Sequence record: MW822008.1 | Reading direction: 5' to 3' (one strand) | DNA: 64,000 nt | Source of the DNA: Escherichia phage BF17 | Shown: positions 1-64,000 of the stretch, in pieces | Layout of the letters: each line of letters opens with the position of its first letter | How positions within the stretch are numbered: the first letter of the stretch is position 1 | Notes under the pieces: generated by a model | Told to the model about the DNA's origin: nothing | The model's database searches: none | Seen by the model: only the letters and a program-made list of their open reading frames with translations | Translations under genes and position numbers: made by a program

Positions 1-48
1 AGGATATTGATAAATTGAATATTCATTGTGAACTTTAAGGTATAACAA

Positions 49-432
49 ATGATAAACGATGTAATGCTTTATGTATTAATTACTCCGATTCTTATTAACT
101 CAGTAATAACTATTTCAATGGCATTATTTGGTATAGTAGCAATTGTTTATGCGGTTAGTACTGGAAAGTATACTTTAATTAGTAAGGTTGATTCATGGTT
201 CGCATCTGATAGTGTACCATATTCAGCTAGTATGATTACGATTGGTATTCTAATCGTTGCATTTACACTGCACTGTATTGGTTTTATTAATACAAGTATT
301 TTTTCAGTTTTTATTGGTCTATCATTATATCCATCACTTTGGTACTTGATTTATGTAATCGATGTTTGGTATAATAACTACAAGCAGTACAAAGTGAAGA
401 AATCCATTTTATCCAAAGGAAACAAATCATGA
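49..432 (+). CDS. hypothetical membrane protein
   Basis: 127-aa ORF, strongly hydrophobic with several TM-like segments; stop overlaps next start. Confidence 0.55.
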   Translation: MINDVMLYVLITPILINSVITISMALFGIVAIVYAVSTGKYTLISKVDSWFASDSVPYSASMITIGILIVAFTLHCIGFINTSIFSVFIGLSLYPSLWYLIYVIDVWYNNYKQYKVKKSILSKGNKS

Positions 433-779
433 AAGTAATTTTGTTTTTTGTTTGTATGATTATATGTGGTATGTCTTATGCAGAACCATTACCTGGACTA
501 GTCTGTACTGAAGGTGATATTAAACACATTTACCAAGGTGATAGCGATGACCATACTATCGTTTATATCGATGGTGAAGTGTATAATTTTGTTAAAGAAC
601 ATACTGTAGGTGACATTAGTTTTACGCAGTACTCGAATGATACTGATCCCAATATGCTTGCATTTCTTCAAGTTGATGTATATGAAGAAAGTAATGGCGA
701 ACAGTATGTTAAACTTGTGATGATGCGTAAGGCAGCAAAACAGGCAACATTCGGTGGCTTGTGTAAATATGAGGACTAA
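429..779 (+). CDS. small secreted protein
   Basis: 116 aa; N-terminal signal-peptide-like MKVILFFVCMIICGMSYA; translationally coupled to upstream ORF. Confidence 0.6.
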   Translation: MKVILFFVCMIICGMSYAEPLPGLVCTEGDIKHIYQGDSDDHTIVYIDGEVYNFVKEHTVGDISFTQYSNDTDPNMLAFLQVDVYEESNGEQYVKLVMMRKAAKQATFGGLCKYED

Positions 780-783
780 ACAT

Positions 784-975
784 ATGTTGATTTATCAATG
801 TGATAACATTCGTGTTATGCAGCATCCATACTTACAAATCTTTGATGTGCAGCAGTATATGGAAGGTGATGATCCAAGAACCTATGGTCGTAAGTATGAT
901 TACTTCACTGTAAAGCAGTGTCGTGACATCAAAGAAGTACGACAATTAGTTCAAGAACTTCAAAATAAAGGTTGA
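784..975 (+). CDS. hypothetical protein
   Basis: ORF 754-975 trimmed to ATG 784, which follows GAGGA; ends in terminator hairpin. Confidence 0.45.
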   Translation: MLIYQCDNIRVMQHPYLQIFDVQQYMEGDDPRTYGRKYDYFTVKQCRDIKEVRQLVQELQNKG

Positions 976-1003
976 CTTCGGTCAACCTTTTTTGTTATAA
1001 TTA
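969..1003 (+). terminator. hairpin terminator with embedded -35 TTGACT and downstream TATAAT
   Basis: AGGTTGACTTCGGTCAACCT + T-run, then TTATAAT ~17 nt after TTGACT. Confidence 0.6.
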
Positions 1004-1030
1004 TTTCATCAACTACTGGGGATTTTAATT

Positions 1031-1471
1031 ATGTACGTATATCGTTTTGAACTTAAATTCAGTTATATTGAACCTAACTTAGATCCAGCAAAAACAGTAG
1101 GGCCGTTCGCACGGTACTCTTCACGATACAGTACTAAAAATGGATTTGACCGTTTGTGCATGACCACGCCTTCGCAATTCCAACCAGAACCAACTGAAGA
1201 TGGAATCTATTCAATCAAACGTGGCTGGGCATTTGGCTGTCAGAGTTTGAATGATTTGTTTAAGTTCTTTACTATGGACTTGGGTAAATTACATCGTGCA
1301 GGGTTTGCTGTATCAGTATATGAAGTTCCTGATAATCATGTTGACATTGGTCGTAGTCAGGTTCAGTACTATTGTGGTAGTGCCAATCTGGTTCGTATTA
1401 TGTCAGTGAGAGAAGCAAAGGATGAGTACCGCCAAAGTAAAAGAGTAATACATGAGGCTGTATATGGATAA
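1031..1471 (+). CDS. hypothetical protein
   Basis: 146-aa ORF downstream of the terminator/promoter unit. Confidence 0.6.
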   Translation: MYVYRFELKFSYIEPNLDPAKTVGPFARYSSRYSTKNGFDRLCMTTPSQFQPEPTEDGIYSIKRGWAFGCQSLNDLFKFFTMDLGKLHRAGFAVSVYEVPDNHVDIGRSQVQYYCGSANLVRIMSVREAKDEYRQSKRVIHEAVYG

Positions 1472-1808
1472 GACTCAAATAGAATTAAAAAAATTTGTAT
1501 CGTTTTATCTACCCAATGACCCACGTTGTACACAATATGATGTTGCATATTACAATGCATTGACTACACAGTTAATGAAGAAATTCAAACAGTGCTTGAC
1601 TGTATTCAATGATGATGGTAGACGTAGATATAGAATCATTCCAATGAATGATGAAAACGATAACTACTTTGACTTTGATGTTGTTTTTCGAGCATACAAT
1701 GATGATAGAATAAAATTAAATTATGAGCAAATAATGCTTGACCTGAGTGTTATCTGTGTTATAATTACTCACATAGCCGAACTTGATGGTTTAAAAGAAT
1801 GGTATTAA
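1452..1808 (+). CDS. hypothetical protein
   Basis: 118-aa ORF; true start may be ATG 1464. Confidence 0.5.
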   Translation: MRLYMDKTQIELKKFVSFYLPNDPRCTQYDVAYYNALTTQLMKKFKQCLTVFNDDGRRRYRIIPMNDENDNYFDFDVVFRAYNDDRIKLNYEQIMLDLSVICVIITHIAELDGLKEWY

Positions 1809-1822
1809 CTTAGAGGATAATC

Positions 1823-2089
1823 ATGAAGCTTAAATTACAATACAATGGTTTTACTTTGCGTAACGACACTGAGTTTGTCAATCGTTCACCCGGTGCTGAG
1901 TTGTTTTTGCGAGAGATGAACATTCCTTTCGTCATCACTACTGTTGGTGACCGTGAAGTGCTACAATACGCAGAGCATCAAGTTATTGATGTTCCGTGGT
2001 ATTCTGAGCATATGTATATGGATATGGCCCGTCGCTACGACTGTAAGTTCGTAGTTGAAGGTGATAAAATTACAGTCCAATTCAAATAA
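1823..2089 (+). CDS. hypothetical protein
   Basis: 88-aa ORF, AGGA upstream. Confidence 0.55.
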   Translation: MKLKLQYNGFTLRNDTEFVNRSPGAELFLREMNIPFVITTVGDREVLQYAEHQVIDVPWYSEHMYMDMARRYDCKFVVEGDKITVQFK

Positions 2090-2100
2090 GGTAACTTAAA

Positions 2101-2394
2101 ATGATCAGTACTTCAGTAAATGCAAGCATCGTGGCAGACGTAGAAATGGTTAAAGAATGTACAGACGAAACCCTTCGCAACATGTACATCAATGATTTGA
2201 TTTCAGAGTACGGAAGTCGTGGTGTTCATGAGTTTGTTCGCCTAAGCGGTGAATTGATGAAGAATCGCATTCGTATGAAGCTTAATGTGCATCCAAAAGC
2301 ATGGGCGTTTACAATGAAGTACGCTGAAGATATTGTTGAGTTGCGTCGCAATGATGTGTATAATCGTTTACACAATGGTACATTAAAGGACTAA
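2101..2394 (+). CDS. hypothetical protein
   Basis: 97-aa ORF; followed by inverted repeat GGAATCC...GGATTCC. Confidence 0.55.
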   Translation: MISTSVNASIVADVEMVKECTDETLRNMYINDLISEYGSRGVHEFVRLSGELMKNRIRMKLNVHPKAWAFTMKYAEDIVELRRNDVYNRLHNGTLKD

Positions 2395-2444
2395 ATTATA
2401 GGAATCCGTAAAAGGATTCCTGTTCTTGTTTATAAGGTAATAAA

Positions 2445-2669
2445 ATGAAATATCTAGTACTAGTACTGCTATTCTTGAGTACTGTTGTATGTGCTAAACC
2501 AAAGTATCATGTAGTGTGTATCAACGAGATGGAAGGATATACTGAAACATATAAGAACCATATTGTTGAAGTTGCAGCCCAAGGTTCCTATGGGACCATC
2601 ATCTTCCTTAAGAACAATGTGATTGTTCAGTACAAAAAAGATTTAAATTGTAAAGTGACTAAAAAATGA
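2445..2669 (+). CDS. small secreted protein
   Basis: 74 aa; signal-peptide-like MKYLVLVLLFLSTVVCA. Confidence 0.55.
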   Translation: MKYLVLVLLFLSTVVCAKPKYHVVCINEMEGYTETYKNHIVEVAAQGSYGTIIFLKNNVIVQYKKDLNCKVTKK

Positions 2670-2739
2670 TCTAGATCAATTTTTCAGATATTCTCTGTAA
2701 ATAATAGCAGTACAGAACATTATTTTACGGAGGTGTAAT

Positions 2740-2976
2740 ATGGAAACTATAATCATCATATGTGCGTTGTTTGCATTTTTGGTAATGTGGTCACCAACAT
2801 TCATTGCATATAAAATGAAAAATAAAAATGCAGAAGCAATTATGTACGTAAACTTATGTTGCATACTAACTTATGGAATACTTTTATTCTTTACTGAATT
2901 TACATTAATCCCAGTAGTAGTTTGTTCATCAATGTTTATTTGGTTGTTTCTGCTTTATGAATCTATTAAAAAATAA
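2740..2976 (+). CDS. small membrane protein
   Basis: 78 aa, two hydrophobic helices; GGAGG upstream. Confidence 0.55.
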   Translation: METIIIICALFAFLVMWSPTFIAYKMKNKNAEAIMYVNLCCILTYGILLFFTEFTLIPVVVCSSMFIWLFLLYESIKK

Positions 2977-3030
2977 AAGATATAGGGTTGGTAATATGCC
3001 ATCCCTTTTACTTTATGTGGGGTTTAATTA

Positions 3031-3603
3031 ATGAATAGAAAAGGTAAGTTCAAAGTATCAAAGAAGAACAAAAGTTCTAGATTTAGACCTATAACTTTAA
3101 CTTTTAAGGCTAAAGAAGAATTAACTGCACTTAGTAAAAAGATAATTTCATCTAAGATTAAAGTATCATACGTAAATTCGGTAAAATTTCAGAAGGTTAA
3201 ACCACAAGACAAACTCATTTCACTTATATTTAAACGTAATGATTTTGAGATATTAGTAGATGATTATAGAGCCTATAATGCTGGATTCATTCATGTCACT
3301 TGTAATACCGAACTAACTGAGTTGGAACATTTGACATGTATCATAAGTGTAGATAACGGTGTGGTGAAGTACAATTTTTTACATTTTACCAATATCAATA
3401 ATGGAATGGGTGTACAATCCAGACCTATAGTACCTACATGTGATGTGACTAATTTAGCAAAGCTCAATGAAGAAGAATATTTTCAAGAAAGCATTGTAAC
3501 TGAGCATTTAGATGCTATAATAGCAACTTACAAAGAATGCATATGGGTTTTGAATGCGATAAAGCCCAAATTGTGTTTAATGAATGTCGTTCGTGATTTA
3601 TAA
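3031..3603 (+). CDS. hypothetical protein
   Basis: 190-aa ORF with Lys-rich N-terminus. Confidence 0.6.
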   Translation: MNRKGKFKVSKKNKSSRFRPITLTFKAKEELTALSKKIISSKIKVSYVNSVKFQKVKPQDKLISLIFKRNDFEILVDDYRAYNAGFIHVTCNTELTELEHLTCIISVDNGVVKYNFLHFTNINNGMGVQSRPIVPTCDVTNLAKLNEEEYFQESIVTEHLDAIIATYKECIWVLNAIKPKLCLMNVVRDL

Positions 3604-3616
3604 CTGGAGATGTAGT

Positions 3617-4060
3617 ATGGGTTGGATTAACGTTAATAGCATTGAACTAAATGAGCAAGACATATTTGCCTTTGTTAATTTGGTAGAGAACATTGCTATT
3701 AAAGGTCGTCTGTTTAGTTCATCGGACGGTAAAAAATGGATCTCTCTTATGAACGACAATGGCGAGATTTATGACGTTATGCAACTACCTCATTGGGCTT
3801 ATAAGAATACATCTGATGATGTGATGGCTGCTGTTATGCGTGAGTTTGAGAAGCTGCCAGGTGGTGATATTAAGAACATCGTATTCAATGCAGAACGCAT
3901 GAACTACACACCAGAGCAGCTTCAACAGTTGGCAATTGCTGCCTATCAAGCTGCCATTAAGAAACCTGAATGTGTGATATTAAAGTACACACCGAACTTG
4001 AAGTTAACATTAGAAGATATGGATTCCTTTATCTTCAGTTCAGAACTTAAACAGTACTGA
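3617..4060 (+). CDS. hypothetical protein
   Basis: ORF 3584-4060 trimmed to ATG 3617 after GGAG. Confidence 0.55.
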   Translation: MGWINVNSIELNEQDIFAFVNLVENIAIKGRLFSSSDGKKWISLMNDNGEIYDVMQLPHWAYKNTSDDVMAAVMREFEKLPGGDIKNIVFNAERMNYTPEQLQQLAIAAYQAAIKKPECVILKYTPNLKLTLEDMDSFIFSSELKQY

Positions 4061-4171
4061 TTTGACTTTGGAACAACCATTTCATATGTGATATAATCTT
4101 AAGTGTCTGTTGAAATAAACAGCACATGAAGTATAAATATTAAAGTAATTTATCTCTTTAAGGAGTATGAA

Positions 4172-4555
4172 ATGGTTGATAAATGGAATAAGAAAGATCC
4201 ATCGCATGATGTGGATATTTCTGGAATTGATAATGCACATAAGCATAAGTATCTTGATTCACTAGGTCTACTAAAGCCTGACCAAAGTCTTGCACATGAT
4301 CGTCCTTCACGTGAAAAAGCTTTCAGTCTAGAATCACTAGGCCATGAATTGAATCGTGTATTTGAAGATCATCCAATTTATGTACGTGATATCATTGAGA
4401 AACTTAAAGTGACTCCTAAAGAGCACTTCAAGGCAACAGTACACGCAGCATTCCGTGCACTACATGAAGCACTAAAGAAAACTCATAACCTTCGCAAGAT
4501 TCATGATGACATCGTGAACTCTATTGAAGGCGAAAAACATAAGTTTAAAAAATAA
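4172..4555 (+). CDS. hypothetical protein
   Basis: 127 aa; AAGGAG upstream; shares SLGLL motif with 5403-6914. Confidence 0.6.
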   Translation: MVDKWNKKDPSHDVDISGIDNAHKHKYLDSLGLLKPDQSLAHDRPSREKAFSLESLGHELNRVFEDHPIYVRDIIEKLKVTPKEHFKATVHAAFRALHEALKKTHNLRKIHDDIVNSIEGEKHKFKK

Positions 4556-4561
4556 TTAAAA

Positions 4562-4595
4562 GGGGTTGACTTCAGTCAGCCCTTTGTCGTATAAT
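4562..4595 (+). terminator. hairpin terminator with embedded -35 and downstream TATAAT
   Basis: GGGGTTGACTTCAGTCAGCCC then TATAAT. Confidence 0.6.
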
Positions 4596-4642
4596 ATTTT
4601 CATCAAGTGATACAAAATACAAACAACGTGAGGTATTAAATT

Positions 4643-4756
4643 ATGCAAGGTACTAAATTCATCATCGCTGCCCTAATCGCTGCTGTTGTAGTGGGTACAG
4701 TATGTTATTCAATTGACACCTATATCAATACACCTAGTGTTGAACAAACCAAATAA
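4643..4756 (+). CDS. small hydrophobic peptide
   Basis: 37-aa ORF below track cutoff; GAGG upstream; single TM-like helix. Confidence 0.35.
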   Translation: MQGTKFIIAALIAAVVVGTVCYSIDTYINTPSVEQTK

Positions 4757-4764
4757 GGGATATC

Positions 4765-5028
4765 ATGGCTGAAACATTATCACTATATGCGTTAGTACTG
4801 TTATTTGTCGGATTTCTTCCCGCACTCATTACCGCCATTCGTGTTGTTAAACATGAAGCTGCATTGATTGTATGTAGTATTGGGTCGAACATTCTATTGT
4901 ATTTCTTTTTGACAAATACTATTGTACTGTTTGCTTTCTTTATCATGATTCTCTGGGTACTTGTAATTCTCGGATTCTTCATTTGGTCATTGGTTGATCC
5001 TAAGAAAAAATCAGGAGAAGTGAAATGA
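4765..5028 (+). CDS. small membrane protein
   Basis: 87 aa, three hydrophobic segments. Confidence 0.55.
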   Translation: MAETLSLYALVLLFVGFLPALITAIRVVKHEAALIVCSIGSNILLYFFLTNTIVLFAFFIMILWVLVILGFFIWSLVDPKKKSGEVK

Positions 5029-5321
5029 AATTAATTATTGCAATGATGATGTGTTTGGCTTTCCCTGTACTGGCTACTCCTAATCTGGACTGCACACTGT
5101 TGCGTTCAGATGGTGACACACTTGAAATCAACACATATGAACTCTTTGGTCCAAGTGTAGTGGAGAATGAAACCACCTACAATTTCAAAGCTATTGACTT
5201 TGAAGGTAATGTTCCAGTACTAACTACAATGACTATTGACAAAACTACTTTACTCGGACGAATCACCACACAACGAGGTGAAAGTAAAACATTCACAGCG
5301 AAAGCTGACTGTAACTACTAA
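5025..5321 (+). CDS. small secreted protein
   Basis: 98 aa; signal-peptide-like MKLIIAMMMCLAFPVLA; overlapping stop/start. Confidence 0.6.
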   Translation: MKLIIAMMMCLAFPVLATPNLDCTLLRSDGDTLEINTYELFGPSVVENETTYNFKAIDFEGNVPVLTTMTIDKTTLLGRITTQRGESKTFTAKADCNY

Positions 5322-5342
5322 TGGTATAGTACAGTGAAAATA

Positions 5343-5380
5343 GGGTTGACTTCGGTCAACCTTTTCTTTATACTATAAAT
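5343..5380 (+). terminator. hairpin terminator with embedded -35
   Basis: GGGTTGACTTCGGTCAACC + T-run. Confidence 0.55.
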
Positions 5381-5402
5381 ATAGTCATAGAGAATAAACA
5401 AT

Positions 5403-6914
5403 ATGAAATCTATGGAGAGAAATCAAATGCCAGGTCAATTTACTGATAAAAATGGCGGGAACATGGCAGGTCACTCTGATAAATGGAGTGAACGCAATCG
5501 TCGTCAAAATAGCTACCAAGCAGGACAGGGGTCACGTGGTTCACGTAATCAAGGGACAGGTTTAGCTGGTAAGGCAAACGCAGAAGCAGGTGAAGTTAAG
5601 AGTACTGAGAACATGACTGAGCTAGAAAAGCTACGTTATGTTAACTCATTAGGTCTTCTTAACGCAACACAGAAACAACGCCTTGCTGATATGGAACGTG
5701 CTGAGAAAGAACAAGCAGTTCCTAAAGAAGAACCAAAACCAGAAGCTCCTAAAGCAGCTAACCCTGTTAAAGAGTTATCTGATAACTTAGGTAAGATCTT
5801 TGCTAACAAACCACAGTTGATTCAGGGTATTGTCAAAGCACTACAGGCAGTTCCTAAAGAAGAACTCAAAGGTAAAGCACAAGCTGTACTTGATGCAATG
5901 AAAGGTAATAAGAGCACTGAACCCACTGAAGTATTCAGTACTATCATGCGTGCACTTGAAGGTACACACAAAGAAGATTCCAAAGAACCTGAACAGGGTG
6001 AAGCAAGTCTTGATGGTATTCTTAAAACTTTTGATAGTATTGGTAAAGCAGACCGTGCTAATGCCCAGCAAGTCAAGAATGTACTGGCTAAACTTGAAAA
6101 CCGTTTAGAAGGTAAAGATGATAAGGTTAAGCTCGTATCAGATGCAGTTAACAGTGCACTTAAATCTTATGTACAAGGTGAGAAAAGTCGCTTCGTAACA
6201 GCTATGGATGCTGCATTCAACACTATGAAAAAGTATGAAGCAGAACATGGTGAGAAAGTGACACCTGATGGATATCTACTACGTAAAGATGAAGAAGGTG
6301 CAGTTGAACAGAAAGATGTTGAGCCTGAGCAAGAAGATCTACCTGATACCGTTGATATGGATGGATACATTCATCGTCCTGAGATGGAAGAGTTTGGGTC
6401 AGATAAAGAAGGTTTTGAACATGCAATGGCAGTATATAAAGCATTAGTTAAAAATCCAGATTATGCTAACCGTTTTGTTGACGAGTTTGATAGTGCATGG
6501 AATAACTACAAAGAGAAAGGTTATGACTTCCCTGCTGAAGCTGCATTCTTTGAACTTGGTAAACTATTAGCTAAACATGGAATTGACGTTGGTTCATCTG
6601 ATTCTGACGGTATGGAAGAAGAACATCTTGAAATGACTGATAAATCAATTCATGAACTTCAAAAGTTAATGATGTGGATATCCGAGATTGGTAAAAAAGC
6701 AGGTGCTGATAGTAAAAGTATCAACAAAAATATTAGTTGGATTAAAGATAATGTTGGTAACAATGCTCGTAAACTTCAAAAGGCTTGGGCTGATTTAGTA
6801 AATGGTGCAGATGATGTTGACATTGAATCACCAGAAGCATATGAGTATGCACTAACTACACTTGATAACTCATTCAAAGAGTACGACCGTGGTGTTGGAA
6901 AGGATAAAAAATAA
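5403..6914 (+). CDS. large charged low-complexity protein
   Basis: 503 aa, Lys/Glu/Asp/Ala-rich; several possible start ATGs between 5403 and 5439. Confidence 0.65.
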   Translation: MKSMERNQMPGQFTDKNGGNMAGHSDKWSERNRRQNSYQAGQGSRGSRNQGTGLAGKANAEAGEVKSTENMTELEKLRYVNSLGLLNATQKQRLADMERAEKEQAVPKEEPKPEAPKAANPVKELSDNLGKIFANKPQLIQGIVKALQAVPKEELKGKAQAVLDAMKGNKSTEPTEVFSTIMRALEGTHKEDSKEPEQGEASLDGILKTFDSIGKADRANAQQVKNVLAKLENRLEGKDDKVKLVSDAVNSALKSYVQGEKSRFVTAMDAAFNTMKKYEAEHGEKVTPDGYLLRKDEEGAVEQKDVEPEQEDLPDTVDMDGYIHRPEMEEFGSDKEGFEHAMAVYKALVKNPDYANRFVDEFDSAWNNYKEKGYDFPAEAAFFELGKLLAKHGIDVGSSDSDGMEEEHLEMTDKSIHELQKLMMWISEIGKKAGADSKSINKNISWIKDNVGNNARKLQKAWADLVNGADDVDIESPEAYEYALTTLDNSFKEYDRGVGKDKK

Positions 6915-6923
6915 ACATTTAAA

Positions 6924-6957
6924 AGGTTGACTTCGGTCAACCTTTTTTTGTAAATAT
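6924..6957 (+). terminator. hairpin terminator with embedded -35
   Basis: AGGTTGACTTCGGTCAACCT + TTTTTTT. Confidence 0.6.
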
Positions 6958-6985
6958 TGTAGAGGGTTTTATAAGAGGTAATGCA

Positions 6986-7237
6986 ATGTTTAAATATGTT
7001 TTATTTTCACTTGTATTGTTTACTGATATAGTTTATAGTACTGAATACCAGTGCTCCATTGCTAGACAGGAGTTTAGAAACGGTGAGTTCTATACCAAGT
7101 CTTACACTAGAGGATTGGTACATGACAATAATAAAACTATAGGGTTCAATGCATTTGATAACAAAGATCGATATACGTCTGGAATACTATCTGAACGTAA
7201 GTCGGATATACTAGGTATCGAGCGTGAATTCCGGTGA
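6986..7237 (+). CDS. small secreted protein
   Basis: 83 aa; signal-peptide-like N-terminus. Confidence 0.5.
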   Translation: MFKYVLFSLVLFTDIVYSTEYQCSIARQEFRNGEFYTKSYTRGLVHDNNKTIGFNAFDNKDRYTSGILSERKSDILGIEREFR

Positions 7238-7598
7238 CACGGTTGCAATGTGTAATGATATTGAGAGTACTAAGAAAGTATATACTAATGGTGAAAATAC
7301 CTTTAGATTCCACAATCTTACTACCAATGAAAGTTTATACTTCTACAACTGTAAAGAGTTCATTAAACCTGCGGATAACTCATGTGATATGCCGGAGCCA
7401 AAAGCTGCTGTATGTGAGGAACCACAATCTAAAGCTGACAAAGATTCAAAAGATAAGAAAGACAAAGCTGACAAATCGGATAAAAAAGAAAACAAAAAGA
7501 AAGCTAAAGATGATAAAGATAAAAAGTCCCCTAAGCCAAATCCATTTGAAAAGCCAAAGAATGAAAAGCCAAAACCAGACATGACATGTAAAATATAA
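7224..7598 (+). CDS. Cys-containing protein with Lys/Asp-rich tail
   Basis: 124 aa; overlaps 6986-7237 by 14 nt in another frame. Confidence 0.45.
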   Translation: MNSGDTVAMCNDIESTKKVYTNGENTFRFHNLTTNESLYFYNCKEFIKPADNSCDMPEPKAAVCEEPQSKADKDSKDKKDKADKSDKKENKKKAKDDKDKKSPKPNPFEKPKNEKPKPDMTCKI

Positions 7599-7606
7599 AA
7601 GAAAAG

Positions 7607-7639
7607 GGTTGACTTCGGTCGGCCCTTTTTGCTATAATC
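7607..7639 (+). terminator. hairpin terminator with embedded -35 and TATAAT
   Basis: GGGTTGACTTCGGTCGGCCC TTTTTGC TATAAT. Confidence 0.6.
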
Positions 7640-7664
7640 ATTTCATCAACTACTGGAGGCAAAC

Positions 7665-8078
7665 ATGTTAAAAGTTATTTTCCGTTCTATCAGTTCATTA
7701 CTTCTTATGATTAGTTCAGTTTGTTATGCAAATGAAGTATCTGATTTATTTGAGAAGAATTACCCAACTGCACAAGAGATGGGTGTTTTAAAATGCAAGC
7801 TAACTTCGTACAACATCATCGGCAGTAAACTTGTACTGGAACATGAACGTAGTACACCAATCCCTCTAGTAGAAGAAGGTAGTACCTTTAGCTTCAAGTA
7901 CGGGGTGAATGTAACATCTGGTGTAATGAACAATGTTGATGCAGAGACTGGTTCAACATGGAGTACTAGCGGTAAAGATGTGTTTCATCGTATGCGTGAA
8001 AATGGTAAACTGAAGTACGTATATGAAAGTTCATTCATGAAACGTGTATTCATTATAAAAAATTGTGTACCAGCATAA
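7665..8078 (+). CDS. secreted protein
   Basis: 137 aa; signal-peptide-like MLKVIFRSISSLLLMISSVCYA. Confidence 0.6.
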   Translation: MLKVIFRSISSLLLMISSVCYANEVSDLFEKNYPTAQEMGVLKCKLTSYNIIGSKLVLEHERSTPIPLVEEGSTFSFKYGVNVTSGVMNNVDAETGSTWSTSGKDVFHRMRENGKLKYVYESSFMKRVFIIKNCVPA

Positions 8079-8089
8079 GGAACAACATC

Positions 8090-8365
8090 ATGCGTTCATT
8101 TGAAAACTTAATCGGTAAACTTCGCTTACAAGAAATTGAAGCTGATGTGAAGGAATTATCTGAAACTAAGAGTTACATTCATTTAGATGAACTGTTTATT
8201 AAGTACGGTGAGATTGGTTTTAAGTCATTATTTGTTTTTGTCATGAAGGTGCATAGTTTAAAGTACTTTGATTTGAGTTCAAAAGACGGACAACCAAATC
8301 TGTATTACATGTATTATCTTAAGAACATAGACGAAGCTAATACATTATTCTTAGAATATATGTAG
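8090..8365 (+). CDS. hypothetical protein
   Basis: ORF 8063-8365 trimmed to ATG 8090. Confidence 0.5.
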   Translation: MRSFENLIGKLRLQEIEADVKELSETKSYIHLDELFIKYGEIGFKSLFVFVMKVHSLKYFDLSSKDGQPNLYYMYYLKNIDEANTLFLEYM

Positions 8366-8374
8366 GGGTAAAAA

Positions 8375-8713
8375 ATGGAACAACATTTTGAATTAATTAA
8401 TAAGGTATCATTTTATGTAGTATCGTTAATTTGGGTGTATTACATGTTTTGTTACATTATTGCATTCTTCCGATACACGACCTTGTATCAACGCATATAC
8501 TACGATGCACCAATTTCATTTTTGATGTTCAGTGCATGTACGTGGGGGATAATTGAAGCACTGGTATGTGGATATAGTACGGACGAATTAAATCTCGTAT
8601 CGGTGTTGACATTACTAACAATTGCTACTATGATAGCTACAGTTCCGATATTTTTGCTCTTTAAACTGCTTCATCGCATCGATGAGTGGCGTAATAAAAT
8701 CCCTGAAAAGTAA
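8375..8713 (+). CDS. small membrane protein, paralog family (cluster A)
   Basis: 112 aa, hydrophobic, basic tail WRNKIPEK. Confidence 0.6.
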   Translation: MEQHFELINKVSFYVVSLIWVYYMFCYIIAFFRYTTLYQRIYYDAPISFLMFSACTWGIIEALVCGYSTDELNLVSVLTLLTIATMIATVPIFLLFKLLHRIDEWRNKIPEK

Positions 8714-8716
8714 GGA

Positions 8717-9064
8717 TTGATAATGATTTTTTACACTAATGCGTTTGCTTATGCCGTTGCATCAATCTACATTGTGTACTTCTTATTTGGTGGAGTACTG
8801 TACTTCTTTAAGTACAAAACATTGTTTAACCGAATGTATCCAAATCACCCAATTGTAGTAGTACTTTTGATTATTTCTGTTGCTCACATCATTGTAGAAA
8901 CAATAATGGGTATTAGTGCAGTACATTACAGTCTAGGTACTATTGTAATTATTACTATGATCATCGCATACATTTTAGTAATGGGTTCTGGTTTATTTGG
9001 GAATGTAGCAATGAAAATGTATAATCGAATCAAAACATTACGTGATAATCTACCGGAGCGTTGA
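8717..9064 (+). CDS. small membrane protein, paralog family (cluster A)
   Basis: 115 aa, tail LRDNLPER. Confidence 0.6.
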   Translation: MIMIFYTNAFAYAVASIYIVYFLFGGVLYFFKYKTLFNRMYPNHPIVVVLLIISVAHIIVETIMGISAVHYSLGTIVIITMIIAYILVMGSGLFGNVAMKMYNRIKTLRDNLPER

Positions 9065-9065
9065 G

Positions 9066-9410
9066 ATGTATAATTTAAATTTAATATCATATATCATAAC
9101 AACACTGTTTACTTTCTATGTCTTTGTTGGTATACTCCTACTGTACTTTAAATTTTATAAACTCTTTGACCGTTTATATCCATCATTGAAACATGAATTC
9201 TTATTGGTGATGTACATCTGTTTAACGTGTATGTCTACATTTTTCACTGTATTTGATGGTATCATCGGTATTAAAGCTGAAGATCCAAATGGGAGTACAC
9301 TTGTTGCCTTTATTCTGGTAGGATTCTTCGGTACTTATATCACTTTCATTTCAACATGGTCTGTGGTTGATTATCTCATTAGATTACGAGATAAAATGCC
9401 AAATCGATAG
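9066..9410 (+). CDS. small membrane protein, paralog family (cluster A)
   Basis: ORF 9042-9410 trimmed to ATG 9066; tail LRDKMPNR. Confidence 0.55.
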   Translation: MYNLNLISYIITTLFTFYVFVGILLLYFKFYKLFDRLYPSLKHEFLLVMYICLTCMSTFFTVFDGIIGIKAEDPNGSTLVAFILVGFFGTYITFISTWSVVDYLIRLRDKMPNR

Positions 9411-9418
9411 GGGGTGCT

Positions 9419-9676
9419 ATGTTTGCATTGCGTAATAAAAATACAAAAGAGATTCTATGTATCTCAACAGTATGGGATTGTGCAGGAAGTGAAATGATTC
9501 TCGAAGAAGGTTCAGGTGATTGTGTTTATGTTGTACAGGATCGTCGCGAACTGGAATCATTACTTGACGAATTTAATGCTGGTGGAAATCCTAAAAGTAC
9601 TCAATTCCCTGAGATCAGGAATCCAGCACCACCAGGCTCTTATGAAATTCTACAACTGTGGGAGATGGATAAGTAA
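9419..9676 (+). CDS. hypothetical protein
   Basis: 85-aa ORF, GGGGG upstream. Confidence 0.5.
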   Translation: MFALRNKNTKEILCISTVWDCAGSEMILEEGSGDCVYVVQDRRELESLLDEFNAGGNPKSTQFPEIRNPAPPGSYEILQLWEMDK

Positions 9677-9936
9677 TGCGTCAAATGCACAAAGTAACCG
9701 AGCTAAACAAGCGTCTGATTAAACAATCAATGTTTGAGGATAAAGAGTCTTACTATAACTTCAAACGTGCTGTAGAGGCTGCTATCCACATTCAGAAGCT
9801 TAAAGATAGTGGATGTATTATTCTCGAAAATGGTTCTGACGTTGTTACTGATGACTTCAGTGTAGCGTTTGATGTTTCACCTGATGGTTCGCTATCAATG
9901 CCACGCTTAGGGACTGGTGACATGACTGTGTGGTAG
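9676..9936 (+). CDS. hypothetical protein
   Basis: 86-aa ORF, start overlaps upstream stop. Confidence 0.5.
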   Translation: MRQMHKVTELNKRLIKQSMFEDKESYYNFKRAVEAAIHIQKLKDSGCIILENGSDVVTDDFSVAFDVSPDGSLSMPRLGTGDMTVW

Positions 9937-10131
9937 GTTTCACTATGGGGAATGTACCAGGCACGGTGTATGTAGATGATGCTGAGTTGAAAGAAAGCTT
10001 CAAAAACTTATCGCATCTTGAACCACAATACGCACATGAAATGAATTTATTTTGAGTTGACAAACTCATTCAGTACTGTATAATGTTTATCAAGGGGATG
10101 AACTTCTCATCCCCACAATCGAGGAATTGTC

Positions 10132-10686
10132 ATGATTACTTTTAAGAAAACTGCTAACCACATCCATGAGATCTACATTAACGGTCACAAAGCTGGCCTT
10201 CTTCGTTTACTCGCCCATCATCCGAATATTACCGTATCTGATAATGAACCTAAAGATTGGCGTGTATTTTTCTTTGGAAAGTACAGTGATTTTCAAGTAT
10301 CAAACCTGAAGAACATTCGTTCAGTATGCACGTTAACTGAAATTAAAGAAAAGTTAACCAAAGCATTGAAAACTAATCCAGATAGTGTTCTTCCACCTGA
10401 TAACTTTGTAGAGAAAGGATATGCCTTAGCTCATTTCAAAGATGGTACTATTCAATCTATCAGTACTGAATATGAATATCAATGGACTGAGTACTTCACT
10501 TATGGATCGCGTAATACATTGATGGCTTCACGTAGTAAATTGGAAGAAGTACTGACTCGTATGAATGAACGCGAGCGTCAATTTTATGACAAACCAGAAA
10601 TGTGGAGTTCAACTTACATTGACCGTATTGACTATGTTATTATGACTCCAATCTTTGACACTGCTTACTATGATTCTTTGAAATAA
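10132..10686 (+). CDS. hypothetical protein
   Basis: 184-aa ORF; GAGG upstream; preceded by TTGACA...TATAAT. Confidence 0.65.
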   Translation: MITFKKTANHIHEIYINGHKAGLLRLLAHHPNITVSDNEPKDWRVFFFGKYSDFQVSNLKNIRSVCTLTEIKEKLTKALKTNPDSVLPPDNFVEKGYALAHFKDGTIQSISTEYEYQWTEYFTYGSRNTLMASRSKLEEVLTRMNERERQFYDKPEMWSSTYIDRIDYVIMTPIFDTAYYDSLK

Positions 10687-10697
10687 GGATAACTTAT

Positions 10698-10874
10698 ATG
10701 AAACTACGTACTCGTAATCGACTGATGGATGCACTGTACCATGAACAGCTTTCACTGAATGAAGTGAAGCGTCAGTTAATGTACACATATCTGTTACCCG
10801 CTCGCATTGCAAAACAACGTGCTAAAGAATTGCTGAAAGAAGCAATCGAGTACTGGGAATCTGATTCGTACTAA
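10698..10874 (+). CDS. small hypothetical protein
   Basis: 58-aa ORF not in track; AGGA upstream. Confidence 0.4.
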   Translation: MKLRTRNRLMDALYHEQLSLNEVKRQLMYTYLLPARIAKQRAKELLKEAIEYWESDSY

Positions 10875-10902
10875 TTGTCACGTTAATTAAGTGAGGCGAT
10901 AA

Positions 10903-11154
10903 ATGAAAATTTTATTAGTTCTAATACTACTAATTGTTTTACCATTTACGTTAGTATCTCCTGAACTTGCATGGAATGTGTTTGTGTACTTACTATGTAC
11001 TATTGTAGTAAATGGTATCTTGTTCTTAGTTCTATTCATAAATGGAATAGGACACGGTGGAGGATGGACCAGTACTGCTGATATTGTACATAAAACCACT
11101 ATGTCTTTATTTGTAGTGTGGAATTTATTCTGGACTTGGTTTGTGTTCTTCTAA
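10903..11154 (+). CDS. small membrane protein
   Basis: 83 aa, hydrophobic throughout; GAGG upstream. Confidence 0.55.
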   Translation: MKILLVLILLIVLPFTLVSPELAWNVFVYLLCTIVVNGILFLVLFINGIGHGGGWTSTADIVHKTTMSLFVVWNLFWTWFVFF

Positions 11155-11164
11155 TTAAAAAAAT

Positions 11165-11536
11165 ATGAATATAGATTTGAAAGGTGCAACACGAACTGTC
11201 ATACTCATTGGGGAATATGCTATCAAGATTCCAACCTTTAAAAGTTGGAAGCTATTCTTAACAGGGATGATAGCTAACCTCAATGAACGTTCGTGGATGC
11301 AGTACTCCAAGCGTAGTAATAGTGGTATCTGCCCTACGTTGTGGTCATCATGTACTGGACTAGTAACTGTACAGAAACGTTGTAAGCCAGTGCAACATAG
11401 GGGTTTATTTTGGCTGGAGTTGTGTGCTTTAGCATTGAATTCAGAGTTAAGTGCTGACTTCTTTTATTCAGATGCGAAGCCAGAAAACTTTGGGTATCTG
11501 TGTGGTAAGTTGGTTAAACTTGATTATGGAGATTAA
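11165..11536 (+). CDS. hypothetical protein
   Basis: 123-aa ORF. Confidence 0.5.
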   Translation: MNIDLKGATRTVILIGEYAIKIPTFKSWKLFLTGMIANLNERSWMQYSKRSNSGICPTLWSSCTGLVTVQKRCKPVQHRGLFWLELCALALNSELSADFFYSDAKPENFGYLCGKLVKLDYGD

Positions 11537-11537
11537 T

Positions 11538-11810
11538 ATGTACGCACTGTATAATAAAGAAAAGAAACGATTTGCTAAGGTTGAAATTTCGATTGATACA
11601 TTTGACATGTTGGAGTACTGTATTGTAACGGACTTATATGCTAACTTGTATTACGTTCTTGATGACGTATCAGTACTGCAACGATTGCTTGAGAATTCCA
11701 AAAGTCAATGCCAGGGCATCCATGATGGTTCATCTTATGAAACACCTGAGTGTTCCTACGGCTATCTGGACGGGTATGAGATTGTGAAGTTGGGTATTGT
11801 TGGATGCTGA
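11538..11810 (+). CDS. hypothetical protein
   Basis: ORF 11451-11810 trimmed to ATG 11538 after GGAG. Confidence 0.5.
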   Translation: MYALYNKEKKRFAKVEISIDTFDMLEYCIVTDLYANLYYVLDDVSVLQRLLENSKSQCQGIHDGSSYETPECSYGYLDGYEIVKLGIVGC

Positions 11811-12084
11811 AACAATGACCAATGATGAATTCATGGAATTTATAAAAAATATACAAAGTTCAAAAACTGGAGAAGAAAAAGAAACATATAAATTTAAAAG
11901 TTCAATAATACTTATGAAAATGAAATTGATTTCTCATACTTTTAATGAGAAGTATGATTTTATCTTTGTGAACAGTGACTACAATGATTTAGTTTATAAT
12001 ATAAATGTTTTGTGGGAAGAAGAACTACAAAGCAAAATACATACAGTACGAAAACCATTAAAAAATCCTTTCAAAACGGGTTGA
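11797..12084 (+). CDS. hypothetical protein
   Basis: 95-aa ORF; ends in terminator hairpin. Confidence 0.5.
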   Translation: MLDAETMTNDEFMEFIKNIQSSKTGEEKETYKFKSSIILMKMKLISHTFNEKYDFIFVNSDYNDLVYNINVLWEEELQSKIHTVRKPLKNPFKTG

Positions 12085-12110
12085 CTTCGGTCAGCCCTTT
12101 TTGCTATAAT
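12078..12110 (+). terminator. hairpin terminator with embedded -35 and TATAAT
   Basis: GGGTTGACTTCGGTCAGCCC TTTTTGC TATAAT. Confidence 0.6.
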
Positions 12111-12138
12111 CATTTCATCAAGACGAGAGGATGAATAC

Positions 12139-12654
12139 ATGACACGCATTAACTTAGTACACGTTAAAGAACTTGCTGACCAACATCTGATGGCTGAATA
12201 TCGTGAACTCCCACGTGTGTTTGGTGCTGTACAAAAACATGTTCAAGCACGTAAGCGAGTCCGTGATTTCAAAATTAACAGTACTTACCTGTTAGGTTCA
12301 GGTCATGTAACATTCTTCTACAACAAGTTATTGTACTTACAGAAGCGTCATATTGATATTGTTAACGAATGTTTGCGTCGTGGTATGAAGATTCAAAACA
12401 CTGAAGTAAACGACATTAGCGGATTCCCTGCTGAGTTTTGTAATGACTACGTACCATCGGAGTCAGAGATTAAAATGTCTCGTGAGCGTTTGATTGAGAA
12501 GATACAGATGAAGCCTATGTGGTATAAATTTACTGACGTTGAACGCCCACAGTACGTTAAAGATATGCAGGACGTAAGTGGTGATATAGAATCTAGTACT
12601 GATATGTTCGACGAAATTGAAGAACAAATCAAAGATGAAATGAATAATTATTAA
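12139..12654 (+). CDS. denV: pyrimidine-dimer DNA glycosylase / AP lyase (T4 endonuclease V family)
   Basis: MTRINL...[19 protein letters not shown]...VRDFKI...GHVTFFY closely matches T4 endonuclease V as I recall it; ~35-aa acidic C-terminal extension. Confidence 0.88.
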
Positions 12655-12660
12655 AGGAAA

Positions 12661-12693
12661 GGGTTGACTTCGGTCAGCCCTTTTTGCTATAAT
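12661..12693 (+). terminator. hairpin terminator with embedded -35 and TATAAT
   Basis: same unit as 12078. Confidence 0.6.
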
Positions 12694-12719
12694 CATTTTA
12701 TCAACTTAAGAGGTAACAC

Positions 12720-12962
12720 ATGAAACTATCTTTTATACGATTAGCAGAATTCTTCGGTACTGATATCATTACTTTACAACAAATTGCAGACAATACTTCA
12801 TTAAGTACACAAGAAGTACTTGACTTAGATGTAATTCAGTGCGATAATACGTCCATCGATTACAAAGAAGGTCTTGTCGAAAAAGATAAGATTCAGGCTA
12901 AGATTAATGGTGCTGGACGGGTTCAGTACTGGAAAGGAGTTTTAAGTAATGTTAATTTATGA
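12720..12962 (+). CDS. hypothetical protein
   Basis: 80-aa ORF, AGAGG upstream. Confidence 0.5.
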   Translation: MKLSFIRLAEFFGTDIITLQQIADNTSLSTQEVLDLDVIQCDNTSIDYKEGLVEKDKIQAKINGAGRVQYWKGVLSNVNL

Positions 12963-14364
12963 CGAGCTTGGTGTTGGATACCATTTTACCGATGTTGTGC
13001 AATTGGAGGGTGAATATGTACGCGACGCACGAGAAGACACACCACTTGATAAAATAAAAACACTTAATTCACTAATAATAAAAAATATAATACACATTGA
13101 ATTATTACAAGGATTTGTCGTTGATGGCATAGATGAGTATAATAAAAAAAGATATTCTAAAAAATTTCGACAACCAAAATGTAATTTGAAAATAGCATTT
13201 TGGTATGATGGTTTATTGTTCATTCAAGGTTATAAACAATTTCTTTCCAACTTAAGTTCAGGAAACTATTGTCCGGGTGAAAAAATATATAATTTAGAAA
13301 AAACCATTTTATCTGCAAAAAATAAACTATCCGGTGGGTGTAGTATAATAACTGGGAATGGTGAGTGGCTGGGGAGAACAAATACTAAACTTTATGCACT
13401 CTGCACGAAAACCAATAAACCTTGGGAATTCACCATCGGTACACAATATTCTCAGAATTGTCCTGACTGTAAAAAAAGCAAAAAAACTAATAAAGACTTA
13501 GATGTGTTTTTTGAACAACAATGTATAAAATTAAATGCAAAATTTATTGGTATTTTCATGTATAATGGTGTAGATAATAGTATTGTCAAATCGGTATGTA
13601 ATTGTTGTGGTAATGAACGTATGGATTATGGAATAACGTTTCGTGCGGGCAGTAGAAAAAGTTTATGCCCACTTGAATCAAGCAGAGTAGAAAAAATAAA
13701 AAAATCCCAATACTTACAAAATGAAGTTTTGGAAGAAAAAATAAAAACTGCAATGAAAATCCATAATATAAGATTTGATGATTCTAACAAATTTGAACCT
13801 GAGAAATACGCAAATGTCAAAACTACTATTATAAATTATATTGATTCGAGTGGAACCCCTGGTAGTACATGTCTTTCAAATTTGATTTATAATACAGACA
13901 AACGAAGTATTGGTTCAAAAAACATGACTAATGGTGGTGAGTTGTATACAAATTCATTTGGAAATATGTACAAACTAGGTCACACGACAAAAACAAGTCG
14001 TAGGATATACGAACAAAATTTATCCTTCTCCAAAAAAAATATATTATGGAAAAATGAACTAATTTTAAAGTTTCCTGGTGAAAATGGGTATGGTCGAGCG
14101 ATTTATTTTGAAAAAACAATTTTAGATTATGTAAATAATATAATTGATTGGGTGAAAAACGTTCAAAAAACACCAATATTCGCCCGTGGTTGTGTTGACG
14201 AAGGTGATGGACATACTGAAACATTTTTAAAGATATATGAATCATATTTTAGATATAAATTGAATGAATTGTACTTGACATATAAAGATGAATGGGATAT
14301 AATTATTTTCAAAGATGAAAAGAATTTTATTTCTAATACAAGAGATACTAAAAATGACCAATGA
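12949..14364 (+). CDS. Cys-rich hypothetical protein in AT-rich insert
   Basis: 471 aa; Lys/Asn/Ile-rich; CPDCKK and CNCCGNE motifs. Confidence 0.6.
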   Translation: MLIYDELGVGYHFTDVVQLEGEYVRDAREDTPLDKIKTLNSLIIKNIIHIELLQGFVVDGIDEYNKKRYSKKFRQPKCNLKIAFWYDGLLFIQGYKQFLSNLSSGNYCPGEKIYNLEKTILSAKNKLSGGCSIITGNGEWLGRTNTKLYALCTKTNKPWEFTIGTQYSQNCPDCKKSKKTNKDLDVFFEQQCIKLNAKFIGIFMYNGVDNSIVKSVCNCCGNERMDYGITFRAGSRKSLCPLESSRVEKIKKSQYLQNEVLEEKIKTAMKIHNIRFDDSNKFEPEKYANVKTTIINYIDSSGTPGSTCLSNLIYNTDKRSIGSKNMTNGGELYTNSFGNMYKLGHTTKTSRRIYEQNLSFSKKNILWKNELILKFPGENGYGRAIYFEKTILDYVNNIIDWVKNVQKTPIFARGCVDEGDGHTETFLKIYESYFRYKLNELYLTYKDEWDIIIFKDEKNFISNTRDTKNDQ

Positions 14365-15412
14365 ACAAATTATTGATATTTTAAACAAACTTGGATATGA
14401 TGAAATAACAATTAATGTGGATAAATGTACATATGATGTATTTCATCCTAAAAGAAAAATAATTTATACTGGTATGGATTTAAATAAGATCAACTTTAAT
14501 ACAAAAGCAATAAAATTTCCACCGTTGGATTATAACACAATAAAATTAAGTTGTGAGAATATTTTCAAAGATAGTGAATGTAAATTTTGTTATTTGGAAT
14601 ATAATGAAAACAAACCAAATGACACAAAAGTTTTTTATTGTGCACCTAAAAGAAAAAAACCAACCAGTATATATTATAGACATTTGGTGAGTGGTGGTAT
14701 TCGTATTAATGTTGAATGGGATATTGAAGACATCTATGATAATGTCTTGATTAAAATAAAAGATATGGATGGTTTTGATATTGATCATGTTGAATATAAT
14801 GAAAAAGAAACTTCAAAAACTATAATTCATTTTAAACACCCAAATAGATTATTAACAGTTAAAAATGAATTTAGATATATAATGAGAGATAATTGGTCAT
14901 TAAAAGAACCGCAGATTTCATTAGACGAAATAAATGAGATTGGTAAGAAATTTTCAAAAGAACATCCAAAATATAAGTATCTTGGATGTAAAAGATTCAA
15001 AGGTTCAAAATCGATATTATCGTTTGTTAAAATCGATAATGGAAAAATTTGGAATCCATCATATGAATCAATAGTTTATAGTAATATTAACAGTGATGTT
15101 GGTGGATATATTGCAAATGATATAAAAAATTTATATATATTTAAAACTGATTCATTTGTTGGAACATTTATATGCAATGAAACAAAATTTAACTTTCATA
15201 AAAATGAAAGGGAGTTTTGGTTGGATGATGGGGAGATTGAGATAATTGGACAATTCAATGAACGATATTCTTTTTTAAAAGGTATTGTAGATACAGTTAA
15301 TAGTGAAATAGAAATAGATCATGATTTAGATATTGTTGGATATACGTGTATTAGGAAAATACATAATATTGAATATATACAACAACGTTGTTATGATTTA
15401 TTCAATTTATAA
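14354..15412 (+). CDS. hypothetical protein in AT-rich insert
   Basis: ORF 14315-15412 trimmed to ATG 14354; ~353 aa. Confidence 0.6.
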   Translation: MTNEQIIDILNKLGYDEITINVDKCTYDVFHPKRKIIYTGMDLNKINFNTKAIKFPPLDYNTIKLSCENIFKDSECKFCYLEYNENKPNDTKVFYCAPKRKKPTSIYYRHLVSGGIRINVEWDIEDIYDNVLIKIKDMDGFDIDHVEYNEKETSKTIIHFKHPNRLLTVKNEFRYIMRDNWSLKEPQISLDEINEIGKKFSKEHPKYKYLGCKRFKGSKSILSFVKIDNGKIWNPSYESIVYSNINSDVGGYIANDIKNLYIFKTDSFVGTFICNETKFNFHKNEREFWLDDGEIEIIGQFNERYSFLKGIVDTVNSEIEIDHDLDIVGYTCIRKIHNIEYIQQRCYDLFNL

Positions 15413-15420
15413 CAAAAAAA

Positions 15421-15453
15421 GGGTTGACTTCGGTCAGCCCTTTTTGCTATAAT
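15421..15453 (+). terminator. hairpin terminator with embedded -35 and TATAAT
   Basis: same unit as 12078. Confidence 0.6.
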
Positions 15454-15481
15454 TATTTCATCAACTGATGAGGATAACGAA

Positions 15482-16252
15482 ATGACCAGAGAAGCACGTA
15501 GCATTCAAATTCAGAAAAACTTCAACTCCATGATGGTTGCTCTTGAGTGTTTGCTCGACGATAACAGTACTGTAAAAAGTATGGTTGTCAGCGGTGCACC
15601 TGGTGTTGGTAAGACTTACACCCTGTCACAACGCCTCCAGAAAGCTCATGACGCAGCAGAATGGAACGTAGCCACTATCAGTGGTAAAATGACTACTCTT
15701 GCTCTGTACGAAGTTCTGTACAAGAATCGTCATAGCACCAACGTATTAGTACTGGATGATATGGACAGCATCTTTGATTCAGAAGACGGTATGAACCTGC
15801 TCAAAGCAGTACTGGACAGCGGTAAACGTACTGTGTCTTACATGACTAGCTCTAAGTACTTAACTACCAACGGTATCCCTAACAGCTTTGATTTTAACGG
15901 TCGTATCGTATTCATTACTAACAAAGATTTAGCACTGAATGCTAAAGCTAAAACCAAAATGTCTGCTCACTATGCTGCTCTTATGTCTCGCTCTGTGTAT
16001 GTTGACTTACAGATCCAGACTAAAAGCGATATCATGATTCACATTGAAAACGTAATGAACAAGACCAATATCCTGTCAACTAAAGGTGTTAATAGTAATG
16101 GTAGCAAAGCAATCCTGAATTGGATGCTGAAACATGAAGATGCACTTCGTGCTCCTTCACTGCGTATGCCTCTGTTGATTTCAGCAGTATACAACAACAA
16201 CCCGTATGATTGGGAAGAGCAGTGCGAAAACTTGTTCCTTGAGAAAATTTAA
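15482..16252 (+). CDS. P-loop NTPase
   Basis: Walker A GAPGVGKT and Walker B-like VLVLDDMD; GAGGA upstream. Confidence 0.7.
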   Translation: MTREARSIQIQKNFNSMMVALECLLDDNSTVKSMVVSGAPGVGKTYTLSQRLQKAHDAAEWNVATISGKMTTLALYEVLYKNRHSTNVLVLDDMDSIFDSEDGMNLLKAVLDSGKRTVSYMTSSKYLTTNGIPNSFDFNGRIVFITNKDLALNAKAKTKMSAHYAALMSRSVYVDLQIQTKSDIMIHIENVMNKTNILSTKGVNSNGSKAILNWMLKHEDALRAPSLRMPLLISAVYNNNPYDWEEQCENLFLEKI

Positions 16253-16267
16253 TTACATGTATTGACA

Positions 16268-16300
16268 GTACTACCATAGTGTAGTACTATAACTTAATAT
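16268..16300 (+). promoter_or_regulatory. sigma70-like promoter for the membrane-protein operon
   Basis: TTGACA, 17 nt, TACTAT upstream of 16320. Confidence 0.5.
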
Positions 16301-16319
16301 TCACCACCGGAGATACGAT

Positions 16320-16658
16320 ATGCTTGAGTTTTTTAATTCAGATACAATGCTTAGTATTACTTTGATTTATCTGTTTGGTTTTTTCTTTTATCATGCACTA
16401 GTTGTAGTACTATGGTATTTTAAAAAGAAAATCGTTTTCAAACTGTATCCTGATGGAAACATTTCACTACTTCTTTTCACTATTATCCAAGGTATGTTTG
16501 CAATTGTTGGTCTTATCGCACACTTAATTTATTGTGCTAATCCACAGTTGAACTCAATATCACAATATATTGTATTCCTTGGATTACTAATTTGGGTGCT
16601 GATATACTTGTTTAATCTCATCATCAATGGTAGAGCAAAAATTCGTGGGGACTTCTAA
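16320..16658 (+). CDS. small membrane protein, paralog family (cluster B)
   Basis: 112 aa, hydrophobic, basic C-terminal tail. Confidence 0.6.
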   Translation: MLEFFNSDTMLSITLIYLFGFFFYHALVVVLWYFKKKIVFKLYPDGNISLLLFTIIQGMFAIVGLIAHLIYCANPQLNSISQYIVFLGLLIWVLIYLFNLIINGRAKIRGDF

Positions 16659-17005
16659 TGTTTGAATCTTATCTTGAGTTTTTAAAGAGTAGTTCTGTTG
16701 CACATTCAATTGCAGGGATTATTCTAACAGGTTATGTAACATTTTGGGTGGTTATGTTTCTAGGATGGTATTTTAAACGACAATTCTATAAGCGTAATGG
16801 TGAAGATTTTATGAATTCTGTTATTAATCAATCGTTGTTTGCATCAACATTGATAGCATGTATTGTAGCAACACTCACAGGAAAGGTACTGCCAGCATTC
16901 TCCGCAGTTTACGGTACATTGGGTATGATATGTGTAGTTTTTTACTTGACCATTAAACTTTGTTGTGTTATGATTGACCTTCGAAACAAGATACCGGAGG
17001 AATGA
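16658..17005 (+). CDS. small membrane protein, paralog family (cluster B)
   Basis: 115 aa; tail LRNKIPEE; overlapping stop/start. Confidence 0.6.
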   Translation: MFESYLEFLKSSSVAHSIAGIILTGYVTFWVVMFLGWYFKRQFYKRNGEDFMNSVINQSLFASTLIACIVATLTGKVLPAFSAVYGTLGMICVVFYLTIKLCCVMIDLRNKIPEE

Positions 17006-17340
17006 TGGAATATTTTTTACACTTACTGCCGTGGTATATGAAAGTTAGTACTATGTACTATATTCTTAGTGCTGGATTCTACTTTCTGATGTGGTTCTTC
17101 AAACGACCAATTTCAGTATTCATCTCTGATAACATGCTGCAATTAAAATTACACGCATGGTTTTTTATGGCGATGTTTATGCCTATTATTCACTACTCAA
17201 TGATTAGTAGAGGGTTCCGTTCCAATGGTGAACCAATTATATTAGTATTCTATTGGGGTTCAACTATTGCATATGTAAGTTTGTTGTTGATCCCAGCCGT
17301 TCATAAATTACGTGCTAAAGTTCCTGATGCGAGGTACTAA
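17002..17340 (+). CDS. small membrane protein, paralog family (cluster B)
   Basis: 112 aa; tail LRAKVPDARY. Confidence 0.6.
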   Translation: MMEYFLHLLPWYMKVSTMYYILSAGFYFLMWFFKRPISVFISDNMLQLKLHAWFFMAMFMPIIHYSMISRGFRSNGEPIILVFYWGSTIAYVSLLLIPAVHKLRAKVPDARY

Positions 17341-17654
17341 TGGATATCGTAACATTGATTTACACGCTTTATTCATTCTATTTTATTATGTGTTGGGTTG
17401 GATTTTTATTTGTATTGAAGATGTTTGATTATGTTGAAAAACAGATAAAAGAATTTTGTATTCCTTTTATTGGGTCAACCATAATTAGTATTACTTGTTT
17501 GTATTATTTGGTATGTGATCCACCTGTTAATACAGCAATGATTGACTTCATGTTATTACCAACAACAGTTATTTTTTTATGTAGTCTGATGCCACCGATT
17601 AGTCGTGGGCTAACCGAATTTAGACGCAATCAAAAGCGTAAACGAGGGATGTGA
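17340..17654 (+). CDS. small membrane protein, paralog family (cluster B)
   Basis: 104 aa; basic tail. Confidence 0.6.
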   Translation: MDIVTLIYTLYSFYFIMCWVGFLFVLKMFDYVEKQIKEFCIPFIGSTIISITCLYYLVCDPPVNTAMIDFMLLPTTVIFLCSLMPPISRGLTEFRRNQKRKRGM

Positions 17655-18022
17655 TGGAAATTGCACTTATTATATTAACTGCTATGTTGTTTATTAGTAC
17701 AATTGTTATTATTGGCAAGTTCTTCTGTGTATCCTTCTTGGAAACCGTATACGATGAAATTGCTGATGATTATGAATTACATGCGGGATTTTTTACTACG
17801 TATTGGATTAGTTTATTACTACTTATCACTGTATGGATTTTACATATATTCAAATGGGGTATGGTAGATGGTGATCCAGTACTGGCAATTATCTGTGTAG
17901 TGTTTGGTCTACTCGGTGGTGCTGTCCATAATCTGATGGTAATTTGGCAAACCGTACAATATGTATTAGTTCCACATTTTCAGAGAATGCACCAAAGCAT
18001 CAAATACCGCAAACGAGGATAA
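17651..18022 (+). CDS. small membrane protein, paralog family (cluster B)
   Basis: 123 aa; basic tail. Confidence 0.6.
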   Translation: MMEIALIILTAMLFISTIVIIGKFFCVSFLETVYDEIADDYELHAGFFTTYWISLLLLITVWILHIFKWGMVDGDPVLAIICVVFGLLGGAVHNLMVIWQTVQYVLVPHFQRMHQSIKYRKRG

Positions 18023-18023
18023 C

Positions 18024-18386
18024 ATGAATAATATTGAATTATCTTTTATTGGTCAATTAATGGTAATGGCGTATACATTTATCTTCTCACTGAATGCATT
18101 CGTGTGCATTGGGAAGTACTTCCATAAGCGACCATTATCAAATATATATGATGTAATACAAAGGAGATATAGTCCAGCATATACTGTGTTGAGTACAGCA
18201 TTCAATTTTGGTTTTATTCTAATGCTGGTTGCATTATTAACATCGAGTTCGAATTTTATAACATTTGGTATTATGGTATGTTCACTAACACTGTGTGTGG
18301 TTATTCTCTGTGCATCAGTTGAGTTGATGGCGTGGATGTATAATAAGATTTCCGAAATCCATGAGCGTTTAGGTAAGAGGAACTAA
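18024..18386 (+). CDS. small membrane protein, paralog family (cluster B)
   Basis: 120 aa. Confidence 0.6.
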   Translation: MNNIELSFIGQLMVMAYTFIFSLNAFVCIGKYFHKRPLSNIYDVIQRRYSPAYTVLSTAFNFGFILMLVALLTSSSNFITFGIMVCSLTLCVVILCASVELMAWMYNKISEIHERLGKRN

Positions 18387-18387
18387 A

Positions 18388-18759
18388 ATGAGTTATCGTG
18401 AAATATTTTCGATCATTACTATTATTGTGTTTAGTTTAGGTTCTTTGATTTGGTTATTGTATTACTTCTGTGTAACCCCAGTATATAATATGCTAAATTC
18501 AGTTCGCTCTGATGTTGGTATTGTTTCTTTTATTATCTTCATGGCATATTATATGCTAAGTATCACAGGTTTGGTTTTGGTTGTTATCTTTGACCTTGGA
18601 CCGAATCAAGATGGTATGGAGATGTGGGAATTGATAACGATGTTTGCATGTATGATACCTGCATTTGGTGTATGTGCTGGTGTATTTTATGGGTTGTGTA
18701 AAGGTGTAAACTACTTAAAAAATATCCACAATACTATTCGTAAAAAACGTATGTTGTAA
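18388..18759 (+). CDS. small membrane protein, paralog family (cluster B)
   Basis: 123 aa; tail IRKKRML. Confidence 0.6.
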   Translation: MSYREIFSIITIIVFSLGSLIWLLYYFCVTPVYNMLNSVRSDVGIVSFIIFMAYYMLSITGLVLVVIFDLGPNQDGMEMWELITMFACMIPAFGVCAGVFYGLCKGVNYLKNIHNTIRKKRML

Positions 18760-18766
18760 TAAAAAA

Positions 18767-18789
18767 TCCAGTACTATAATAGTACTGGA
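18767..18789. terminator. bidirectional hairpin between convergent genes
   Basis: TCCAGTACTATAATAGTACTGGA between plus-strand stop 18759 and minus-strand stop 18796. Confidence 0.55.
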
Positions 18790-18795
18790 TTAATT

Positions 18796-19920
18796 TTAAT
18801 TATCTAAGCCACCAATTACACTGAACAGTGTGGTAACGTCTGAACTATTATCTATGTAAGTTCTTCTACCAACATAATATAGTTGTCCTTTTGCTTGAAT
18901 AAAAGTTACGGTCCCTGTATTGAATGTTATAATATCATTGTATGTAATGTCAGGTGGTAGTGCTGCTGATAACGCAGTAACTTTACTTAATGCAGCACTA
19001 GTACTACCATTTATACCAGCAGCAATACTACCAGTACCATAGAACTTATTATCTTTACCAATGAATACGTTGGCTGATGCTTGTGTAGCTGATGTTATTG
19101 CCTTACCAATTTGGAATGCGGTTCCTATGGTGTATGGTGTGCTCCTGGCTGCGTCTATGCTTTGTGTATATCCATCCCCTAGCTGACCATTAACTTTGTC
19201 ACCACATGAGTATAAAGTACCATTGAGGCTGTATATGATCCCACGGTTAGAGAAGCTAACAGCTTCTGCATTAGTCCATACTGGAGCGGTGTATGAGTTT
19301 ACACGACTAGCAGTAGTTCCTAGTCCTAGTATACCATATGTGTTATCACCACATCCAAACCATTGTCCAGTACTGTTTTGATAGAACACTGAACGTTCTG
19401 TTGATTCCATGCGTACAGCATCCACAGCACCACTTTTAACGAACGAAGTGGATGAGGATGTAGTACCAGTACCCAATGCACCATAAGTGTTTGTACCAAT
19501 CGCATAGATTGATCCTAGTGGTGTCATCACACGTATACAGTTATATCCCAATTGAACTTTACATTCAAATAGGTTGTCCCATATTTCAGGAACAGCAGAA
19601 AATAAATTTGTAATTTCGAACCATGATGTTGTCGAACCAATTAATCCTATACTGCTTTTGTTTCCTAAAATGAAAACAGTTTTGTCCTTCTTAATTATCC
19701 ATGATGATAGGAAACCTATCTCACAGCTATGAACATTTGATTCTATTTGGGTAATATAATACTTAACTGTGTTATCACCCATGAATGCCGCAGCACCGGA
19801 TGCAAAAAGGTTTCCAGTTTGTTTATTTAAAATGTAGTTATTGTTTCCATATACACTAACATCATAAGAACTTTCTTGTTTTTCGTTCCCATAATCAAAT
19901 AACAATACGAAAGGTAACAT
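18796..19920 (-). CDS. array member 1: RCC1-like repeat protein
   Basis: 374 aa; N-term MLPFVLLFDYGN; NGQLGDG and YGILGLG repeats; Gly/Thr/Ser/Asn-rich. Confidence 0.75.
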   Translation of the reverse strand: MLPFVLLFDYGNEKQESSYDVSVYGNNNYILNKQTGNLFASGAAAFMGDNTVKYYITQIESNVHSCEIGFLSSWIIKKDKTVFILGNKSSIGLIGSTTSWFEITNLFSAVPEIWDNLFECKVQLGYNCIRVMTPLGSIYAIGTNTYGALGTGTTSSSTSFVKSGAVDAVRMESTERSVFYQNSTGQWFGCGDNTYGILGLGTTASRVNSYTAPVWTNAEAVSFSNRGIIYSLNGTLYSCGDKVNGQLGDGYTQSIDAARSTPYTIGTAFQIGKAITSATQASANVFIGKDNKFYGTGSIAAGINGSTSAALSKVTALSAALPPDITYNDIITFNTGTVTFIQAKGQLYYVGRRTYIDNSSDVTTLFSVIGGLDN

Positions 19921-19997
19921 GATAAAATCTCCTTGTGTTATACTTTATTTAATCATTTTATAATGTACAATTTTACAGCGATTTAATTGAGGTACTC

Positions 19998-20648
19998 ATG
20001 AATAAAAGAAGTAAGTTCTATCAAGAATATTTCACTAAACATAAACGATTCACAAAAAAATACTTTACATCATCCCACCGACCAGTTGCAAGTTACAAAC
20101 GTCCTAATACTAACTATCTTGCTGGTGGCAAGTTTAGTGCAAAGTTCGAATTACTTATGCGTGAAAAGAATATCAAGATGCATTACGCAGAGACGAGAAA
20201 AAACTCATCAATTATTTGCTCTGATTTTCTTGAGTACGGTTGCTTAACTTATAAATTCAATGATGTATATTTGTATATTGATGTTGATTGTAACAGTACT
20301 CTTATGTTTGAGATTTCAATTCACCCAAATCACAACCGTTATATAAACATTAACTTGATTGATAAAGTACTGATTGGTATATCTAGTACTGATGGTGGTG
20401 GATTTGAATTTATTGCTTCAAAATATGATGAAGATTTCGTACTTTACCCAGTACTTGATGATGTGAAAGATATTCTCAATTCATTAAAAGGAAGTCAATA
20501 CAAATTATCTGAAGAACAGCTATTTCAGTACTCACTTATTCATGATGATATCGAGATATACTTAGAGTGTGCGAGAATCTTGGAGTATCTTTATAATGAA
20601 CTAACAACAACTGGTAAAGTGACTGCATTCACATTATATAATATGTAA
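19998..20648 (+). CDS. hypothetical protein, paralog of 40123-40782
   Basis: 216 aa; plus-strand gene inside the minus-strand array; shares CNST and LSEE[QD]LF[QM]YS with 40123-40782. Confidence 0.65.
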   Translation: MNKRSKFYQEYFTKHKRFTKKYFTSSHRPVASYKRPNTNYLAGGKFSAKFELLMREKNIKMHYAETRKNSSIICSDFLEYGCLTYKFNDVYLYIDVDCNSTLMFEISIHPNHNRYININLIDKVLIGISSTDGGGFEFIASKYDEDFVLYPVLDDVKDILNSLKGSQYKLSEEQLFQYSLIHDDIEIYLECARILEYLYNELTTTGKVTAFTLYNM

Positions 20649-20654
20649 AAGAAA

Positions 20655-20673
20655 AGCCAGTACATAGTACTGG
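20655..20673. terminator. bidirectional hairpin
   Basis: GCCAGTACATAGTACTGGC between convergent 19998-20648 and 20681-21817. Confidence 0.55.
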
Positions 20674-20680
20674 CATTATA

Positions 20681-21817
20681 TTAAACTGGTGGAGAATTAT
20701 ATGGCTCAAATTTATAAGTTGTCGTAGCAGTACCAGCAATGGCGTTGTTAGCTAGTATGTACATAGTCCTGTAGTCGATTACCACTACAGTAATACTACC
20801 ACCAAAAGCATAGTCTGTTATGTTATTAGTGTTGAATGGTAAATTAGATGAACTGGTCCATGTATTAGCTGTTGTGCTATTTGTACCATTGGAATAACCT
20901 ACACTAGATGCACCAGTTGTCCATAAGTTTCCATCATTGAACAAGGAGACATGGTTAGTTGTATATGATTTATTAGGTATAGAACTATCAATTGGTGTAT
21001 TCCAAACTTTAGTAACCCATGTTGTAACTGCTGTATTATTAGTAACGCCATTACCTAATGAACCATTTATTGGTATACCTCTTATATAAGAAGTGTTAGT
21101 ACTAGGGTCAACATATCCAAATGTATATGTATCAAATGCAAATTGAAAACAATCAGAACTCGGTAATGTGTACAGTAATGTATATGAAGACGTGTTTATT
21201 GATGAATTTGTACCGTTCACACCTTGGTATAAAATACCACTAGCCAATATTTGATTATTATTTTTTGTTATAGTGTTCATTGATGGATATGTTTTCACAT
21301 CACGCACATCATTAGTCACATATGTTTGTGTTGATAATGCAACGTTACTACCATTACCTATAACCCCTGTATTTGCACCACTCCCATAAAGTGAACCATC
21401 ATTCAAAAGAACCATTGTAACATTACCATTTCCCGTAATTGTTTTAATATTACTAACATCCACCGCAGCAAATACAGTTGATGTTAAATCAGTGAAACGT
21501 GTATAATGTGATGTTGTGCCATTGATTGGTGTCGCAAAACCAGAATACAAAATTCTATTTTCTTTGGTAATAAGGAATGTGCCAGTAACACCATTTGAAT
21601 GGATATCAACAATATTATCGCCCATTAATACCCAATCACTTACGAATGTTGTTGTACCAGTACCCAACCCATATGTCGTATTGTATCCACGTCCATACAC
21701 TCTACCATCACTGAGTAATGTTACCACACATTGACCACCACCACCAAGTATAACTTTTTGTATAGTACTCTTTACTTTTATATTCCCGTACTTAACCATT
21801 CTTGCAAAAGGTAACAT
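20681..21817 (-). CDS. array member 2: RCC1-like repeat protein
   Basis: 378 aa; N-term MLPFARMVKYGN; 14 nt downstream of member 3, so probably co-transcribed. Confidence 0.75.
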   Translation of the reverse strand: MLPFARMVKYGNIKVKSTIQKVILGGGGQCVVTLLSDGRVYGRGYNTTYGLGTGTTTFVSDWVLMGDNIVDIHSNGVTGTFLITKENRILYSGFATPINGTTSHYTRFTDLTSTVFAAVDVSNIKTITGNGNVTMVLLNDGSLYGSGANTGVIGNGSNVALSTQTYVTNDVRDVKTYPSMNTITKNNNQILASGILYQGVNGTNSSINTSSYTLLYTLPSSDCFQFAFDTYTFGYVDPSTNTSYIRGIPINGSLGNGVTNNTAVTTWVTKVWNTPIDSSIPNKSYTTNHVSLFNDGNLWTTGASSVGYSNGTNSTTANTWTSSSNLPFNTNNITDYAFGGSITVVVIDYRTMYILANNAIAGTATTTYKFEPYNSPPV

Positions 21818-21831
21818 TCTTTTTCTCCTTG

Positions 21832-22980
21832 TTATATTGATGGCATATCCAACACATATGAGTTGCTAGTGATTGATGAATATGTAGAATTTAAACCTGT
21901 ACTATAAACATAATCACCTGCCCATAAGAATGTTCTATCCAATGTTGTATGTATTTCAATATCATCATATGATGATAATGATATTTGTGCTAGTGTATAT
22001 GTAGTAGCATCAATGTTTGAACCAATACCCAAAGTACCATTGTATTGTGATTGGGAGTTTTGACCAGTTGCATATATACCAGATTTGGTTATTAAATGCT
22101 GATTATACATTGACGTACCTTTAAACAATTTAATTAAATTAGAGTTAGGTGTTGTTATTTGTGCAGGAGCAAGTATTGTTGTTGTAGTGCCACCATCACC
22201 TAATTGTCCATATCGTTGGTAACCACCAGCGTATACCTGTTTAACTCCAGTAGTAGTTTCTATAATAAAGAATGAACCATAGCCAGTAGTATTAAAGTCT
22301 ATAATTTTATTTGTACTCAAACCAACATTATATCTAGTAAATGTTGTTGCATTAGCAGAACCACCAGCATTCCCACCGACCATTTGACCACTATAATAAA
22401 ATGCACCAGTACTGTCAGTATAAGCCATACAGTTCTCACTACCATAGATTTTTACTGGTGTACTGGGGAAACTAGAGGTTATATTCACACATGTATTATA
22501 TTTTGCAGTAGTTCCAGTAATTTCACCATTGTTGTTTTGACCAATTGCCCAAACTGTGTCATCGGAACGTATAGCCATTGAGCTAAAAAACGATGACACA
22601 AATTGTTTAATAAAGGAACCAGGGAGGGAAGTAAGCATACTATTGATTTGTGCACTCACATTGGTCCATGTATTCACAACTGAATTGACACCTGCCGCTG
22701 CACCTGAACCTGAACTCCACCATGATTCATCATTCTTTTTAATCAATGTACCGTTAGCAGAACAATAAACATCAGCAACTGAACTATTAACTAATATCCA
22801 TTCCCTCGCTGTTGTGGTATTACCAGTACCTAGCTGTCCTGCTGCATTACTACCCTTAGCATATAAATCACCACTCTGCGTTAAAAGCATAGCATGTTGG
22901 TATCCAGTAGATAATTTCTTTATTTTTGGTAATGCTGGTGCTTCATTTCCATAATCAAACATTCTAACAAAAGGTAACAT
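21832..22980 (-). CDS. array member 3: RCC1-like repeat protein
   Basis: 382 aa; MLPFVRMFDYGN; AGQLGTGNTT and YGQLGDGGTT; own TATAAT/AAGGAGG cassette. Confidence 0.75.
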   Translation of the reverse strand: MLPFVRMFDYGNEAPALPKIKKLSTGYQHAMLLTQSGDLYAKGSNAAGQLGTGNTTTAREWILVNSSVADVYCSANGTLIKKNDESWWSSGSGAAAGVNSVVNTWTNVSAQINSMLTSLPGSFIKQFVSSFFSSMAIRSDDTVWAIGQNNNGEITGTTAKYNTCVNITSSFPSTPVKIYGSENCMAYTDSTGAFYYSGQMVGGNAGGSANATTFTRYNVGLSTNKIIDFNTTGYGSFFIIETTTGVKQVYAGGYQRYGQLGDGGTTTTILAPAQITTPNSNLIKLFKGTSMYNQHLITKSGIYATGQNSQSQYNGTLGIGSNIDATTYTLAQISLSSYDDIEIHTTLDRTFLWAGDYVYSTGLNSTYSSITSNSYVLDMPSI

Positions 22981-23025
22981 AATTCCCTCCTTTATTCATT
23001 ATACTATATTTAATCAAAAAGAAAA

Positions 23026-23044
23026 GCCAGCACTCTGTACTGGC
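23026..23044 (-). terminator. inter-cassette hairpin with T-run
   Basis: GCCAGCACTCTGTACTGGC, then TATAAT and AAGGAGG of the next gene. Confidence 0.55.
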
Positions 23045-23050
23045 ATAATA

Positions 23051-24202
23051 TTATTTCCACGGTAGAAGTGAATCTGGAACTCTTGTTGGTACATTGGTTG
23101 TTGACACACCTGTGAGATTTGGAACACCACATGTATATAAATTATCAGCTTCATCCACTAGCATTGTATAAGAATATCCCCTACAAAAACTACCAATTGC
23201 ACGGCCTTCTAATGCAGAAAGATTCATTTCAGTAAATGTTGTTATATTTGCCACGTTTGAACCAACACCACATTGACCATTTGTATTCAGACCACATAAA
23301 AATAACTTATTATTATTTTTAATTGTACATGATGGCCCTGCAAGGTTTGTGCCAAGTTCACCCACCAACTCTATTTCACCTTGGAATGATAAATTTGGAA
23401 TTAATGCACTCATAGGAACTGGTGTTGTATTTCCAGTACCAGCTTGTCCCCTAACGTTAGTTGAAGCCACTTTGACGGTCCCATCATTAAGAAATATATA
23501 AGAAGTTTCAATTGTATTGACTGCTTTAGTCGCAGTAATAATAGAAGATTCTTGAGTAAATGTTAGTACGTTTTGTGCTGATGTTCCTGATACAAATGTA
23601 TTACCTGCGTACCAATATGTGCCATCATTGAGCACTAATCCAGTACTGCGTATTGCACACCCAGCACTTCGAACATTTTCAATAGTACTATAAGTGAATT
23701 GTGTAACGCTTGCAGTTGAACCATTTCCAAATACACCACCTATTCCCGCTCCACAGTAGAACCACTTTCCATTTTTTAAAAATACACGTAAACAACCAGA
23801 TATAACAATATTATCAATATCATCTGCAATAACACCGAAGTCAGCAAAGTTCTGTGTTACTTCAACCCAAACACCGTTGGTATCTGCTGATAATATTGGA
23901 ATTACAGACCTTGAACCAGTGTACCAAATAGTTCCATTTTTCTTAATAGCAATTGTACCTTGAACACCACCCCAATAACGTTCCACATTTGTATTGACAT
24001 TAGTCCATGAAGTTGATGTGTTAGTTGAGCCATATGCACCATTACCGCTTTGTCCATATGTTGCTGTACCATACCAATATAGATCGCCTGTAGTGTGTAA
24101 ATAAAATTTGGAATCAGCCGAGCATTGTAATCTATTTTTAAATATAGGTTTTGGCTCTGGTGCTACATTCCCGAACTTAACCATTCTTGCAAAAGGTAAC
24201 AT
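23051..24202 (-). CDS. array member 4: beta-propeller-like repeat protein
   Basis: ORF 23051-24268 trimmed to the conserved MLPFARMVKFGN start; the longer reading runs through the RBS. Confidence 0.7.
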   Translation of the reverse strand: MLPFARMVKFGNVAPEPKPIFKNRLQCSADSKFYLHTTGDLYWYGTATYGQSGNGAYGSTNTSTSWTNVNTNVERYWGGVQGTIAIKKNGTIWYTGSRSVIPILSADTNGVWVEVTQNFADFGVIADDIDNIVISGCLRVFLKNGKWFYCGAGIGGVFGNGSTASVTQFTYSTIENVRSAGCAIRSTGLVLNDGTYWYAGNTFVSGTSAQNVLTFTQESSIITATKAVNTIETSYIFLNDGTVKVASTNVRGQAGTGNTTPVPMSALIPNLSFQGEIELVGELGTNLAGPSCTIKNNNKLFLCGLNTNGQCGVGSNVANITTFTEMNLSALEGRAIGSFCRGYSYTMLVDEADNLYTCGVPNLTGVSTTNVPTRVPDSLLPWK

Positions 24203-24247
24203 ATTTCCTCCTTTATTCATTATACTATATTTAATATAAAAAGAAAA

Positions 24248-24266
24248 GCCAGTATCAAGTACTGGC
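24248..24266 (-). terminator. inter-cassette hairpin with T-run
   Basis: minus strand reads GCCAGTACTTGATACTGGC TTTTCTTTTT, then TATAAT, AAGGAGG, ATG. Confidence 0.6.
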
Positions 24267-24279
24267 ATAGTATTAAGGT

Positions 24280-25410
24280 TTAAATATTTTTATAATTAAT
24301 TTCTACATAGTTACGTTGTGTTCCAGTATATCCTGGAACATTACCTAAATTTCCATTACCTGCACCAAACAGACGTTCTCCGACTGCAAAATATGTCCCA
24401 TAGAAACAACCATCAAACACAGGAACATCATTATAATTTGATATGTAATTATCCATTGAATCCATTCTAGTGTATGCAGTCAGAGTTACATTTGTACCTA
24501 TACCATATGCACCATAAGGGTTAGTACCAGCAACATAATACCCAGTGGGTGTACATATTACTGGTGAATTTGCCCCTGATCTCGTGTGGATAAATCTAAA
24601 TGTACCTTCAGGTACTGGTGCTTCTTTACTGAATAATGTTGTAGCTACTACTGGGTAATCAATACCATAACTATTACCACTCAACCACGTTTTACCATCA
24701 CTATCTTTGAATAATGAACAGGATTGTGTGCATCCGAACAGATTCAAATTGGTTACATTTGGAAATTTACTAATTTGTGTATATACCAGAACTGTGGTTG
24801 CGGTAGCACTACCAAGTTGTCCACGACCATTATCACCCGCACTGTACATGTACCCATCGGTCTTTAATATTATACTAGCGTTTCCTAAAATATCAAAATC
24901 AACAACATCCGTTTGTGTTAATGTAGCTATAGGATAACGAAAATTCACTGCCTCACCAGTACCAAATTGACAATTGGTGTTTACCCCACATCCATATAAG
25001 TTGCCGTTTTGCATTAATATAAACAAACCTGTTGTCATTTTAATTTTCTTAATATTAAGAATATCTATATCTTGGAATATGTGTGTTACATTTACAAATG
25101 TGGTTGAGTTAACAGCACTTGAACCATAATAAGAACCGTTCCCGCTACCAAAGAATTCATCGCCTTTTCTGTACATTGCACATAGACTGCCACCCCATAC
25201 ATCATCAACTCCAGTGTCAATTTGAATAACTGAAGTAACACTAGTTGTTGCACCAGTGCCAAGTTCACCACCTGAATTGAATCCAAAACCATACAAATCT
25301 CCACTTTCGGTGAGCACCAAAACACTGTTAGTGGTTGTGCATGAAATCTTTTTGATATTATTAGATGGTCTTTTATTTCCGTACTTAACCATTCTTGCAA
25401 AAGGTAACAT
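24280..25410 (-). CDS. array member 5: RCC1-like repeat protein
   Basis: trimmed to MLPFARMVKYGN; GGELGTG and RGQLGS repeats. Confidence 0.7.
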   Translation of the reverse strand: MLPFARMVKYGNKRPSNNIKKISCTTTNSVLVLTESGDLYGFGFNSGGELGTGATTSVTSVIQIDTGVDDVWGGSLCAMYRKGDEFFGSGNGSYYGSSAVNSTTFVNVTHIFQDIDILNIKKIKMTTGLFILMQNGNLYGCGVNTNCQFGTGEAVNFRYPIATLTQTDVVDFDILGNASIILKTDGYMYSAGDNGRGQLGSATATTVLVYTQISKFPNVTNLNLFGCTQSCSLFKDSDGKTWLSGNSYGIDYPVVATTLFSKEAPVPEGTFRFIHTRSGANSPVICTPTGYYVAGTNPYGAYGIGTNVTLTAYTRMDSMDNYISNYNDVPVFDGCFYGTYFAVGERLFGAGNGNLGNVPGYTGTQRNYVEINYKNI

Positions 25411-25454
25411 AATTCCTCCTTTATTCATTATACTATATTTAATCAAAAATAAAA

Positions 25455-25473
25455 GCCAGTATCAAGTACTGGC
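25455..25473 (-). terminator. inter-cassette hairpin
   Basis: GCCAGTATCAAGTACTGGC on plus strand. Confidence 0.6.
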
Positions 25474-25487
25474 ATAGTTTTATAGTA

Positions 25488-26597
25488 TCATTTCGGCATT
25501 GTAATTGCAGACCATGAGTTCGTGGTAATAGGACCTGGCACATACAAAAAAGAACCACAAGCATAAATTTGATTATTACCATCAAATACTATACTAAAAT
25601 GTGCACATGTGTATAATGCTGATTTTTCTGGGTTGTAATTATCTAAAGTTAGTGTATTGGTGAATCTACTCAAACCACCACCAGAACCATTTCTACCAAA
25701 TTCACCAGTACTATATATCTTTCCTTCGGTTGTTGCGTACATATTAACATATGAAGTTGCACTTGATTTTGATATTTTATGTATCTTACTATCAATAGTA
25801 GTGGAGTTAAATGCAAATGGATATACTTGTGTGTTCGTTGTAATACCGTTACCAAGTTGACCAACATACTGCCAACCTGCGTTGTATATATTGCTGGCTG
25901 AATAAGCAAGAGTACCAGTACTGTTACCACCAAACAGTTTAACACTGGTTAACCTGCTTACTAGTGTAGTATACTGTCCTGGACTTACGCCAAGTGAACC
26001 ATACCCACTACTCCCACAACCGAGAAGTTCACCATTTGATGTTAATATTAATGTGTTATTCTGTGTACCCAATATATCAAGGACTGTATTAGCTCCGGTA
26101 TTAATAACTGAAACAAAAGTACTCTGAGCCGTGGAATACCCACCACCGAGTGAATAGTTACCATTCATGCCTCTACCATAAACAATCGAACCACTAGCAT
26201 CAACGTAGTGCATTGTATCTGCACCAATTGATATCATTTTAATATTAGATATATGTGGAAATGAAGAAGTAACATTCAAACCACCCAACGGAATCGTAGT
26301 ATTTCCTGTGCCTAATTGTGTGGTAACTCCATGCATTATGAATTCTTCACCCTTGATATAAAGAATATTGTACGCCCCAGCCCATGCATCAGTAACACCT
26401 TCTGAAATTAATATCCAAGTATTTCTTGTTGCTGTATTTGTAACGTTTAACTGAAAATACGAATTAACCCCACAACCATAAAGTGAGCCATCGCCATAGA
26501 GGACGTACAAATTATCAAGACCGCACAGTACTTTCTTTATCTTTGGATCTTCAGGTGCAATATTCCCGTAATCAAACATTCTAACAAAAGGTAACAT
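25488..26597 (-). CDS. array member 6: RCC1-like repeat protein
   Basis: trimmed to MLPFVRMFDYGN; VGQLGNG repeat. Confidence 0.7.
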   Translation of the reverse strand: MLPFVRMFDYGNIAPEDPKIKKVLCGLDNLYVLYGDGSLYGCGVNSYFQLNVTNTATRNTWILISEGVTDAWAGAYNILYIKGEEFIMHGVTTQLGTGNTTIPLGGLNVTSSFPHISNIKMISIGADTMHYVDASGSIVYGRGMNGNYSLGGGYSTAQSTFVSVINTGANTVLDILGTQNNTLILTSNGELLGCGSSGYGSLGVSPGQYTTLVSRLTSVKLFGGNSTGTLAYSASNIYNAGWQYVGQLGNGITTNTQVYPFAFNSTTIDSKIHKISKSSATSYVNMYATTEGKIYSTGEFGRNGSGGGLSRFTNTLTLDNYNPEKSALYTCAHFSIVFDGNNQIYACGSFLYVPGPITTNSWSAITMPK

Positions 26598-26642
26598 ATT
26601 TCCTCCTTTATTCATTATACTATATTTAATACAAAAAGAAAA

Positions 26643-26661
26643 GCCAGTATCAAGTACTGGC
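26643..26661 (-). terminator. inter-cassette hairpin
   Basis: GCCAGTATCAAGTACTGGC. Confidence 0.6.
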
Positions 26662-26668
26662 CTATATC

Positions 26669-27406
26669 TTAGACTGAATTGTCAGGATAATATCTCCCAC
26701 GTCCCCATATTATTCGCACAGCACCACCACCAGCAGCCGTATAAGAAGAATTATCCCATATACTACCACCACCACCATACCTCTTACCAGCACCACCACT
26801 ACCAGCACCACCATTATATGAACCATCGTAGCTACCACCAATACCATTAGCACCTTGAACAATGATACCAGTACCACCACCCGTACCAATGAACGAGGTA
26901 TTATAGAATGCACCACCACCACCGCCCCCGCCAGCACCATTTTCACCAGTGATTGCATTTCCGTTACCACCTTTACCTGTGTAGCCACCAGCACCACCAC
27001 CAATGACTGCACCACCACTTAAACCAGTGTTGCCACCATTACCACCACCATCATTAATAGCGTTAGCAGCTTTTCCACCTAGTCCACCAACCGTATATGC
27101 ACCAGTGAAGCTAACACATAGTTTTTCAGTTCCACGATATAAACCGTTTTCAACTGCTGTAGTAGTGTTGGGATGTGTAAGAGAAACACTTAAGTACTCA
27201 CCACCAGAAACCGGAATATTATTACGCCACGATAAGCCGCCACCAGCACCACGTTGACCACCCGGCGAAATAACACATACTGATATTTCGGTAACGCCAG
27301 CAGGAACTGTAAATTGTGTTGTTCCTATTGTCGTGATTAATTGTTCACCATGTGGCTTATATTCAATTTTATTCCCGAACTTAACCATTCTTGCAAAAGG
27401 TAACAT
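26669..27406 (-). CDS. array member 7: glycine-rich protein with the shared N-terminal tag
   Basis: 245 aa; MLPFARMVKFGN followed by long poly-Gly tracts. Confidence 0.7.
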   Translation of the reverse strand: MLPFARMVKFGNKIEYKPHGEQLITTIGTTQFTVPAGVTEISVCVISPGGQRGAGGGLSWRNNIPVSGGEYLSVSLTHPNTTTAVENGLYRGTEKLCVSFTGAYTVGGLGGKAANAINDGGGNGGNTGLSGGAVIGGGAGGYTGKGGNGNAITGENGAGGGGGGGAFYNTSFIGTGGGTGIIVQGANGIGGSYDGSYNGGAGSGGAGKRYGGGGSIWDNSSYTAAGGGAVRIIWGRGRYYPDNSV

Positions 27407-27451
27407 AATTCCCTCCTTTATTCATTATACTATATTTAACCAAAAAGAAAA

Positions 27452-27470
27452 GCCAGTATCAAGTACTGGC
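27452..27470 (-). terminator. inter-cassette hairpin
   Basis: GCCAGTATCAAGTACTGGC. Confidence 0.6.
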
Positions 27471-27477
27471 TTTTACA

Positions 27478-28668
27478 TTACAATTGTCTAGGTGTATCCA
27501 GTACATATCTATTTGTACTAGGACCACCATCATCATAAGTTCCGGTTGAATATATATTTTTCATATCAGCAGTTAGGAAAGTACGTAACGACCCTCGATA
27601 TATTTTTATTTTATCATACATAGAATATGTTATTTCTGACGGCAATGGACATGCAGTAAATTTACCAATGGTAACATTAGAACCAACACCCAATGAACCA
27701 GCATAACTACTCGCATTTAAACCTGTTGCATATACACCAGAACTCGTAACTAGTATACTAGATTGTGCTGGGTATCCAGTATGAATTGAATACAAAGTAC
27801 CGGGTGGTAAGGTTGAACTATTATTTCCTAATACTGCTCGTGCTGTACTAGACGTAGTGTTATTACCCCATGCCCCATTATTGGCGTTCCCACCCACTAG
27901 GAACTGACGTGCTCCTGTACTTGGATTCTCCACTAAAGCACTGACTGCACCAATTGTACATACAACATATTGTAATGTTTTTGTATATGTTGTACTTGGC
28001 TGATATAAAGTATATTGATTGTATGGAGTCCATGTATCAGTAGTACTTATACCTGATGTACTACCACCAATATATAAATTATTTTGTGTATCATAAAACA
28101 TTACACAGCTATTTGTTGACTGTATTCGTGCAATATCAACATTAGGCGTGACAGCTTTTACAAATGATCCATCTGTTATTTGTTGAGTACTACCAGTACC
28201 ATCAGCGAATTGTCTAGCCCCACTCCAACCAGTACTCCATATTGTATTATTATCCATTAAGAAAGTAAACCAAGTAGTACCTGCATACATCTGTTTAATT
28301 GAAGTACCTGAACTTTGTGTGTACAAATTTTCAATATATTGGTTATAACTTAAAAATGATGTAGTACTAGTTTCTAAACCAATATGACCACCATATCCAC
28401 AATAAAAATAATTTAAGTCCTTATCTTGAACTAACAAAGTTCCTTGTGTCATCCAGCAATCTTTGACATTTTCTCTAATTAATGTCCACGACCTTACTGC
28501 ATTATTATTTCCGCGACCGAACTTCCCATAACTATTATTTCCTCGTGCGTATAGTTGACCGTCAGTATAAAGTACAACCACATCAGTATCAGTTGGTATT
28601 ATTTTCTTAATTAGAAGAGGTTCAGGTGTGATATTCCCATAATCAAACAATCTAACAAAAGGTAACAT
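27478..28668 (-). CDS. array member 8: beta-propeller-like repeat protein
   Basis: 396 aa; MLPFVRLFDYGN; Thr/Ser/Asn/Gly-rich. Confidence 0.7.
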   Translation of the reverse strand: MLPFVRLFDYGNITPEPLLIKKIIPTDTDVVVLYTDGQLYARGNNSYGKFGRGNNNAVRSWTLIRENVKDCWMTQGTLLVQDKDLNYFYCGYGGHIGLETSTTSFLSYNQYIENLYTQSSGTSIKQMYAGTTWFTFLMDNNTIWSTGWSGARQFADGTGSTQQITDGSFVKAVTPNVDIARIQSTNSCVMFYDTQNNLYIGGSTSGISTTDTWTPYNQYTLYQPSTTYTKTLQYVVCTIGAVSALVENPSTGARQFLVGGNANNGAWGNNTTSSTARAVLGNNSSTLPPGTLYSIHTGYPAQSSILVTSSGVYATGLNASSYAGSLGVGSNVTIGKFTACPLPSEITYSMYDKIKIYRGSLRTFLTADMKNIYSTGTYDDGGPSTNRYVLDTPRQL

Positions 28669-28713
28669 ATTTCCCTCCTTTATTCATTATACTATATTTA
28701 ACCAAAAAGAAAA

Positions 28714-28732
28714 GCCAGTACTTGATACTGGC
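28714..28732 (-). terminator. inter-cassette hairpin
   Basis: GCCAGTACTTGATACTGGC. Confidence 0.6.
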
Positions 28733-28738
28733 GTAATG

Positions 28739-29881
28739 TCAATAAGCTTCCCACGGTAAGGGTGTCTTCCTAAATCCATACCTGGTTGTGGTCGCACCAT
28801 CACCAGCAATGTATCGACCGATACCACATTGGTATAACTCTGTACTACTACATATAGCACCACCAATAGTACCACTACTCCACAGAATTATATTAGAATA
28901 TGTTATTGGTAAATCACTACATTTAGTATATACACCAACGGTAGCAGCCCCACTAATACCACCAAACATACTTCGGTTAGCACCAGTATAATATATACCA
29001 TCTGGACTCATAAATGCAGAGGTGTAAGTTGTACTACAATCCACTGGACTTCTTATAGTATTAAGATCGCCTGGGTATGTCCTGGCACCAAAGGTGTATA
29101 CATTACCATCAGTTGTAATACCATTACCTAACTGCCCACTGTTTTGTCCACCACATGTAAGCAACAATGCAGAACCAGAAACAATTGCAGTAGCATTATA
29201 CGAAGTACCCATCGCAATAGAAGCACCAGACAATAGTTTTGGAGTAACAATAGCTGTTGTATTACCCTGGCCTAATTCACCATTGATATTTCGTCCCCAT
29301 GCGTATATAGAAGTTGTATCCAATCGACATAGTACTGAACCATAACTAAACGTATATCGCATGTCAATTACCGCATTAGGCAAATTAACCTTAGTTGCAA
29401 CACTAATAACACCACCAGTAACACCACTGTTTGCGTTCATGTTACGACCATATGCATATAAAGAACCATCTGAAGTTTTAATATGCATCATACCATCTGT
29501 ACAATACAATGCATCTATACTATCCACTGCAACCGGACCCATACTGGTAGTTATATCGGTCCACCCAAGCGTGGTAGTACTGGAAATTAAGTTATTTCCG
29601 GCGTATAGTATTCTATTATTATTAGTAACTACAACTGTATATCTGGCAGTAACACCAATTAATCGAACATCAGTATATATCTTAGACCACGCACCTAATG
29701 AATTGGTGTTTGCATCCAAAAAGCCCAACTGCCCATCTGTATTGTATCCAATACCCCATACATCACCTGCACTGTCCAATAACACTTCATGTGAAAATCC
29801 AATCTTAAAATCTTTTATTGTAGGAACTACCGGAACTGGTGCAATATTCCCGTACTTAACCATTCTAGCAAAAGGTAACAT
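28739..29881 (-). CDS. array member 9: RCC1-like repeat protein
   Basis: 380 aa; MLPFARMVKYGN; DGQLG, NGELGQG, SGQLGNG repeats. Confidence 0.75.
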   Translation of the reverse strand: MLPFARMVKYGNIAPVPVVPTIKDFKIGFSHEVLLDSAGDVWGIGYNTDGQLGFLDANTNSLGAWSKIYTDVRLIGVTARYTVVVTNNNRILYAGNNLISSTTTLGWTDITTSMGPVAVDSIDALYCTDGMMHIKTSDGSLYAYGRNMNANSGVTGGVISVATKVNLPNAVIDMRYTFSYGSVLCRLDTTSIYAWGRNINGELGQGNTTAIVTPKLLSGASIAMGTSYNATAIVSGSALLLTCGGQNSGQLGNGITTDGNVYTFGARTYPGDLNTIRSPVDCSTTYTSAFMSPDGIYYTGANRSMFGGISGAATVGVYTKCSDLPITYSNIILWSSGTIGGAICSSTELYQCGIGRYIAGDGATTTRYGFRKTPLPWEAY

Positions 29882-29927
29882 AATTCCCTCCTTTATTCAT
29901 TATACTATATTTAATACAAATAAGAAT

Positions 29928-29946
29928 GCCAGTATCAAGTACTGGC
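29928..29946 (-). terminator. inter-cassette hairpin
   Basis: GCCAGTATCAAGTACTGGC. Confidence 0.6.
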
Positions 29947-29952
29947 ATTATG

Positions 29953-31062
29953 TTATTTTGGTAAATCAATTTTAGTAAAGACTGCAACATCCTCGCTTGC
30001 TCCAGGAATGGCGTAATACGATCCAGTACTATACACATCTCCATCTTTGGTTAATATTGATGTCAAACCATCACTAAAAAGAACATCCCTAATTGCACTA
30101 ACTTCAACGGGTAATTGTAAATTTGTAGCACTATATATAGCACCAGTTTGAGAATTGTTTAATCCCAAACCACGGTTCGCCCCAACACCCTTCTGATATG
30201 TACTAGTAATTACCATTTGTGTCGCAGTATTTAAGGCAGGTGAATTCGTCATAAACAACGGAGAACTATTCGGCAAAGTACTTACAGGAACTGCACGGAA
30301 TGTAGTCGTACCTGAACTAAGAAAGTTTGGAGTTTGACCACATACGAAATATGATGTGCCATTATAGTAATTTAATGCATTACCACCAATTGCTGCATCG
30401 ATTACACCAGAACTACGTAATCCCCAAGTGTTAACTTGTGTTTGGCTCCCCGTGCCATGCTGCCCACTGCTATTCCATCCAGAACTATATAGCTTATTAT
30501 CTAATGTAAGATACATACTATCATTCGCATTGGTCATTACTTTACGAACGTTCGTAGCACATTGAGTTAATGTGTAAATTGATGATGAACCAATACCTAA
30601 AGAACCACGATATCCATTATCTCCTGCACCATAGAGTACTGAATTAGTGCTAAGTACAAATATTAAACCATTTGTACATACAATATTAGCAATTTCACTT
30701 ACTGGTATTGCATTTGTGAACCAACTGGTTCTATCAACTAATACAGTACTGTAAGAAGTAGTTGTGGAAGATGTGAACCAGTACGTTTGACCTGATGACC
30801 ATATCGTATTATCATTTTTAATAATAACAAGTGTACGATCACCCACGAAAAAATTAGAAACATCTGTACTTACTAATATCCATGAGGATACTGTGTTGGT
30901 ATTTCCATTTCCAGATTCACCACCTTGATTTCTACCTATGTAATATAAATCATGTGAATCTGTCAATAAGAATTGACCCTGTGTAGAAGCACCAACTTTA
31001 ATTATATTTTTAGGACCAGGTGTGATATTCCCATAATCAAACAATCTAACAAAAGGTAACAT
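29953..31062 (-). CDS. array member 10: beta-propeller-like repeat protein
   Basis: 369 aa; MLPFVRLFDYGN; 10 nt downstream of member 11. Confidence 0.7.
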   Translation of the reverse strand: MLPFVRLFDYGNITPGPKNIIKVGASTQGQFLLTDSHDLYYIGRNQGGESGNGNTNTVSSWILVSTDVSNFFVGDRTLVIIKNDNTIWSSGQTYWFTSSTTTSYSTVLVDRTSWFTNAIPVSEIANIVCTNGLIFVLSTNSVLYGAGDNGYRGSLGIGSSSIYTLTQCATNVRKVMTNANDSMYLTLDNKLYSSGWNSSGQHGTGSQTQVNTWGLRSSGVIDAAIGGNALNYYNGTSYFVCGQTPNFLSSGTTTFRAVPVSTLPNSSPLFMTNSPALNTATQMVITSTYQKGVGANRGLGLNNSQTGAIYSATNLQLPVEVSAIRDVLFSDGLTSILTKDGDVYSTGSYYAIPGASEDVAVFTKIDLPK

Positions 31063-31072
31063 ATTTCTCTCC

Positions 31073-32203
31073 TTAATTTAGTAATGCCCCTGGCAAATCC
31101 ACTTTGACGAATTGTGCATATGCTGAGGAATTTTGATCAAAGTTTGGTCCCAATCCATAAAATGAGCTAATGCCGTCTTCATTTGTGTATATGATATAAA
31201 CGTTCTTTACATCATTTCCGCATATAAATCGAATGTCTTTCGTTTGTGTTCCCGCTGGAACATTACGAAGGTTCACAACGCCATTACTTGCATTGTTATC
31301 AGCCGACGCAATTGGTAATTGATTTTGACCATATTGACCACGCATATTTTTTGCATCTAAACCAAACACAGTATCTGATACCGCACCAACTTTCAAAAAT
31401 GAACCAAAACTATTATTGAATGACTTTGGAAATGTACCACTATAAACACTTCTCCCATCTGATAATACCGCTGAACTGAATTTCCCGCTATTCGATATGG
31501 CAAATTCATTGTAAGGAAGTGTACCCATTTTGGTATATACAGAATATGAATTAGTGGAAGTATTATCAATAATCTTATTACCATTATATCCAATACCATA
31601 CTGGTATCCGTCTGCATCTTGAACTATACACAAAGGACCACTTGGGGTTTGTGTCAACGAAACAACACGTTCAACTTGTATATCACCAAATGTATTTCTT
31701 CGCCATGTTCTATCTATTATAGTACTAGTATTACCCAAAGATAATGCCACACTATATAATAGATTGTTTTCAGTAAAAATGGCAACATAATATGCGTGGT
31801 TAATAACTTGCTTCATCCCAGCATCAATAACTTCCTGTGGAATATGATCAGTAACATCCAACCAATCAAGGTTAGATGATGCAATATCTGGAGTACTGAA
31901 TTTGTCAAATCTAGTTGAGCCACAAACTAGCACTCTATCATCATTTGTCAAAGCCACTGTGCTAGTCTGCATATTAGAACTGAATGATTTAACATTACTA
32001 ATGTTAGACTTGTACCAACCCTTATCAGCAGCACCCACCGTGAATCCGGTTCCCATTGATCCACTTGTACTTGTACCATAAGCCCACATCTCACCACTAT
32101 ATGTTAGTGCCATACAGTGGCTTCCATTTGCTTGGAAATCCTTTATACCAGTGGGAGCAACCACTGTATTCCCATAATCAAACATTCTAACAAAAGGTAA
32201 CAT
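31073..32203 (-). CDS. array member 11: beta-propeller-like repeat protein
   Basis: trimmed to MLPFVRMFDYGN; more divergent body. Confidence 0.65.
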   Translation of the reverse strand: MLPFVRMFDYGNTVVAPTGIKDFQANGSHCMALTYSGEMWAYGTSTSGSMGTGFTVGAADKGWYKSNISNVKSFSSNMQTSTVALTNDDRVLVCGSTRFDKFSTPDIASSNLDWLDVTDHIPQEVIDAGMKQVINHAYYVAIFTENNLLYSVALSLGNTSTIIDRTWRRNTFGDIQVERVVSLTQTPSGPLCIVQDADGYQYGIGYNGNKIIDNTSTNSYSVYTKMGTLPYNEFAISNSGKFSSAVLSDGRSVYSGTFPKSFNNSFGSFLKVGAVSDTVFGLDAKNMRGQYGQNQLPIASADNNASNGVVNLRNVPAGTQTKDIRFICGNDVKNVYIIYTNEDGISSFYGLGPNFDQNSSAYAQFVKVDLPGALLN

Positions 32204-32245
32204 AACTAAAATCTCCATATAATAATTATAATGTATTTACAAAAA

Positions 32246-32269
32246 AATACCAGTACGTATTTCAGTACT
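32246..32269 (-). terminator. inter-cassette hairpin (variant)
   Basis: ACCAGTACGTATTTCAGTACTGGT. Confidence 0.5.
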
Positions 32270-32277
32270 GGTATCAT

Positions 32278-33459
32278 TTATGGTAAAATGATAGATTGTA
32301 ACGAACTCATACCCAATGCTGGAACACTAGCCTGTGGTGCTGGAGAATTCAATTTTGGTGATGAAACCGCATAAGTCATTCCTGTACCCAAATCTGGATC
32401 AAAAACTACAGCACAATAATTCCCACTATATATAAGTCCATTCTTGTATCCTTGTGCACTTTGAATGCATTTCGTGAACGTACCAATATCTGTAGTGGCA
32501 TTTATTAAGTTCCTCCCACGATAACCGCAGGTGTATATGAAATTATCATCGCCTATGTACATACTAGAATCCCCAGAAGAACTACATAGATACGACATAT
32601 AAGCACGCATGTTTTTAGGAGCAACTGACAATGTACCTGCATAGAATTTATTATTCGAACCCGTAATATCACCATCACCCAATGCACCAAAACTTCCCCA
32701 GCCAGTACCGTAATATCTCTTATCACTCAAAAATATAATACAGTTGTTATTACACATCTTGATTTGATATATCAATGAAGGATCAACCCCAGGGAATGAT
32801 TCAGTGAATGTTAGAACAGCCGGATCAGTACTAGCATTACATTGATGATATGTATTAGTACCAGCGGACAAGATTGTTCCATTAGCTAACAGAATTCTCG
32901 CAGTACCAGTACCAGCAGTACAAGCAACTGCACTTCCTGCACTTCCGGTGTATATTTGTCTGAAAGTAAAGAAACCAACAGTCTTACTCCCTTGTCCACT
33001 CCAACCAGTATTATCAACACCACACGCCCATACTGAACCATCTTCCATGATCATCATTACACCAAAGCGTTCTATTGAAATATAAACAATCTTTTTAGTA
33101 TCAACTGCACGAAATCTAGAAGTTATATCCGTCCAAACCTTTACACTTACCGAAGTCGCACTGGAAGTAGGATCTTCACCTGCTATCATTATCCTACCAT
33201 TGTTAGTCAGATACATTGTCTGACTATAACCAGTACTACAAAACTTAACACTATCAGTCTCTGGAACTTTTAACCACTCGTTGTAACGTGTTACGTTAGT
33301 GTTATTACCTAACTGATAATAGTTATTCATCCCAGATACATATAACACACCATCCTTTATTAAACTATAAGTCGCACTATAGTCACTACAGGTATAACGT
33401 GTACCCACAGGTCGCTCAACGACGTTCCCATAATCAAACATTCTAACAAAAGGTAACAT
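32278..33459 (-). CDS. array member 12: beta-propeller-like repeat protein
   Basis: 393 aa; MLPFVRMFDYGN; 9 nt downstream of member 13. Confidence 0.7.
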   Translation of the reverse strand: MLPFVRMFDYGNVVERPVGTRYTCSDYSATYSLIKDGVLYVSGMNNYYQLGNNTNVTRYNEWLKVPETDSVKFCSTGYSQTMYLTNNGRIMIAGEDPTSSATSVSVKVWTDITSRFRAVDTKKIVYISIERFGVMMIMEDGSVWACGVDNTGWSGQGSKTVGFFTFRQIYTGSAGSAVACTAGTGTARILLANGTILSAGTNTYHQCNASTDPAVLTFTESFPGVDPSLIYQIKMCNNNCIIFLSDKRYYGTGWGSFGALGDGDITGSNNKFYAGTLSVAPKNMRAYMSYLCSSSGDSSMYIGDDNFIYTCGYRGRNLINATTDIGTFTKCIQSAQGYKNGLIYSGNYCAVVFDPDLGTGMTYAVSSPKLNSPAPQASVPALGMSSLQSIILP

Positions 33460-33468
33460 GATTTTCTC

Positions 33469-34662
33469 CTATGATTGCCATAACTGCGTTGGCATTAATG
33501 TTAATGTTTTAATTAAGTAAGTACCATCCGGTAAGTTACCACCTGAACCGTTAAAGCCCCCACATGCATATAATTTATAATCTTTAGTTATAATTATTGT
33601 TCTGGACCAGTCTTTGGATGCCATAAGAACATTGTCATATCCACCCTGTATCGCACTTAAAGAAAACGCCCCCCACGAAGTAATTACTGTTGTATTTCCC
33701 GTCCCTTCTTGACCATATGTATTGATGCCTGCACTCCTGACATATGATGGGTATTGAGCCATAGGTGCACCAATTGTTGAGTTACCCATATTACTAGGAC
33801 ACAGGAAACCATCACTAATATTCACTATAACCTGTGAATTCTGAACTGTAGTTAATTGGTTTGTAGTTGAAGTAGTACCATTCCCAGCTTGTCCAGAATT
33901 GTTTCTACCACTCCAGTACACCCTACCGGCAGTGAACCACCAGGTAACATCATAAGTAGCACTTATATAATCGACGTTGGTTCGTATTAATTTATTAGTA
34001 AAAACGTATGAGCTAGTCCCACCACCACTTTCACCAAAGTTATCCTTACCACAAAACCATGCTTCTTTATTTGTTTTGAGATAGTGCGTACCCTGTAATG
34101 AACACGCCAATTGAGAAACTTCACCCATACCAGTAACAACTGTTAGTACTGGAATGGAATTTTGGTTACCTGTTCCACATTCGGCATTTGCATTTTTACC
34201 ACAAACAACTACTCTTCCATCGTGTAGTAATATTCTAGTACTTTCACCTATATGTACACTCTTGATTAAATTAGCGTGTACATTTATTTTGTTAAATGCG
34301 GCAGTAACATCAGTCCATGTTCTAAAATAACCATTAACTGGAGTTGCATCTCCATAATCGGGGAATGCTACAGTATTCCCTGTGAAATATATTCTATTAT
34401 CCAAGTCAATCATCAATGAGCCATGAACGCCTAACCAAAAGGCTGCACAGTGCGTTGCCAGTACTGTAAAAGTAGAAACTGTCGATTGATTCCCTAGACC
34501 TAATTGGCTCAAGTTATTACCACCATAACCGTATAGTGTATTCGTGGGCTTATGTAGATACATAGCATTAGTATAATGTTGCTGTAAAACATCAGTGAAC
34601 TCAACTGGTTCAGGAATAGGCAGTTTATTCCCGTATTTAACCATTCTTGCAAAAGGTAACAT
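33469..34662 (-). CDS. array member 13: RCC1-like repeat protein
   Basis: 397 aa; MLPFARMVKYGN. Confidence 0.7.
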   Translation of the reverse strand: MLPFARMVKYGNKLPIPEPVEFTDVLQQHYTNAMYLHKPTNTLYGYGGNNLSQLGLGNQSTVSTFTVLATHCAAFWLGVHGSLMIDLDNRIYFTGNTVAFPDYGDATPVNGYFRTWTDVTAAFNKINVHANLIKSVHIGESTRILLHDGRVVVCGKNANAECGTGNQNSIPVLTVVTGMGEVSQLACSLQGTHYLKTNKEAWFCGKDNFGESGGGTSSYVFTNKLIRTNVDYISATYDVTWWFTAGRVYWSGRNNSGQAGNGTTSTTNQLTTVQNSQVIVNISDGFLCPSNMGNSTIGAPMAQYPSYVRSAGINTYGQEGTGNTTVITSWGAFSLSAIQGGYDNVLMASKDWSRTIIITKDYKLYACGGFNGSGGNLPDGTYLIKTLTLMPTQLWQS

Positions 34663-34725
34663 ATTTCCCTCCTTTATTCATTATACTATATTTAATCAAA
34701 AATAAATGCCAGTACTCATTTAATT

Positions 34726-35880
34726 TTAACGAGGTATAACTATTTTTTTGAATAATCCAGTATTTCCTGCATTTTCTTCTTCATATGGAATTGTACCCAT
34801 ACCAGCAGTTCTGCCACCATTCCCTGAACCATACAGTTCTCCATTCTTAATCATGAATGTTATCATATAACCATGTGTCATTTTATCATATGGAACTGGT
34901 TCAGTTATATTATTACATGCTCGCCATGTACTAATAACACGAGAGTTCGTTATACCATCACCTGATGCGTTTCCTCGACCAGCGAAATACCATATCCCAC
35001 CTGCTCTAACGTGTGCTTCATAATTAGAACCACCTATGTAATCAATCGCAGTACTAGGAATACTAGAAGCTGGTATCTTTGTGATTGTTCTAAGACTGTT
35101 AATAGTGCCATCAGTTCCATCACCCAACTGTCCATCTATTTGTGAACCGAATACATATAGCCCATCACTCTTTAATACGTAATTAGCACTATATGCATTT
35201 TCTGAATTTATCTGTAATACTCCAGTAGTAACAGTAGTCAATGTGGTAGTTGTACTAGTCGTACCAGTCGAACCAATACTAGATTTATTCCCACTGTACT
35301 TTAATGTCCCATCATTGTATAATACAAATGAAGCATTATTCGCGGTTACACCAATATCTTTAACATCAACTTCAGGTGTCAATGTCAGTACTGATACTCT
35401 TTGTCCAACAGCCCCAGTAAAAACTTCACCGTTGTTATTGTCACCCATCTTATATAATTTATTATCTATTGTTAATAATAATGTAACGCCGTTTCCTATA
35501 ACTATTTTACTATATGTGTCATTCACATTATTAAAAATACCAAGTATTTCTGTCCATACACGATAAGTAGTATTAACACCACGATAGATTTGAGTACCAG
35601 TACTCCACCATGTGCCATCATTTTTACGTACTAATATTCCTTGTGTATCACCAGTAGTCCAAAATTCCTTTACATCAGTTAAACATAAAACCCACTCTTC
35701 AACTATAGTAGGAGAACTACTACCAGTACCTAATTGATAGTAAAAATTATGCCCTCTGCCATATAATCTTCCGTCTTCTAATAAAATAAACACATTATTC
35801 TGTAAAACTTTTACCATCTTTATACCAACTGGCACAGGTGCTTCATTCCCATAATCGAACATTCTAACAAAAGGTAACAT
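34726..35880 (-). CDS. array member 14: RCC1-like repeat protein
   Basis: ORF 34726-36015 trimmed to MLPFVRMFDYGN; DGQLGDGTDGT. Confidence 0.7.
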   Translation of the reverse strand: MLPFVRMFDYGNEAPVPVGIKMVKVLQNNVFILLEDGRLYGRGHNFYYQLGTGSSSPTIVEEWVLCLTDVKEFWTTGDTQGILVRKNDGTWWSTGTQIYRGVNTTYRVWTEILGIFNNVNDTYSKIVIGNGVTLLLTIDNKLYKMGDNNNGEVFTGAVGQRVSVLTLTPEVDVKDIGVTANNASFVLYNDGTLKYSGNKSSIGSTGTTSTTTTLTTVTTGVLQINSENAYSANYVLKSDGLYVFGSQIDGQLGDGTDGTINSLRTITKIPASSIPSTAIDYIGGSNYEAHVRAGGIWYFAGRGNASGDGITNSRVISTWRACNNITEPVPYDKMTHGYMITFMIKNGELYGSGNGGRTAGMGTIPYEEENAGNTGLFKKIVIPR

Positions 35881-35926
35881 ATTCCCTCCTTTATTCATTA
35901 TAATATATTTAATACAAAAAAGAAAA

Positions 35927-35945
35927 GCCAGTATCAAGTACTGGC
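35927..35945 (-). terminator. inter-cassette hairpin
   Basis: GCCAGTATCAAGTACTGGC. Confidence 0.6.
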
Positions 35946-35953
35946 ATATTAAT

Positions 35954-37102
35954 TTACTGCACAAATGACATATCGACTTCGGTATAATTAAGAACGTTCT
36001 GTCCAGCACTACCACCCATTACTACAAATGAAGCACCCGAATAATATAACTTCGAAGTGTCAGTAAGTATAAGTGAACCAGATGGAGTGCGTACCAAATT
36101 ACACGAAGTATTAAACGAAGTATATGAAGGAGTATAGGAGTACTGATTATTATTATTACCAACACCTAATTGCCCAAACCCATTCGATCCAGAAGCATAT
36201 AGAACTTCATCTGCTTTGACAATATGTGATGCCATGTTACCAACACAAGTATATAGAGTATAAACTCCTGAACTCAATAATGTCGGAGTTTTATATTGTA
36301 TATCTGTAGATGTAGAAGTACCACCTGTACCAAATTCGTTCCCATATTGTGCACCGAACTGTTTACCACAAGCGTACAAATTATTATCCGATTTGATAAA
36401 AAATGTACTCTGATAACTTACATTAAAATCTATAACATCCGAAGAAATCATCGTCACCCCAGTAATAGAAGTTTGATTACCCGTGCCCAACTGGTAGTAA
36501 TAGTTAAAACCACAACCCCATAAAGTATTATCTTCTCGCAAATAAATGTTACCAACTGCCTTTTTAACCGAAGTTATAGTATCTACTCTTTTGAATGTGT
36601 TAAAAGAATTAATGTTTGTGCCATCACCAAATGATGATATGTTCGATATATTGTTAGTTCCACAACAATACAATGTACCATCGTTTGTTATCAAATTCAC
36701 CTTCATATCATAAAAACTACTCATGTATTTTATATCAGAAACATTAATACCACTTGATGTTATCCACGTAGTACAGTCCGTCCACAAAGTTTTTCTATCA
36801 GTTACACCAGTGAATGCCTTCGTGTTACCAGTGATAAAAACTTTTCCAGTACCTTTCTCTTCATACAATTGACAATCACTACTGTTATCTTCCAATAGAA
36901 CTCGTTTAACATTCTCCGCACAAAGAATAAATTTACTCGATGTTACACCTGTACCAGTACCCCAATTCGCCGCAGAAGATGCATACAACTTATCAGTATA
37001 AGTATCATGAAGATACATAGAATCACTGGAATATATTTTAAAACGCCCAGAGTTGGTAGGTGCTTCATTCCCATAATCAAACATTCTTACAAAAGGTAAC
37101 AT
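35954..37102 (-). CDS. array member 15: RCC1-like repeat protein
   Basis: 382 aa; MLPFVRMFDYGN; YYQLGTGNQTS and FGQLGVGNNNN; 12 nt downstream of member 16. Confidence 0.75.
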   Translation of the reverse strand: MLPFVRMFDYGNEAPTNSGRFKIYSSDSMYLHDTYTDKLYASSAANWGTGTGVTSSKFILCAENVKRVLLEDNSSDCQLYEEKGTGKVFITGNTKAFTGVTDRKTLWTDCTTWITSSGINVSDIKYMSSFYDMKVNLITNDGTLYCCGTNNISNISSFGDGTNINSFNTFKRVDTITSVKKAVGNIYLREDNTLWGCGFNYYYQLGTGNQTSITGVTMISSDVIDFNVSYQSTFFIKSDNNLYACGKQFGAQYGNEFGTGGTSTSTDIQYKTPTLLSSGVYTLYTCVGNMASHIVKADEVLYASGSNGFGQLGVGNNNNQYSYTPSYTSFNTSCNLVRTPSGSLILTDTSKLYYSGASFVVMGGSAGQNVLNYTEVDMSFVQ

Positions 37103-37114
37103 ATTTCCTCCAAA

Positions 37115-38020
37115 TTATTTAAAAACATACTGCGTATTAACACGTGTCCCGTTGTCGTAACCAAGTACGTAAAATATTTCAGCACTATTATTAGAGCCAA
37201 ATAATGCACCAGTACTATTACTCAACGTTGTATTGATAGCTAATGGTATCCATTTGTTTTGCTCGGCATCATATTTTAATAAATTTAATGCACCATAAGA
37301 TACTGCATATATACCTTTGTCATATCTATTGTAAATTATCTTACTAGGGTTAGCTCCACCAACTGCTGCCATTCTTGACCAAACCGCACTCTCTATGTGA
37401 TATTTTTGTGCAGGAGTAGATCCTTGTCCTGTAAAATATATGTAAGTACCATCAGTGCACATATCACCACCACCATTGTTTGTTGTATTCCCAGTAGTAC
37501 CTAACGATGCCCATGTATTAGTACTCGGCGTATAACTATATAATGCAGTATTAGACGGTGAACCCCACAAATATATCTTATCCCCTGTAGTAATCATCTT
37601 ACTATATACTGCCTGGTTAGGTTTGCCAACACTTGTATTATTCAGTGTCCATGTATCAGAGCTTATGTCATATACATAAAAATTATTATTAGCAACATTC
37701 GCTGCACCTAAACCACCGAACAAATATATTTTTCCTTGATAGGCACACAATGCACTTCCATAGGTGGATACTGGTGGTGATGATAATTGTACCCATATTC
37801 TAGAATTTAAATTAAAACTCCATAACTGATTATCCTGGTTCGAAGTATTCATTATACCACCAAATATATAAGCAGTATTTCTTGATGCATCATACGTATA
37901 ACCAAAGTTATTTCGTGCTGAAGGTACTGGTGATGTGGTAAATTGAGTTCGTACACCACCATTTGGGACTGGTAATGGAGCTTCATTCCCGTAATCAAAC
38001 ATTCTAACAAAAGGTAACAT
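37115..38020 (-). CDS. array member 16: Kelch-like repeat protein with the shared N-terminal tag
   Basis: 301 aa; MLPFVRMFDYGN then repeated IY(L)FGG...W blades. Confidence 0.7.
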   Translation of the reverse strand: MLPFVRMFDYGNEAPLPVPNGGVRTQFTTSPVPSARNNFGYTYDASRNTAYIFGGIMNTSNQDNQLWSFNLNSRIWVQLSSPPVSTYGSALCAYQGKIYLFGGLGAANVANNNFYVYDISSDTWTLNNTSVGKPNQAVYSKMITTGDKIYLWGSPSNTALYSYTPSTNTWASLGTTGNTTNNGGGDMCTDGTYIYFTGQGSTPAQKYHIESAVWSRMAAVGGANPSKIIYNRYDKGIYAVSYGALNLLKYDAEQNKWIPLAINTTLSNSTGALFGSNNSAEIFYVLGYDNGTRVNTQYVFK

Positions 38021-38123
38021 AAATCCCTCCTTTATTCATTATATCATATTTACCCCAAAAAGAAAACCCTTGACAACCTTCCAGTACTGATGTACTATAG
38101 AAGGAATATAAGGAGAACTGTAC
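38021..38123. promoter_or_regulatory. divergent promoter region
   Basis: minus-strand TATAAT/AAGGAGG for member 16 plus plus-strand TTGACA-17-TACTAT and AAGGAG for 38124. Confidence 0.5.
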
Positions 38124-38351
38124 ATGACAACTACACTTAAGTACTACATTAATACTCTAAATGAAATAGAGTACGCGAAGTTTCTCGCGGATAGTTCGTG
38201 GCTAATTGAGCTAAAAACACATAACAGTACTGGATGTAACCTTATGCTGAACAATGCACTTGATACCCTTGTAGTGAGTATTTTACACAGCAACATCTGC
38301 GGGAATAGCAATAAACAATTATCAAAAATCTTAGTACTGGTAGCTCTATGA
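38124..38351 (+). CDS. small protein, ~60-aa paralog family
   Basis: 75 aa; first gene of the plus-strand array. Confidence 0.55.
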   Translation: MTTTLKYYINTLNEIEYAKFLADSSWLIELKTHNSTGCNLMLNNALDTLVVSILHSNICGNSNKQLSKILVLVAL

Positions 38352-38560
38352 ACACTATGAACATTGAACAGTACTACATTGATGCACTACCAACAAAAGG
38401 TCTACGAGAAAGCCTACTGTATACACAAAATAATTATATAAACCTCAAACATTGTCCTAAACTCTTGAACTCGTACAGGAATAATAAAATAAGAAATGCT
38501 GTACAAGGGGTAGAAAGTATGCAATACTATTACATCCTAACCCTTTTAATCGAGCACTAA
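38348..38560 (+). CDS. small protein, ~60-aa paralog family
   Basis: 70 aa; shared Y-Y near N-terminus and L-x-L-I near C-terminus. Confidence 0.55.
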   Translation: MNTMNIEQYYIDALPTKGLRESLLYTQNNYINLKHCPKLLNSYRNNKIRNAVQGVESMQYYYILTLLIEH

Positions 38561-38561
38561 T

Positions 38562-38747
38562 ATGTATAAAGAATTCTACTGTAGTAAGCTGCACAAACAA
38601 TACAGAGATTCATTTCCCAATGAACCTATGGATATGAATAGTCCCTTTTATAAATTTGACTTCAGACTGGAGACACGTTATGCAATAGAACATCAATTTC
38701 CTGAAACTAAGTACTTATCTATCATGAACCTCATCTTTAAGTTCTAA
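38562..38747 (+). CDS. small protein, ~60-aa paralog family
   Basis: 61 aa. Confidence 0.5.
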   Translation: MYKEFYCSKLHKQYRDSFPNEPMDMNSPFYKFDFRLETRYAIEHQFPETKYLSIMNLIFKF

Positions 38748-38758
38748 AAGAGTACTAT

Positions 38759-38971
38759 ATGAAAACAATGAACATACACCAGTACTACTTAGATATTCTC
38801 CCTAAAGATGTACAGTTCATCCTTAAACAAGAATACAGTACTTTAAAAAACCTTAAAAGAACCGCACCGAATGTATTAATCCTGCACCAAGAAAATGTAG
38901 TTGATAATATTCTACAAGGTGTACCAGGGACCGAGTACTTTAACATAATAAGGCTAATTACATTACCATGA
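38759..38971 (+). CDS. small protein, ~60-aa paralog family
   Basis: 70 aa; close paralog of 38348. Confidence 0.55.
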   Translation: MKTMNIHQYYLDILPKDVQFILKQEYSTLKNLKRTAPNVLILHQENVVDNILQGVPGTEYFNIIRLITLP

Positions 38972-39153
38972 ATCATATATTATACTATTACCAAAATCTA
39001 TCCGACAGGGACAAGTACACCCACAACTCCAATGTATGGTACTACAAACGCGGTAGTATAAGAGATAAACAACATTACTTCTGTATTGCTATAAAAGAAG
39101 CACTAACAACTAAGTACACGTACAGAGCAGTACTGAAACTTATTGATATGTAA
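38968..39153 (+). CDS. small protein, ~60-aa paralog family
   Basis: 61 aa; C-term YTYRAVLKLIDM. Confidence 0.5.
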   Translation: MNHILYYYQNLSDRDKYTHNSNVWYYKRGSIRDKQHYFCIAIKEALTTKYTYRAVLKLIDM

Positions 39154-39163
39154 AGAGAATACT

Positions 39164-39346
39164 ATGAGCATTGAATTGTACTTAAGTAAATTACAGCCTG
39201 GCGATAGATTCATCTACAATAAGTTCGAATTCAACTACAAGAACGGGAGCAACAAATATCGTCGAGGATACCTATATACAAGCACAAGAGATGCACAAAA
39301 CGAAAAGTACACATACAGAGAAGTACTTAAACTAATCTCTATTTGA
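39164..39346 (+). CDS. small protein, ~60-aa paralog family
   Basis: ORF 39143 trimmed to ATG 39164; C-term YTYREVLKLISI. Confidence 0.5.
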   Translation: MSIELYLSKLQPGDRFIYNKFEFNYKNGSNKYRRGYLYTSTRDAQNEKYTYREVLKLISI

Positions 39347-39354
39347 GGTAATAT

Positions 39355-39540
39355 ATGAATACATTTGAGTACTATACCAATAAACTATCTATGCCTGAAA
39401 GATCTCATCTCTATGTGTGGAGAAATGCGTATAAAAGCGGCAATAAACTTATACAAAGAAATTCCCTTACAGTGTGTACAAATTTAATTAAAGCAGAGTA
39501 CCGCACATATATTGAAGTACTGAAGCTGATAGCAATCTAA
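39355..39540 (+). CDS. small protein, ~60-aa paralog family
   Basis: 61 aa; MNTFEYY...VLKLIAI. Confidence 0.55.
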   Translation: MNTFEYYTNKLSMPERSHLYVWRNAYKSGNKLIQRNSLTVCTNLIKAEYRTYIEVLKLIAI

Positions 39541-39548
39541 GGTACTCT

Positions 39549-39728
39549 ATGCAAGAATTCTATATCTATAACCTCCAGCACAAAGATAGATACAACTATA
39601 ATAAATTCCAAAGGTACTACACAGTCGGGAACAAAAGAGATAAAAAACGATACCTACTATCATGTACAGTAGAAGCACAAAACGAAAAGTACACGTACAG
39701 AGAAGTACTTAAACTAATCTCAATCTAA
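39549..39728 (+). CDS. small protein, ~60-aa paralog family
   Basis: 59-aa ORF below track cutoff; MQEFYIY...YTYREVLKLISI. Confidence 0.5.
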   Translation: MQEFYIYNLQHKDRYNYNKFQRYYTVGNKRDKKRYLLSCTVEAQNEKYTYREVLKLISI

Positions 39729-39735
39729 GGTAGAC

Positions 39736-39924
39736 ATGAACACTTTTGAGTACTACTTCAATAAACTAAACCGCATAGAACAAAGTATGCACAACTCATT
39801 TATTCAGCACCATCAATCATCTGCATCTGGAATTAAAAATATATCGATTGAGATTATCACTACCCGTGTACTGTCATCTGAACGTTATATGTATATTGAT
39901 GTACTGAAACTCATCTCTATGTAA
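39736..39924 (+). CDS. small protein, ~60-aa paralog family
   Basis: 62 aa; MNTFEYY...VLKLISM. Confidence 0.55.
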   Translation: MNTFEYYFNKLNRIEQSMHNSFIQHHQSSASGIKNISIEIITTRVLSSERYMYIDVLKLISM

Positions 39925-39932
39925 GGAATAAT

Positions 39933-40112
39933 ATGCAAGAATACTATATAGAACACATAAGCATTAAAGACCGTTTCATGTACGACACCTTCGTGAAGTA
40001 CTACAACCTGGCAACTAACAGTACTAAAAATATTAATCTCAATAGCTGCATTCATCACGCACTAACAAAAGATAATCCCTTCAGGGAAATCCTCGCACTA
40101 GCATCTGTATAA
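39933..40112 (+). CDS. small protein, ~60-aa paralog family
   Basis: 59-aa ORF below track cutoff; MQEYYIEH. Confidence 0.45.
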   Translation: MQEYYIEHISIKDRFMYDTFVKYYNLATNSTKNINLNSCIHHALTKDNPFREILALASV

Positions 40113-40122
40113 AGGAAACCAA

Positions 40123-40782
40123 ATGAAACTTAATGCACACAGCAAACAATACCTTAAGCACTTTAAGTACCTCAACAGTATTCAAGCAGAATCTTTTACA
40201 TCTGCATATACGTATCACCCAAATGTACTAAAGAAACGAAATAAAAAGAAAAAATCCAGAAATGTTCTCGTATCTAAGAACCTCAAATCGTACTTGAAGA
40301 AAAATAATATAGCTCTTGCTTTTATTAATATCTATAATACTGATTTAAAAGTATTGAGTACTAATACCAGCACAAAAGCACTAAAGAATGCATCTATCTA
40401 TATACACATGGATAATATCCCGTGCACTATAATTCTATCTTTCGGGAATGTATACTTCTTCGGGAATTGTAATAGCACCCATGATATCAGTACTGCACAA
40501 TTCCAAATCGGAGATATGTACTGCATGGGTTCAGAAAAAATACACGATAACATGCACTTCTTCCAAAAGCAACGTACTAACGAAACTGATACAGTACTGC
40601 AATTCCTCAAAGAACTACAAAACAAAGAATTATCAGAAGAAGATCTATTCATGTACAGTACTGTAATCGATAATCCAGGACTCTATAAAAACGCGTACAA
40701 ACTAACAAAACATGTACAGGAACTTATCAGTACTGATAAGAAATTTCATAACCTCATTACGTATATTTCAAACTATGTATAA
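40123..40782 (+). CDS. hypothetical protein, paralog of 19998-20648
   Basis: 219 aa; embedded in the small-protein array. Confidence 0.65.
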   Translation: MKLNAHSKQYLKHFKYLNSIQAESFTSAYTYHPNVLKKRNKKKKSRNVLVSKNLKSYLKKNNIALAFINIYNTDLKVLSTNTSTKALKNASIYIHMDNIPCTIILSFGNVYFFGNCNSTHDISTAQFQIGDMYCMGSEKIHDNMHFFQKQRTNETDTVLQFLKELQNKELSEEDLFMYSTVIDNPGLYKNAYKLTKHVQELISTDKKFHNLITYISNYV

Positions 40783-40957
40783 AGAATACTACAAAGATAA
40801 AATCCCAATGCATCTACAACACCATATACCAAACGTTGCATTGGGTATCAAAGAACACGCAAAGATAATGTTCCAACAATGTACTAAGTACACGCTCATA
40901 TACGATGATAATCCATATATGCTGTACTACGTAGTAATGCTAACATTCAGGTACTAA
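40775..40957 (+). CDS. small protein, ~60-aa paralog family
   Basis: ORF 40712 trimmed to MYKEYYKDK. Confidence 0.5.
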   Translation: MYKEYYKDKIPMHLQHHIPNVALGIKEHAKIMFQQCTKYTLIYDDNPYMLYYVVMLTFRY

Positions 40958-40958
40958 T

Positions 40959-41138
40959 ATGCACAAATATAAAGAATTCTACCTCTCGTACCTTAATTCC
41001 GATATAGTAACATCCAATACCTTCAGTACTAAAATTATCTATAATGAATTAATGAAAGAATGTATTAAAGGTGCTATTAACCCTAAAGATACGTATGACT
41101 TGTACTATGCAGTACTAACCCTTGTTTTCACGAAATAA
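40959..41138 (+). CDS. small protein, ~60-aa paralog family
   Basis: 59-aa ORF below track cutoff; MHKYKEFY. Confidence 0.45.
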   Translation: MHKYKEFYLSYLNSDIVTSNTFSTKIIYNELMKECIKGAINPKDTYDLYYAVLTLVFTK

Positions 41139-41146
41139 CACATAAT

Positions 41147-41338
41147 ATGAATAACCACAAAGAATACTACATAGAGAAACTCCCAATGTATCTCCAACAT
41201 CTTGTACCAACAGAACCATTGCGTATAGAAAAAGACTACGAAAAAGACTACTTCGTTAAGTGCACTAAATCCTCGATAGATATTGAGGACTATAATCGAG
41301 TACTGTATCACATCCTTTTACTAATATATAAGTACTAA
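41147..41338 (+). CDS. small protein, ~60-aa paralog family
   Basis: 63 aa; MNNHKEYYIEKL...LLLIYKY. Confidence 0.55.
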   Translation: MNNHKEYYIEKLPMYLQHLVPTEPLRIEKDYEKDYFVKCTKSSIDIEDYNRVLYHILLLIYKY

Positions 41339-41339
41339 T

Positions 41340-41528
41340 ATGAATAACCACAAAGAATACTACATACAATTTCTCCCCAGTATTTTTGAACACTACGCCA
41401 GATATAAAGTCCCCCTGGATAACGATTTGGCAGTACTGGGATTCAATAACTGCATAGAACGAAGTATAGAAAATAGTAGTAGCTATGACCAATTATATAA
41501 CACTATCCTACTTATATTCAGGTACTAA
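41340..41528 (+). CDS. small protein, ~60-aa paralog family
   Basis: 62 aa; MNNHKEYYIQFL...LLIFRY. Confidence 0.55.
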   Translation: MNNHKEYYIQFLPSIFEHYARYKVPLDNDLAVLGFNNCIERSIENSSSYDQLYNTILLIFRY

Positions 41529-41529
41529 T

Positions 41530-41718
41530 ATGCATAAAGAATACTACACAAAATATTTCCCAATGTACCTCAGTACTAATCTATTAGATAAACCTCGCGG
41601 TATCAATGCTCAAAACGATAAAGTGTACTTTACTATGTGCACTAAAGCATGTATACTAGATTTTGACAGCTATCATCGAGTACTGTATCATACCCTGTAC
41701 CTAGCTTTCGTGTACTAA
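41530..41718 (+). CDS. small protein, ~60-aa paralog family
   Basis: ORF 41485 trimmed to MHKEYYTKY. Confidence 0.55.
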   Translation: MHKEYYTKYFPMYLSTNLLDKPRGINAQNDKVYFTMCTKACILDFDSYHRVLYHTLYLAFVY

Positions 41719-41728
41719 AGAGGCCAAT

Positions 41729-41935
41729 ATGAACGAACAGAAAGAATTTTACACCAAACACCTCAGTGCATCAGAACAAATGTTTCTAAGGAGTGTATCA
41801 CCTTTAAGTTTAGATACACCACACGCCAGAGATTGCTTTAATAATTGTATACGTATTACTCTAGAAGCTTTAGAAAACAATAACAAAAATATTCAGTACT
41901 CAGGCGTAATGGGACTAATATTCTTCTATGAATAA
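41729..41935 (+). CDS. small protein, ~60-aa paralog family
   Basis: 68 aa; close paralog of 42309. Confidence 0.55.
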   Translation: MNEQKEFYTKHLSASEQMFLRSVSPLSLDTPHARDCFNNCIRITLEALENNNKNIQYSGVMGLIFFYE

Positions 41936-42116
41936 CAAAGAATTCTACTTAAACCATCTGGAACTAAACTCCCAAATGCTTATACCACTAAAACCAATAG
42001 ATATCAAGGATAAGAAAAATACCAAACAATTCCACTACCACACACTATGTGCAATCAACCCAGATTATAATACATATAAACTGTACTACATTCTCGCCCT
42101 AATATACAGGTACTGA
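41928..42116 (+). CDS. small protein, ~60-aa paralog family
   Basis: 62 aa; ends LALIYRY. Confidence 0.55.
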   Translation: MNNKEFYLNHLELNSQMLIPLKPIDIKDKKNTKQFHYHTLCAINPDYNTYKLYYILALIYRY

Positions 42117-42117
42117 T

Positions 42118-42303
42118 ATGCATAGAGAATACTACACACAATTTGTTAAAGGGAACTACAAACACGCCGTCCCCGTAAACCCCTTAAATTCTAATGACCC
42201 AAGTACTATATTCTTGTTCCATGACGCAATACGTACAGTACTCAATACTAAAGATGAACAGGTGCAGTACGTATTCTTACTATTACTTATATACAGACAC
42301 TAA
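42118..42303 (+). CDS. small protein, ~60-aa paralog family
   Basis: 61 aa; MHREYYTQF...LLLIYRH. Confidence 0.55.
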   Translation: MHREYYTQFVKGNYKHAVPVNPLNSNDPSTIFLFHDAIRTVLNTKDEQVQYVFLLLLIYRH

Positions 42304-42308
42304 CTAAT

Positions 42309-42518
42309 ATGAATAAAGAACATAAAGAATACTACTCCAAACACCTCAGCCCCTCAGAACAAATGTTTCTAAGGACTACAGCACCTTTAAGTACTGATAC
42401 ATATTTCGGCAGATTATGCTACAATAATTGTATTCAAATGACTTTAAACGCAAACGACAATAATAACAGTACTAACCTGTACTCAGGCATCATAGGTATA
42501 CTATTTCTATATGAATAA
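42309..42518 (+). CDS. small protein, ~60-aa paralog family
   Basis: 69 aa; MNKEHKEYYSKHLSPSEQMFLR. Confidence 0.55.
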   Translation: MNKEHKEYYSKHLSPSEQMFLRTTAPLSTDTYFGRLCYNNCIQMTLNANDNNNSTNLYSGIIGILFLYE

Positions 42519-42693
42519 AAAACATAAAGAGTACTATATAAGTAAACTAACATTCGTCCCCGTAAAAATATATAAAGAATGCGACCCAAGATTATACCTA
42601 TGGCACTTCAATGAGTGCATAAAAGATTCTATATACCATAAGAACTATAAAGAACAATTGATCTCAGTACTAACACTAGTACTATCATATTAA
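42511..42693 (+). CDS. small protein, ~60-aa paralog family
   Basis: 60 aa; MNKKHKEYYISKL. Confidence 0.55.
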   Translation: MNKKHKEYYISKLTFVPVKIYKECDPRLYLWHFNECIKDSIYHKNYKEQLISVLTLVLSY

Positions 42694-42706
42694 TAGAGAT
42701 AATACT

Positions 42707-42889
42707 ATGTATAAAGACTTCTATATAAGTAAACTAAAAGAAAATGAACAAATATGGATTAACAATCTAATCCCCCTACCAATGACTCAATACGAATTTA
42801 ATATGTGTACAAAGATTGTTTTAACTAGTAATGATATCTCTAATACGTACTACTTCCTATTAAGAGTACTATATGGTACTTTGAAATAA
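42707..42889 (+). CDS. small protein, ~60-aa paralog family
   Basis: 60 aa; MYKDFYISKL. Confidence 0.5.
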   Translation: MYKDFYISKLKENEQIWINNLIPLPMTQYEFNMCTKIVLTSNDISNTYYFLLRVLYGTLK

Positions 42890-42900
42890 TAAGGTATACT

Positions 42901-43107
42901 ATGCAGAACATAAAAAACTATAAAGAGTACTATATAAGTAAACTACCACCGACTGACCAAGCATGGATTAGATCTATAATAGTACTGGCATTTAATAGAT
43001 ATGCATTTAACAGATGTACCGAGATTGCTATAGACCCTTATAATATTAAAGAGAATGTACAGCATAATCAGTACTACTATATGTTAATGCTTATATATAG
43101 GAAGTAA
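42901..43107 (+). CDS. small protein, ~60-aa paralog family
   Basis: 68 aa; last member; ...YKEYYISKL...MLMLIYRK. Confidence 0.55.
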   Translation: MQNIKNYKEYYISKLPPTDQAWIRSIIVLAFNRYAFNRCTEIAIDPYNIKENVQHNQYYYMLMLIYRK

Positions 43108-43227
43108 TTCAACATATAGACAGGGGAAGCTCCGCAGGGAAAGCATTGGACAGGCTTTAACATATGTTATATATGTTAAAATTCAGCCTGGACAAATGCG
43201 ATCACTAGGATTCTCCCCAGGCTAAAC

Positions 43228-43520
43228 CCCGTAATCATATGTAGTCATAAGTAATCATATATAAACATTTATGTAATCATTTATAATCATTGTAGTGATT
43301 AGTATTGAGTACTAGAGTGTAATAGAGTACAGGAATGTGCACGTTTAATCAAGAACGTAGCAGTACTGCCCCAAAAGTATTCAGTACTGAAGGTGTCGAT
43401 ATCCCACTAAAGTAGGCAGAGGAAGTCTGCCGTACTTTTTAGTTTCCAAGCTCCTTTTCCATTTTTCAAATTACATCAAATGTAATCAAAAGTAATCACG
43501 CAATGATTAGTACTGAATTA
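43228..43520. repeat. cluster of GTAATCA / TGATTAC heptamer repeats
   Basis: GTAATCAT five times in 43228-43300; ATGTAATCAAAAGTAATCACGCAATGATTAG at 43470-43515. Confidence 0.5.
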
Positions 43521-44194
43521 TTACTTTCACCTTAATTTCAATTACCCTTTTACCCGTCGGGGTAAAATTCAATTACCCCTTGAGGCTCCAGAAAAAAGTT
43601 GGTTAGTACTCCATCCTAAATCTCGATCCTAAAAATTTTGGAGTACCTATGAAATAAAAGTTGGATCTTCGAAAGTTGAAATTTACGTTGGGACGTTTAT
43701 GATTTGTGGGATATAATGATGTTTGTAGACGGGTAGTTCTCAAGAATATCAGTACTGAATAATGAAAGAAAGTTATTGACATTATGATTCAGTACTGTAT
43801 AATGTTCTACATAGCTTCAAGGGTGATGAGTTGCTGCGAACAATTCATTTACTCTACCTCCTGTCGTGAGACAGTACAGAAAAGATAGTTCCTCCTGTGG
43901 TGGTACATCTTTTTGAACCTCATATGAAAATCGTAATAACAGTACTGATATTAACAGAATGGTGTCAGTACTGATTTTAATCTAAAGCATTATGCCACCA
44001 GCACAAGCTGGTGGATTCCCTCTAACAGTATTCAGTACTACATGATAGTCTTCATCCTCCTAGGGTAACATAGTGAGGGCTATGATGGCAGTACTGAATA
44101 CTCCCTTTCAAAAGATAGATCTATGGTATAGTACTGACGGATTTTGGGCGTAGTTACCCTGGATGGATTTTGGACGTAGATATGTCTAGCCCTC

Positions 44195-44335
44195 CAGAAG
44201 TCTGGAAGTAAAGATGGCTATCCATCTAGACGGCTAAACGGCTAGATTTCTGGATGGCTAGATGGCTAGACGTTTGGACGGCTAAACGGCTAGATGGTTA
44301 CACGTCTGGAAGTATAGACGGCTAAATCAAAATTT
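44195..44335. repeat. iteron-like cluster of GGCTA(A/G)A / ACGGCTA repeats
   Basis: GGCTA nine times in ~130 bp. Confidence 0.55.
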
Positions 44336-45081
44336 TATTTTGTTTTTCCAATAGTTCCCCTACCGCGTGGGGATAGTTTCCCCGCAGTATCTGGAGTTAG
44401 ATTTTTCTGAATCTGGAATCATTATCTTATAAACTGGGGGCAATGTCAACGACCTGGACGGATATTTTTAAAAATTTTTTCAGTACTGAATTTTGGGCGT
44501 AACTATGCACCCGGTGGGCTTGAGTCTTTCTCGACTTGATGGAACTATTATACAGTACTGAAAAAATAAAGCAATACCCTGGAAGCAAAAAAGTTTTAAT
44601 TAATTTGCTTGCTATCCTGGGCCGGACTATGGTACTATATTTCAGTACTGAGAAAGTGCGTTTACCTGCTAGGGTGCGGGAGTGTATCCTTTTTTTATAT
44701 CTTGAATTTTGGGCGTAATTTCGCACCCTCTGGGGTTTCCGCTTTCTCGCGTCTATGTAGTAATTATACGCTTTTTCAGGATCAAGTCAATACCTAAAAA
44801 CAAAATAATTGAAAATAATTTAACGCGTTTAAACGGCCCGTAAAGCCCTGGAATGATTGGAATGGTGCAAATGTATAGCTTATGTGTATTAATGCGTTAG
44901 AATGCGTCTGAGGCCGTTTTACGGGGTATGGGGATGATTTGGTGGATTGATTCAGTACTGAATAATAGTACTACTATATAGAAAGATAGTTCCCCTGGAT
45001 GGTTGCAGTACTGAATGATAGTACTGAATAATAGTTCCCCTATATAGAAAGAAAACTATTTTAAAAGTATTTGTAGAAAGT

Positions 45082-45142
45082 ACTTGCAAACTAAGTTTAA
45101 CGGCGTATAATGTTTTACATCGAGAGCGGGAACACTTCCCGC
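45082..45142 (+). promoter_or_regulatory. early-type sigma70-like promoter with leader hairpin
   Basis: ACTTGCAAACTAAGTTTAACGGCG TATAAT ... GCGGGAACACTTCCCGC. Confidence 0.6.
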
Positions 45143-45166
45143 TACATATTACGAGAGATTAAAACG

Positions 45167-45529
45167 ATGGCGACTCAAATCACTAAAATTATTGCTAACC
45201 TGGTTAACTTTCGCGACGAGATGAAAGATCTTCCGGCAGAAACGGTAAAAATTCACATTTCAGCTTATCGGGAACTTATTGCAATGTTACCGCTTAAGCG
45301 TGAACAATACGCCGCGACCGTGATGCTTGATGCGATGATCCATAAGATGATCGCCAGTGATTTAACGATGGTTTATCAGTATATGGGCGAAAATTTCGCG
45401 GTGTATAGTAAACCAGTACCAGGAATGGAAAGTACAGAAGTATTACACGGTTTAAATTTAAAACAAGATGCATGGGATAATATGCCTCGTTTCCTGGTAT
45501 GGGCTGACAGTGGCAAAATTTACGAATAA
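45167..45529 (+). CDS. hypothetical protein
   Basis: ORF 45110 trimmed to MATQITK; the longer reading starts inside the promoter. Confidence 0.6.
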   Translation: MATQITKIIANLVNFRDEMKDLPAETVKIHISAYRELIAMLPLKREQYAATVMLDAMIHKMIASDLTMVYQYMGENFAVYSKPVPGMESTEVLHGLNLKQDAWDNMPRFLVWADSGKIYE

Positions 45530-45541
45530 GTTTAATAAAGT

Positions 45542-45602
45542 ACTTGCAAACTAAGTTTAAAAGCGTATAATACTTTACATCAGGTGGGGAATAGTTCCCC
45601 AC
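45542..45602 (+). promoter_or_regulatory. early-type promoter with leader hairpin
   Basis: TACTTGCAAACTAAGTTTAAAAGCG TATAAT; hairpin GGGGAATAGTTCCCC. Confidence 0.6.
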
Positions 45603-45623
45603 TATAATTAAGAGATTAATTTT

Positions 45624-45857
45624 ATGAGTACTATTTTAACTGTTTCTCAATCCGTTGCACTGACTGACCTATTAAACGCTTTAAGCCGTTGCACTGAGGT
45701 TGGCTTGTTTGATGTGGTTGACGTTGCACCGGACGTTATTAATCATTTTTGTGATGCGATGGAAGAATGTAAGGAAGATGATAGCCGTATGATGGCGGTC
45801 GCCTTTGAGGAAGTACAGCCGGGTGAGATCAAAGGTTTACCAGTACTGAAAAAATAG
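45624..45857 (+). CDS. hypothetical protein
   Basis: 77-aa ORF after promoter/hairpin. Confidence 0.6.
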   Translation: MSTILTVSQSVALTDLLNALSRCTEVGLFDVVDVAPDVINHFCDAMEECKEDDSRMMAVAFEEVQPGEIKGLPVLKK

Positions 45858-45918
45858 TACTTGCAAACTAAGTTTAAAAGCGTATAATACTTTCTATCAG
45901 GTGGTGAATAGTTCCCCA
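45858..45918 (+). promoter_or_regulatory. early-type promoter with leader hairpin
   Basis: near-identical copy of 45542 unit. Confidence 0.6.
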
Positions 45919-45939
45919 CTATATAAGAGGATTAAAAAA

Positions 45940-46179
45940 ATGGCTAAATCAAAAATGTTCTTAGGTCACAAAAACAAAACTCATTGGAATGTAAGCCTTT
46001 GGATTAATAACGATGAGTCATTGTACCGGTTGGCCCAGGACTTTATTAATGATAGCACTAATCGCAATGATGCGGCCCGTCATATGATGCTATTTTTAGA
46101 ACAGACTGGACAAGATAAAACACCGGACGGATTCAAATATAGCACTACTGCGATCCGTGCGGCGATGGTTGGAATGTAA
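45940..46179 (+). CDS. hypothetical protein, paralog of 47980-48219
   Basis: trimmed to MAKSK; shares GHKNKT.WNVSLWINN and PDGFKYSTTAIRAAMVGM. Confidence 0.6.
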   Translation: MAKSKMFLGHKNKTHWNVSLWINNDESLYRLAQDFINDSTNRNDAARHMMLFLEQTGQDKTPDGFKYSTTAIRAAMVGM

Positions 46180-46265
46180 TAGAATTTATTTAAAGTACTA
46201 TCATTTTTTTGCGATAGTACTTTATAATAGTGTTTTATTCATACACCAACGATAAGGGTAACAGC

Positions 46266-46532
46266 ATGAATATTAAGTATTTTGCGACGCGTGAACAAGC
46301 TCGGATCGCCGCACGCCAGGACGGGGCAACGTTTAAAGATATGGGAGCGGGATCGGCAAGTGGTGAACGTTGGGCCATTGTAAAGCGTAGTACCGCCAGA
46401 TCATTACAGTACTGGTTAGCGGCGTTAAAAAGTCCCGATAGTGTATCGCGTCGAGTGGTAGAAATAAAGCTCGACCGAAAGGGCAACCGCGTGACCGTGT
46501 ACCGTACTAAAAAGATTGCAGTACTTGAATAA
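46266..46532 (+). CDS. hypothetical protein, paralog of 58638-59033
   Basis: trimmed to MNIKYFATREQARIAARQDG; shares DRKGNRVTVY. Confidence 0.6.
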   Translation: MNIKYFATREQARIAARQDGATFKDMGAGSASGERWAIVKRSTARSLQYWLAALKSPDSVSRRVVEIKLDRKGNRVTVYRTKKIAVLE

Positions 46533-46536
46533 AAAG

Positions 46537-46598
46537 TACTTGCAAACTATGTTTAATGGCGTATAATGTTTTACATCGAGAGCGGGAACACTTCCCGC
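46537..46598 (+). promoter_or_regulatory. early-type promoter with leader hairpin
   Basis: ACTTGCAAACTATG...TATAAT...GCGGGAACACTTCCCGC. Confidence 0.6.
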
Positions 46599-46619
46599 CT
46601 ATAACCTGGAGTAATAAAA

Positions 46620-46850
46620 ATGACTAATATGTATATGACTGAAGTTAAAACCGTAAAAGATACTACCACGAATAAAACTACTTACTTACAGCGGATCTGC
46701 GGTGTATGGCAACGTATCAGCAAATCAAAGTACTTTAAATTAACATCATATGCAAACCGTTCGGATTCATTCAGTACTGAAATAAAAGGTAATAAAGTAC
46801 ACCAATACGGCACTTATTATTATTATAGCCTGGACGCGATTGCAGTATAA
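46620..46850 (+). CDS. hypothetical protein
   Basis: 76-aa ORF, GGAG upstream. Confidence 0.55.
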   Translation: MTNMYMTEVKTVKDTTTNKTTYLQRICGVWQRISKSKYFKLTSYANRSDSFSTEIKGNKVHQYGTYYYYSLDAIAV

Positions 46851-47092
46851 GCAGTTTACAAATCTTTACAATTGCCGGTATTGACTTATTTTGTCAGTAC
46901 TGGCATAATGTATTCATTGGCAGATAAGCCGTAGCCCATAGGGTGCGGGAGTGTATCTATAGAAAAAGTAGTTTATTACAGTTACAATTGTGCACCCGGT
47001 GGGTTAGCTGTTGTCATGGGGTATATTATGCCAGTACTTGATAATGCTGTCAATACTTTTTTTACTATTCAGTACTGAAAACTATTTTTAAA

Positions 47093-47130
47093 AAGTACTT
47101 GCAAACTATGTTTAAAGGCGTATAATGTTT
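47093..47130 (+). promoter_or_regulatory. early-type promoter driving a non-coding leader
   Basis: ACTTGCAAACTATGTTTAAAGGCG TATAAT; no ORF before the next promoter. Confidence 0.55.
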
Positions 47131-47215
47131 TACATCAGGACGGGGAACGAAATAAGTAACTCCCCGTTAAGTAGCCCAGGAGTAAGGCACACGAAAAACT
47201 CCCCTGATAAAATAG
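47131..47215 (+). ncRNA. candidate small RNA / structured leader, copy 1
   Basis: ~85-nt conserved block CAGGACGGGGAACGAAA.AAGTAAC.CCCGTTAAGTAG.CCAGGAGTAAG...CCCCTGATAAAA; second copy at 57447-57525. Confidence 0.4.
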
Positions 47216-47262
47216 TTTGACAAATGTTTTTAAAAGCGTATAATACTTACATCAACTACTGA
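47216..47262 (+). promoter_or_regulatory. promoter upstream of 47277
   Basis: TTGACA ... TATAAT before GAGGG and ATG. Confidence 0.45.
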
Positions 47263-47276
47263 ATGAGGGTTACAAA

Positions 47277-47888
47277 ATGAAAACTATCACTACTACTACT
47301 TTCGTTATGGATTTTTCTGAATTGAACGCAGAACAAAAAACGTCAGCTATCGAACTGGTTCGGGAACGTGAAAAAAACTTAAACGATGATTATTTTTCTG
47401 AAAGTGAAATTGAATACTATAAAGAAACAGTACTACCGGAATATGGCATTAATGACGCTGATTTACGTTTCAGTGGCTTTTGGTCCCAGGGTGACGGTGC
47501 ATCAATCAGTACTGACCACGTTGACGCAGTGAAGTTTTTACGCAAGGTAAGAGCATTAACTAAGTATCGCTCAATCCGTCACTTGCTGAATGAAGATGAT
47601 TTGGCGATGAGTGTAAAGCGTTCTCACTCCCACTACTCGCATGAAAACACTGTAAGCGGGTACATTGAATCGGCTTACACTGATTTAACCGCAAAACAAG
47701 AAACGTTAGTTAATGAGCTTGAGGAACTACTCACTGAAACTATTCGTGAATTATCCCGCAAGTTGTACCGTGATTTAGAGAATGCATATGAGGATCAATT
47801 CACTACTGAAAACATTACGGCACTGATTGAGGGTAACGAATATCAATTCAATGTTATTGATGGCGTAGTAGAATCAATCGAATATTAA
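47277..47888 (+). CDS. hypothetical acidic protein
   Basis: 203-aa ORF. Confidence 0.65.
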   Translation: MKTITTTTFVMDFSELNAEQKTSAIELVREREKNLNDDYFSESEIEYYKETVLPEYGINDADLRFSGFWSQGDGASISTDHVDAVKFLRKVRALTKYRSIRHLLNEDDLAMSVKRSHSHYSHENTVSGYIESAYTDLTAKQETLVNELEELLTETIRELSRKLYRDLENAYEDQFTTENITALIEGNEYQFNVIDGVVESIEY

Positions 47889-47896
47889 TTTAAAAA

Positions 47897-47960
47897 AGTA
47901 CTTGCAAACTAAGTTTAAAAGCGTATAATACTTTATATCGAGGCGGGGAGTGGTTCCCCG
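47897..47960 (+). promoter_or_regulatory. early-type promoter with leader hairpin
   Basis: ACTTGCAAACTAAG...TATAAT; hairpin GCGGGGAGTGGTTCCCCGC. Confidence 0.6.
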
Positions 47961-47979
47961 CTCAAACGAGGATTTAAAA

Positions 47980-48219
47980 ATGGCTAGTTCTAAAACTTAC
48001 AACGGGCACAAAAACAAAACTCAATGGAATGTAAGCCTTTGGATTAATAACGGTGAGTCATTGTATCGGCTTGCACAAAGTTGTATCGCACAAAGTAGAA
48101 CTAAAGATATTGCAGCGGAATGTATGTACCGCAGATTAAAAGCCAACGGTACTACTACAACGCCGGACGGTTTTAAGTATAGCACTACTGCGATCCGTGC
48201 TGCAATGGTTGGAATGTAA
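47980..48219 (+). CDS. hypothetical protein, paralog of 45940-46179
   Basis: trimmed to MASSKTYNGHKNKTQWNVSLWINN. Confidence 0.6.
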   Translation: MASSKTYNGHKNKTQWNVSLWINNGESLYRLAQSCIAQSRTKDIAAECMYRRLKANGTTTTPDGFKYSTTAIRAAMVGM

Positions 48220-48276
48220 TATTCAGTACTGAGATAATGGCGGGTAATAGTTCCCGCCTTTACTGAGGGTTATCTA

Positions 48277-48537
48277 ATGAGTAAAGTAATAAAGTACAAT
48301 GTGTTAAGCAAATCATTGTCTATCAGTGAATGCACCGATGGTTTTTGGATGTACGATGAAACGCGTGGCATGAATTTAGCTATGCGTGCAAAAACTGCTG
48401 AGGCGGCGTATATTCAAGCACTGGAATACTACCAGGAACGTTTAAAGGAAGTAGAAGAAGATTATAAAAGCCTCAAAGCGAAAGTAGATCATTTCGTCGG
48501 TCAATTCATCGAGGAAGACGACGACAAACAATATTGA
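48277..48537 (+). CDS. hypothetical protein
   Basis: 86-aa ORF, GAGGG upstream. Confidence 0.55.
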   Translation: MSKVIKYNVLSKSLSISECTDGFWMYDETRGMNLAMRAKTAEAAYIQALEYYQERLKEVEEDYKSLKAKVDHFVGQFIEEDDDKQY

Positions 48538-48540
48538 AAA

Positions 48541-48606
48541 AGTACTTGCAATTAGTTTTCAGTACTGTATAATGGTTTACATCAAAGGGAGAAATGGTTC
48601 TCCCTG
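48541..48606 (+). promoter_or_regulatory. early-type promoter with leader hairpin
   Basis: ACTTGCAATTAG...TATAAT; hairpin GGGAGAAATGGTTCTCCC. Confidence 0.6.
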
Positions 48607-48623
48607 GTAATGAGGAAAATAAA

Positions 48624-48845
48624 ATGGCTAATATCACTACTCTTTCCCAACTGGAAGCACTGGTTAAATCTATGCGGGAACATGCCGACAAAATCGGCGT
48701 ACAAGATCCAGCCGTTTGCTTCTGCGACGAATTGAATGATGATACCCTGGTAATAGCAGAAGTCCAGGACGTTTCTAACTATTCATCGCGTTACACTGGC
48801 GGCGTAGCAAATAAAGGTGACTTCTGTTTATACCTTACAAAATAA
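48624..48845 (+). CDS. hypothetical protein
   Basis: trimmed to MANITTLSQ. Confidence 0.55.
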   Translation: MANITTLSQLEALVKSMREHADKIGVQDPAVCFCDELNDDTLVIAEVQDVSNYSSRYTGGVANKGDFCLYLTK

Positions 48846-49009
48846 CAACGCGGGGAGATAATAACTCCCCGTTACTTTTTCAGTACTGAATCATTTAATA
48901 GACGGATCTATGCACCCGGTGGGTTAGTGACTGTTTCGTCTTGATGTAGTAATTATGCCAGTACTGGATGCACTTGTCAACAACTATTTTTCAAATACTT
49001 TTTATTAAA

Positions 49010-49068
49010 ATACTTGCAATTAGTTTTTAAACGCGTATAATGTTTTGCATAGGGGGAGCGGTTCCCCT
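49010..49068 (+). promoter_or_regulatory. early-type promoter with leader hairpin
   Basis: ACTTGCAATTAG...TATAAT; hairpin GGGGGAGCGGTTCCCC. Confidence 0.6.
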
Positions 49069-49088
49069 GGTAACTAAGGAATAATAAA

Positions 49089-49325
49089 ATGCTTGAACAA
49101 ATCAAATCAACGTCTTCGAATGTAACGGGAACGGTAGCACACTTTACTAGTGATGAATCGCGGGGCGTTCCCTATTGTGCTGTACATGTAAACACTGAGG
49201 GTAACTACTGGTTTACGGTTTACGGATCATATTCATTTGGACGGCCAGGGCATCAAAAAATTCTGGATAAAGTACAACCAACGGGTAAAAATATCACTGC
49301 TGAAATGTTTTATAAAAAATCATAA
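49089..49325 (+). CDS. hypothetical protein
   Basis: 78-aa ORF. Confidence 0.55.
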   Translation: MLEQIKSTSSNVTGTVAHFTSDESRGVPYCAVHVNTEGNYWFTVYGSYSFGRPGHQKILDKVQPTGKNITAEMFYKKS

Positions 49326-49326
49326 A

Positions 49327-49390
49327 GTACTTGATAATAGTTTTTAGTACTGTATAATATTTTACATCGCAAGGGGGAGCGGTTCCCCCT
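49327..49390 (+). promoter_or_regulatory. early-type promoter with leader hairpin
   Basis: ACTTGATAATAG...TATAAT; hairpin GGGGGAGCGGTTCCCCC. Confidence 0.55.
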
Positions 49391-49409
49391 GGTAACTAAG
49401 GATAATCAA

Positions 49410-49709
49410 ATGAAAATTGCAATCATCGCCCTGGCTTTATCTGTTTCCTCTTTCGCTGTTAATGCGTCATTAGATGTAAGTAGTGAAAAATTCATTCAGT
49501 GCACTGTTGCAATGACCGATGAAAGTACTGGCGAGATTGTTTTAAAGGATTTAGAGATCCAGCCGGAAGCATTTAAAAACGGGCCGTTCCATGAAGAAGA
49601 CGAAAAAGGTAGCACGACAATTTATTACGATGCAAGTACTAAACGCGGTTCGGTCACTGTTATGGATACTGAGAAAGTAACTCATACTGGCGTTATTAAT
49701 TGCCGTTGA
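49410..49709 (+). CDS. small secreted protein
   Basis: 99 aa; signal-peptide-like MKIAIIALALSVSSFAVNA. Confidence 0.6.
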   Translation: MKIAIIALALSVSSFAVNASLDVSSEKFIQCTVAMTDESTGEIVLKDLEIQPEAFKNGPFHEEDEKGSTTIYYDASTKRGSVTVMDTEKVTHTGVINCR

Positions 49710-49730
49710 TATATACTACGGGGTAACATC

Positions 49731-49961
49731 ATGACTAAGCGAATTGTTTTACTTAACGAAAGCAGTACTACACAACTACTTAACGCCGTGCATTATGATA
49801 TTGAAACGAGCGTTAATCTTATCAGTACTGTAGTACTGTTGGACACTGGAAAGGTCGCCAATGATAAAGCGATTGCAGGTATACTAACGGATCTTGAGCC
49901 TGGTAGCAGTGCATCAATAACGTTAAATGGTAAAGTGTTTAACATTTTACTTACTGATTAA
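49731..49961 (+). CDS. hypothetical protein
   Basis: 76-aa ORF. Confidence 0.5.
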   Translation: MTKRIVLLNESSTTQLLNAVHYDIETSVNLISTVVLLDTGKVANDKAIAGILTDLEPGSSASITLNGKVFNILLTD

Positions 49962-49966
49962 GTACA

Positions 49967-49995
49967 TAGCCCACCTGGTGGGCTTTTTTGTTTTT
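49967..49995 (+). terminator. rho-independent terminator
   Basis: AGCCCACCTGGTGGGCT + TTTTTGTTTTTG. Confidence 0.65.
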
Positions 49996-50043
49996 GTAGT
50001 ATCGTAGTACTGAGATACTTTGAAAATAGTTTTAAAAAAGTAG

Positions 50044-50072
50044 TTGACATTACCGCAGAAAAGCGTAGAATG
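50044..50072 (+). promoter_or_regulatory. sigma70-like promoter with ~120-nt leader
   Basis: TTGACA, 16-17 nt, TAGAAT. Confidence 0.5.
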
Positions 50073-50194
50073 TATTACATCAAGACGGGGAGCACTAAGT
50101 AGACCGCCAGTAAGTCGAACGAAAAACTGGACACGTCGAGAAAACTTTGATACACTAATAAACGTAAACTAAACTTTAATTGAGGATTTATAAA

Positions 50195-50677
50195 ATGGCT
50201 AATGTAAAATCATTCATCAAAGCACTGGTAGCAAATGAAACTAACGTCGCGGCTGAGATCCTGGCTGAACTGGATAACGATACCATGAAAGCGGTACGCA
50301 ATAATTTTAACATCGCGTACAGTACTGCGAAAGAACTACAAGCAAATAAAGCGGCAGAAATTGAAGCGGCAAAGGCGGCCCGTGAAGCAGAACTACAAGC
50401 AACAATCGAAAGTATTCAGGCGGCAGTAGTTGGATTGGATCTGGAAGTAGTTACAGAGATGGCACAAAAAGCCCTGGCGGTTAAGTATGGGGAAGACAAG
50501 CCAGAAGTAAAAGCCAAAAAATGGATTCAGGAACGCGTAGCGGTAGTACTGGACAACGGGGAAGAATATCTGATTCCGGTGCGTGGTAACTGCATTGCGG
50601 TAGTACTGGACGCGATTAACTCCAGTGGTATGACTCGCGAGGAATGGATCGAAGCTCATCGCAAAGTTGAAGCATAA
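50195..50677 (+). CDS. hypothetical Ala/Glu-rich protein
   Basis: trimmed to MANVKSF after GAGGA; ~160 aa. Confidence 0.6.
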   Translation: MANVKSFIKALVANETNVAAEILAELDNDTMKAVRNNFNIAYSTAKELQANKAAEIEAAKAAREAELQATIESIQAAVVGLDLEVVTEMAQKALAVKYGEDKPEVKAKKWIQERVAVVLDNGEEYLIPVRGNCIAVVLDAINSSGMTREEWIEAHRKVEA

Positions 50678-50698
50678 CAATTAAAGTACTGAATCACT

Positions 50699-50730
50699 AG
50701 CCCACTTATACAGTGGGCTTTTTTGTGTTT
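50699..50730 (+). terminator. rho-independent terminator
   Basis: AGCCCACTTATACAGTGGGCT + TTTTTGTGTTT. Confidence 0.65.
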
Positions 50731-50875
50731 ATCGTTTACCAGGCCACCAGCACCGCCTAGAAACGATTCTAACGCATTAAACTGATTATCTGATGCATCA
50801 CCCTAGCTGGTGGCGTTAAGGTCGTTAGAATGCGATTGAGTGCGTTTAAAGTATTTTACAAAAAGTAATAAAAAG

Positions 50876-50940
50876 TACTTGCACGATTAAGAGATTAGCG
50901 TATAATGTTTTACATCGAGAGGGGGAAACGGTTCTCCTTC
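50876..50940 (+). promoter_or_regulatory. early-type promoter with leader hairpin
   Basis: ACTTGCACGATT...TATAAT; hairpin GGGGGAAACGGTTCTCC. Confidence 0.55.
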
Positions 50941-50961
50941 CAAATCAAAGGAATCAAAACA

Positions 50962-51189
50962 ATGGCTATTATCATTACTCGCGTATCTGGTACTACTGGC
51001 AACGAACAAGTAGTTGCAGTCATTACCAACAAGGAAGGTGCGGAATTGCAAAATGCAATGAATACCTGGGCCGTTAATGAGTTCGGTCAGTGGGCAAGTG
51101 TAGCATACATTGAAACCTATCAAGTGCCGTCGATTAGTTTAACTGATTTGGGCGTTGAGCGTATCCTTTGCCTTGATGAATTAAATTAA
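50962..51189 (+). CDS. hypothetical protein
   Basis: trimmed to MAIIITRVSG. Confidence 0.55.
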   Translation: MAIIITRVSGTTGNEQVVAVITNKEGAELQNAMNTWAVNEFGQWASVAYIETYQVPSISLTDLGVERILCLDELN

Positions 51190-51193
51190 AAAA

Positions 51194-51260
51194 GTACTTG
51201 CAAAGTAAATCGAATAAAGTATAATACATTACATCAAGGGGAGAAAATGGTTCTCCCCAC
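51194..51260 (+). promoter_or_regulatory. early-type promoter with leader hairpin
   Basis: ACTTGCAAAGTAAATCGAATAAAG TATAAT; hairpin GGGGAGAAAATGGTTCTCCCC. Confidence 0.55.
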
Positions 51261-51275
51261 TACAAGGAAACTAAA

Positions 51276-51419
51276 ATGAAAACTTGTCAATGTGGTCAGA
51301 AATCTATTACGGGTTTAAAGCGGGGCGTTGCTCTTTGCCAGTACCATTATAATTTACAAGTATGGGGTAAAGAATGGGCCGACCAGGTGGAAGCAGCAAA
51401 GAAAGCAAAAAGTAAGTAA
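51276..51419 (+). CDS. small Cys-containing protein
   Basis: 47-aa ORF below cutoff; MKTCQCGQ...CQYH. Confidence 0.4.
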   Translation: MKTCQCGQKSITGLKRGVALCQYHYNLQVWGKEWADQVEAAKKAKSK

Positions 51420-51438
51420 AAATATTATCACAGTACTA

Positions 51439-51467
51439 TTGACATAGTTTGATAGTACTGGCATAAT
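51439..51467 (+). promoter_or_regulatory. sigma70-like promoter (TTGACA class), in an ~80-bp repeat
   Basis: TTGACATAGTTTGATAGTACTGG CATAAT; block repeated at 51712-51790. Confidence 0.55.
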
Positions 51468-51498
51468 AGATTTTATCAAGACGACTAAGGAAAACAAA

Positions 51499-51711
51499 AT
51501 GGCTATCATTACAAAAATCAAAGTAAACAAATCACTGGTTAAACTTGAACAAGTGAAAGCAGGTTATAAAGTATCGTGGTGCGGTATGTATCGGATGTTC
51601 GCAGATATTGATGAAGCGATCAATTATTACAGCGACACGGTTAAAAACTTTGTTCGTGCTGATGTGGTTATGGCAGTGGCAGCACATAAAGCAGCGAAAG
51701 AAAGTAAGTAA
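51499..51711 (+). CDS. hypothetical protein
   Basis: 70 aa; MAIITKIKV; N-terminal similarity to 54613-54792. Confidence 0.55.
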   Translation: MAIITKIKVNKSLVKLEQVKAGYKVSWCGMYRMFADIDEAINYYSDTVKNFVRADVVMAVAAHKAAKESK

Positions 51712-51730
51712 AAATATTATCACAGTACTA

Positions 51731-51759
51731 TTGACATAGTTTGATAGTACTGGCATAAT
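51731..51759 (+). promoter_or_regulatory. sigma70-like promoter (TTGACA class), repeat copy
   Basis: same sequence as 51439-51467. Confidence 0.55.
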
Positions 51760-51800
51760 AGATTTTATCAAGACAACATATTAATTTAAGGAATACAAAA

Positions 51801-52124
51801 ATGGCTAAAACTATCATTAACACCGTTTCCCTGGCTGCAATCCGTGCAATCAATGTTGACGGTAAACGTTGGACTGATTCATATGGCAATACTTATCATT
51901 CTTGTCATGTAAGCGTTGAACTGGATAACGGTTTGAATGATCTGGCGGTTGAATCATTTACTTATGGCTATGAAGATGCATATCAACAAACGGCGTTAGA
52001 TCTCTTAAAGGAATCAGTAGACGGGCTTAATACTGATGAAACCTCCCTTACTCGTTTGTGCAATGATCTTAATATCCCGTTGCATTGTACTGTACAGAAT
52101 GTTAAACGCAAAAAAGATCTTTAA
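51801..52124 (+). CDS. hypothetical protein, paralog of 58219-58542
   Basis: 107 aa; shared RWTDS.GNTYHSC.VS and FTYGY, ending VKRKKD. Confidence 0.6.
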   Translation: MAKTIINTVSLAAIRAINVDGKRWTDSYGNTYHSCHVSVELDNGLNDLAVESFTYGYEDAYQQTALDLLKESVDGLNTDETSLTRLCNDLNIPLHCTVQNVKRKKDL

Positions 52125-52204
52125 TTAGCTTTACTTTATGCAGATACTTTGATATAGTGTCTGCATAGGGGAAAGAAATTAAATTAACTTAAGAGGATCG
52201 TATA

Positions 52205-52474
52205 ATGAAAAATATCAGTACTTTAATCGATGCAGGTACACATGTTCGGCGGTCTATGGTTGCAACCAGTACTACAAAACAAGTAGCGAGCGGTTATCTT
52301 GTATTTGTGCACGATGGTAAACTCCTGGAACGTTCAATCAATTTTGATGTTAAAAACAATTGCCGTTTTATTATCTTTAAGCGTGAACAATATAAAATTG
52401 ATTTACCAGCGAAGCCCATAAGCGGGGCGTACAACGTGCAATCATTGTTTGAGCGTCAACCTTACACCTATTAA
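52205..52474 (+). CDS. hypothetical protein
   Basis: 89-aa ORF, GAGGA upstream. Confidence 0.55.
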   Translation: MKNISTLIDAGTHVRRSMVATSTTKQVASGYLVFVHDGKLLERSINFDVKNNCRFIIFKREQYKIDLPAKPISGAYNVQSLFERQPYTY

Positions 52475-52525
52475 TCAAAACATCGTTAGCGGTCGTTTAA
52501 GGCCGCTTATATTGGGGATTATACC

Positions 52526-52798
52526 ATGAACGTTAATCAAGTACTGAATGAGATCGAAAGCATCATTAAACCGATGAAGCGTACTGATGCTATGTTAACA
52601 CCGGAAGAAAGCCGCCTATATGAGCGTTACAGCGTCGAACAAGTCCAGGCAATGGCTATGGCTACGCCAGCCGTTAAACCGCCTGAGAATGCGTTACAGG
52701 ACGTTACAGGGGATTATATCATTAATCCAGTACTAGGGAAGATGCCGCCAATCACCGAAGAACAAAAAGACTATTTGAGTCAGTACTTAAAAGGTTAA
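52526..52798 (+). CDS. hypothetical protein
   Basis: 90-aa ORF. Confidence 0.55.
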   Translation: MNVNQVLNEIESIIKPMKRTDAMLTPEESRLYERYSVEQVQAMAMATPAVKPPENALQDVTGDYIINPVLGKMPPITEEQKDYLSQYLKG

Positions 52799-52803
52799 TT
52801 AAT

Positions 52804-53013
52804 ATGCTTACTGTACAGGATAAGATCGACATCTTAAAGGTTAATATGTATGTGATTGATGCCGTACCTGGTAAAGTATTTGCATACGATGATTCTAATC
52901 GCAGTCCTTTCTATTGTAGTCATGTAGTTGGATACGTGCCGTTGGCGTATGTTATCGAAAGAGTGGTTGATGCAGCATACAATCATTTTTTAGAAAATAA
53001 TACTTGCAATTAG
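52804..53013 (+). CDS. hypothetical protein
   Basis: 69-aa ORF. Confidence 0.5.
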   Translation: MLTVQDKIDILKVNMYVIDAVPGKVFAYDDSNRSPFYCSHVVGYVPLAYVIERVVDAAYNHFLENNTCN

Positions 53014-53065
53014 TTTTTAAACGCGTATAATGTTTTACATGAAGGGGAGAAATGATTCTCCCCAC
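53002..53065 (+). promoter_or_regulatory. early-type promoter with leader hairpin
   Basis: ACTTGCAATTAG...TATAAT; hairpin GGGGAGAAATGATTCTCCCC. Confidence 0.55.
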
Positions 53066-53082
53066 TAATTAAGGAATATGAA

Positions 53083-53229
53083 ATGAAAGCATCAAAAAAG
53101 AGTAATACCAAGAAAGCATGTTCACCTTTCGCTGGGGTATTCCCTTTACGTTTCGTTGATGAAGTGGTTTCCTACCCGCTGGGCCTTACTCCTGAGATGG
53201 TAGAAAGTTTGCGTAAATCTAAAAAATAA
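53083..53229 (+). CDS. small basic protein
   Basis: 48-aa ORF below cutoff. Confidence 0.4.
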   Translation: MKASKKSNTKKACSPFAGVFPLRFVDEVVSYPLGLTPEMVESLRKSKK

Positions 53230-53230
53230 T

Positions 53231-53292
53231 ACTTGCAATTAGTTTTCAGTACTGTATAATAGTTTACATGAAGGGGAGAAATGATTCTCCCC
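53231..53292 (+). promoter_or_regulatory. early-type promoter with leader hairpin
   Basis: near-duplicate of 53002 unit. Confidence 0.55.
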
Positions 53293-53310
53293 AATAACAG
53301 GAGAAACAAA

Positions 53311-53463
53311 ATGAAACAATACAACGCTCGGTTTGATGTTACTATCGGCAACGGCAAAGGTCAATTCTCTTTCAGTACTCGCCGCAGTTATACAGAAAAC
53401 TTCCTGCGAAATTGTGCACTGACCGCCGCACAAATTAAACATTACTTCCAGGCTAAAAAATGA
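53311..53463 (+). CDS. small protein
   Basis: trimmed to MKQYNARF; 50 aa. Confidence 0.45.
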   Translation: MKQYNARFDVTIGNGKGQFSFSTRRSYTENFLRNCALTAAQIKHYFQAKK

Positions 53464-53679
53464 AATCATTAGCTTATTACAGTTCGGCGGTGATCGGTGC
53501 ATTGATCGCGGCATTGTTAGTAACCTATCTATTCTTTATGGTGATTTAAATGAATCCTAACGGTTTAATTTACAGTACTACTAAAACGAAAGCAGATAAA
53601 GCGAAAGTAAAGGAGTACATTAAGCAAGGCATGACGCGAAAGGCGGCAGTACTGAAAGCTAAAAAATAAATGAAAAAAG

Positions 53680-53699
53680 TGGTTGACTTCGGTCAGCCA
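53680..53699 (+). terminator. hairpin terminator with embedded TTGACT
   Basis: TGGTTGACTTCGGTCAGCCA. Confidence 0.5.
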
Positions 53700-53800
53700 T
53701 TTTGCTATTATATATTCATTGAGAGATAGCTCACTAGCCCACCGGGTGCATAAGTGTATCTATTATATAAGTATTGAGTACTGAGAACTATTTTTAAAAA

Positions 53801-53866
53801 GTACTTGCAAACTATCTCAATTGGCGTATAATGTTTTACATCGAGAGGGGGAACGGTTTCCCCTGG
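53801..53866 (+). promoter_or_regulatory. early-type promoter with leader hairpin
   Basis: ACTTGCAAACTATCTCAATTGGCG TATAAT; hairpin GGGGGAACGGTTTCCCC. Confidence 0.6.
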
Positions 53867-53883
53867 TAATAAGGAAACGAATC

Positions 53884-54225
53884 ATGACTATCTCAATTGC
53901 TCAATCTAACTTTGAAAATGAAATCATCGCCCAGGCACTGCGTTTAAATGATGGTCGGGCCGAAATTAATTACGGTTTCAATTCAGGCGGTTGTGAAAAC
54001 TATCAGTACTTTGTAACTGCTGATGGCGGTGTCCTGGGCATCAATACCGTTATTGTAAACATTCAGAAAATTAATTTCAATGATCCAGACGATAGCCAGT
54101 TTTACATTGTAGGCGTAGACGTGAACTATGAGGATGACTCACTAACTGATGATCACACTGGCGAGAAGTTAGAAAGTGCATACGGTGAAGATGATTATCA
54201 GTCCGGTCCAGAAGATTTTGAATAA
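53884..54225 (+). CDS. hypothetical acidic protein
   Basis: trimmed to MTISIAQSNFE; 113 aa. Confidence 0.6.
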   Translation: MTISIAQSNFENEIIAQALRLNDGRAEINYGFNSGGCENYQYFVTADGGVLGINTVIVNIQKINFNDPDDSQFYIVGVDVNYEDDSLTDDHTGEKLESAYGEDDYQSGPEDFE

Positions 54226-54238
54226 TATTAAAAAATAG

Positions 54239-54300
54239 TTTGACAATAGATTATAGTACTGTATAATAAGTTACATCAAGGGGAGAATAGTTCTCCCCAC
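54239..54300 (+). promoter_or_regulatory. sigma70-like promoter with leader hairpin
   Basis: TTGACA-17-TATAAT; hairpin GGGGAGAATAGTTCTCCCC. Confidence 0.6.
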
Positions 54301-54316
54301 TAACAGAGAAAACAAA

Positions 54317-54529
54317 ATGGCTAATATCTGCACTGTACTGAAAAATGCAAAACAAGTTTTATTTTCTGACCACGATTATTTTAATAAAGATATTACAGGC
54401 GTTCGGAATATCAAAGATGTAAAAAGTGTTATGGGTATCTATTGCAATATGAAACGTGTTGGAACGTTCGGCGACAAAGTACTATACCAGGCAGGGGATT
54501 ACAATTTTACACTGACTATCATTAACTAA
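54317..54529 (+). CDS. hypothetical protein
   Basis: 70-aa ORF. Confidence 0.55.
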   Translation: MANICTVLKNAKQVLFSDHDYFNKDITGVRNIKDVKSVMGIYCNMKRVGTFGDKVLYQAGDYNFTLTIIN

Positions 54530-54548
54530 AAATATTATCACAGTACTA

Positions 54549-54578
54549 TTGACATAGTTTGATAGTACTGACATAATA
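54549..54578 (+). promoter_or_regulatory. sigma70-like promoter (TTGACA class), repeat copy
   Basis: third copy of the 51421 block with -10 variant ACATAAT. Confidence 0.5.
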
Positions 54579-54612
54579 ACTTTTATCAACTACACTACTA
54601 AGGAATTAAAAA

Positions 54613-54792
54613 ATGGCTATCATCGCAAAAACTGAAATCGTTGGTCTGGATTCTATCATCATGACGTTTGAAGATCAAAAAGGTATGTATGTAGTTTCAT
54701 ATGGTGATTATGTTCGGGAGTATGAAACGGTAGACGAAGCCTTTGAAAGTTATATTCGCCAGGTGAATAAAGCATACGACGACTACCGCTAA
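54613..54792 (+). CDS. small protein
   Basis: 59-aa ORF below cutoff; MAIIAKTEIVGL. Confidence 0.45.
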   Translation: MAIIAKTEIVGLDSIIMTFEDQKGMYVVSYGDYVREYETVDEAFESYIRQVNKAYDDYR

Positions 54793-54819
54793 AATATATT
54801 ACCAGTACTATTAAAGTTA

Positions 54820-54848
54820 TTGACATAGTTTGATAGTACTGTATAATA
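54820..54848 (+). promoter_or_regulatory. sigma70-like promoter (TTGACA class)
   Basis: TTGACATAGTTTGATAGTACTG TATAAT. Confidence 0.5.
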
Positions 54849-54891
54849 AGTTTTATAAACAGTAGTTAACTTAACCTAAGAGAGAAATAAA

Positions 54892-55035
54892 ATGATCGCA
54901 CTGGATTCATTCATCGACGCAGTACTGGCAAAAACTGGCGAGGATCTGACCGCAGAACAATACGCGATGATCGAGCAATGTCAGCAAAACGGTAAATCGG
55001 TGAAAGATACTGTTAAGATTATCCGCAAGATGTAA
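54892..55035 (+). CDS. small protein
   Basis: 47-aa ORF below cutoff; followed by terminator-like inverted repeat. Confidence 0.4.
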   Translation: MIALDSFIDAVLAKTGEDLTAEQYAMIEQCQQNGKSVKDTVKIIRKM

Positions 55036-55134
55036 GATTATAGCCCACTGGTTAACGCTGGTGGGCTTTAATCCTTTACCCTATACAATGTCAGTACTAA
55101 ACCGTTTATCTCATTAGAATGCGTTACAGGACGT

Positions 55135-55338
55135 TTGACAATGATTAGCATGAAATCAGTACAAAAACAAATAGAAACATTATCAAAAATTAAACGTAAA
55201 CAGTACTCGTTAGAATATACAATCAATGGTAACTATCATCTAATGAAAGAGAATAATTTTATCGTCATTGATGAATCATTGCAAGTTATTAGTATAGTAC
55301 TGAAAGCATTAATTAATGATAGAAAAAAATTAAAATAA
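55135..55338 (+). CDS. hypothetical protein
   Basis: 67-aa ORF. Confidence 0.45.
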   Translation: MTMISMKSVQKQIETLSKIKRKQYSLEYTINGNYHLMKENNFIVIDESLQVISIVLKALINDRKKLK

Positions 55339-55669
55339 TCTATTGACAATATCCTCCAGTACTGGCATAATACTTACATCAAGACGAGAACGTCACTAAC
55401 CCATAGGGTGCACAAATGTAACTGTATAATATTGATCAAAAAATGATCTGATCAATACTTGATCAATTTGCGTAAAGTAGTATAATTCTATGCAGTTGGT
55501 TAGACGAAAGGTTATGATTAGTAGTGCAAGTGTATAAAAATTTTCATGGTGTATCGTTCCGCACATATGGCAATGAATATGTGGTATCATGTGGATTGGA
55601 AAAAGTAAGAACAAGTAATATTATTGTCGCATTACAGTACTATAGTATTTTTATAATGAGGTTAAAATA

Positions 55670-55927
55670 ATGGCTGTAGGATTCGCGAAAGATGGGGCCG
55701 AACAAGACGAGATTAACGCAGTGATTCAGGCCGCCGTTAACCACGCTAGAAAGCAAATTAACGCACAAATAGAATCACTGATACATTGCCTCGACTGCGG
55801 CGATATAATCCCTGAGAAACGACGCCAGGCCGTTAAGGGATGTAAGTACTGCATAACTTGCCAGGAGGATCATGATAGTACTTTTAAACGTCCCCCGCGT
55901 AATTGTTGGCATAGATCTATGAGATAA
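55670..55927 (+). CDS. TraR/DksA-family C4 zinc-finger protein
   Basis: 85 aa; C-x2-C...C-x2-C in HCLDCGDIIPEKRRQAVKGCKYCITCQE. Confidence 0.65.
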   Translation: MAVGFAKDGAEQDEINAVIQAAVNHARKQINAQIESLIHCLDCGDIIPEKRRQAVKGCKYCITCQEDHDSTFKRPPRNCWHRSMR

Positions 55928-55933
55928 AAAGTA

Positions 55934-55990
55934 TTGACAGTACTATCCAGTAGTGTTATAGTACTTACATCAAGGGGAAACATCTTCCCC
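55934..55990 (+). promoter_or_regulatory. sigma70-like promoter with leader hairpin
   Basis: TTGACAGTACTATCCAGTAGTG TTATAGT; hairpin GGGGAAACATCTTCCCC. Confidence 0.5.
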
Positions 55991-56002
55991 TACTAAGAGG
56001 AA

Positions 56003-56197
56003 ATGAAAATGGAAAACTTATCAAGTATTTTAGTACAAGATGATTTCGGTAATCCTGGAAGTGCTATCATTGTTCGGGGTAATAAAGCAACATTTGTTAT
56101 TGCTGGTGGACCTGTACAGCGTAGCATTAAAAACAATGCCGTTACTATTAATAATGTACGCTATCGCTTAGATAAAGAATTGATTCATAAACTGTAA
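56003..56197 (+). CDS. hypothetical protein
   Basis: 64-aa ORF (alternative start 56009). Confidence 0.5.
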   Translation: MKMENLSSILVQDDFGNPGSAIIVRGNKATFVIAGGPVQRSIKNNAVTINNVRYRLDKELIHKL

Positions 56198-56224
56198 TAT
56201 TAATTTAATAGAGGATAACAATAA

Positions 56225-56548
56225 ATGTACATTCATACTACTATCACAAAGGAAGTCCGTTGCCAGTTCGAAAGTATTCCGGGCGTATGTTTCATCACTG
56301 GTACGTTTTCCCCTGGTGATCGTGATAATCCAGTACTGTTACAATTACGCCATCCATCATGGGATAAAGCATTTGATCTACCGTTGAATGAATTCGCAAC
56401 TACTGCTGAAAAGTACATTAAAAATATTCGCGAGAATGATCGACTATTCATTAATGCTTTCAGTGATTCCGCGTTAAGCGAGATCCACAGCGTATTGGTT
56501 GCAATCATGGAATCAATGGAGAAAACTAAATTCAAACAAGGTGAATAA
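56225..56548 (+). CDS. hypothetical protein
   Basis: 107-aa ORF, GAGGA upstream. Confidence 0.55.
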   Translation: MYIHTTITKEVRCQFESIPGVCFITGTFSPGDRDNPVLLQLRHPSWDKAFDLPLNEFATTAEKYIKNIRENDRLFINAFSDSALSEIHSVLVAIMESMEKTKFKQGE

Positions 56549-56553
56549 AAACT

Positions 56554-56616
56554 ATTGACAAGATAATCTAGTACTGTATAATAAGTTACATGAAGGGGAG
56601 AAATGATTCTCCCCAC
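56554..56616 (+). promoter_or_regulatory. sigma70-like promoter with leader hairpin
   Basis: TTGACA-17-TATAAT; hairpin GGGGAGAAATGATTCTCCCC. Confidence 0.6.
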
Positions 56617-56631
56617 TGAGAGGAAAGAAAA

Positions 56632-56844
56632 ATGCAAGGTCAACTAATCGTTCGTAAATGGTCTGATACTAACGCTAAACCGTGGGATGTACAATACATC
56701 GGACCGGATGGGGTATCACGTTATCAGCCTGGCGTAACGCATAGTACTGAGCAATATGCCGCCGCTCACCGCGAACGCCTGTTAGAATCCATGAAACAGG
56801 GATACGGTGAAAAATTCATTCAAGATCATTGGCTGAAAGATTAA
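56632..56844 (+). CDS. hypothetical protein
   Basis: 70-aa ORF. Confidence 0.55.
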   Translation: MQGQLIVRKWSDTNAKPWDVQYIGPDGVSRYQPGVTHSTEQYAAAHRERLLESMKQGYGEKFIQDHWLKD

Positions 56845-56861
56845 TATAAGGAGTACAGCTT

Positions 56862-56954
56862 ATGCAAATGAATCCGATGATTATTGTGTTAGCTGTACTT
56901 ATGATCATTCATGCAATAGTAAAAGTATTAACGCAATCAGGAGTAATAAAATGA
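56862..56954 (+). CDS. small hydrophobic peptide
   Basis: 30-aa ORF; AAGGAG upstream; single TM-like helix. Confidence 0.35.
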   Translation: MQMNPMIIVLAVLMIIHAIVKVLTQSGVIK

Positions 56955-57124
56955 TTCAAGTAGAATTATCAGTACTGAAAGATCTGTTTTATCGGTTAGG
57001 TACTACTGGCGAGTATCCTAAAAGTGATACCGCAAAACTTTTTGTATCACTCGACTTATGGCAACGCGAACAATTAGTAATGTCCTGGCGTAAAGGTAAA
57101 GCAGATAGCGAGGTGAAAGCATGA
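56951..57124 (+). CDS. small protein
   Basis: 57-aa ORF overlapping upstream stop (ATGA). Confidence 0.35.
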   Translation: MIQVELSVLKDLFYRLGTTGEYPKSDTAKLFVSLDLWQREQLVMSWRKGKADSEVKA

Positions 57125-57270
57125 AAGAATTCTTATTCGAAGTAGTGTTTCAAGGTGTCGGTAGTAACCAACTGATTCGCTCAAGTGGTTATAATGTTAA
57201 CCAGGCATGGAATAACATTAAACAAATGTACCCGAACGCTATCACCTATCGCAACCCGAAAGAAGTTTAA
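57121..57270 (+). CDS. small protein
   Basis: 49-aa ORF overlapping upstream stop. Confidence 0.35.
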   Translation: MKEFLFEVVFQGVGSNQLIRSSGYNVNQAWNNIKQMYPNAITYRNPKEV

Positions 57271-57284
57271 AAATATTTGAAAAA

Positions 57285-57306
57285 GGGATTGACTCCGGTC
57301 AGTCCC
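57285..57306 (+). terminator. hairpin terminator with embedded TTGACT
   Basis: GGGATTGACTCCGGTCAGTCCC. Confidence 0.55.
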
Positions 57307-57414
57307 TTTGCTATTATATACGCATAGAAACAAATCAGCCCACAGGGTGCATAAATGTATCTATTGTTTGCTGGTGGCTAGTACTGAAAACTATTTTTAA
57401 AAAAGTACTTGCAT

Positions 57415-57446
57415 TGTACTTAGAATCAAGTATAATGTTTTACATC
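57415..57446 (+). promoter_or_regulatory. early-type promoter driving the second candidate small-RNA copy
   Basis: ACTTGCATTGTACTTAGAATCAAG TATAAT. Confidence 0.55.
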
Positions 57447-57525
57447 AGGACGGGGAACGAAACAAGTAACCCCGTTAAGTAGTCCAGGAGTAAGACATAA
57501 GAAAACCTCCCCTGATAAAATAGTT
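57447..57525 (+). ncRNA. candidate small RNA / structured leader, copy 2
   Basis: near-identical to 47131-47215; again between an upstream promoter and a downstream TTGACA...TATAAT. Confidence 0.4.
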
Positions 57526-57585
57526 TGACAATAGAAAGTAAACGAGTATAATACTTACATCAACCACTGATAAGGAAACATTAAA

Positions 57586-57861
57586 ATGCGGATTCTACTG
57601 ACAGCTAACGAAATCGAACAAGTACTGACTACTAACCTGGAAGACTGGAAACGTGAAGCAGATATCCAGGCGGTTCAACTGCTTAACGATAAGTTAACGC
57701 CGGATGACTTAAGCAAGATTGTAGATCCTCAATTCTACGAAGATATCCACGACACCGCGTTAAGCGTCGAGGATGTACTAGATAAGCACTACATTGATAT
57801 TGATTTGCAGGTTTACGGTCGTAAAAACTTTATCACTATTCACGACATTTATAATAATTAA
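57586..57861 (+). CDS. hypothetical protein
   Basis: 91-aa ORF. Confidence 0.55.
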   Translation: MRILLTANEIEQVLTTNLEDWKREADIQAVQLLNDKLTPDDLSKIVDPQFYEDIHDTALSVEDVLDKHYIDIDLQVYGRKNFITIHDIYNN

Positions 57862-57863
57862 GT

Positions 57864-57925
57864 ATTGACAAAGTATCTTAGTACTGTATAATAGTTTACA
57901 TCGAGAGGGGGAATGGTTCCCCTCC
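57864..57925 (+). promoter_or_regulatory. sigma70-like promoter with leader hairpin
   Basis: TTGACAAAGTATCTTAGTACTG TATAAT; hairpin GGGGGAATGGTTCCCCTCC. Confidence 0.6.
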
Positions 57926-57947
57926 TAACAAAGAGAGAGAAATAAAA

Positions 57948-58130
57948 ATGGCTAAATGCACTATCTGCAAGAAAGAAATAGTATTAGTTCCAAGTGCCCG
58001 TGAACGTGCCGCTCGGTTCGGTGGCAAAGCGTCAGACTATACAAAAATGTTTACTACCCATGCAGCTTGCCAGGTAGCAAAACGTTCACAAGAAAGCGTA
58101 GAATTAATGCGTAAACTTTCCAAAAAATAA
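57948..58130 (+). CDS. small Cys-containing protein
   Basis: 60 aa; C-x2-C at N-terminus. Confidence 0.5.
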   Translation: MAKCTICKKEIVLVPSARERAARFGGKASDYTKMFTTHAACQVAKRSQESVELMRKLSKK

Positions 58131-58133
58131 GTA

Positions 58134-58196
58134 TTGACAAAGTATCTTAGTACTGTATAATAGTTTACATCAAGTGAGGGGAAACGGTTCCCCTCC
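58134..58196 (+). promoter_or_regulatory. sigma70-like promoter with leader hairpin
   Basis: near-duplicate of 57864 unit. Confidence 0.6.
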
Positions 58197-58218
58197 TAAC
58201 AAAGAGAGAGAAATAAAA

Positions 58219-58542
58219 ATGGCTATGATCCTTGCCCAGAAAGTAGAACTGAAAATTGTAACCTCCTTTGACATTAAAGTTAATCGGTGGACTGATTCAC
58301 ACGGCAATACTTACCACTCTTGCTACGTGTCCGCGTTAATTGGCGACCGCTGGGAAGACTTGGGACATGAAACCTTTACTTACGGTTACGGTACACAAGG
58401 AGAATACACGGGCTTGGAGATCATTAAAGAAACCGTTATAGGTTTCAACCCGAAAGAAAAAGTTATTCACCGCATCGAAAAAGAGATTAACAAAGAAATA
58501 ACAGTTCGCTACTACGATGTAAAACGTAAGAAAGACATGTAA
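58219..58542 (+). CDS. hypothetical protein, paralog of 51801-52124
   Basis: trimmed to MAMILAQ. Confidence 0.6.
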   Translation: MAMILAQKVELKIVTSFDIKVNRWTDSHGNTYHSCYVSALIGDRWEDLGHETFTYGYGTQGEYTGLEIIKETVIGFNPKEKVIHRIEKEINKEITVRYYDVKRKKDM

Positions 58543-58637
58543 TAGAATCCATTTAAAGTACTATTTGACATTGCCCAGATAGTACTTTATAATAGACTCT
58601 AACTTGTAGTACTAACTCAACTAATAGGATGTATACC

Positions 58638-59033
58638 ATGATTACTAAATTCTACGCTACCCGTGAAGCTGCCCGTATTGTTGCACGCGAGGAAGGAGCA
58701 GCATTTAAAGACATGGGCAAAGATGCACCGAAAGGTCAACGCTGGGCCGTACAGTTCAAAGAAATCTCTGATATTGTGAATTCACCTGAGCCAGTACTAA
58801 CAGCAGCAGAACTAAAACGAGCGGATTTACTGGCGGCAGTACTTAACGCACAAGATGAATTTATCGCTGATTCTGATATCAAAGTACAGACAAACCATAC
58901 CGCTTGGACTCACGCGGATCACCTGGCAAACCTTAAGCGTCCAAGTGAACTGGTTCGCAACCAGAAAGAGATCCGACACGACCGTAAGGGTAATCGTGTA
59001 ACAGTATACAGTAAACGCCGCCAGGTTATCTAA
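58638..59033 (+). CDS. hypothetical protein, paralog of 46266-46532
   Basis: trimmed to MITKFYATREAARIVAREEG. Confidence 0.6.
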   Translation: MITKFYATREAARIVAREEGAAFKDMGKDAPKGQRWAVQFKEISDIVNSPEPVLTAAELKRADLLAAVLNAQDEFIADSDIKVQTNHTAWTHADHLANLKRPSELVRNQKEIRHDRKGNRVTVYSKRRQVI

Positions 59034-59054
59034 TAACTTGCAGTACTAACAACA

Positions 59055-59088
59055 CGGCGGGATCAGTTCCCGCCTTTTTTATAGGATA
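59055..59088 (+). terminator. rho-independent terminator
   Basis: GGCGGGATCAGTTCCCGCC + TTTTTT. Confidence 0.65.
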
Positions 59089-59095
59089 AACTAAA

Positions 59096-59350
59096 ATGAT
59101 TAAGGTACAACTATCTAAAGATAATATCTTGCGGGTACACTATAAAGCACCACAGAGAATCATCACAAAGGCCGTACAGCTTGCTAATGAGTTTATTAAT
59201 GGTAACCTATTACCAAGGAAGTTAAGCAACGGAAAACTGCGTGTAATCGATGTAGACACTAACAACAGAATAGTAATTGAGAACACAGGAAAGATAAACC
59301 TATATGAACACCAACAATATAATAAGAAAATAAAACTAATATCACGTTGA
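59096..59350 (+). CDS. hypothetical protein
   Basis: 84-aa ORF. Confidence 0.5.
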   Translation: MIKVQLSKDNILRVHYKAPQRIITKAVQLANEFINGNLLPRKLSNGKLRVIDVDTNNRIVIENTGKINLYEHQQYNKKIKLISR

Positions 59351-59376
59351 CAGTACTCAATTGTTTTAGTATTATG
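59347..59376 (+). promoter_or_regulatory. sigma70-like promoter
   Basis: TTGACA-17-TATTAT; duplicated at 59623. Confidence 0.55.
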
Positions 59377-59403
59377 TACACATACCAACACGGGAGAAAC
59401 AAA

Positions 59404-59622
59404 ATGAAATTATCTAAAATCGAAAAGAAAACTATTGATGAAGCAGTTAAGCACGGTTATACCTTTCGTAATGATTCACATTTTACCAATTTTCAACAAG
59501 GCCAAAGGACTATTAAAAAACTAATTGACAAAGGTTTATTAGTTAAAGTAGATAACGGTAACGGCATTGAGTATCAGCCAACCCAAGACGCATTATCTTT
59601 AAAGAAATATGCAATTATCTAA
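59404..59622 (+). CDS. hypothetical protein
   Basis: trimmed to MKLSKIEKK. Confidence 0.55.
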   Translation: MKLSKIEKKTIDEAVKHGYTFRNDSHFTNFQQGQRTIKKLIDKGLLVKVDNGNGIEYQPTQDALSLKKYAII

Positions 59623-59653
59623 TTGACAGTACTCAAATGTTTTAGTACTATAT
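59623..59653 (+). promoter_or_regulatory. sigma70-like promoter (duplicate of 59347 unit)
   Basis: TTGACAGTACTCAAATGTTTTAG TACTAT. Confidence 0.55.
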
Positions 59654-59679
59654 GTACATACCAACACGGGGAAAACAAA

Positions 59680-59922
59680 ATGATTACTTTAGAAAAACGT
59701 ATCAAAGAAACTACATCGCTGGTGGAACTGTTAACAGTACTGAAATGCCGTACTACTCGGTTTAGTACACCGGACTTTATTAATATGGTTGATGTTAACG
59801 GTCGTTATCGCATTGCAGTAGAACATGGAACAGCGAAAGTATTCAGTACTAAAAACACTAAGGAAGTGATTCACGCGGTTAGTGTGAAAAAAGTGGTTGC
59901 CATTGATAGTAAAGTACTGTAA
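59680..59922 (+). CDS. hypothetical protein
   Basis: trimmed to MITLEKRIKE. Confidence 0.55.
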   Translation: MITLEKRIKETTSLVELLTVLKCRTTRFSTPDFINMVDVNGRYRIAVEHGTAKVFSTKNTKEVIHAVSVKKVVAIDSKVL

Positions 59923-59953
59923 GATAGTTTCATTAACTCAAGGAGAACATGCA

Positions 59954-60538
59954 ATGCGTAATTATACTAAATTCATCCGTACCCTGTCAGAAATGGAAAC
60001 CAACAAAGAGATCCTTTCAGCTTGTCGGTTAGCTGGTCTGGAGATCATCGGTGCGGGTTCTTCCCGTATTGTATTCGCTTTAAATGATCGGTTAGTGATT
60101 AAGGTCGCCAATTGTGATGCGGGTGTAGAACAAAATGAAACTGAATGTAAGGTATGGAATTTTTTAGACTATGACCGCCCTCAATTGAAACAGTACTTTG
60201 CAAAGGTGCATATGCATTTATGCGATCCTGATAATATGTTTATCGTTATGGATCGGTTGAGTACTGCAAGCAAAGGCAGTGTAAAGCACGTTAACGCGTG
60301 CAACGAATTAAAGTACAATATTAAACGTAATGCCATTGAACGCCAGCACCGCTTTGCTGATGCACTACAACACGTCGATGATACATTATCAACACTAACG
60401 ATAAGAGATATCAGAAAACAGAATATCGGCCAGGATCGTAATGGACTTATTAAAGTACTTGATTACGGTTTAACCCGCAATATCTGGAATCAGTACTATA
60501 AAAAGCGTGATGTGGCAGCAAGTAAAGTAACACGATAA
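59954..60538 (+). CDS. possible small protein-kinase-like protein
   Basis: trimmed to MRNYTKF after AGGAGA; kinase-like motifs IGAGSSRIVF, VIKVA, IRDIRKQNIG, VLDYGL. Confidence 0.45.
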   Translation: MRNYTKFIRTLSEMETNKEILSACRLAGLEIIGAGSSRIVFALNDRLVIKVANCDAGVEQNETECKVWNFLDYDRPQLKQYFAKVHMHLCDPDNMFIVMDRLSTASKGSVKHVNACNELKYNIKRNAIERQHRFADALQHVDDTLSTLTIRDIRKQNIGQDRNGLIKVLDYGLTRNIWNQYYKKRDVAASKVTR

Positions 60539-60551
60539 AAAAGATTAAAAA

Positions 60552-60573
60552 AGGGATTGATTTCGGTCAGTCC
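60552..60573 (+). terminator. hairpin terminator with embedded -35-like box
   Basis: GGGATTGATTTCGGTCAGTCCC. Confidence 0.55.
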
Positions 60574-60674
60574 CTTTGCTATTATATATTCATTGAGAGA
60601 TAGCTCACTGACCCACAGGGTGCATAAATGTATCTATTATATAAGTATTCAGTACTGAAAACTATTTTTAAAAA

Positions 60675-60742
60675 GTACTTGCATTGTACTTAGAATCAAG
60701 TATAATGTTTTATATCGAGAGGGGGGGAACGGTTCTCCCTCA
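60675..60742 (+). promoter_or_regulatory. early-type promoter with leader hairpin
   Basis: ACTTGCATTGTACTTAGAATCAAG TATAAT; hairpin GGGGGGGAACGGTTCTCCCTC. Confidence 0.6.
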
Positions 60743-60761
60743 AAGAATAAGGAATAAAATC

Positions 60762-60983
60762 ATGACTACAATGACTTGCATTTACGCTTCCAATCTTCTG
60801 AATGATGCGGCCTTTAATGTTGATTCAGAATATCAATGTTATCGGGATGAAAATAAAAAAGTTTTTGTAGTTGATAATAATGGTTTCCATATTGAAATAC
60901 AATCCGGCTTCACTGGTGTTGATGGTAAATCAGTATGGGGCGTACAGGATGATAACGGTACATATCATTTTAAACGTAATTAA
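60762..60983 (+). CDS. hypothetical protein
   Basis: trimmed to MTTMTCIYAS. Confidence 0.55.
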   Translation: MTTMTCIYASNLLNDAAFNVDSEYQCYRDENKKVFVVDNNGFHIEIQSGFTGVDGKSVWGVQDDNGTYHFKRN

Positions 60984-60985
60984 GT

Positions 60986-61046
60986 ATTGACAAAGTATCT
61001 TAGTACTGTATAATAGTTTACATCAAGGGGAGAATAGTTCTCCCCG
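60986..61046 (+). promoter_or_regulatory. sigma70-like promoter with leader hairpin
   Basis: TTGACAAAGTATCTTAGTACTG TATAAT; hairpin GGGGAGAATAGTTCTCCCC. Confidence 0.6.
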
Positions 61047-61067
61047 ATACTAAAAGGAAACAAAATT

Positions 61068-61340
61068 ATGTCCAGCTACTCCGCTACTATGATCATTAAA
61101 GATATGAACGGTAATCCTACTTCCGCTGGTGGATCATTTGGAAACATTAATTTAGATGGTCGGTTATCCATGCAATCAGCCATCGATGCAGCGAAAGAAG
61201 TTTTTAAGAATGAATGCACTGTAAGCAAGCTGGATTATATGGGATTCGCTATCGAGAAAACTAATCGTTTTGTGAACTACAAAAATCCACTGATGATTGA
61301 TACTAACCTGAAAGCTAACGAAGTGGAATACTTATTATGA
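61068..61340 (+). CDS. hypothetical protein
   Basis: 90-aa ORF. Confidence 0.55.
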   Translation: MSSYSATMIIKDMNGNPTSAGGSFGNINLDGRLSMQSAIDAAKEVFKNECTVSKLDYMGFAIEKTNRFVNYKNPLMIDTNLKANEVEYLL

Positions 61341-61528
61341 CAGTTGAAGAAGTTAAAAAAGTACTGGCAGTACTACGCTATCATAATCATTGCAAGGTGA
61401 AGAATGATCCTGATTATGTTGATTCATCCCTGGAGGAAGACACATTAAACGCAATAAGCCATATGCAAACATTAGCAAAGCGTATGACCGAAAAGAATAG
61501 ACCGGACTATATCGGAAATAAAATTTAA
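61337..61528 (+). CDS. hypothetical protein
   Basis: 63-aa ORF overlapping upstream stop. Confidence 0.5.
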   Translation: MTVEEVKKVLAVLRYHNHCKVKNDPDYVDSSLEEDTLNAISHMQTLAKRMTEKNRPDYIGNKI

Positions 61529-61530
61529 AA

Positions 61531-61597
61531 AGTACTTGCATTGTAGTTAGATTAACGTATAATGTTTTACATAGAGCGGGGGAATAGTTCTCCCGCC
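61531..61597 (+). promoter_or_regulatory. early-type promoter with leader hairpin
   Basis: ACTTGCATTGTAGTTAGATTAACG TATAAT; hairpin GCGGGGGAATAGTTCTCCCGC. Confidence 0.6.
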
Positions 61598-61614
61598 AGT
61601 CCAGGAGATACACC

Positions 61615-61878
61615 ATGAACACTATCGAAATCACTATCAATGCACACGTATACGACAACGTAGTACTGCAAACTACTATGACCGCTAACGATACCAGTAC
61701 TTTGCGGAATACTGTTATTAGTGCCGTATGTGCCGCTATCGGTGATGTCGCCCTGGAAAATGCAAAACACGTAAACGATGGTTTCACTATGTGCAAACGT
61801 GATAACGCAAAACATATCATCGTGGAAGGTTACGGCGGTGTAGAATTTAATGTTTATATGAAAAAAGTACTTGCATAA
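61615..61878 (+). CDS. hypothetical protein
   Basis: 87-aa ORF. Confidence 0.55.
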   Translation: MNTIEITINAHVYDNVVLQTTMTANDTSTLRNTVISAVCAAIGDVALENAKHVNDGFTMCKRDNAKHIIVEGYGGVEFNVYMKKVLA

Positions 61879-61927
61879 TAACTAAAACAAAGTATAATGT
61901 TTTGCATAGGGGGAGATGTCCTCCCCC
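61866..61927 (+). promoter_or_regulatory. early-type promoter with leader hairpin
   Basis: ACTTGCATAATAACTAAAACAAAG TATAAT; hairpin GGGGGAGATGTCCTCCCCC. Confidence 0.55.
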
Positions 61928-61945
61928 ACTAAAAGGAGTAATAAA

Positions 61946-62170
61946 ATGGCTAACTTTGATGAACTGATGCGGGAAGTAGCTAACCTGGCAGAAGAGAAAA
62001 AATCATTCGATTCTATCTATAACACCTCTTACCGTGATTCAGTACTGGCATGTAACCAGGATCAAAAAGATGAACTAATCGCCACCTATCATGAAGCATG
62101 GAAGTACTACCGACAATGGGAGAAAGAAGAAAGAGAGTCTACCATTGACGGCCTCAATAATCTAATCTAA
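61946..62170 (+). CDS. hypothetical protein
   Basis: trimmed to MANFDELMRE. Confidence 0.55.
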   Translation: MANFDELMREVANLAEEKKSFDSIYNTSYRDSVLACNQDQKDELIATYHEAWKYYRQWEKEERESTIDGLNNLI

Positions 62171-62189
62171 AAGTTTTATTTCAGTACTA

Positions 62190-62220
62190 TTGACATAGCT
62201 TGATAGTACTGATGTAATAA
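62190..62220 (+). promoter_or_regulatory. sigma70-like promoter (TTGACA class), repeat copy
   Basis: TTGACATAGCTTGATAGTACTGA TGTAAT. Confidence 0.5.
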
Positions 62221-62246
62221 CTTTACTAACTACAAGGGGAAACATC

Positions 62247-62504
62247 ATGGAACAATTCACACAATATCGGGTAAATCCTCAAGCTATGGCCTACGTAGAA
62301 GACCATAAAACGTTACCAGTACTGCAACCAGTTAAAGGCCATATCTATCGTGCAATGTCGTGGAGTACGGCCCAGGATGGCTATAAAACCGTAGCCGTTG
62401 GTATGTACTGCGGTAATGGTGAATGGTTTGATCCAAATAATCCGGTAGCCATTGACAGTACTGAAAAAATGAAATGGGCCGACTACATCGAAGATATTTC
62501 ATAA
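62247..62504 (+). CDS. hypothetical protein
   Basis: 85-aa ORF. Confidence 0.55.
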   Translation: MEQFTQYRVNPQAMAYVEDHKTLPVLQPVKGHIYRAMSWSTAQDGYKTVAVGMYCGNGEWFDPNNPVAIDSTEKMKWADYIEDIS

Positions 62505-62518
62505 AAAGAATAAAAAAA

Positions 62519-62540
62519 AGGAGTTGACTTCGGTCCGCTC
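62519..62540 (+). terminator. hairpin terminator with embedded TTGACT
   Basis: GGAGTTGACTTCGGTCCGCTCC. Confidence 0.55.
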
Positions 62541-62746
62541 CTTTAGTACTATATACGCATAGAAACAAATCAGCCCACAGGGTGCATAAGTGTATCCAAA
62601 ATATATAGTTAATAACGGTGAGTAACTATCTGCTGGTGGAACTAAAACTATTAATAAAAAAGTATTGACAAAGTATATCAGTACTGCAATAATGTATCTC
62701 GTAGGGCGGCAATGGTGCGACGGCCCACAAAGTTAGGAGATTCAAA

Positions 62747-63079
62747 ATGAGTACTTCAATCGCTATCGTTAAAGCTTTCATCCGTACCAATGTTTCATCT
62801 GTATTCATCGACGGTCTGGATCGGGAAGTAGAATACTCAATCATTATCGCACAGACTGCAAACGGTGCTCGGTATATCCTTAATGATAGTGAAGCAAATC
62901 ACTACTACTTCACTAAAGCTACTGGCTTTAAACGCATCGATGCTGATGTAGTATACGCTAAGATGAATAAGCTGGTAGACAAGATTAACGCTAAAGGTAC
63001 TATAGATTTACAGTACTGGACCGAAACCGATCCAGAATATGGATCTCACCGCTACCTGAATCCAGGTATTAAAATGTAA
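62747..63079 (+). CDS. hypothetical protein
   Basis: 110-aa ORF; AGGAG upstream; preceded by TTGACA promoter at 62664. Confidence 0.55.
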   Translation: MSTSIAIVKAFIRTNVSSVFIDGLDREVEYSIIIAQTANGARYILNDSEANHYYFTKATGFKRIDADVVYAKMNKLVDKINAKGTIDLQYWTETDPEYGSHRYLNPGIKM

Positions 63080-63083
63080 AAAG

Positions 63084-63150
63084 TACTTGCATAGTACTTA
63101 GAATCAAGTATAATGTTTTACATAGAGAGGGGGAAATGGTTCTCCCTCCT
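63084..63150 (+). promoter_or_regulatory. early-type promoter with leader hairpin
   Basis: ACTTGCATAGTACTTAGAATCAAG TATAAT; hairpin GAGGGGGAAATGGTTCTCCCTCC. Confidence 0.6.
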
Positions 63151-63168
63151 AAATTAAGGAGTTTTATC

Positions 63169-63570
63169 ATGACCTTCTCAATCAATTCCTTCGCTGACGT
63201 TTTAGTACTGGCTCGGACTTTCGGTAAAGATGCACTGGAGTACGCTGTAAGTAATGGCACTATCCAACCGGAACAGTGCCGCATCATTGGAAACTGCAAA
63301 CGTTGGGCGGTATCCAATACTATTGCACTGGAAAACTTCCACGATGGCAACAATGAATATTCTGTTGATGTAGTATTCGAAGCCGTTGATCTCGGCGGTA
63401 TCTATAATACTAACCTGAATGATGTGCGTATCGTTCGCACGGGGTTCGGTGCTTATGATGTATCTATCCGTGAAGCTATGGACAACGGATACATTAGCAA
63501 GGACTTACTTGCTCACATCATGCAGCTGTGTACGGAACGTAACGAAGCACGCACTATCTTAGGACTGTAA
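63169..63570 (+). CDS. hypothetical protein
   Basis: trimmed to MTFSINSF; 133 aa. Confidence 0.6.
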   Translation: MTFSINSFADVLVLARTFGKDALEYAVSNGTIQPEQCRIIGNCKRWAVSNTIALENFHDGNNEYSVDVVFEAVDLGGIYNTNLNDVRIVRTGFGAYDVSIREAMDNGYISKDLLAHIMQLCTERNEARTILGL

Positions 63571-63584
63571 GCGTTACACATCAC

Positions 63585-63615
63585 CAAACATCATAGGCCG
63601 CCTTGTAGCGGCCTT
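63585..63615 (+). terminator. terminator-like hairpin
   Basis: GGCCGCCTTGTAGCGGCC; no strong T-run. Confidence 0.4.
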
Positions 63616-63638
63616 AACTATATCAGGAGTACATACAT

Positions 63639-63848
63639 ATGTTCTATACAGTATACAGCGTTCTAGGTACTATTGCAGGCGTACATGATAACGTCAATGA
63701 TGCTATGCGTACAGTACTGCAACAGGTTCCACTAAAGCCTAAGACCATTAAGCAGATGACAGCACGACTAACCAGGGCGACCGATGGCGTGGAAGTATGG
63801 CAGGACTACGGGGATACACAGATAATCGTTAGCGTAACGAAGGATTAA
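63639..63848 (+). CDS. hypothetical protein
   Basis: 69-aa ORF, AGGAG upstream. Confidence 0.55.
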   Translation: MFYTVYSVLGTIAGVHDNVNDAMRTVLQQVPLKPKTIKQMTARLTRATDGVEVWQDYGDTQIIVSVTKD

Positions 63849-64000
63849 TGCGTAAAGGGATCTAGTACTGATTCAGAAAAAAGTCAAGGCGTTTTTAAAA
63901 TTATGCGTTAAAAAAATGCATAGGTAATCCCTTGACTTTTTTGAAATAAAAGGGATTGGACTATGGCAAAATGCGTAGGGGGCTAAAGGGCGGGTAACCT

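Follow-up and report, generated by a model that had tools for sequence, protein, structure and literature searches.

A recurrent promoter-coupled unit in the terminal repeat of a jumbo coliphage is a candidate multicopy early non-coding RNA

A 12-base motif found in ten full copies within an 18-kb part of the 64,000-nucleotide stretch of DNA examined in the present study (the window) is best explained as the core of a multicopy immediate-early non-coding RNA module recognised through an invariant hairpin, a reading to which we assign a probability of roughly 45%. The repeated unit measures ~45-50 nt in all and comprises, in order, a first hairpin (hairpin 1), the 12-mer CCCAYNGGGUGC, a 5-nt loop with a 3' arm, and TATWRT. 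Judged from predicted start sites and 3' ends and from the structure model, the unit is transcribed, strand-specific, structured and under selection. The reading as a non-coding RNA module is supported by compensatory changes in hairpin 1, by promoter coupling, by restriction to the terminal repeat and by spread over six host genera, and it draws further on the observation that in at least one-third of cases the unit is the only possible product of its promoter.

Occurrence of the motif was compared with chance expectation by several searches. With up to three mismatches the 23-mer CCCACMGGGTGCATAARTGTATC matched six times in the window (0 expected from 100 shuffles), a 13-mer core with up to two mismatches 12 times against 1.9 expected, and the pattern GGGTGCRNNNNTNNNNCY 11 times against 0.27 expected. 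Ten of the 12 core matches are genuine, those at 24508 and 36341 being spurious. A covariance model run over every window position returned exactly ten units at E<=1e-6 (E 1e-6 to 2e-14); the best score below these was that of a half copy at 44671-44689 on the plus strand (E 0.31), followed by noise. All window copies, four on the minus strand and six on the plus, lie within 44.5-62.6 kb (10 units per 18 kb), with none in the remaining 46 kb. For a genome-wide census, the complete genome of slurp01 (348,043 bp) was reassembled from its public record, and all ten of its covariance-model matches fell in one ~17-kb stretch, the terminal repeat (record positions ~77.6-94.8 kb). The other 330 kb of slurp01 held no unit; the bare 12-mer pattern matched there once, at 175801, a plain palindromic terminator that was rejected as a unit. 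The initial annotation had described an element recurring on both strands and had proposed such a census: its positions prove accurate within ~10 nt, the ten full copies and one half copy stand against a chance expectation of practically zero, and in slurp01, where our own calculation gives ~0.05 expected copies of the 12-mer pattern, the element is confined to the repeat. The element is thereby confirmed as real; it greatly exceeds chance expectation and belongs to one region, not to the genome as a whole. Two ordinary terminators of the form AGCCCAC-loop-GTGGGCT (49968-49984 and 50699-50719) share CCCAC/GTGGG with the motif in their stems and so could be mistaken for copies by eye.

Asteriusvirus jumbo coliphages with genomes of ~348-378 kb (SHEFM2K, slurp01 and the PBECO4/121Q group) share 91-96% identity with window positions 53000-56000, and by this similarity the window is assigned to an Asteriusvirus-like (PBECO4/121Q) jumbo coliphage. 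The record of vB_Ec-M-J carries an annotated direct terminal repeat of 21,525 bp, position 1 of which aligns to window position 43411 with 98% identity, and the terminal repeat of Sharanji measures 20,668 bp by PhageTerm (PMC11895373). Together, this start and this length place the left ~20.6 kb of the terminal repeat at 43411-64000, the sole region of the window with motif units. The repeat begins with a 1.7-kb non-coding terminus (43411-45100), after which come dozens of small genes directed rightward, the majority of them behind a sigma70-type promoter of their own. The repeat, its units and their neighbouring elements are listed below.

43411..64000, no strand: direct terminal repeat (left part only within the window), placed by alignment to vB_Ec-M-J
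44449..44421, minus strand: further leftward promoter after unit 1
44490..44574, minus strand: unit 1, leftward, in the non-coding start of the terminal repeat (E 1e-10, folding z -2.4); promoter TTGCTT-16-TATAAT at 44574..44547, predicted start ~44540; hairpin 1 AGUC-GAGAAA-GACU; 12-mer 44518..44507; 3' arm UACGCCC ending at 44495, then CAAAAT at 44495..44490
44609..44697, plus strand: degenerate half unit, convergent partner of unit 2 (E 0.31); weak promoter TTGCTA-18-TACTAT; hairpin ACU-GAGAAA-AGU; core CTGCTAGGGTGC at 44666-44677, its CCCA half missing; hairpin 2 at 44671-44690 with T7 directly after, terminator-like
44706..44790, minus strand: unit 2, leftward (folding z -2.3); promoter TTGACT-16-TATAAT at 44790..44763, predicted start ~44756; hairpin 1 CGC-GAGAAA-GCG; 12-mer CCCAGAGGGTGC at 44734..44723; 3' arm UACGCCC
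46881..46963, plus strand: unit 3, rightward, half of a convergent pair; promoter TTGACT-17-CATAAT at 46881..46909, predicted start ~46916; hairpin 1 UGGC-AGAUAA-GCCG; 12-mer 46935-46946; 3' arm ending at 46958
46975..47053, minus strand: unit 4, leftward, converging with unit 3 (predicted starts ~100 bp apart); promoter TTGACA-17-CATAAT at 47053..47025, predicted start ~47018; A-rich leader without clear stem; 12-mer 47003..46992
48838..48980, minus strand: unit 5, resembling a stand-alone small-RNA gene and antisense to the adjacent genes; promoter 48980..48952, predicted start ~48945; hairpin 1 GAC-GAAACA-GUC; 12-mer 48923..48912
48871..48851, bidirectional: terminator of unit 5, ~28 nt after the unit, with a U-rich tail; predicted RNA ~100 nt
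53676..53766, plus strand: unit 6, the copy on which the initial annotation was placed (E 1e-13); terminator hairpin 53676-53703 with cUUCGg loop and embedded -35 TTGACT; -10 TATTAT ending at 53711, predicted start ~53718; hairpin 1 UGAG-AGAUAG-CUCA; 12-mer 53738-53749; 3' arm UGUAUCU ending at 53761; TATTAT at 53761-53766
53805-53832, plus strand: promoter of the gene after unit 6
55343..55428, plus strand: unit 7; promoter TTGACA-17-CATAAT at 55343..55371, predicted start ~55378; hairpin 1 GACG-AGAA-CGUC; 12-mer 55400-55411; 3' arm UGUAACU; following promoter 55459-55486
57282..57367, plus strand: unit 8; terminator/promoter hairpin 57282-57309, -10 TATTAT, predicted start ~57324; short A-rich leader AUAGAAACAAAUCAG; 12-mer 57339-57350
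60550..60640, plus strand: unit 9, the top model match (63.9 bits); terminator/promoter hairpin 60550-60577, predicted start ~60592; hairpin 1 UGAG-AGAUAG-CUCA; 12-mer 60612-60623
62516..62602, plus strand: unit 10; terminator/promoter hairpin ~62520-62541, -10 TACTAT, predicted start ~62559; leader AUAGAAACAAAUCAG; 12-mer 62574-62585; 3' arm UGUAUCC
62665-62693, plus strand: promoter following unit 10

Beyond the window, the covariance model brought the total to 116 units in Rak2-like phages of Escherichia, Klebsiella, Cronobacter, Pectobacterium, Serratia and Erwinia. These were pooled from the window, slurp01, RaK2, 121Q, CBB, GAP32, Serratia BF, a 366-kb IMG/VR contig and 19 metagenome contigs, and the 91 distinct units referred to below belong to this pool. 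Public records matching the unit mostly have nothing annotated beneath it. Rfam 15 returned no match on the units of 43.5-64 kb at E<=5, none in 53700-53790 at E<=10, and sub-threshold terminator-like matches only in 48830-48950. When 185,579 genomes of bacteria and archaea were searched for the motif pattern joined to its commonest 3' arm, the sole match was an unrelated GCACCC/GGGTGC terminator, and on this evidence the unit is neither a copy of a host RNA nor prophage-borne. A full-text literature search with the 12-mer strings yielded unrelated primers only, and the genome papers on CBB (PMC5259590) and Sharanji (PMC11895373) describe sigma70-like promoters and terminal repeats and not the motif unit.

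Every window copy is preceded on its own strand by a sigma70-type promoter, the 12-mer starting 14-23 nt past the predicted start (~+15 to +35), and this co-oriented promoter just upstream of each copy implies that the motif is transcribed. A conserved CAT located 7 nt past the -10 marks the likely transcription start. Six of the ten window units have an ordinary promoter of the TTGACA-17-CATAAT/TATAAT type, and in the other four a terminator hairpin looped by cUUCGg contains the -35 TTGAC, and its T-tract the -10 (TATTAT/TACTAT). The element had been placed between a terminator hairpin and the next promoter, which describes the copies at 53738, 57339, 60612 and 62574, whereas the other six follow ordinary promoters; even in those four, the presumed terminator hairpin itself bears the -35 of a sigma70 promoter, with the -10 in its T-tract. 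That the element is recurrent, strand-oriented and intergenic is correct, and the promoter is co-oriented with it in all window copies. A strict promoter test (at least 4/6 matches per hexamer, with the -10 ending 19-29 nt upstream on the same strand) was passed by 84 of the 91 distinct units, and with a relaxed -35 by all 116 pooled units. The same geometry was seen on the opposite side of 18/91 units, mostly because of convergent partners.

Downstream of the units stands a terminator, a convergent partner unit or the promoter of the next gene, and almost never a gene directly. A convergent partner is faced by 19 of the 91 distinct units, and a terminator follows within ~95 nt in at least 13. 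The window contains two convergent arrangements (units 3 and 4, and unit 2 with the half copy), and such pairs also occur in CBB, BF, the 366-kb contig and five metagenome contigs; the promoter-unit-terminator layout of unit 5 is likewise found in RaK2 and the 366-kb IMG/VR contig. A unit serves directly as the 5'UTR of a gene in two lineages only (u366 and L051), and no window unit leads straight into a Shine-Dalgarno sequence and ATG (SD-ATG). The gene 3' of the unit in these two lineages, found at 12666-13202 of L025, in L051 and, on the plus strand, at 5403-6914 of the window, encodes an MPGQF... protein with a disordered, basic, G/S/N/Q-rich N-terminus and no Pfam domain match. Its window homologue lies outside the repeat and without a unit, preceded only by a hairpin-promoter and an A-rich leader. 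With no Pfam match and a homologue that lacks the unit, this gene gives no lead to a partner protein.

Terminator/promoter hairpins inside the repeat drive a unit, the next gene having a separate promoter 30-70 nt beyond, whereas like hairpins outside the repeat (972, 5346, 7609, 12081, 12664 and 15424) lead to SD-ATG after ~20 nt. That the same kind of hairpin-promoter drives genes outside the repeat and a unit inside it, where the next gene has its own promoter, points to the RNA as the cargo. Dual-purpose hairpins of the form GGGTTGACTTCGGTCAGCCC-TTTTTGCTATAAT stand immediately before genes at 972, 5346, 6927, 7609, 12081, 12664 and 15424, each combining an intrinsic terminator (cUUCGg tetraloop) with the next promoter, in that the stem contains the -35 and the T-tract serves as the spacer. 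Predicted transcripts of the gene-proximal promoters (53838-53885, 45117-45167 and others) start with CAUCGAGAG and carry a stable G+C hairpin (GGGGAAC..GUUUCCCC) ahead of the ribosome-binding site, a common 5'UTR design that may stabilise the mRNAs.

Just upstream of the motif, between the predicted start and the 12-mer, lies the covarying hairpin 1, which the initial annotation had overlooked. It has a 3-5-bp stem and a purine-rich loop of 6-8 nt (GAGAAA, GCGAAA, AGAUAA, AGAACAA). A stem of at least 3 bp was present in 61 of the 70 distinct leaders against 36 in shuffles, a count reached by 0/500 shuffles, although such statistics are not probabilities because the sequences are related by descent. 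Around 30 different stem sequences were observed, with compensatory changes. Each of the four pairs shows two-sided changes in 29 units that share one geometry, a set chosen for pairing, and again in the 100 distinct model-aligned units (e.g. AU 25, GC 25, CG 24), the alignment of which is fitted to the model; 89% of hairpin 1 cells are paired in the latter, against 33-54% in slid controls of the whole two-helix structure. In place of the hairpin at window 46916-46934, and between near-identical flanks, the orthologue of unit 3 in 121Q has the different hairpin AUUG-AAACGAA-CAAU; on inspection, most of the changes between the window and its slurp01 and 121Q orthologues affect predicted loops.

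No indel interrupts the stretch between 12-mer and TATWRT, which contains a 5-nt purine-rich loop and a 7-nt arm (among others UGUAUCU, UCCGUCU and UACGCCC); TATWRT follows the end of the 12-mer at a distance of 11 bp. A second helix (helix 2), in which GGGUGC pairs with the 3' arm GYRYCY by way of G.U pairs, has 91-93% of its cells paired compared with 29-68% when slid. Its changes are restricted to GU<->GC and UA<->UG, and the top pair turns from CG to GC in three of the four units with G as the last 12-mer base. The G.U pairing means that helix 2 could form only in RNA of the motif strand and not of its complement. RNAalifold favours a competing mini-hairpin, RCCC-AYN-GGGU; the two share GGG and are mutually exclusive, and two-sided covariation proves neither. 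Variants of the 12-mer include CCUAUA in Serratia BF and GGGUGG, and C-to-U variants keep a U.G pair of the mini-hairpin. The invariance of the 12-mer is overstated because the pattern used for the initial collection of units fixed 10 of the 12 core bases; the model search adds ~10-15% of units with variant cores. TATWRT, directly past helix 2, is conserved (T 78%, A 82%, T 84%), with T in only 58% at the last -10 position.

Folding of single sequences gave z values of -0.4 to -2.4 relative to shuffles, with one unit at +0.4, so that the structure, if real, would be weak or partner-dependent. The claim that the element is not itself a hairpin is true of Watson-Crick DNA, and no classical terminator is formed, but as RNA the same bases offer two exclusive helices. 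Helix 2 is G.U-rich, contrary to an intrinsic terminator, and a U-run occurs in the window only at the half copy (44671-44696); among the 91 pooled distinct units a U-run follows ~4, and a terminator scan called no other window unit. A long-range helix between leader (AGAUA, AGACG) and 3' arm, which appears in some minimum-energy folds, was discarded as it is not kept across unit types. CsrA-type GGA loops occur in about half of the units and in one of ten in the window, and the idea was dropped; likenesses to DnaA boxes, IHF sites and T7 class II terminators fail across variants when judged by eye.

In the proposed module, a strong host-type (sigma70) early promoter would fire 14-23 nt before the core, and the RNA itself would be the product of the unit promoter. 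A nearby terminator, collision with a convergent partner unit, or processing would generate its 3' end, and the invariant hairpin would be recognised by a protein, be it a host factor, which the RNA would titrate, or a factor of phage or host origin, which it would recruit. Two highly expressed ncRNAs have been reported from the terminal repeat of the related phage PA5oct (PMC7318152); these differ from the unit in length (ncRNA001/002, 236-451 nt) and in being single-copy, and the PA5oct terminal repeat contains neither the motif nor a match to the model. Several observations weigh against an RNA module, namely the units that form the 5'UTR of a gene in two lineages, the marginal folding z, the exclusive and unproven helices, and the rigid indel-free spacing from 12-mer to TATWRT, which resembles a spacing constraint of DNA or RNA polymerase. 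Moreover, plus-strand units without their own terminator should read into the next operon, which a leader fits better than a separate RNA gene. Regarding the functions suggested in the initial annotation, a protein-binding site may hold, more probably on RNA than on DNA, and nothing supports a recombination or double-strand-break signal.

It is possible, if rather doubtful, that the unit acts in cis as a nascent-RNA element that reprograms host RNA polymerase, in the manner of HK022 put, of lambda nut with an N-type protein, or of an antiterminator/terminator switch. Polymerases from unit promoters would then resist the terminators of the early region, and those from gene-proximal promoters would not. 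The position of the core at ~+15 to +35 of the predicted early-promoter transcript, always just past the promoter and co-oriented with it, recalls putL, which extends from +2 of the PL transcript, and TATWRT right after helix 2 has a counterpart in the -10-like element of putL, a proposed sigma-dependent pause that helps folding (PMC9378689). Each unit has two small stem-loops, the competing helices share GGG as in attenuators, plus-strand units without terminators precede operons that end in strong terminators, and the promoter-unit-SD-ATG order of two lineages is like PL-nutL-N. An RNA-only device would also suit the first-transcribed DNA, prior to any phage protein. As in lambda nut and rrn leaders, a short purine-loop hairpin stands beside an invariant single-stranded block in early leaders, and the loops of hairpin 1 (GAGAAA, GCGAAA, GAACA-type) may resemble boxB loops.

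Orientation and context fit a cis-acting element less well. About 40% of window units point against neighbouring genes, and many units meet a terminator or convergent partner, where anti-termination would result in long antisense RNA or head-on collisions; the downstream genes each have their own promoter. putL and putR are ~70-nt RNAs with two long stem-loops that need no phage protein (PMC9378689), whereas the unit is shorter (~45 nt, ~45-50 nt in all), has weak helices of 3-6 bp, and is present in 10-12 copies in both orientations rather than in two sense copies. Unlike lambda nut, the unit has the hairpin and the single-stranded block in reversed order, many units are antisense to neighbouring genes, and no N-like protein was found, the u366 gene after the unit being without Pfam match and its window homologue without a unit. 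No Rfam family matched, the unit has no apparent similarity to put as described, and the 12-mer does not appear to resemble boxA (CGCUCUUA).

A site acting at the level of DNA is unlikely, whether an operator at +15 to +35, where a DNA-binding protein of phage or host would act as a roadblock and silence these promoters, or a MotA-box-like activator site at -35..-24 with TATWRT as a middle -10. In its favour, the 12-mer hardly varies, unlike genuine RNA stems, which tend to covary; CCC-N3-GGG forms a short inverted repeat, the two sites of a convergent pair are inverted relative to each other at a distance of ~45 bp, and the indel-free block in which the 12-mer ends 11 bp before TATWRT has the geometry of a -30 box plus -10. 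Left unexplained, however, are the covarying and length-variable hairpin 1, the limitation of 3'-arm changes to G.U/G-C/U-A/U.G pairs with GGGUGC, the C-to-U variants of the 12-mer that keep a U.G pair, and the 100% co-orientation with an upstream promoter. The geometry fits a T4-type middle promoter, but the box is unlike the MotA box or the middle-type promoter box proposed for CBB, TGAAACG (PMC5259590), only 58% of units have T at the last TATWRT position, and several units meet a terminator at once; a middle promoter with a terminator 30 nt on, as at unit 5, makes little sense.

The closest described architecture is that of the PeSL cassettes of T4-type phages, in which a terminator stem-loop and a sigma70-like early promoter are repeated between variable small genes, ending in a Shine-Dalgarno sequence and start codon without a conserved transcribed RNA (PMC2839356, PMC4122927). 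All ten window units have the sigma70-like early promoter, and four of them begin with an upstream or overlapping terminator stem-loop (53676, 57282, 60550 and ~62520), the other six being without one. The units differ in that their promoter drives a conserved structured non-coding segment, with SD-ATG directly after it in none of the window units. It is decidedly unlikely that the unit is merely a functionless passenger of a mobile, PeSL-like promoter-terminator cassette (~170 bp) spreading by duplication or recombination in the repeat. Four units do lie within larger near-identical cassettes of terminator/promoter, unit, UP element and second promoter (e.g. 53676-53855 compared with 60550-60683), and cassettes of T4-type phages mediate module shuffling (PMC2839356, PMC4122927). 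Against this, the flanks are wholly different between unit types, the core and structure persist across genera that share a third of their proteins, and the compensatory changes indicate selection on structure.

It is highly improbable that the units provide primer or R-loop promoters for origins of replication within the terminal repeat, comparable to the ori(uvsY)/ori(34) transcripts of T4, to the superfamily of which Rak2-like phages belong, with G-cluster RNA staying hybridised beside an AT-rich unwinding region: non-coding transcripts from dedicated promoters, an RNA G-run followed by AT-rich DNA, and units of the 1.7-kb non-coding terminus that adjoin iteron-like repeats would be in keeping with it, but there are ten to twelve copies per repeat, the pairs are convergent and not divergent, an R-loop does not need covarying RNA hairpins, and the entire genome is AT-rich.

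Returning to the multicopy non-coding RNA, a comparison can be made with phage decoy RNAs (RNA anti-CRISPRs or solitary repeat units, and pseudo-ToxI), which are short, structured and multicopy, have their own promoters and bind a host defence protein. The unit shows no convincing similarity to the type I-E and I-F repeats of the hosts with which it was compared by eye (~16/28 positions for I-F), and its stem is just 3-4 bp. As a tentative and somewhat doubtful extension, each repeat may contain 10-12 immediate-early RNA genes (20-24 per virion genome) whose ~45-nt product acts before any phage protein, as an RNA decoy or by put-like polymerase conversion; if true, this battery of terminal-repeat RNAs would represent a novel type of RNA device for host takeover. 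How giant phages that depend on the host polymerase control their early genes has hardly been studied, and the terminal repeats of such phages are seen as lists of small hypothetical genes; in the related PA5oct the terminal repeat is the region highly transcribed early (PMC7318152). The present study adds a conserved, unannotated, promoter-coupled candidate RNA module with coordinates, a structure model and ~100 natural variants, and with it the testable question of whether RNA rather than protein takes the first step of take-over, through anti-termination, decoy or regulation. Annotation would also benefit, with ~10 promoters per repeat that drive no gene and several ORF calls that overlap units.

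The non-coding terminus at 43411-45100, which is without a credible gene, has further features. It contains iteron-like repeats at 44200-44330 (GGCTAGATGG / GGCTAAACGG / GGACG), three copies of TTTTGGGCGTA, numerous CAGTACTGA, and three tandem leftward promoters directed at the genome end, and may be an origin, packaging or injection-control region. Chi (GCTGGTGG) is clustered in the terminal repeat in a single orientation, with eight of the ten plus-strand window copies and, in slurp01, nine of the 18 genome copies falling in the repeat (record positions 77-95 kb); one site (57370) is beside unit 8, and the predicted genome end has an inverted Chi pair (CCACCAGC acaa GCTGGTGG) at a distance of ~590 bp. 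The clustering suggests that the DNA ends are protected from RecBCD. The sites, all in the same orientation, are as follows.

43995-44014, 50806, 55057, 56102, 57370, 59718, 61125 and 62632: Chi sites

Ahead of the terminal repeat, the minus strand of 20681-37102 carries a tandem array of ~14 ORFs of similar size (mostly 370-430 aa), presumably paralogues, the counterparts of which in slurp01 are annotated as hypothetical proteins. A tRNA/tmRNA scan of the whole window found none. The palindrome AGTACT (a ScaI site) occurs 275 times in the 64 kb, against an estimated ~20-25 expected by composition, and CAGTACTG 63 times in the window. AGTACT is found in coding and non-coding DNA, frequently in promoter spacers (CAGTACTGGCATAAT), and the same excess is seen in related metagenome contigs (Rak2-like loci L040-L060), with for example 89 copies in 12 kb.

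Follow-up and report, generated by a model that had tools for sequence, protein, structure and literature searches.

The F-plasmid protein TraR contacts RNA polymerase (RNAP) through three parts. Its N-terminal helix (residues 2-27) brings a DxxDxA tip into the active site, with S2 located 4.3 Å from the Mg; within the zinc-binding globule, R48 and R49 touch the β′ rim helices and Si3, and the C-terminal helix (residues 58-73) touches Si1 of β (PMC9239242; Chen et al. 2019, PMC6970531). Gopalkrishnan et al. (2022; PMC9239242) called the DxxDxA motif critical. Their study covered five TraR homologues from phages, lambda Orf73, P2 Orf82, VHML Orf8, VP882 Orf61 and X. bovienii Gp34, all of which bound RNAP and inhibited rRNA and ribosomal protein (r-protein) promoters, and the two with an incomplete DxxDxA motif were still active, albeit less so; members of the C4 zinc-finger family do not all act like DksA (PMC9239242). 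The TraR protein of VP882 acts in complex with QisA and needs its RNAP-binding motif to do so. DksA has 151 aa, carries DxxDxA at the tip of a coiled coil and needs ppGpp.

Escherichia coli YbiI is a further relative, encoded by a chromosomal, sigma-S-dependent gene. Rescue of dksA auxotrophy by highly expressed YbiI has been mentioned as data not shown (PMC2613031). This single remark was all that a literature search yielded on experiments with YbiI, with DksA-like proteins of lytic or jumbo phages or on transcription in Asteriusvirus.

Gene organization and conservation

A TraR/DksA-like zinc-finger protein had been predicted from the sequence of Escherichia phage BF17 (sequence record MW822008.1). 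The gene was analysed within a stretch of 64,000 nucleotides of this phage, referred to as the window. The following features were identified at and upstream of the gene:

55433..55464, no strand assigned: four GATC sites (three TGATCA palindromes and one TGATCT) covering the -35 element of the promoter at 55459 and the sequence immediately before it
55459..55486, plus strand: putative sigma-70-like promoter TTGATC-16-TATAAT (10/12 consensus match), the nearest upstream of the two-gene unit
55524..55670, plus strand: 48-aa ORF with GTG start, PHROG 38664 (function unknown), 121Q gp293
55658-55661, plus strand: Shine-Dalgarno sequence GAGG, 8 nt 5' of the zinc-finger ATG, by direct sequence reading
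55670..55927, plus strand: zinc-finger CDS of 85 aa with ATG start (ORF list, Pfam PF01258, PHROG 54, structures 2KGO/5W1S/6N57, identity to E9.1)

The zinc-finger ORF translates into MAVGFAKDGAEQDEINAVIQAAVNHARKQINAQIESLIHCLDCGDIIPEKRRQAVKGCKYCITCQEDHDSTFKRPPRNCWHRSMR. Its ATG overlaps the TAA stop codon of the 48-aa ORF within the sequence TAATG, so that translational coupling of the two genes is likely, and the product of the coupled 48-aa ORF may therefore be a partner protein. The C-terminus of this conserved small protein is hydrophobic (IIVALQYYSIFIMRLK).

About 3 kb around the gene were 97-98% identical to the Asteriusvirus phages PBECO4, 121Q, G17, E9.1 and CRJP21 and to isolates of Salmonella phage SD. 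The orthologues (in 121Q, E9.1, PBECO4, SD-1_S14 and others) are located at an equal position and share the upstream 48-aa ORF. Protein identity was 100% to vB_EcoM_E9.1 (XDC03261, "DksA-like zinc-finger protein") and to SD-1_S14, and seven residues were different in 121Q gp294 ("C-4 type zinc finger protein"). The family assignment was already known from GenBank relatives, where an identical protein carries such an annotation. In E9.1 and 121Q, the zinc-finger gene is followed by an acetyltransferase cassette, whereas the BF17 window lacks it. Comparison of window positions 55944-55948 with positions 5783-6202 of L001 showed that this cassette of about 420 bp is precisely missing and that the junction lies within a repeated AGTACTG promoter sequence, which suggests that the cassette may have been gained or lost by recombination between repeated promoters. 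All neighbouring genes belong to families of unknown function (PHROGs, Pfam), the only match being DUF7247 for 56225-56548.

Beyond Asteriusvirus, a tblastn search identified homologues in 652 phage records, including T4-like genera (65-75% identity, same termini), and 580 clusters were obtained at E <= 0.001 in a search of 1.84 billion representatives. In the T4-like phages, the gene is located downstream of tk and an antiholin gene amid small early-type genes. A bacterial YbiI-like homologue was flanked by a gene for a chorismate-binding (trpE-like) protein and selO, followed at the same locus by GATase, glycosyl-transferase family 3 and IGPS genes, which we read as trpG/D/C-like. This bacterial context is uninformative on function.

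The possibility that 55670..55927 lacks a function, being open by chance or left over from a decaying gene, was considered highly improbable, even though truncated copies of the gene occur in other phages such as JN02. At >=80% identity, the full-length gene was retained in no fewer than 33 Asteriusvirus-like records, many T4-like phages carry it at 65-75% identity with invariant termini, and both a Shine-Dalgarno sequence and a putative promoter are in place. Compared to phage 121Q, 13 codons differed synonymously and seven non-synonymously; this excess of synonymous changes is consistent with purifying selection. The gene has a GC content of 46.5% compared to 36.1% for the window, ranking third among the 138 plus-strand ORFs at about 2 SD above the ORF mean. 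Its high GC may reflect horizontal origin or amino-acid composition. The latter may be sufficient as an explanation, since the deviation is only about 2 SD and the T4-like homologues are similarly biased (44-45% versus 39%). The ORF is a real gene, presumably an early one, of a jumbo coliphage of the genus Asteriusvirus.

Putative promoters and regulatory elements

Stronger promoters than that at 55459 were found at 55343 and, past the zinc-finger gene, at 55934. Over the whole window, promoters matching at least 11 of the 12 sigma-70 consensus positions numbered 31 on the plus strand versus 6 on the minus strand, and most of them have a TG-extended -10 element and an AT-rich discriminator. 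Judged from the consensus matches, this set is the putative signature of early transcription units that depend on the host RNAP. Open complexes at such promoters are stable, and they are not of the kind that is inhibited by DksA, ppGpp and TraR. We infer that the phage consensus promoters would escape inhibition by DksA/TraR-like factors.

The GATC cluster at 55433-55464 is the sole run of at least three GATC sites within 40 bp in the window, in which GATC is rarer than expected (127 observed versus 212 expected). In phage 121Q, this promoter is surrounded by three TGATCAA-like sites that are arranged differently. The cluster could be a candidate Dam/SeqA or repressor site.

Several repeated elements were observed elsewhere in the window. 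Promoter modules with the stereotyped layout TTGACA-n8-AGTACTGTATAATA..TTACATCAA occur between 49300 and 63000 (e.g., at 54240, 55934, 56555, 57865, 58134 and 60987) and at 10057. Directly after each module come a G/C-rich hairpin (GGGGAGAA...TTCTCCCC, -10 to -15 kcal/mol) and a ribosome binding site, in this order; a hairpin at the extreme 5' end of early transcripts might serve mRNA stabilization or regulation. A second promoter class consists of six near-identical copies of TTGACTTCGGTCAGCCCTTTTTGCTATAAT on the plus strand within the first 16 kb (972, 4566, 7609, 12081, 12664 and 15424), in which the -35 hexamer is located inside a TGAC-TTCG-GTCA mini-hairpin. Finally, a 25-nt repeat, CTAACCCAyAGGGTGCAcAAATGTA, with an internal ACCC/GGGT hairpin was found at 55396-55420 and 60608-60632 on the plus strand and at 46983-47007 on the minus strand, where 0 copies were expected by chance. 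The copies are situated behind strong promoters, where no ORF is obvious, and the repeat may be transcribed as a short non-coding RNA or be a terminator-like element.

The protein belongs to the YbiI-like branch of the TraR/DksA family

The original prediction had assigned the 85-aa protein to the TraR/DksA family because of a C-x2-C ... C-x2-C arrangement in its C-terminal half. Such paired motifs are present (C40-x2-C43 and C58-x2-C61-x2-C64), and profile searches for the DksA/TraR C4 zinc finger returned significant matches. Residues 39-68 matched Pfam PF01258 (zf-dskA_traR) with 41.2 bits (E 1.6e-10), exceeding the gathering threshold of 24.9 bits, and PHROG 54 ("DksA-like zinc-finger protein") was matched with E 1.1e-18. 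The best NCBIfam model was NF008243, the YbiI-type DksA/TraR equivalog (E 4.8e-23), with a score of 81.4 bits that falls short of the curated cut-off of 96 bits; in this alignment, residues 1-72 corresponded to profile positions 1-71 of 88, and the tail was different. The score for TIGR02419 (C4_traR_proteo, the phage/conjugal plasmid TraR subfamily) was 52.5 bits, also under the cut-off of 59.7. Among the PDB sequences, E. coli YbiI (2KGO) was matched with E 2e-12 and F-plasmid TraR in complex with RNAP (5W1S, 6N57) with E 1e-5.

A TraR-type profile was also compared directly. By hhalign, it aligned to the profile of the phage clade with 99.7% probability across residues 16-78, and as an HMM built without this clade it recovered the zinc-finger ORF with E 1.2e-24 as the sole match among all six-frame ORFs of the window. 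No paralogue of the gene was found in the window with two HMMs.

Thus, the 85-aa protein was confirmed as a C4 zinc-finger protein of the TraR/DksA family that belongs to the YbiI-like rather than the TraR branch; YbiI and RNAP-bound TraR were closest both in sequence and in predicted fold. YbiI is the closest solved relative (about 39% identity; aligned from residue 1 to 74), sharing with the phage protein the MAxG[FW]AxD.A N-terminus, the helix length, IPxxRR and CxxC-x17-CxxC, whereas its tail reads NRRGSKDSQLR as compared to RNCWHRSMR in the phage protein. F-plasmid TraR resembles the latter in size, three-part architecture, zinc ligands, the equivalents of I44, P45, E46, R48 and R49, and predicted fold (TM about 0.6). 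In contrast to TraR, however, the phage protein has no DxxDxA tip, an N-terminus that is three residues longer and a shorter C-terminal helix followed by a basic 14-residue tail that TraR lacks, and the identity is about 28%. The likeness to DksA consists of the shared Pfam zinc-finger domain and a weak fold match to the RNAP-bound protein (7KHI, 5VSW); the coiled coil of DksA is absent from the phage protein.

Zinc finger, RNAP-contact residues and predicted structure

Within the protein, four regions were distinguished:

55670..55705, plus strand: N-terminal motif MAVGFAKDGAEQ (codons 1-12), in the place of the DxxDxA tip of TraR, from alignments
55685..55762, plus strand: predicted N-terminal helix, residues 6-31, from the AlphaFold model
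55787..55861, plus strand: zinc-finger core C40-x2-C43-x17-C61-x2-C64 including IPExRR, from invariant columns and the HMMER alignment to TraR
55883..55924, plus strand: basic C-terminal tail FKRPPRNCWHRSMR (residues 72-85), conserved in the phage clade and predicted to be disordered

C40, C43, C61 and C64 were invariant among 57 homologues and are the counterparts of C37, C40, C58 and C61 of TraR. By alignment, the zinc ligands would therefore be these four cysteines in a CxxC-x17-CxxC arrangement. The alternative pairing of C58-x2-C61 as second zinc knuckle was rejected, since C58 varies with Val in homologues and aligns to V55 of TraR, whereas C61 and C64 are invariant. A Cys at the position of C58 is likewise carried by many phage TraR-type proteins. 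In the HMMER alignment, I47, P48, E49, R51 and R52 corresponded to I44, P45, E46, R48 and R49 of TraR. Among the 57 homologues, I47, R51, R52 and G57 were invariant and P48 and E49 occurred in at least 90%; these conserved globule residues map to conserved columns of the TraR-type proteins (I44, P45, R48 and G54). The alignments show that the IPExRR residues, which in TraR form the contacts to the β′ rim helices and β′Si3, are conserved in the phage protein.

A match of residues 59-85 to PHROG 25948 was considered as a possible fused second domain and was rejected. The Mosigvirus JN02 sequence (L003) contains at 1390-1581 an unannotated 63-aa ORF ending in CVGCQSMRDEIFKREPRNCWHRSMR, in which an unrelated N-terminus precedes what is left of the zinc-finger gene, its C-terminal half, so that the ORF is a remnant. 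Remnants of this kind account for the separate PHROG 25948.

The AlphaFold model, computed from an alignment of 57 sequences with medium confidence (pLDDT 73), consisted of a helix at residues 6-31, a zinc knuckle, a helix at residues 62-71 and a disordered tail. The predicted N-terminal helix comprises 26 residues and is thus equal in length to helix 2-27 of TraR (boundaries from PMC6970531). The predicted C-terminal helix compares to residues 58-73 in TraR and is followed by the Pro-containing tail. The best Foldseek matches of the model in the PDB were 2KGO, followed by 6N57_M and 5W1S_M and then DksA 7KHI; for 6N57_M and 5W1S_M the probability was 1.00 with TM 0.54-0.64 and an rmsd of 3.5-4.1 Å. 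The model thus shows a predicted TraR-like three-part architecture of a long N-terminal helix, a zinc-knuckle globule and a short C-terminal helix.

The termini differ from those of TraR

The N-terminal motif was near-invariant across the phage clade and close to the N-terminus of bacterial YbiI-like proteins, MAGG[FW]AKDGAVQDQID. A strict DxxDxA motif was absent from residues 1-39 by MAFFT alignment with TraR, by profile-profile alignment and by regular expression combined with the distance to the zinc finger, and hhalign left residues 1-15 unaligned to the tip of the TraR-type profile. The spacing from M1 to C40 is 39, and measured from the zinc finger the N-terminus extends three residues beyond that of TraR. 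D8 and A10 precede the first Cys by 32 and 30 residues, distances that overlap those at which TraR-type proteins have the second Asp and the Ala of their DxxDxA motif. These distances make the motif readable as [FW]xxDxA. This reading of the YbiI-type motif is a conjecture from spacing, and we do not claim equivalence to DxxDxA.

A YbiI-type N-terminus occurred in 108 of the 150 representatives listed, and a strict DxxDxA motif was present in 6 and lacking in 102 of these. Among YbiI-type representatives with zinc finger, 80 of 93 combined MAxG[FW]AxDGA with a Met-to-Cys1 spacing of 38-39, a combination that is our own description rather than a curated definition. In the 20 listed representatives with DxxDxA and without a YbiI-type N-terminus, the first Asp was mostly located 31-39 residues before the first Cys, as compared to 34 in TraR.

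At the other end, the tail of the phage clade has the consensus FKRxPRNCWHRSMR, and the 85-aa protein ends in RNCWHRSMR. This tail is related to the YbiI tail [YF]NRRGSKDSQLR via intermediates such as P0065 (...HNRKVWHRSMR). A third sub-class of small zinc-finger proteins, distinct from both the TraR and the YbiI types, was also observed, with the N-terminus MSGY(G/A)GPDDE... and the C-terminus ...K(M/T)LT(K/Y)ML (P0070, P0096, P0098, P0112, P0123, P0138, P0139, P0143, P0147 and P0197). What is mildly new is that, as indicated by these terminal motifs, virulent jumbo and T4-like phages carry an uncharacterised YbiI-type branch with termini of its own, and not the TraR type.

Possible function

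Based on the predicted fold, the conserved contact residues and the precedent of described homologues, the 85-aa protein most likely is made early, binds in the secondary channel of E. coli RNAP and, without ppGpp, redirects initiation at the expense of rRNA and r-protein promoters, which we consider probable; the reported rescue of dksA auxotrophy by YbiI also counts in favour. In this sequence of events, the host RNAP would transcribe the zinc-finger gene soon after infection, and the protein would dock at the secondary channel of the E. coli enzyme, its N-terminal helix directed to the active site. There it would alter initiation kinetics independently of ppGpp, as do TraR and lambda Orf73, so that host promoters whose open complexes are short-lived (rRNA, r-protein) would be depressed, and phage promoters with consensus elements, extended -10 and AT-rich discriminator would be spared. 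By the precedent of the five active phage homologues, it was reasonable to suggest, as had been done earlier, a reprogramming of host transcription by a phage copy. Like the BF17 protein, these homologues are small, phage-encoded members of the TraR/DksA family expressed with early or lytic genes; however, they come from temperate phages or prophages and are of the TraR type with at least partial DxxDxA, whereas BF17 is a virulent jumbo phage with a YbiI-type protein. As the phage protein is of the YbiI-like branch and without DxxDxA, we can only infer a TraR-like effect for it. In addition to the missing motif, the sub-threshold scores for NF008243 and TIGR02419, the short C-terminal helix, the longer N-terminus and the existence of C4 family members that do not act like DksA count against TraR-like action. 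Given G-F-A-K-D-G-A in place of x-D-x-x-D-x-A and the basic tail, the strength or detail of the action may differ from that of TraR.

These differences could also indicate that the protein binds the channel without acting like TraR, either as a passive competitor, keeping out DksA, GreA and GreB, or with its (M)AVGF peptide plugging the catalytic centre, resulting in a general shut-off of host RNAP. The contact residues of the globule are conserved while the tip is different, and the N-terminus extends three residues beyond that of TraR, whose tip already lies 4.3 Å from the Mg. Invariance of the first 12 residues speaks for a precise molecular contact, and a precedent exists in channel binders that do not regulate, such as Rnk. 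We regard either of these outcomes as unlikely, as the reported rescue of dksA auxotrophy by YbiI implies both positive and negative regulation in the manner of DksA and not blockage, and general inhibition of RNAP by a plug would also silence the phage's own sigma-70 promoters. A main action away from RNAP was rated about as unlikely. The protein might bind nucleic acids via the basic tail, serve as a partner-dependent adaptor or have a metal-related role, as was reportedly once suggested for YbiI. Some C4-finger family members are without DksA-like activity, the Arg/His/Cys-rich tail is conserved and absent from TraR, and the coupled 48-aa ORF offers a possible partner, reminiscent of VP882 TraR, which works together with QisA. 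However, even the VP882 complex needs the RNAP-binding motif of TraR, the nearest neighbours in structure and sequence are all binders of the RNAP secondary channel, and the RNAP-contacting pair R51 and R52 is invariant.

A more far-reaching reading is speculative and in our view doubtful. YbiI-type proteins, those of the phage clade included, might be mechanistically distinct secondary-channel effectors, with an invariant (M)A-x-G-[FW]-A-K-D-G-A tip reaching 3-5 residues deeper than that of TraR, into the catalytic centre, and a co-evolving basic tail, [RN]..R..[LM]R-COOH, placed on another RNAP element or nucleic acid. If so, virulent jumbo and T4-like phages would have taken over from bacteria a stationary-phase factor that switches host transcription more strongly or in a qualitatively different way, and the paired terminal motifs (of TraR, of YbiI and of the third type, MSGYGGPDDE...KMLTKML) would mark different modes of action.

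The family annotation itself is routine, correct and already present in GenBank relatives. Small RNAP-channel binders that are independent of ppGpp allow mobile elements to divert host resources without a stringent response, which has so far been demonstrated for TraR and its homologues from temperate phages only. This picture of resource diversion agrees with the presence of a copy in a virulent phage of 350 kb that depends on dozens of consensus sigma-70 promoters, and the phage protein would be a convenient test case for the YbiI branch, including ybiI of E. coli.

Follow-up and report, generated by a model that had tools for sequence, protein, structure and literature searches.

The open reading frame at positions 59954..60538 of the DNA studied here raises two questions: can so small a protein be a working kinase, and if so, what would it phosphorylate? 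The window, by which we mean the whole 64,000-nt stretch of Escherichia phage BF17 DNA that was analysed (MW822008.1), had received an initial annotation in which four short motifs were read as the possible signature of a small protein kinase. We find all four in the order proposed: IGAGSSRIVF at residues 32-41, VIKVA at 48-52, IRDIRKQNIG at 150-159 and VLDYGL at 168-173. The gene lies on the + strand, its coordinates include the stop codon (60536-60538), and its product is 194 aa long. The open frame, the orthologues and a match to the phage protein family PHROG 4301 (E 8e-42) all mark it as coding sequence, and an AAGGAG ribosome-binding site, read from the sequence, is present on the + strand at 59940..59945, 8 nt before the ATG. 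We rejected a longer, TTG-started frame from 59897 as an ORF-finder artefact; it encroaches on the end of the gene before it, and none of the annotated orthologues, all of which are called at 194 aa, uses it.

These orthologues include WNN14351.1 of phage Sharanji, M2K_0170 of SHEFM2K, gp500 of phAPEC6 and EcMJ_042 of vB_Ec-M-J. The window protein and M2K_0170 of Escherichia phage SHEFM2K do not differ in sequence (100% identity); identity to the proteins of the 121Q/PBECO4/G17/phAPEC6/Sharanji group is 91-99.5%, and to those of RaK2-like jumbo phages of Klebsiella, Salmonella (Munch), Erwinia and Xanthomonas it is 36-42%. The window is thus DNA of an Asteriusvirus jumbo coliphage, of the 121Q/PBECO4/G17 group with genomes of ~350 kb. 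The paper on the virion proteome of phAPEC6 makes no mention of the kinase orthologue gp500.

Sequence comparison places the protein among the kinases. The Pfam Pkinase profile (PF00069) aligns co-linearly with residues 46-181 over profile positions 26-152 of 263 at E 0.0022, with a score of 17.9 bits that falls under the gathering cut-off of 31.7. Searching the PDB sequences with phmmer gave 86 weak matches, and the best 60 of these 86 are all protein kinases. When a profile built from 11 homologues was compared with the PDB, MKK4 and MKK7 were found at E 2e-4 to 6e-4, in alignments that extend from the glycine-rich loop to just beyond the DFG motif; the MKK7 match covers residues 21-171. A profile of 53 homologues (hmmsearch) gave MKK4 as the best match at E 4.6e-5, along with 83 matches at E<0.01. 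Protein kinases account for almost all of the PDB matches. Pfam searches of the 53 relatives returned weak matches only, to Pkinase (5, E<0.01), ABC1 (2) and PK_Tyr_Ser-Thr (1), and PADLOC returned only weak matches to PD-T4-6 kinases. An NCBIfam search added nothing useful. Every significant match that these profile searches produced is a kinase, and by this measure the kinase resemblance of the motifs exceeds chance.

Structure prediction led to the same fold. AlphaFold2 run with a shallow alignment of 11 close homologues gave an unusable model (pLDDT 50), but the 53-sequence alignment obtained from an exhaustive search worked, yielding a model with pLDDT 94.4 and pTM 0.89. Foldseek matched this model to PDB entries at probability 1.0, among them Legionella Lpg2603, APH(2''), methylthioribose kinase, Rio2, PRPK, MEK1, BRAF and MKK4, and all PDB matches were to kinase-like folds, counting the related SAICAR synthase as one. 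Rio2 was matched at E 3e-4, and PRPK had the best query-normalised TM-score, 0.49, although structural scores of this kind fail to separate protein, RNA and small-molecule kinases and ATPases from one another. The possibility that profile or structure comparison would place the protein in a non-kinase fold was raised at the outset; the profiles led to kinases, and AlphaFold2 and Foldseek to kinase-like folds. We consider the assignment of the predicted structure to the two-lobed protein-kinase-like fold secure.

Two N-terminal helices (residues 4-12 and 17-26) are followed in the AlphaFold2 model by strands at 30-34, 38-42 and 47-52. The glycine-rich loop IGAGSSRIVF (60047..60076, +) fits the family signature GxGSSRxV[FY], and strand beta-3 (47-52) carries Lys50 of VIKVA (60101..60103, +), which conservation and the model identify as the ATP-anchoring lysine. 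The expected partner of Lys50 is Glu64 in helix C (55-73). The start of this helix holds the conserved pattern G57-x-x-Q60-N61-x-x-E64 (60122..60145, +), the GxxQN part of which is a signature specific to the family. A strand at 96-100 precedes the hinge, and helices at 109-120 and 130-145 correspond in position to helices D and E. HMMER alignments and conservation located the catalytic loop IRDIRKQNIG (60401..60430, +); in alignments with MKK4, MKK7 and PknB-type kinases, Asp152 falls on the HRD Asp, Asn157 on the loop Asn and Asp170 on the DFG Asp. Short strands are predicted at 158-160 and 166-168, and conservation and the model agree on DYG (residues 170-172; 60461..60469, +) as the metal-binding equivalent of DFG. 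Only 24 residues follow the DYG, and they form a single closing helix (175-193), without an activation segment, APE motif or helices F to I.

Could this early ending reflect a broken gene? The family to which the protein belongs argues otherwise. Residues 3-188 match positions 13-185 of the 225 in the profile of PHROG 4301, a phage-only family of 'unknown function', at E 8.1e-42. All 53 aligned relatives also match PHROG 4301 and no other PHROG, and the copy of Pfam that we searched has no model for the family. When sequences clustered at 50% identity were searched exhaustively with the profile, 2,087 cluster representatives scored E<=1e-3, 253 of them E<=1e-10. The 107 single-domain members that could be parsed have a median length of 229 aa, with a median of 25 residues (quartiles 15-40) after the metal-binding Asp. 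Judged from these sequences, truncation after the DFG-type Asp is a trait of the family rather than the mark of a broken gene.

To describe conservation, we counted residues in 208 domain copies from 160 proteins sharing <=50% mutual identity. K50 is present in 198/198 copies, D170 in 193/193, G172 in 191/191 and E64 in 196/197, while D152 is found in 187 of 192 copies and is Glu in the other five. Position 157 is N, H, S or Q across the family. Three residues specific to the family vary nearly as little: Arg38, which stands in place of the third Gly of the loop (194/197), Q60 (192/196) and N61 (192/197). In the closing helix, Tyr182 is largely conserved too (147/174). The middle position of the DFG-type motif is Y in 143 of 193 copies and F in 26, and Pro is not among its five commonest residues. 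Of the HRD triplet only the Asp is kept, appearing as 'IRD' in the window protein and in variable surroundings in its relatives. That the catalytic residues hardly vary in a family this divergent points to an active enzyme and away from a pseudokinase, and the PHROG 4301 member in the window is, from its sequence, apparently catalytically active.

The domain is found in several settings. Some members are stand-alone early genes; others string together two, three or four domains, and in further cases the domain is part of a tape-measure-like protein or of a giant multi-domain protein. Of the 160 representatives, 25, all of >=400 aa, have two to four copies of the kinase domain in tandem. These tandem-copy relatives (P0021, P0022, P0030, P0036 and others) measure 400-970 aa, with one further example of 3,248 aa, and short acidic linkers connect their domains; P0021 is a genuine reading frame, present in phage contigs of 150-185 kb. 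The 3,248-aa protein, P0135 (locus L011, 2318-12064), has a PhageMin_Tail domain at residues 125-315 and kinase domains at 665-831 and 856-1034, and this distant family member is, from its domain content, probably a tape measure protein. Proteins of the tape-measure class leave the virion and are ejected into the cell during infection. P0112, of 2,130 aa (locus L007, 10001-16393), is a genuine uninterrupted ORF in a phage contig of 26% G+C. It has one clear PHROG 4301 domain, several more divergent kinase-like repeats recognised by eye, and domains of the GNAT, 2H phosphoesterase and CCA-adding enzyme types; 2 kb downstream is a gene for a HAD_SAK_1 phosphatase, in a context resembling RNA repair. 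Four other family neighbourhoods contain only small early-type genes or genes of DNA metabolism, and we saw no conserved partner gene next to family members in the neighbourhoods compared. The M6-like phage YuA is the source of the reference member of PHROG 4301, and its gp39, which belongs to the family, carries the Ser/Thr-kinase hallmark DLKPEN. We considered and dropped a role for YuA gp39 in thymidine hypermodification, as a 5-hmdU DNA kinase, having found nothing that links it to that pathway.

We then asked whether the position of the gene is that of an early gene, as had been proposed. When phage vB_Ec-M-J is mapped onto the window, its position 1 falls on 43411 and the end of its direct terminal repeat on 64000, which is also the end of the window, so that the stretch 43411..64000 (+) matches the whole repeat (record positions 1-21525). 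The terminal repeat therefore makes up the last ~20.6 kb of the window, and the kinase gene begins 16.5 kb into it. The annotation of vB_Ec-M-J itself places the kinase gene within the direct terminal repeat, and the orthologue of Klebsiella phage Muenster falls under a predicted one. The repeat consists of small genes, all on one strand and separated by short gaps. It holds nine perfect (12/12) sigma-70 promoters of the form TTGACA-16/17-TATAAT, all on the + strand, together with about a dozen copies of TTGCAA-16-TATAAT; in total, 108 promoter-like sites were observed against 65.7 +/- 7.3 in shuffled sequence. The layout is reminiscent of the pre-early region of phage T5.

The nearest promoter to the kinase gene, recognised from its match to the consensus only, is a weak sigma-70-like TTGCCA-17-TAAGAT (9/12) directly upstream at 59897-59925 (+). 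Two better consensus matches precede the small genes upstream, one of 11/12 at 59347-59375 (+) and one of 10/12 at 59623-59651 (+). Our scan found no T-tailed terminator-like hairpin between these promoters and the kinase gene, only a weak hairpin of 5 pairs without a T run at 59757-59773, which makes read-through likely; the gene is thus likely to be transcribed from the upstream promoters. Host-type promoters and a place in the terminal repeat together suggest early transcription, and it is reasonable to infer that host RNA polymerase would transcribe the kinase gene at the onset of infection. The earlier placement of the gene among early genes thereby gains indirect support from the gene's location in the direct terminal repeat, among small genes that all run the same way, and from the consensus sigma-70 promoters. 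Action at the very start of infection is also suggested by the distant member P0135, whose two kinase domains are part of a probable tape measure, a kind of protein that is ejected into the cell.

Two features near the gene merit separate description. The two upstream small genes seem to share their N-termini (MTVLNCFS... at 59347-59405 and MTVLKCFS... at 59623-59680). This resemblance is an artefact, produced by the ORF finder starting at the TTG of the repeated TTGACA promoter; the real starts are internal ATGs, giving MKLSKIEK... and MITLEKRI.... Just after the kinase stop codon, at 60550..60577 (+), is a hairpin with a 12-bp stem that opens an intergenic cassette of ~230 bp. The cassette occurs in three copies of ~80% identity, at 53640-53900, 57250-57470 and 60520-60780. 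The hairpin is AAAGGGATTGAYTYCGGTCAGTCCCTTT, and its loop and 3' flank form a promoter-like site, TTGACT-17-TATTAT; a conserved CCCACAGGGTG element, a TTGCAT-16-TATAAT promoter and a ribosome-binding site follow. From its sequence, the cassette could be a terminator-promoter module or a short-RNA gene. An Rfam search of the terminal repeat, the cassette included, gave no match.

Elsewhere in the window, the minus strand between 18796 and 38020 carries a tandem array of ~17 paralogous genes encoding proteins of 300-430 aa, and the paralogues tested contain RCC1-like beta-propeller repeats (Pfam RCC1, E 6e-13; WD40_RLD, E 5e-23). An endonuclease V-type pyrimidine-dimer DNA glycosylase (PHROG 1183, E 1e-58) is encoded at 12139-12654, and a small AAA/STAND-like NTPase is encoded near it at 15482-16252.

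From these findings, we propose that the gene encodes an ATP-dependent phosphotransferase whose protein-kinase-like fold would be reduced to its catalytic core: a complete N-lobe preceded by two N-terminal helices, then helices D and E, the loop with Asp152 and Asn157, the DYG motif and one closing helix. Host RNA polymerase would transcribe the gene at the very start of infection from the sigma-70 promoters of the terminal repeat. The product would then phosphorylate Ser and Thr residues of proteins, principally those of the host, in the service of takeover or anti-defence. Since both the activation segment and the sub-domains for peptide binding are missing, its activity would be constitutive and its selectivity probably loose, much as in the case of T7 gp0.7 and its similarly shortened kinase domain. 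An active protein kinase is the reading that we think probable, with protein as the likeliest substrate, and we infer that the proteins concerned would be those of the host.

The evidence on the substrate points in more than one direction. For a protein substrate, the stretch rDirkqNig...GliKvlDYGlt closely follows the pattern of Hanks-type Ser/Thr and dual-specificity kinases. Against it, the parts with which canonical kinases bind peptides (activation segment, P+1 loop, helices F and G) are absent, and among other kinases truncated to this extent ArkI has RNA as its substrate, APH has small molecules, and Rio and Bud32 work as ATPases. The T7 kinase domain shows the same kind of truncation and yet phosphorylates proteins, so a missing activation segment is compatible with protein kinase activity; by analogy, its absence may favour constitutive and promiscuous action. 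We also looked for depletion of Ser, Thr and Tyr as a signature of promiscuous T7-like kinases. These residues make up 17.6% of the early proteins encoded in the terminal repeat versus 22.6% elsewhere in the window (p 0.016), but a comparison with other small proteins shows no difference (p 0.33).

An RNA kinase similar to ArkI would phosphorylate the ribose or the 5'-hydroxyl of an RNA such as tRNA. It could thereby put host RNA out of action or, where anticodon nucleases attack the tRNA of phage or host, serve in its repair or protection. The fusion in P0112 of the domain to GNAT, 2H phosphoesterase and CCA-adding enzyme domains, near the HAD_SAK_1 gene, speaks for this reading, as does the basic nature of the window protein, with its pI of 9.3. 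A single fusion carries little weight, though, given how often large multi-domain phage proteins combine unrelated functions, and the family is not consistently basic (median pI 7.2, with 31% of members below 6). ArkI replaces the HRD Asp and the DFG Gly, both of which PHROG 4301 retains; the best sequence matches are protein kinases and not ArkI; and RNA-repair genes are absent beside the window gene and in the four other contexts. On balance, we regard an RNA kinase as unlikely. A small-molecule kinase of the aminoglycoside or sugar type, inactivating a host or environmental compound or a defence signalling nucleotide, seems to us quite unlikely. GNAT fusions occur in two relatives, BFVD A0A6J5LUL6 and P0112, and recall the bifunctional AAC-APH enzymes, but the sub-domain that forms the substrate pocket of APH and choline kinases has no counterpart in a protein that ends 24 residues after its DYG. 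The His of H-x-D-x4-N is also absent, neither the window protein nor any of the 53 relatives matches Pfam APH, and the segment from catalytic loop to DFG aligns best with Hanks-type protein kinases.

Finally, the protein might bind or hydrolyse ATP without transferring phosphate, as an ATPase switch in the manner of Rio and Bud32 or as a binder of a host factor. Rio2 and PRPK/Bud32 are minimal kinases that in the cell hydrolyse ATP as part of a complex, and both are among the structural matches to the model (PRPK with its TM-score of 0.49). Strict conservation of Asp152 and of the two metal ligands in a family this divergent makes pure binding unlikely, and we saw no conserved partner gene beside family members in the neighbourhoods compared. 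We therefore hold this last reading to be very unlikely, and retain that of an active protein kinase as the most probable.

That the gene encodes a kinase is already public and is not a new claim. UniProt names the PBECO4 orthologue 'Protein kinase domain-containing protein', and several GenBank records of orthologues read 'protein kinase', 'PknA' or 'PRP4', while many others, the closest included, read 'hypothetical protein'. The Sharanji genome paper gives the orthologue WNN14351.1 as a second kinase of unknown function, and our literature searches found no experiment on any PHROG 4301 member. What is new is the firm fold assignment, the recognition of the minimal architecture as a family trait accompanied by invariant catalytic residues, the clear separation from the T7K family, and the unusual architectures of the relatives. 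For this gene 'protein kinase' is a justified annotation, to be preferred to 'hypothetical protein'.

The T7 kinase has recently been shown to disarm many bacterial defence systems by mass phosphorylation, and PHROG 4301 is a different and far larger family of minimal kinases, found in what is probably the first DNA expressed by jumbo phages that are used for therapy. In relatives the domain is repeated in tandem or forms part of a tail protein with a probable entry into the cell. If its members act on host proteins, they would represent a second general route to takeover or anti-defence, and would offer a kinase scaffold that is compact and constitutively active. Activity on RNA or small molecules would extend the known chemistry of the viral kinase fold. 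A bolder generalisation, which we treat as doubtful, is that PHROG 4301 as a whole might form a second, independent and far more widespread class of 'loose-cannon' phage kinases, or else a family of RNA kinases that would be the first viral counterpart of the ArkI type.

How does this protein compare with characterized kinases? Among cellular systems, Hanks-type kinases (MKK4, MKK7, PknB) match best at the sequence level, and do so co-linearly between the glycine-rich loop and the DFG. They share with the window protein the Lys-Glu pair, the catalytic Asp and Asn, and the stretch G-x-IK-x-x-D-[FY]-G. They differ in having a GxGxxG loop where the window protein has GxGSSR, in possessing the His and Arg of HRD, and in keeping the activation segment that follows DFG, the APE motif and helices F to I, all of which the window protein lacks. 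In the tRNA 2'-kinase ArkI (AQ578), HRD and DFG are replaced by HGQ and DFE, and sub-domains IX and XI are still present. ArkI is a housekeeping enzyme of archaea or thermophiles, and we found no match between it and the window protein at the sequence level. Rio and Bud32/PRPK, which are among the Foldseek matches, are small kinase folds that, like the window protein, do without an activation loop. They retain C-lobe helices, however, work in ribosome maturation and KEOPS complexes, and show no sequence-level similarity to it. The aminoglycoside 2''-phosphotransferases have a C-terminal helical sub-domain for substrate binding and the motif H-x-D-x4-N, whereas the window protein has neither.

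The comparison with T7 gp0.7, which the initial annotation had offered as an analogy for host takeover, holds in part. Common descent beyond the superfamily is the part that fails: the window protein has no match at E<=1 to PHROG 2828, the T7 gp0.7 family (PF27024), and hhalign of the PHROG 4301 family against 16 jumbo-phage T7K-like proteins gave a probability of 2.4% and an E-value of 0.019, over the N-lobe only. Similarity at the level of fold is seen in BFVD, where T7-like kinases of Autographiviridae are matched at E ~4e-7 to 1e-5. Bartolec et al. (Nature 2026) reported T7K homologues in jumbo phages including G17 and Munch (PMC13645617). We rejected the window gene as a candidate for that homologue, which is instead gp144 of Sharanji (WNN14432.1), a protein of 224 aa with DIHSSN and TDP motifs encoded at OR545507.1 66182-66856 (locus L006, 4183-4857, minus strand). 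A tblastn search found no homologue of WNN14432.1 anywhere in the window, and the syntenic place, ~7600-8700, is taken by other small ORFs. T7 gp0.7 further differs in its DPV motif, where the window protein has DYG, and in its C-terminal shut-off/DNA-binding domain, which is missing from the window protein.

The part of the analogy that stands is the shape of the kinase domain. In T7 this domain spans residues 1-242, with the DFG equivalent (DPV) at 213-215, and its targets make up about 70% of the expressed proteome (PMC13645617). Its metal-binding Asp, at 213 of 242, lies about as close to the domain's end as Asp170 does in the 194-residue window protein, so that both are truncated in the same manner. 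Like the window protein, T7 gp0.7 does without a regulatory activation segment, and it is made at the start of infection.
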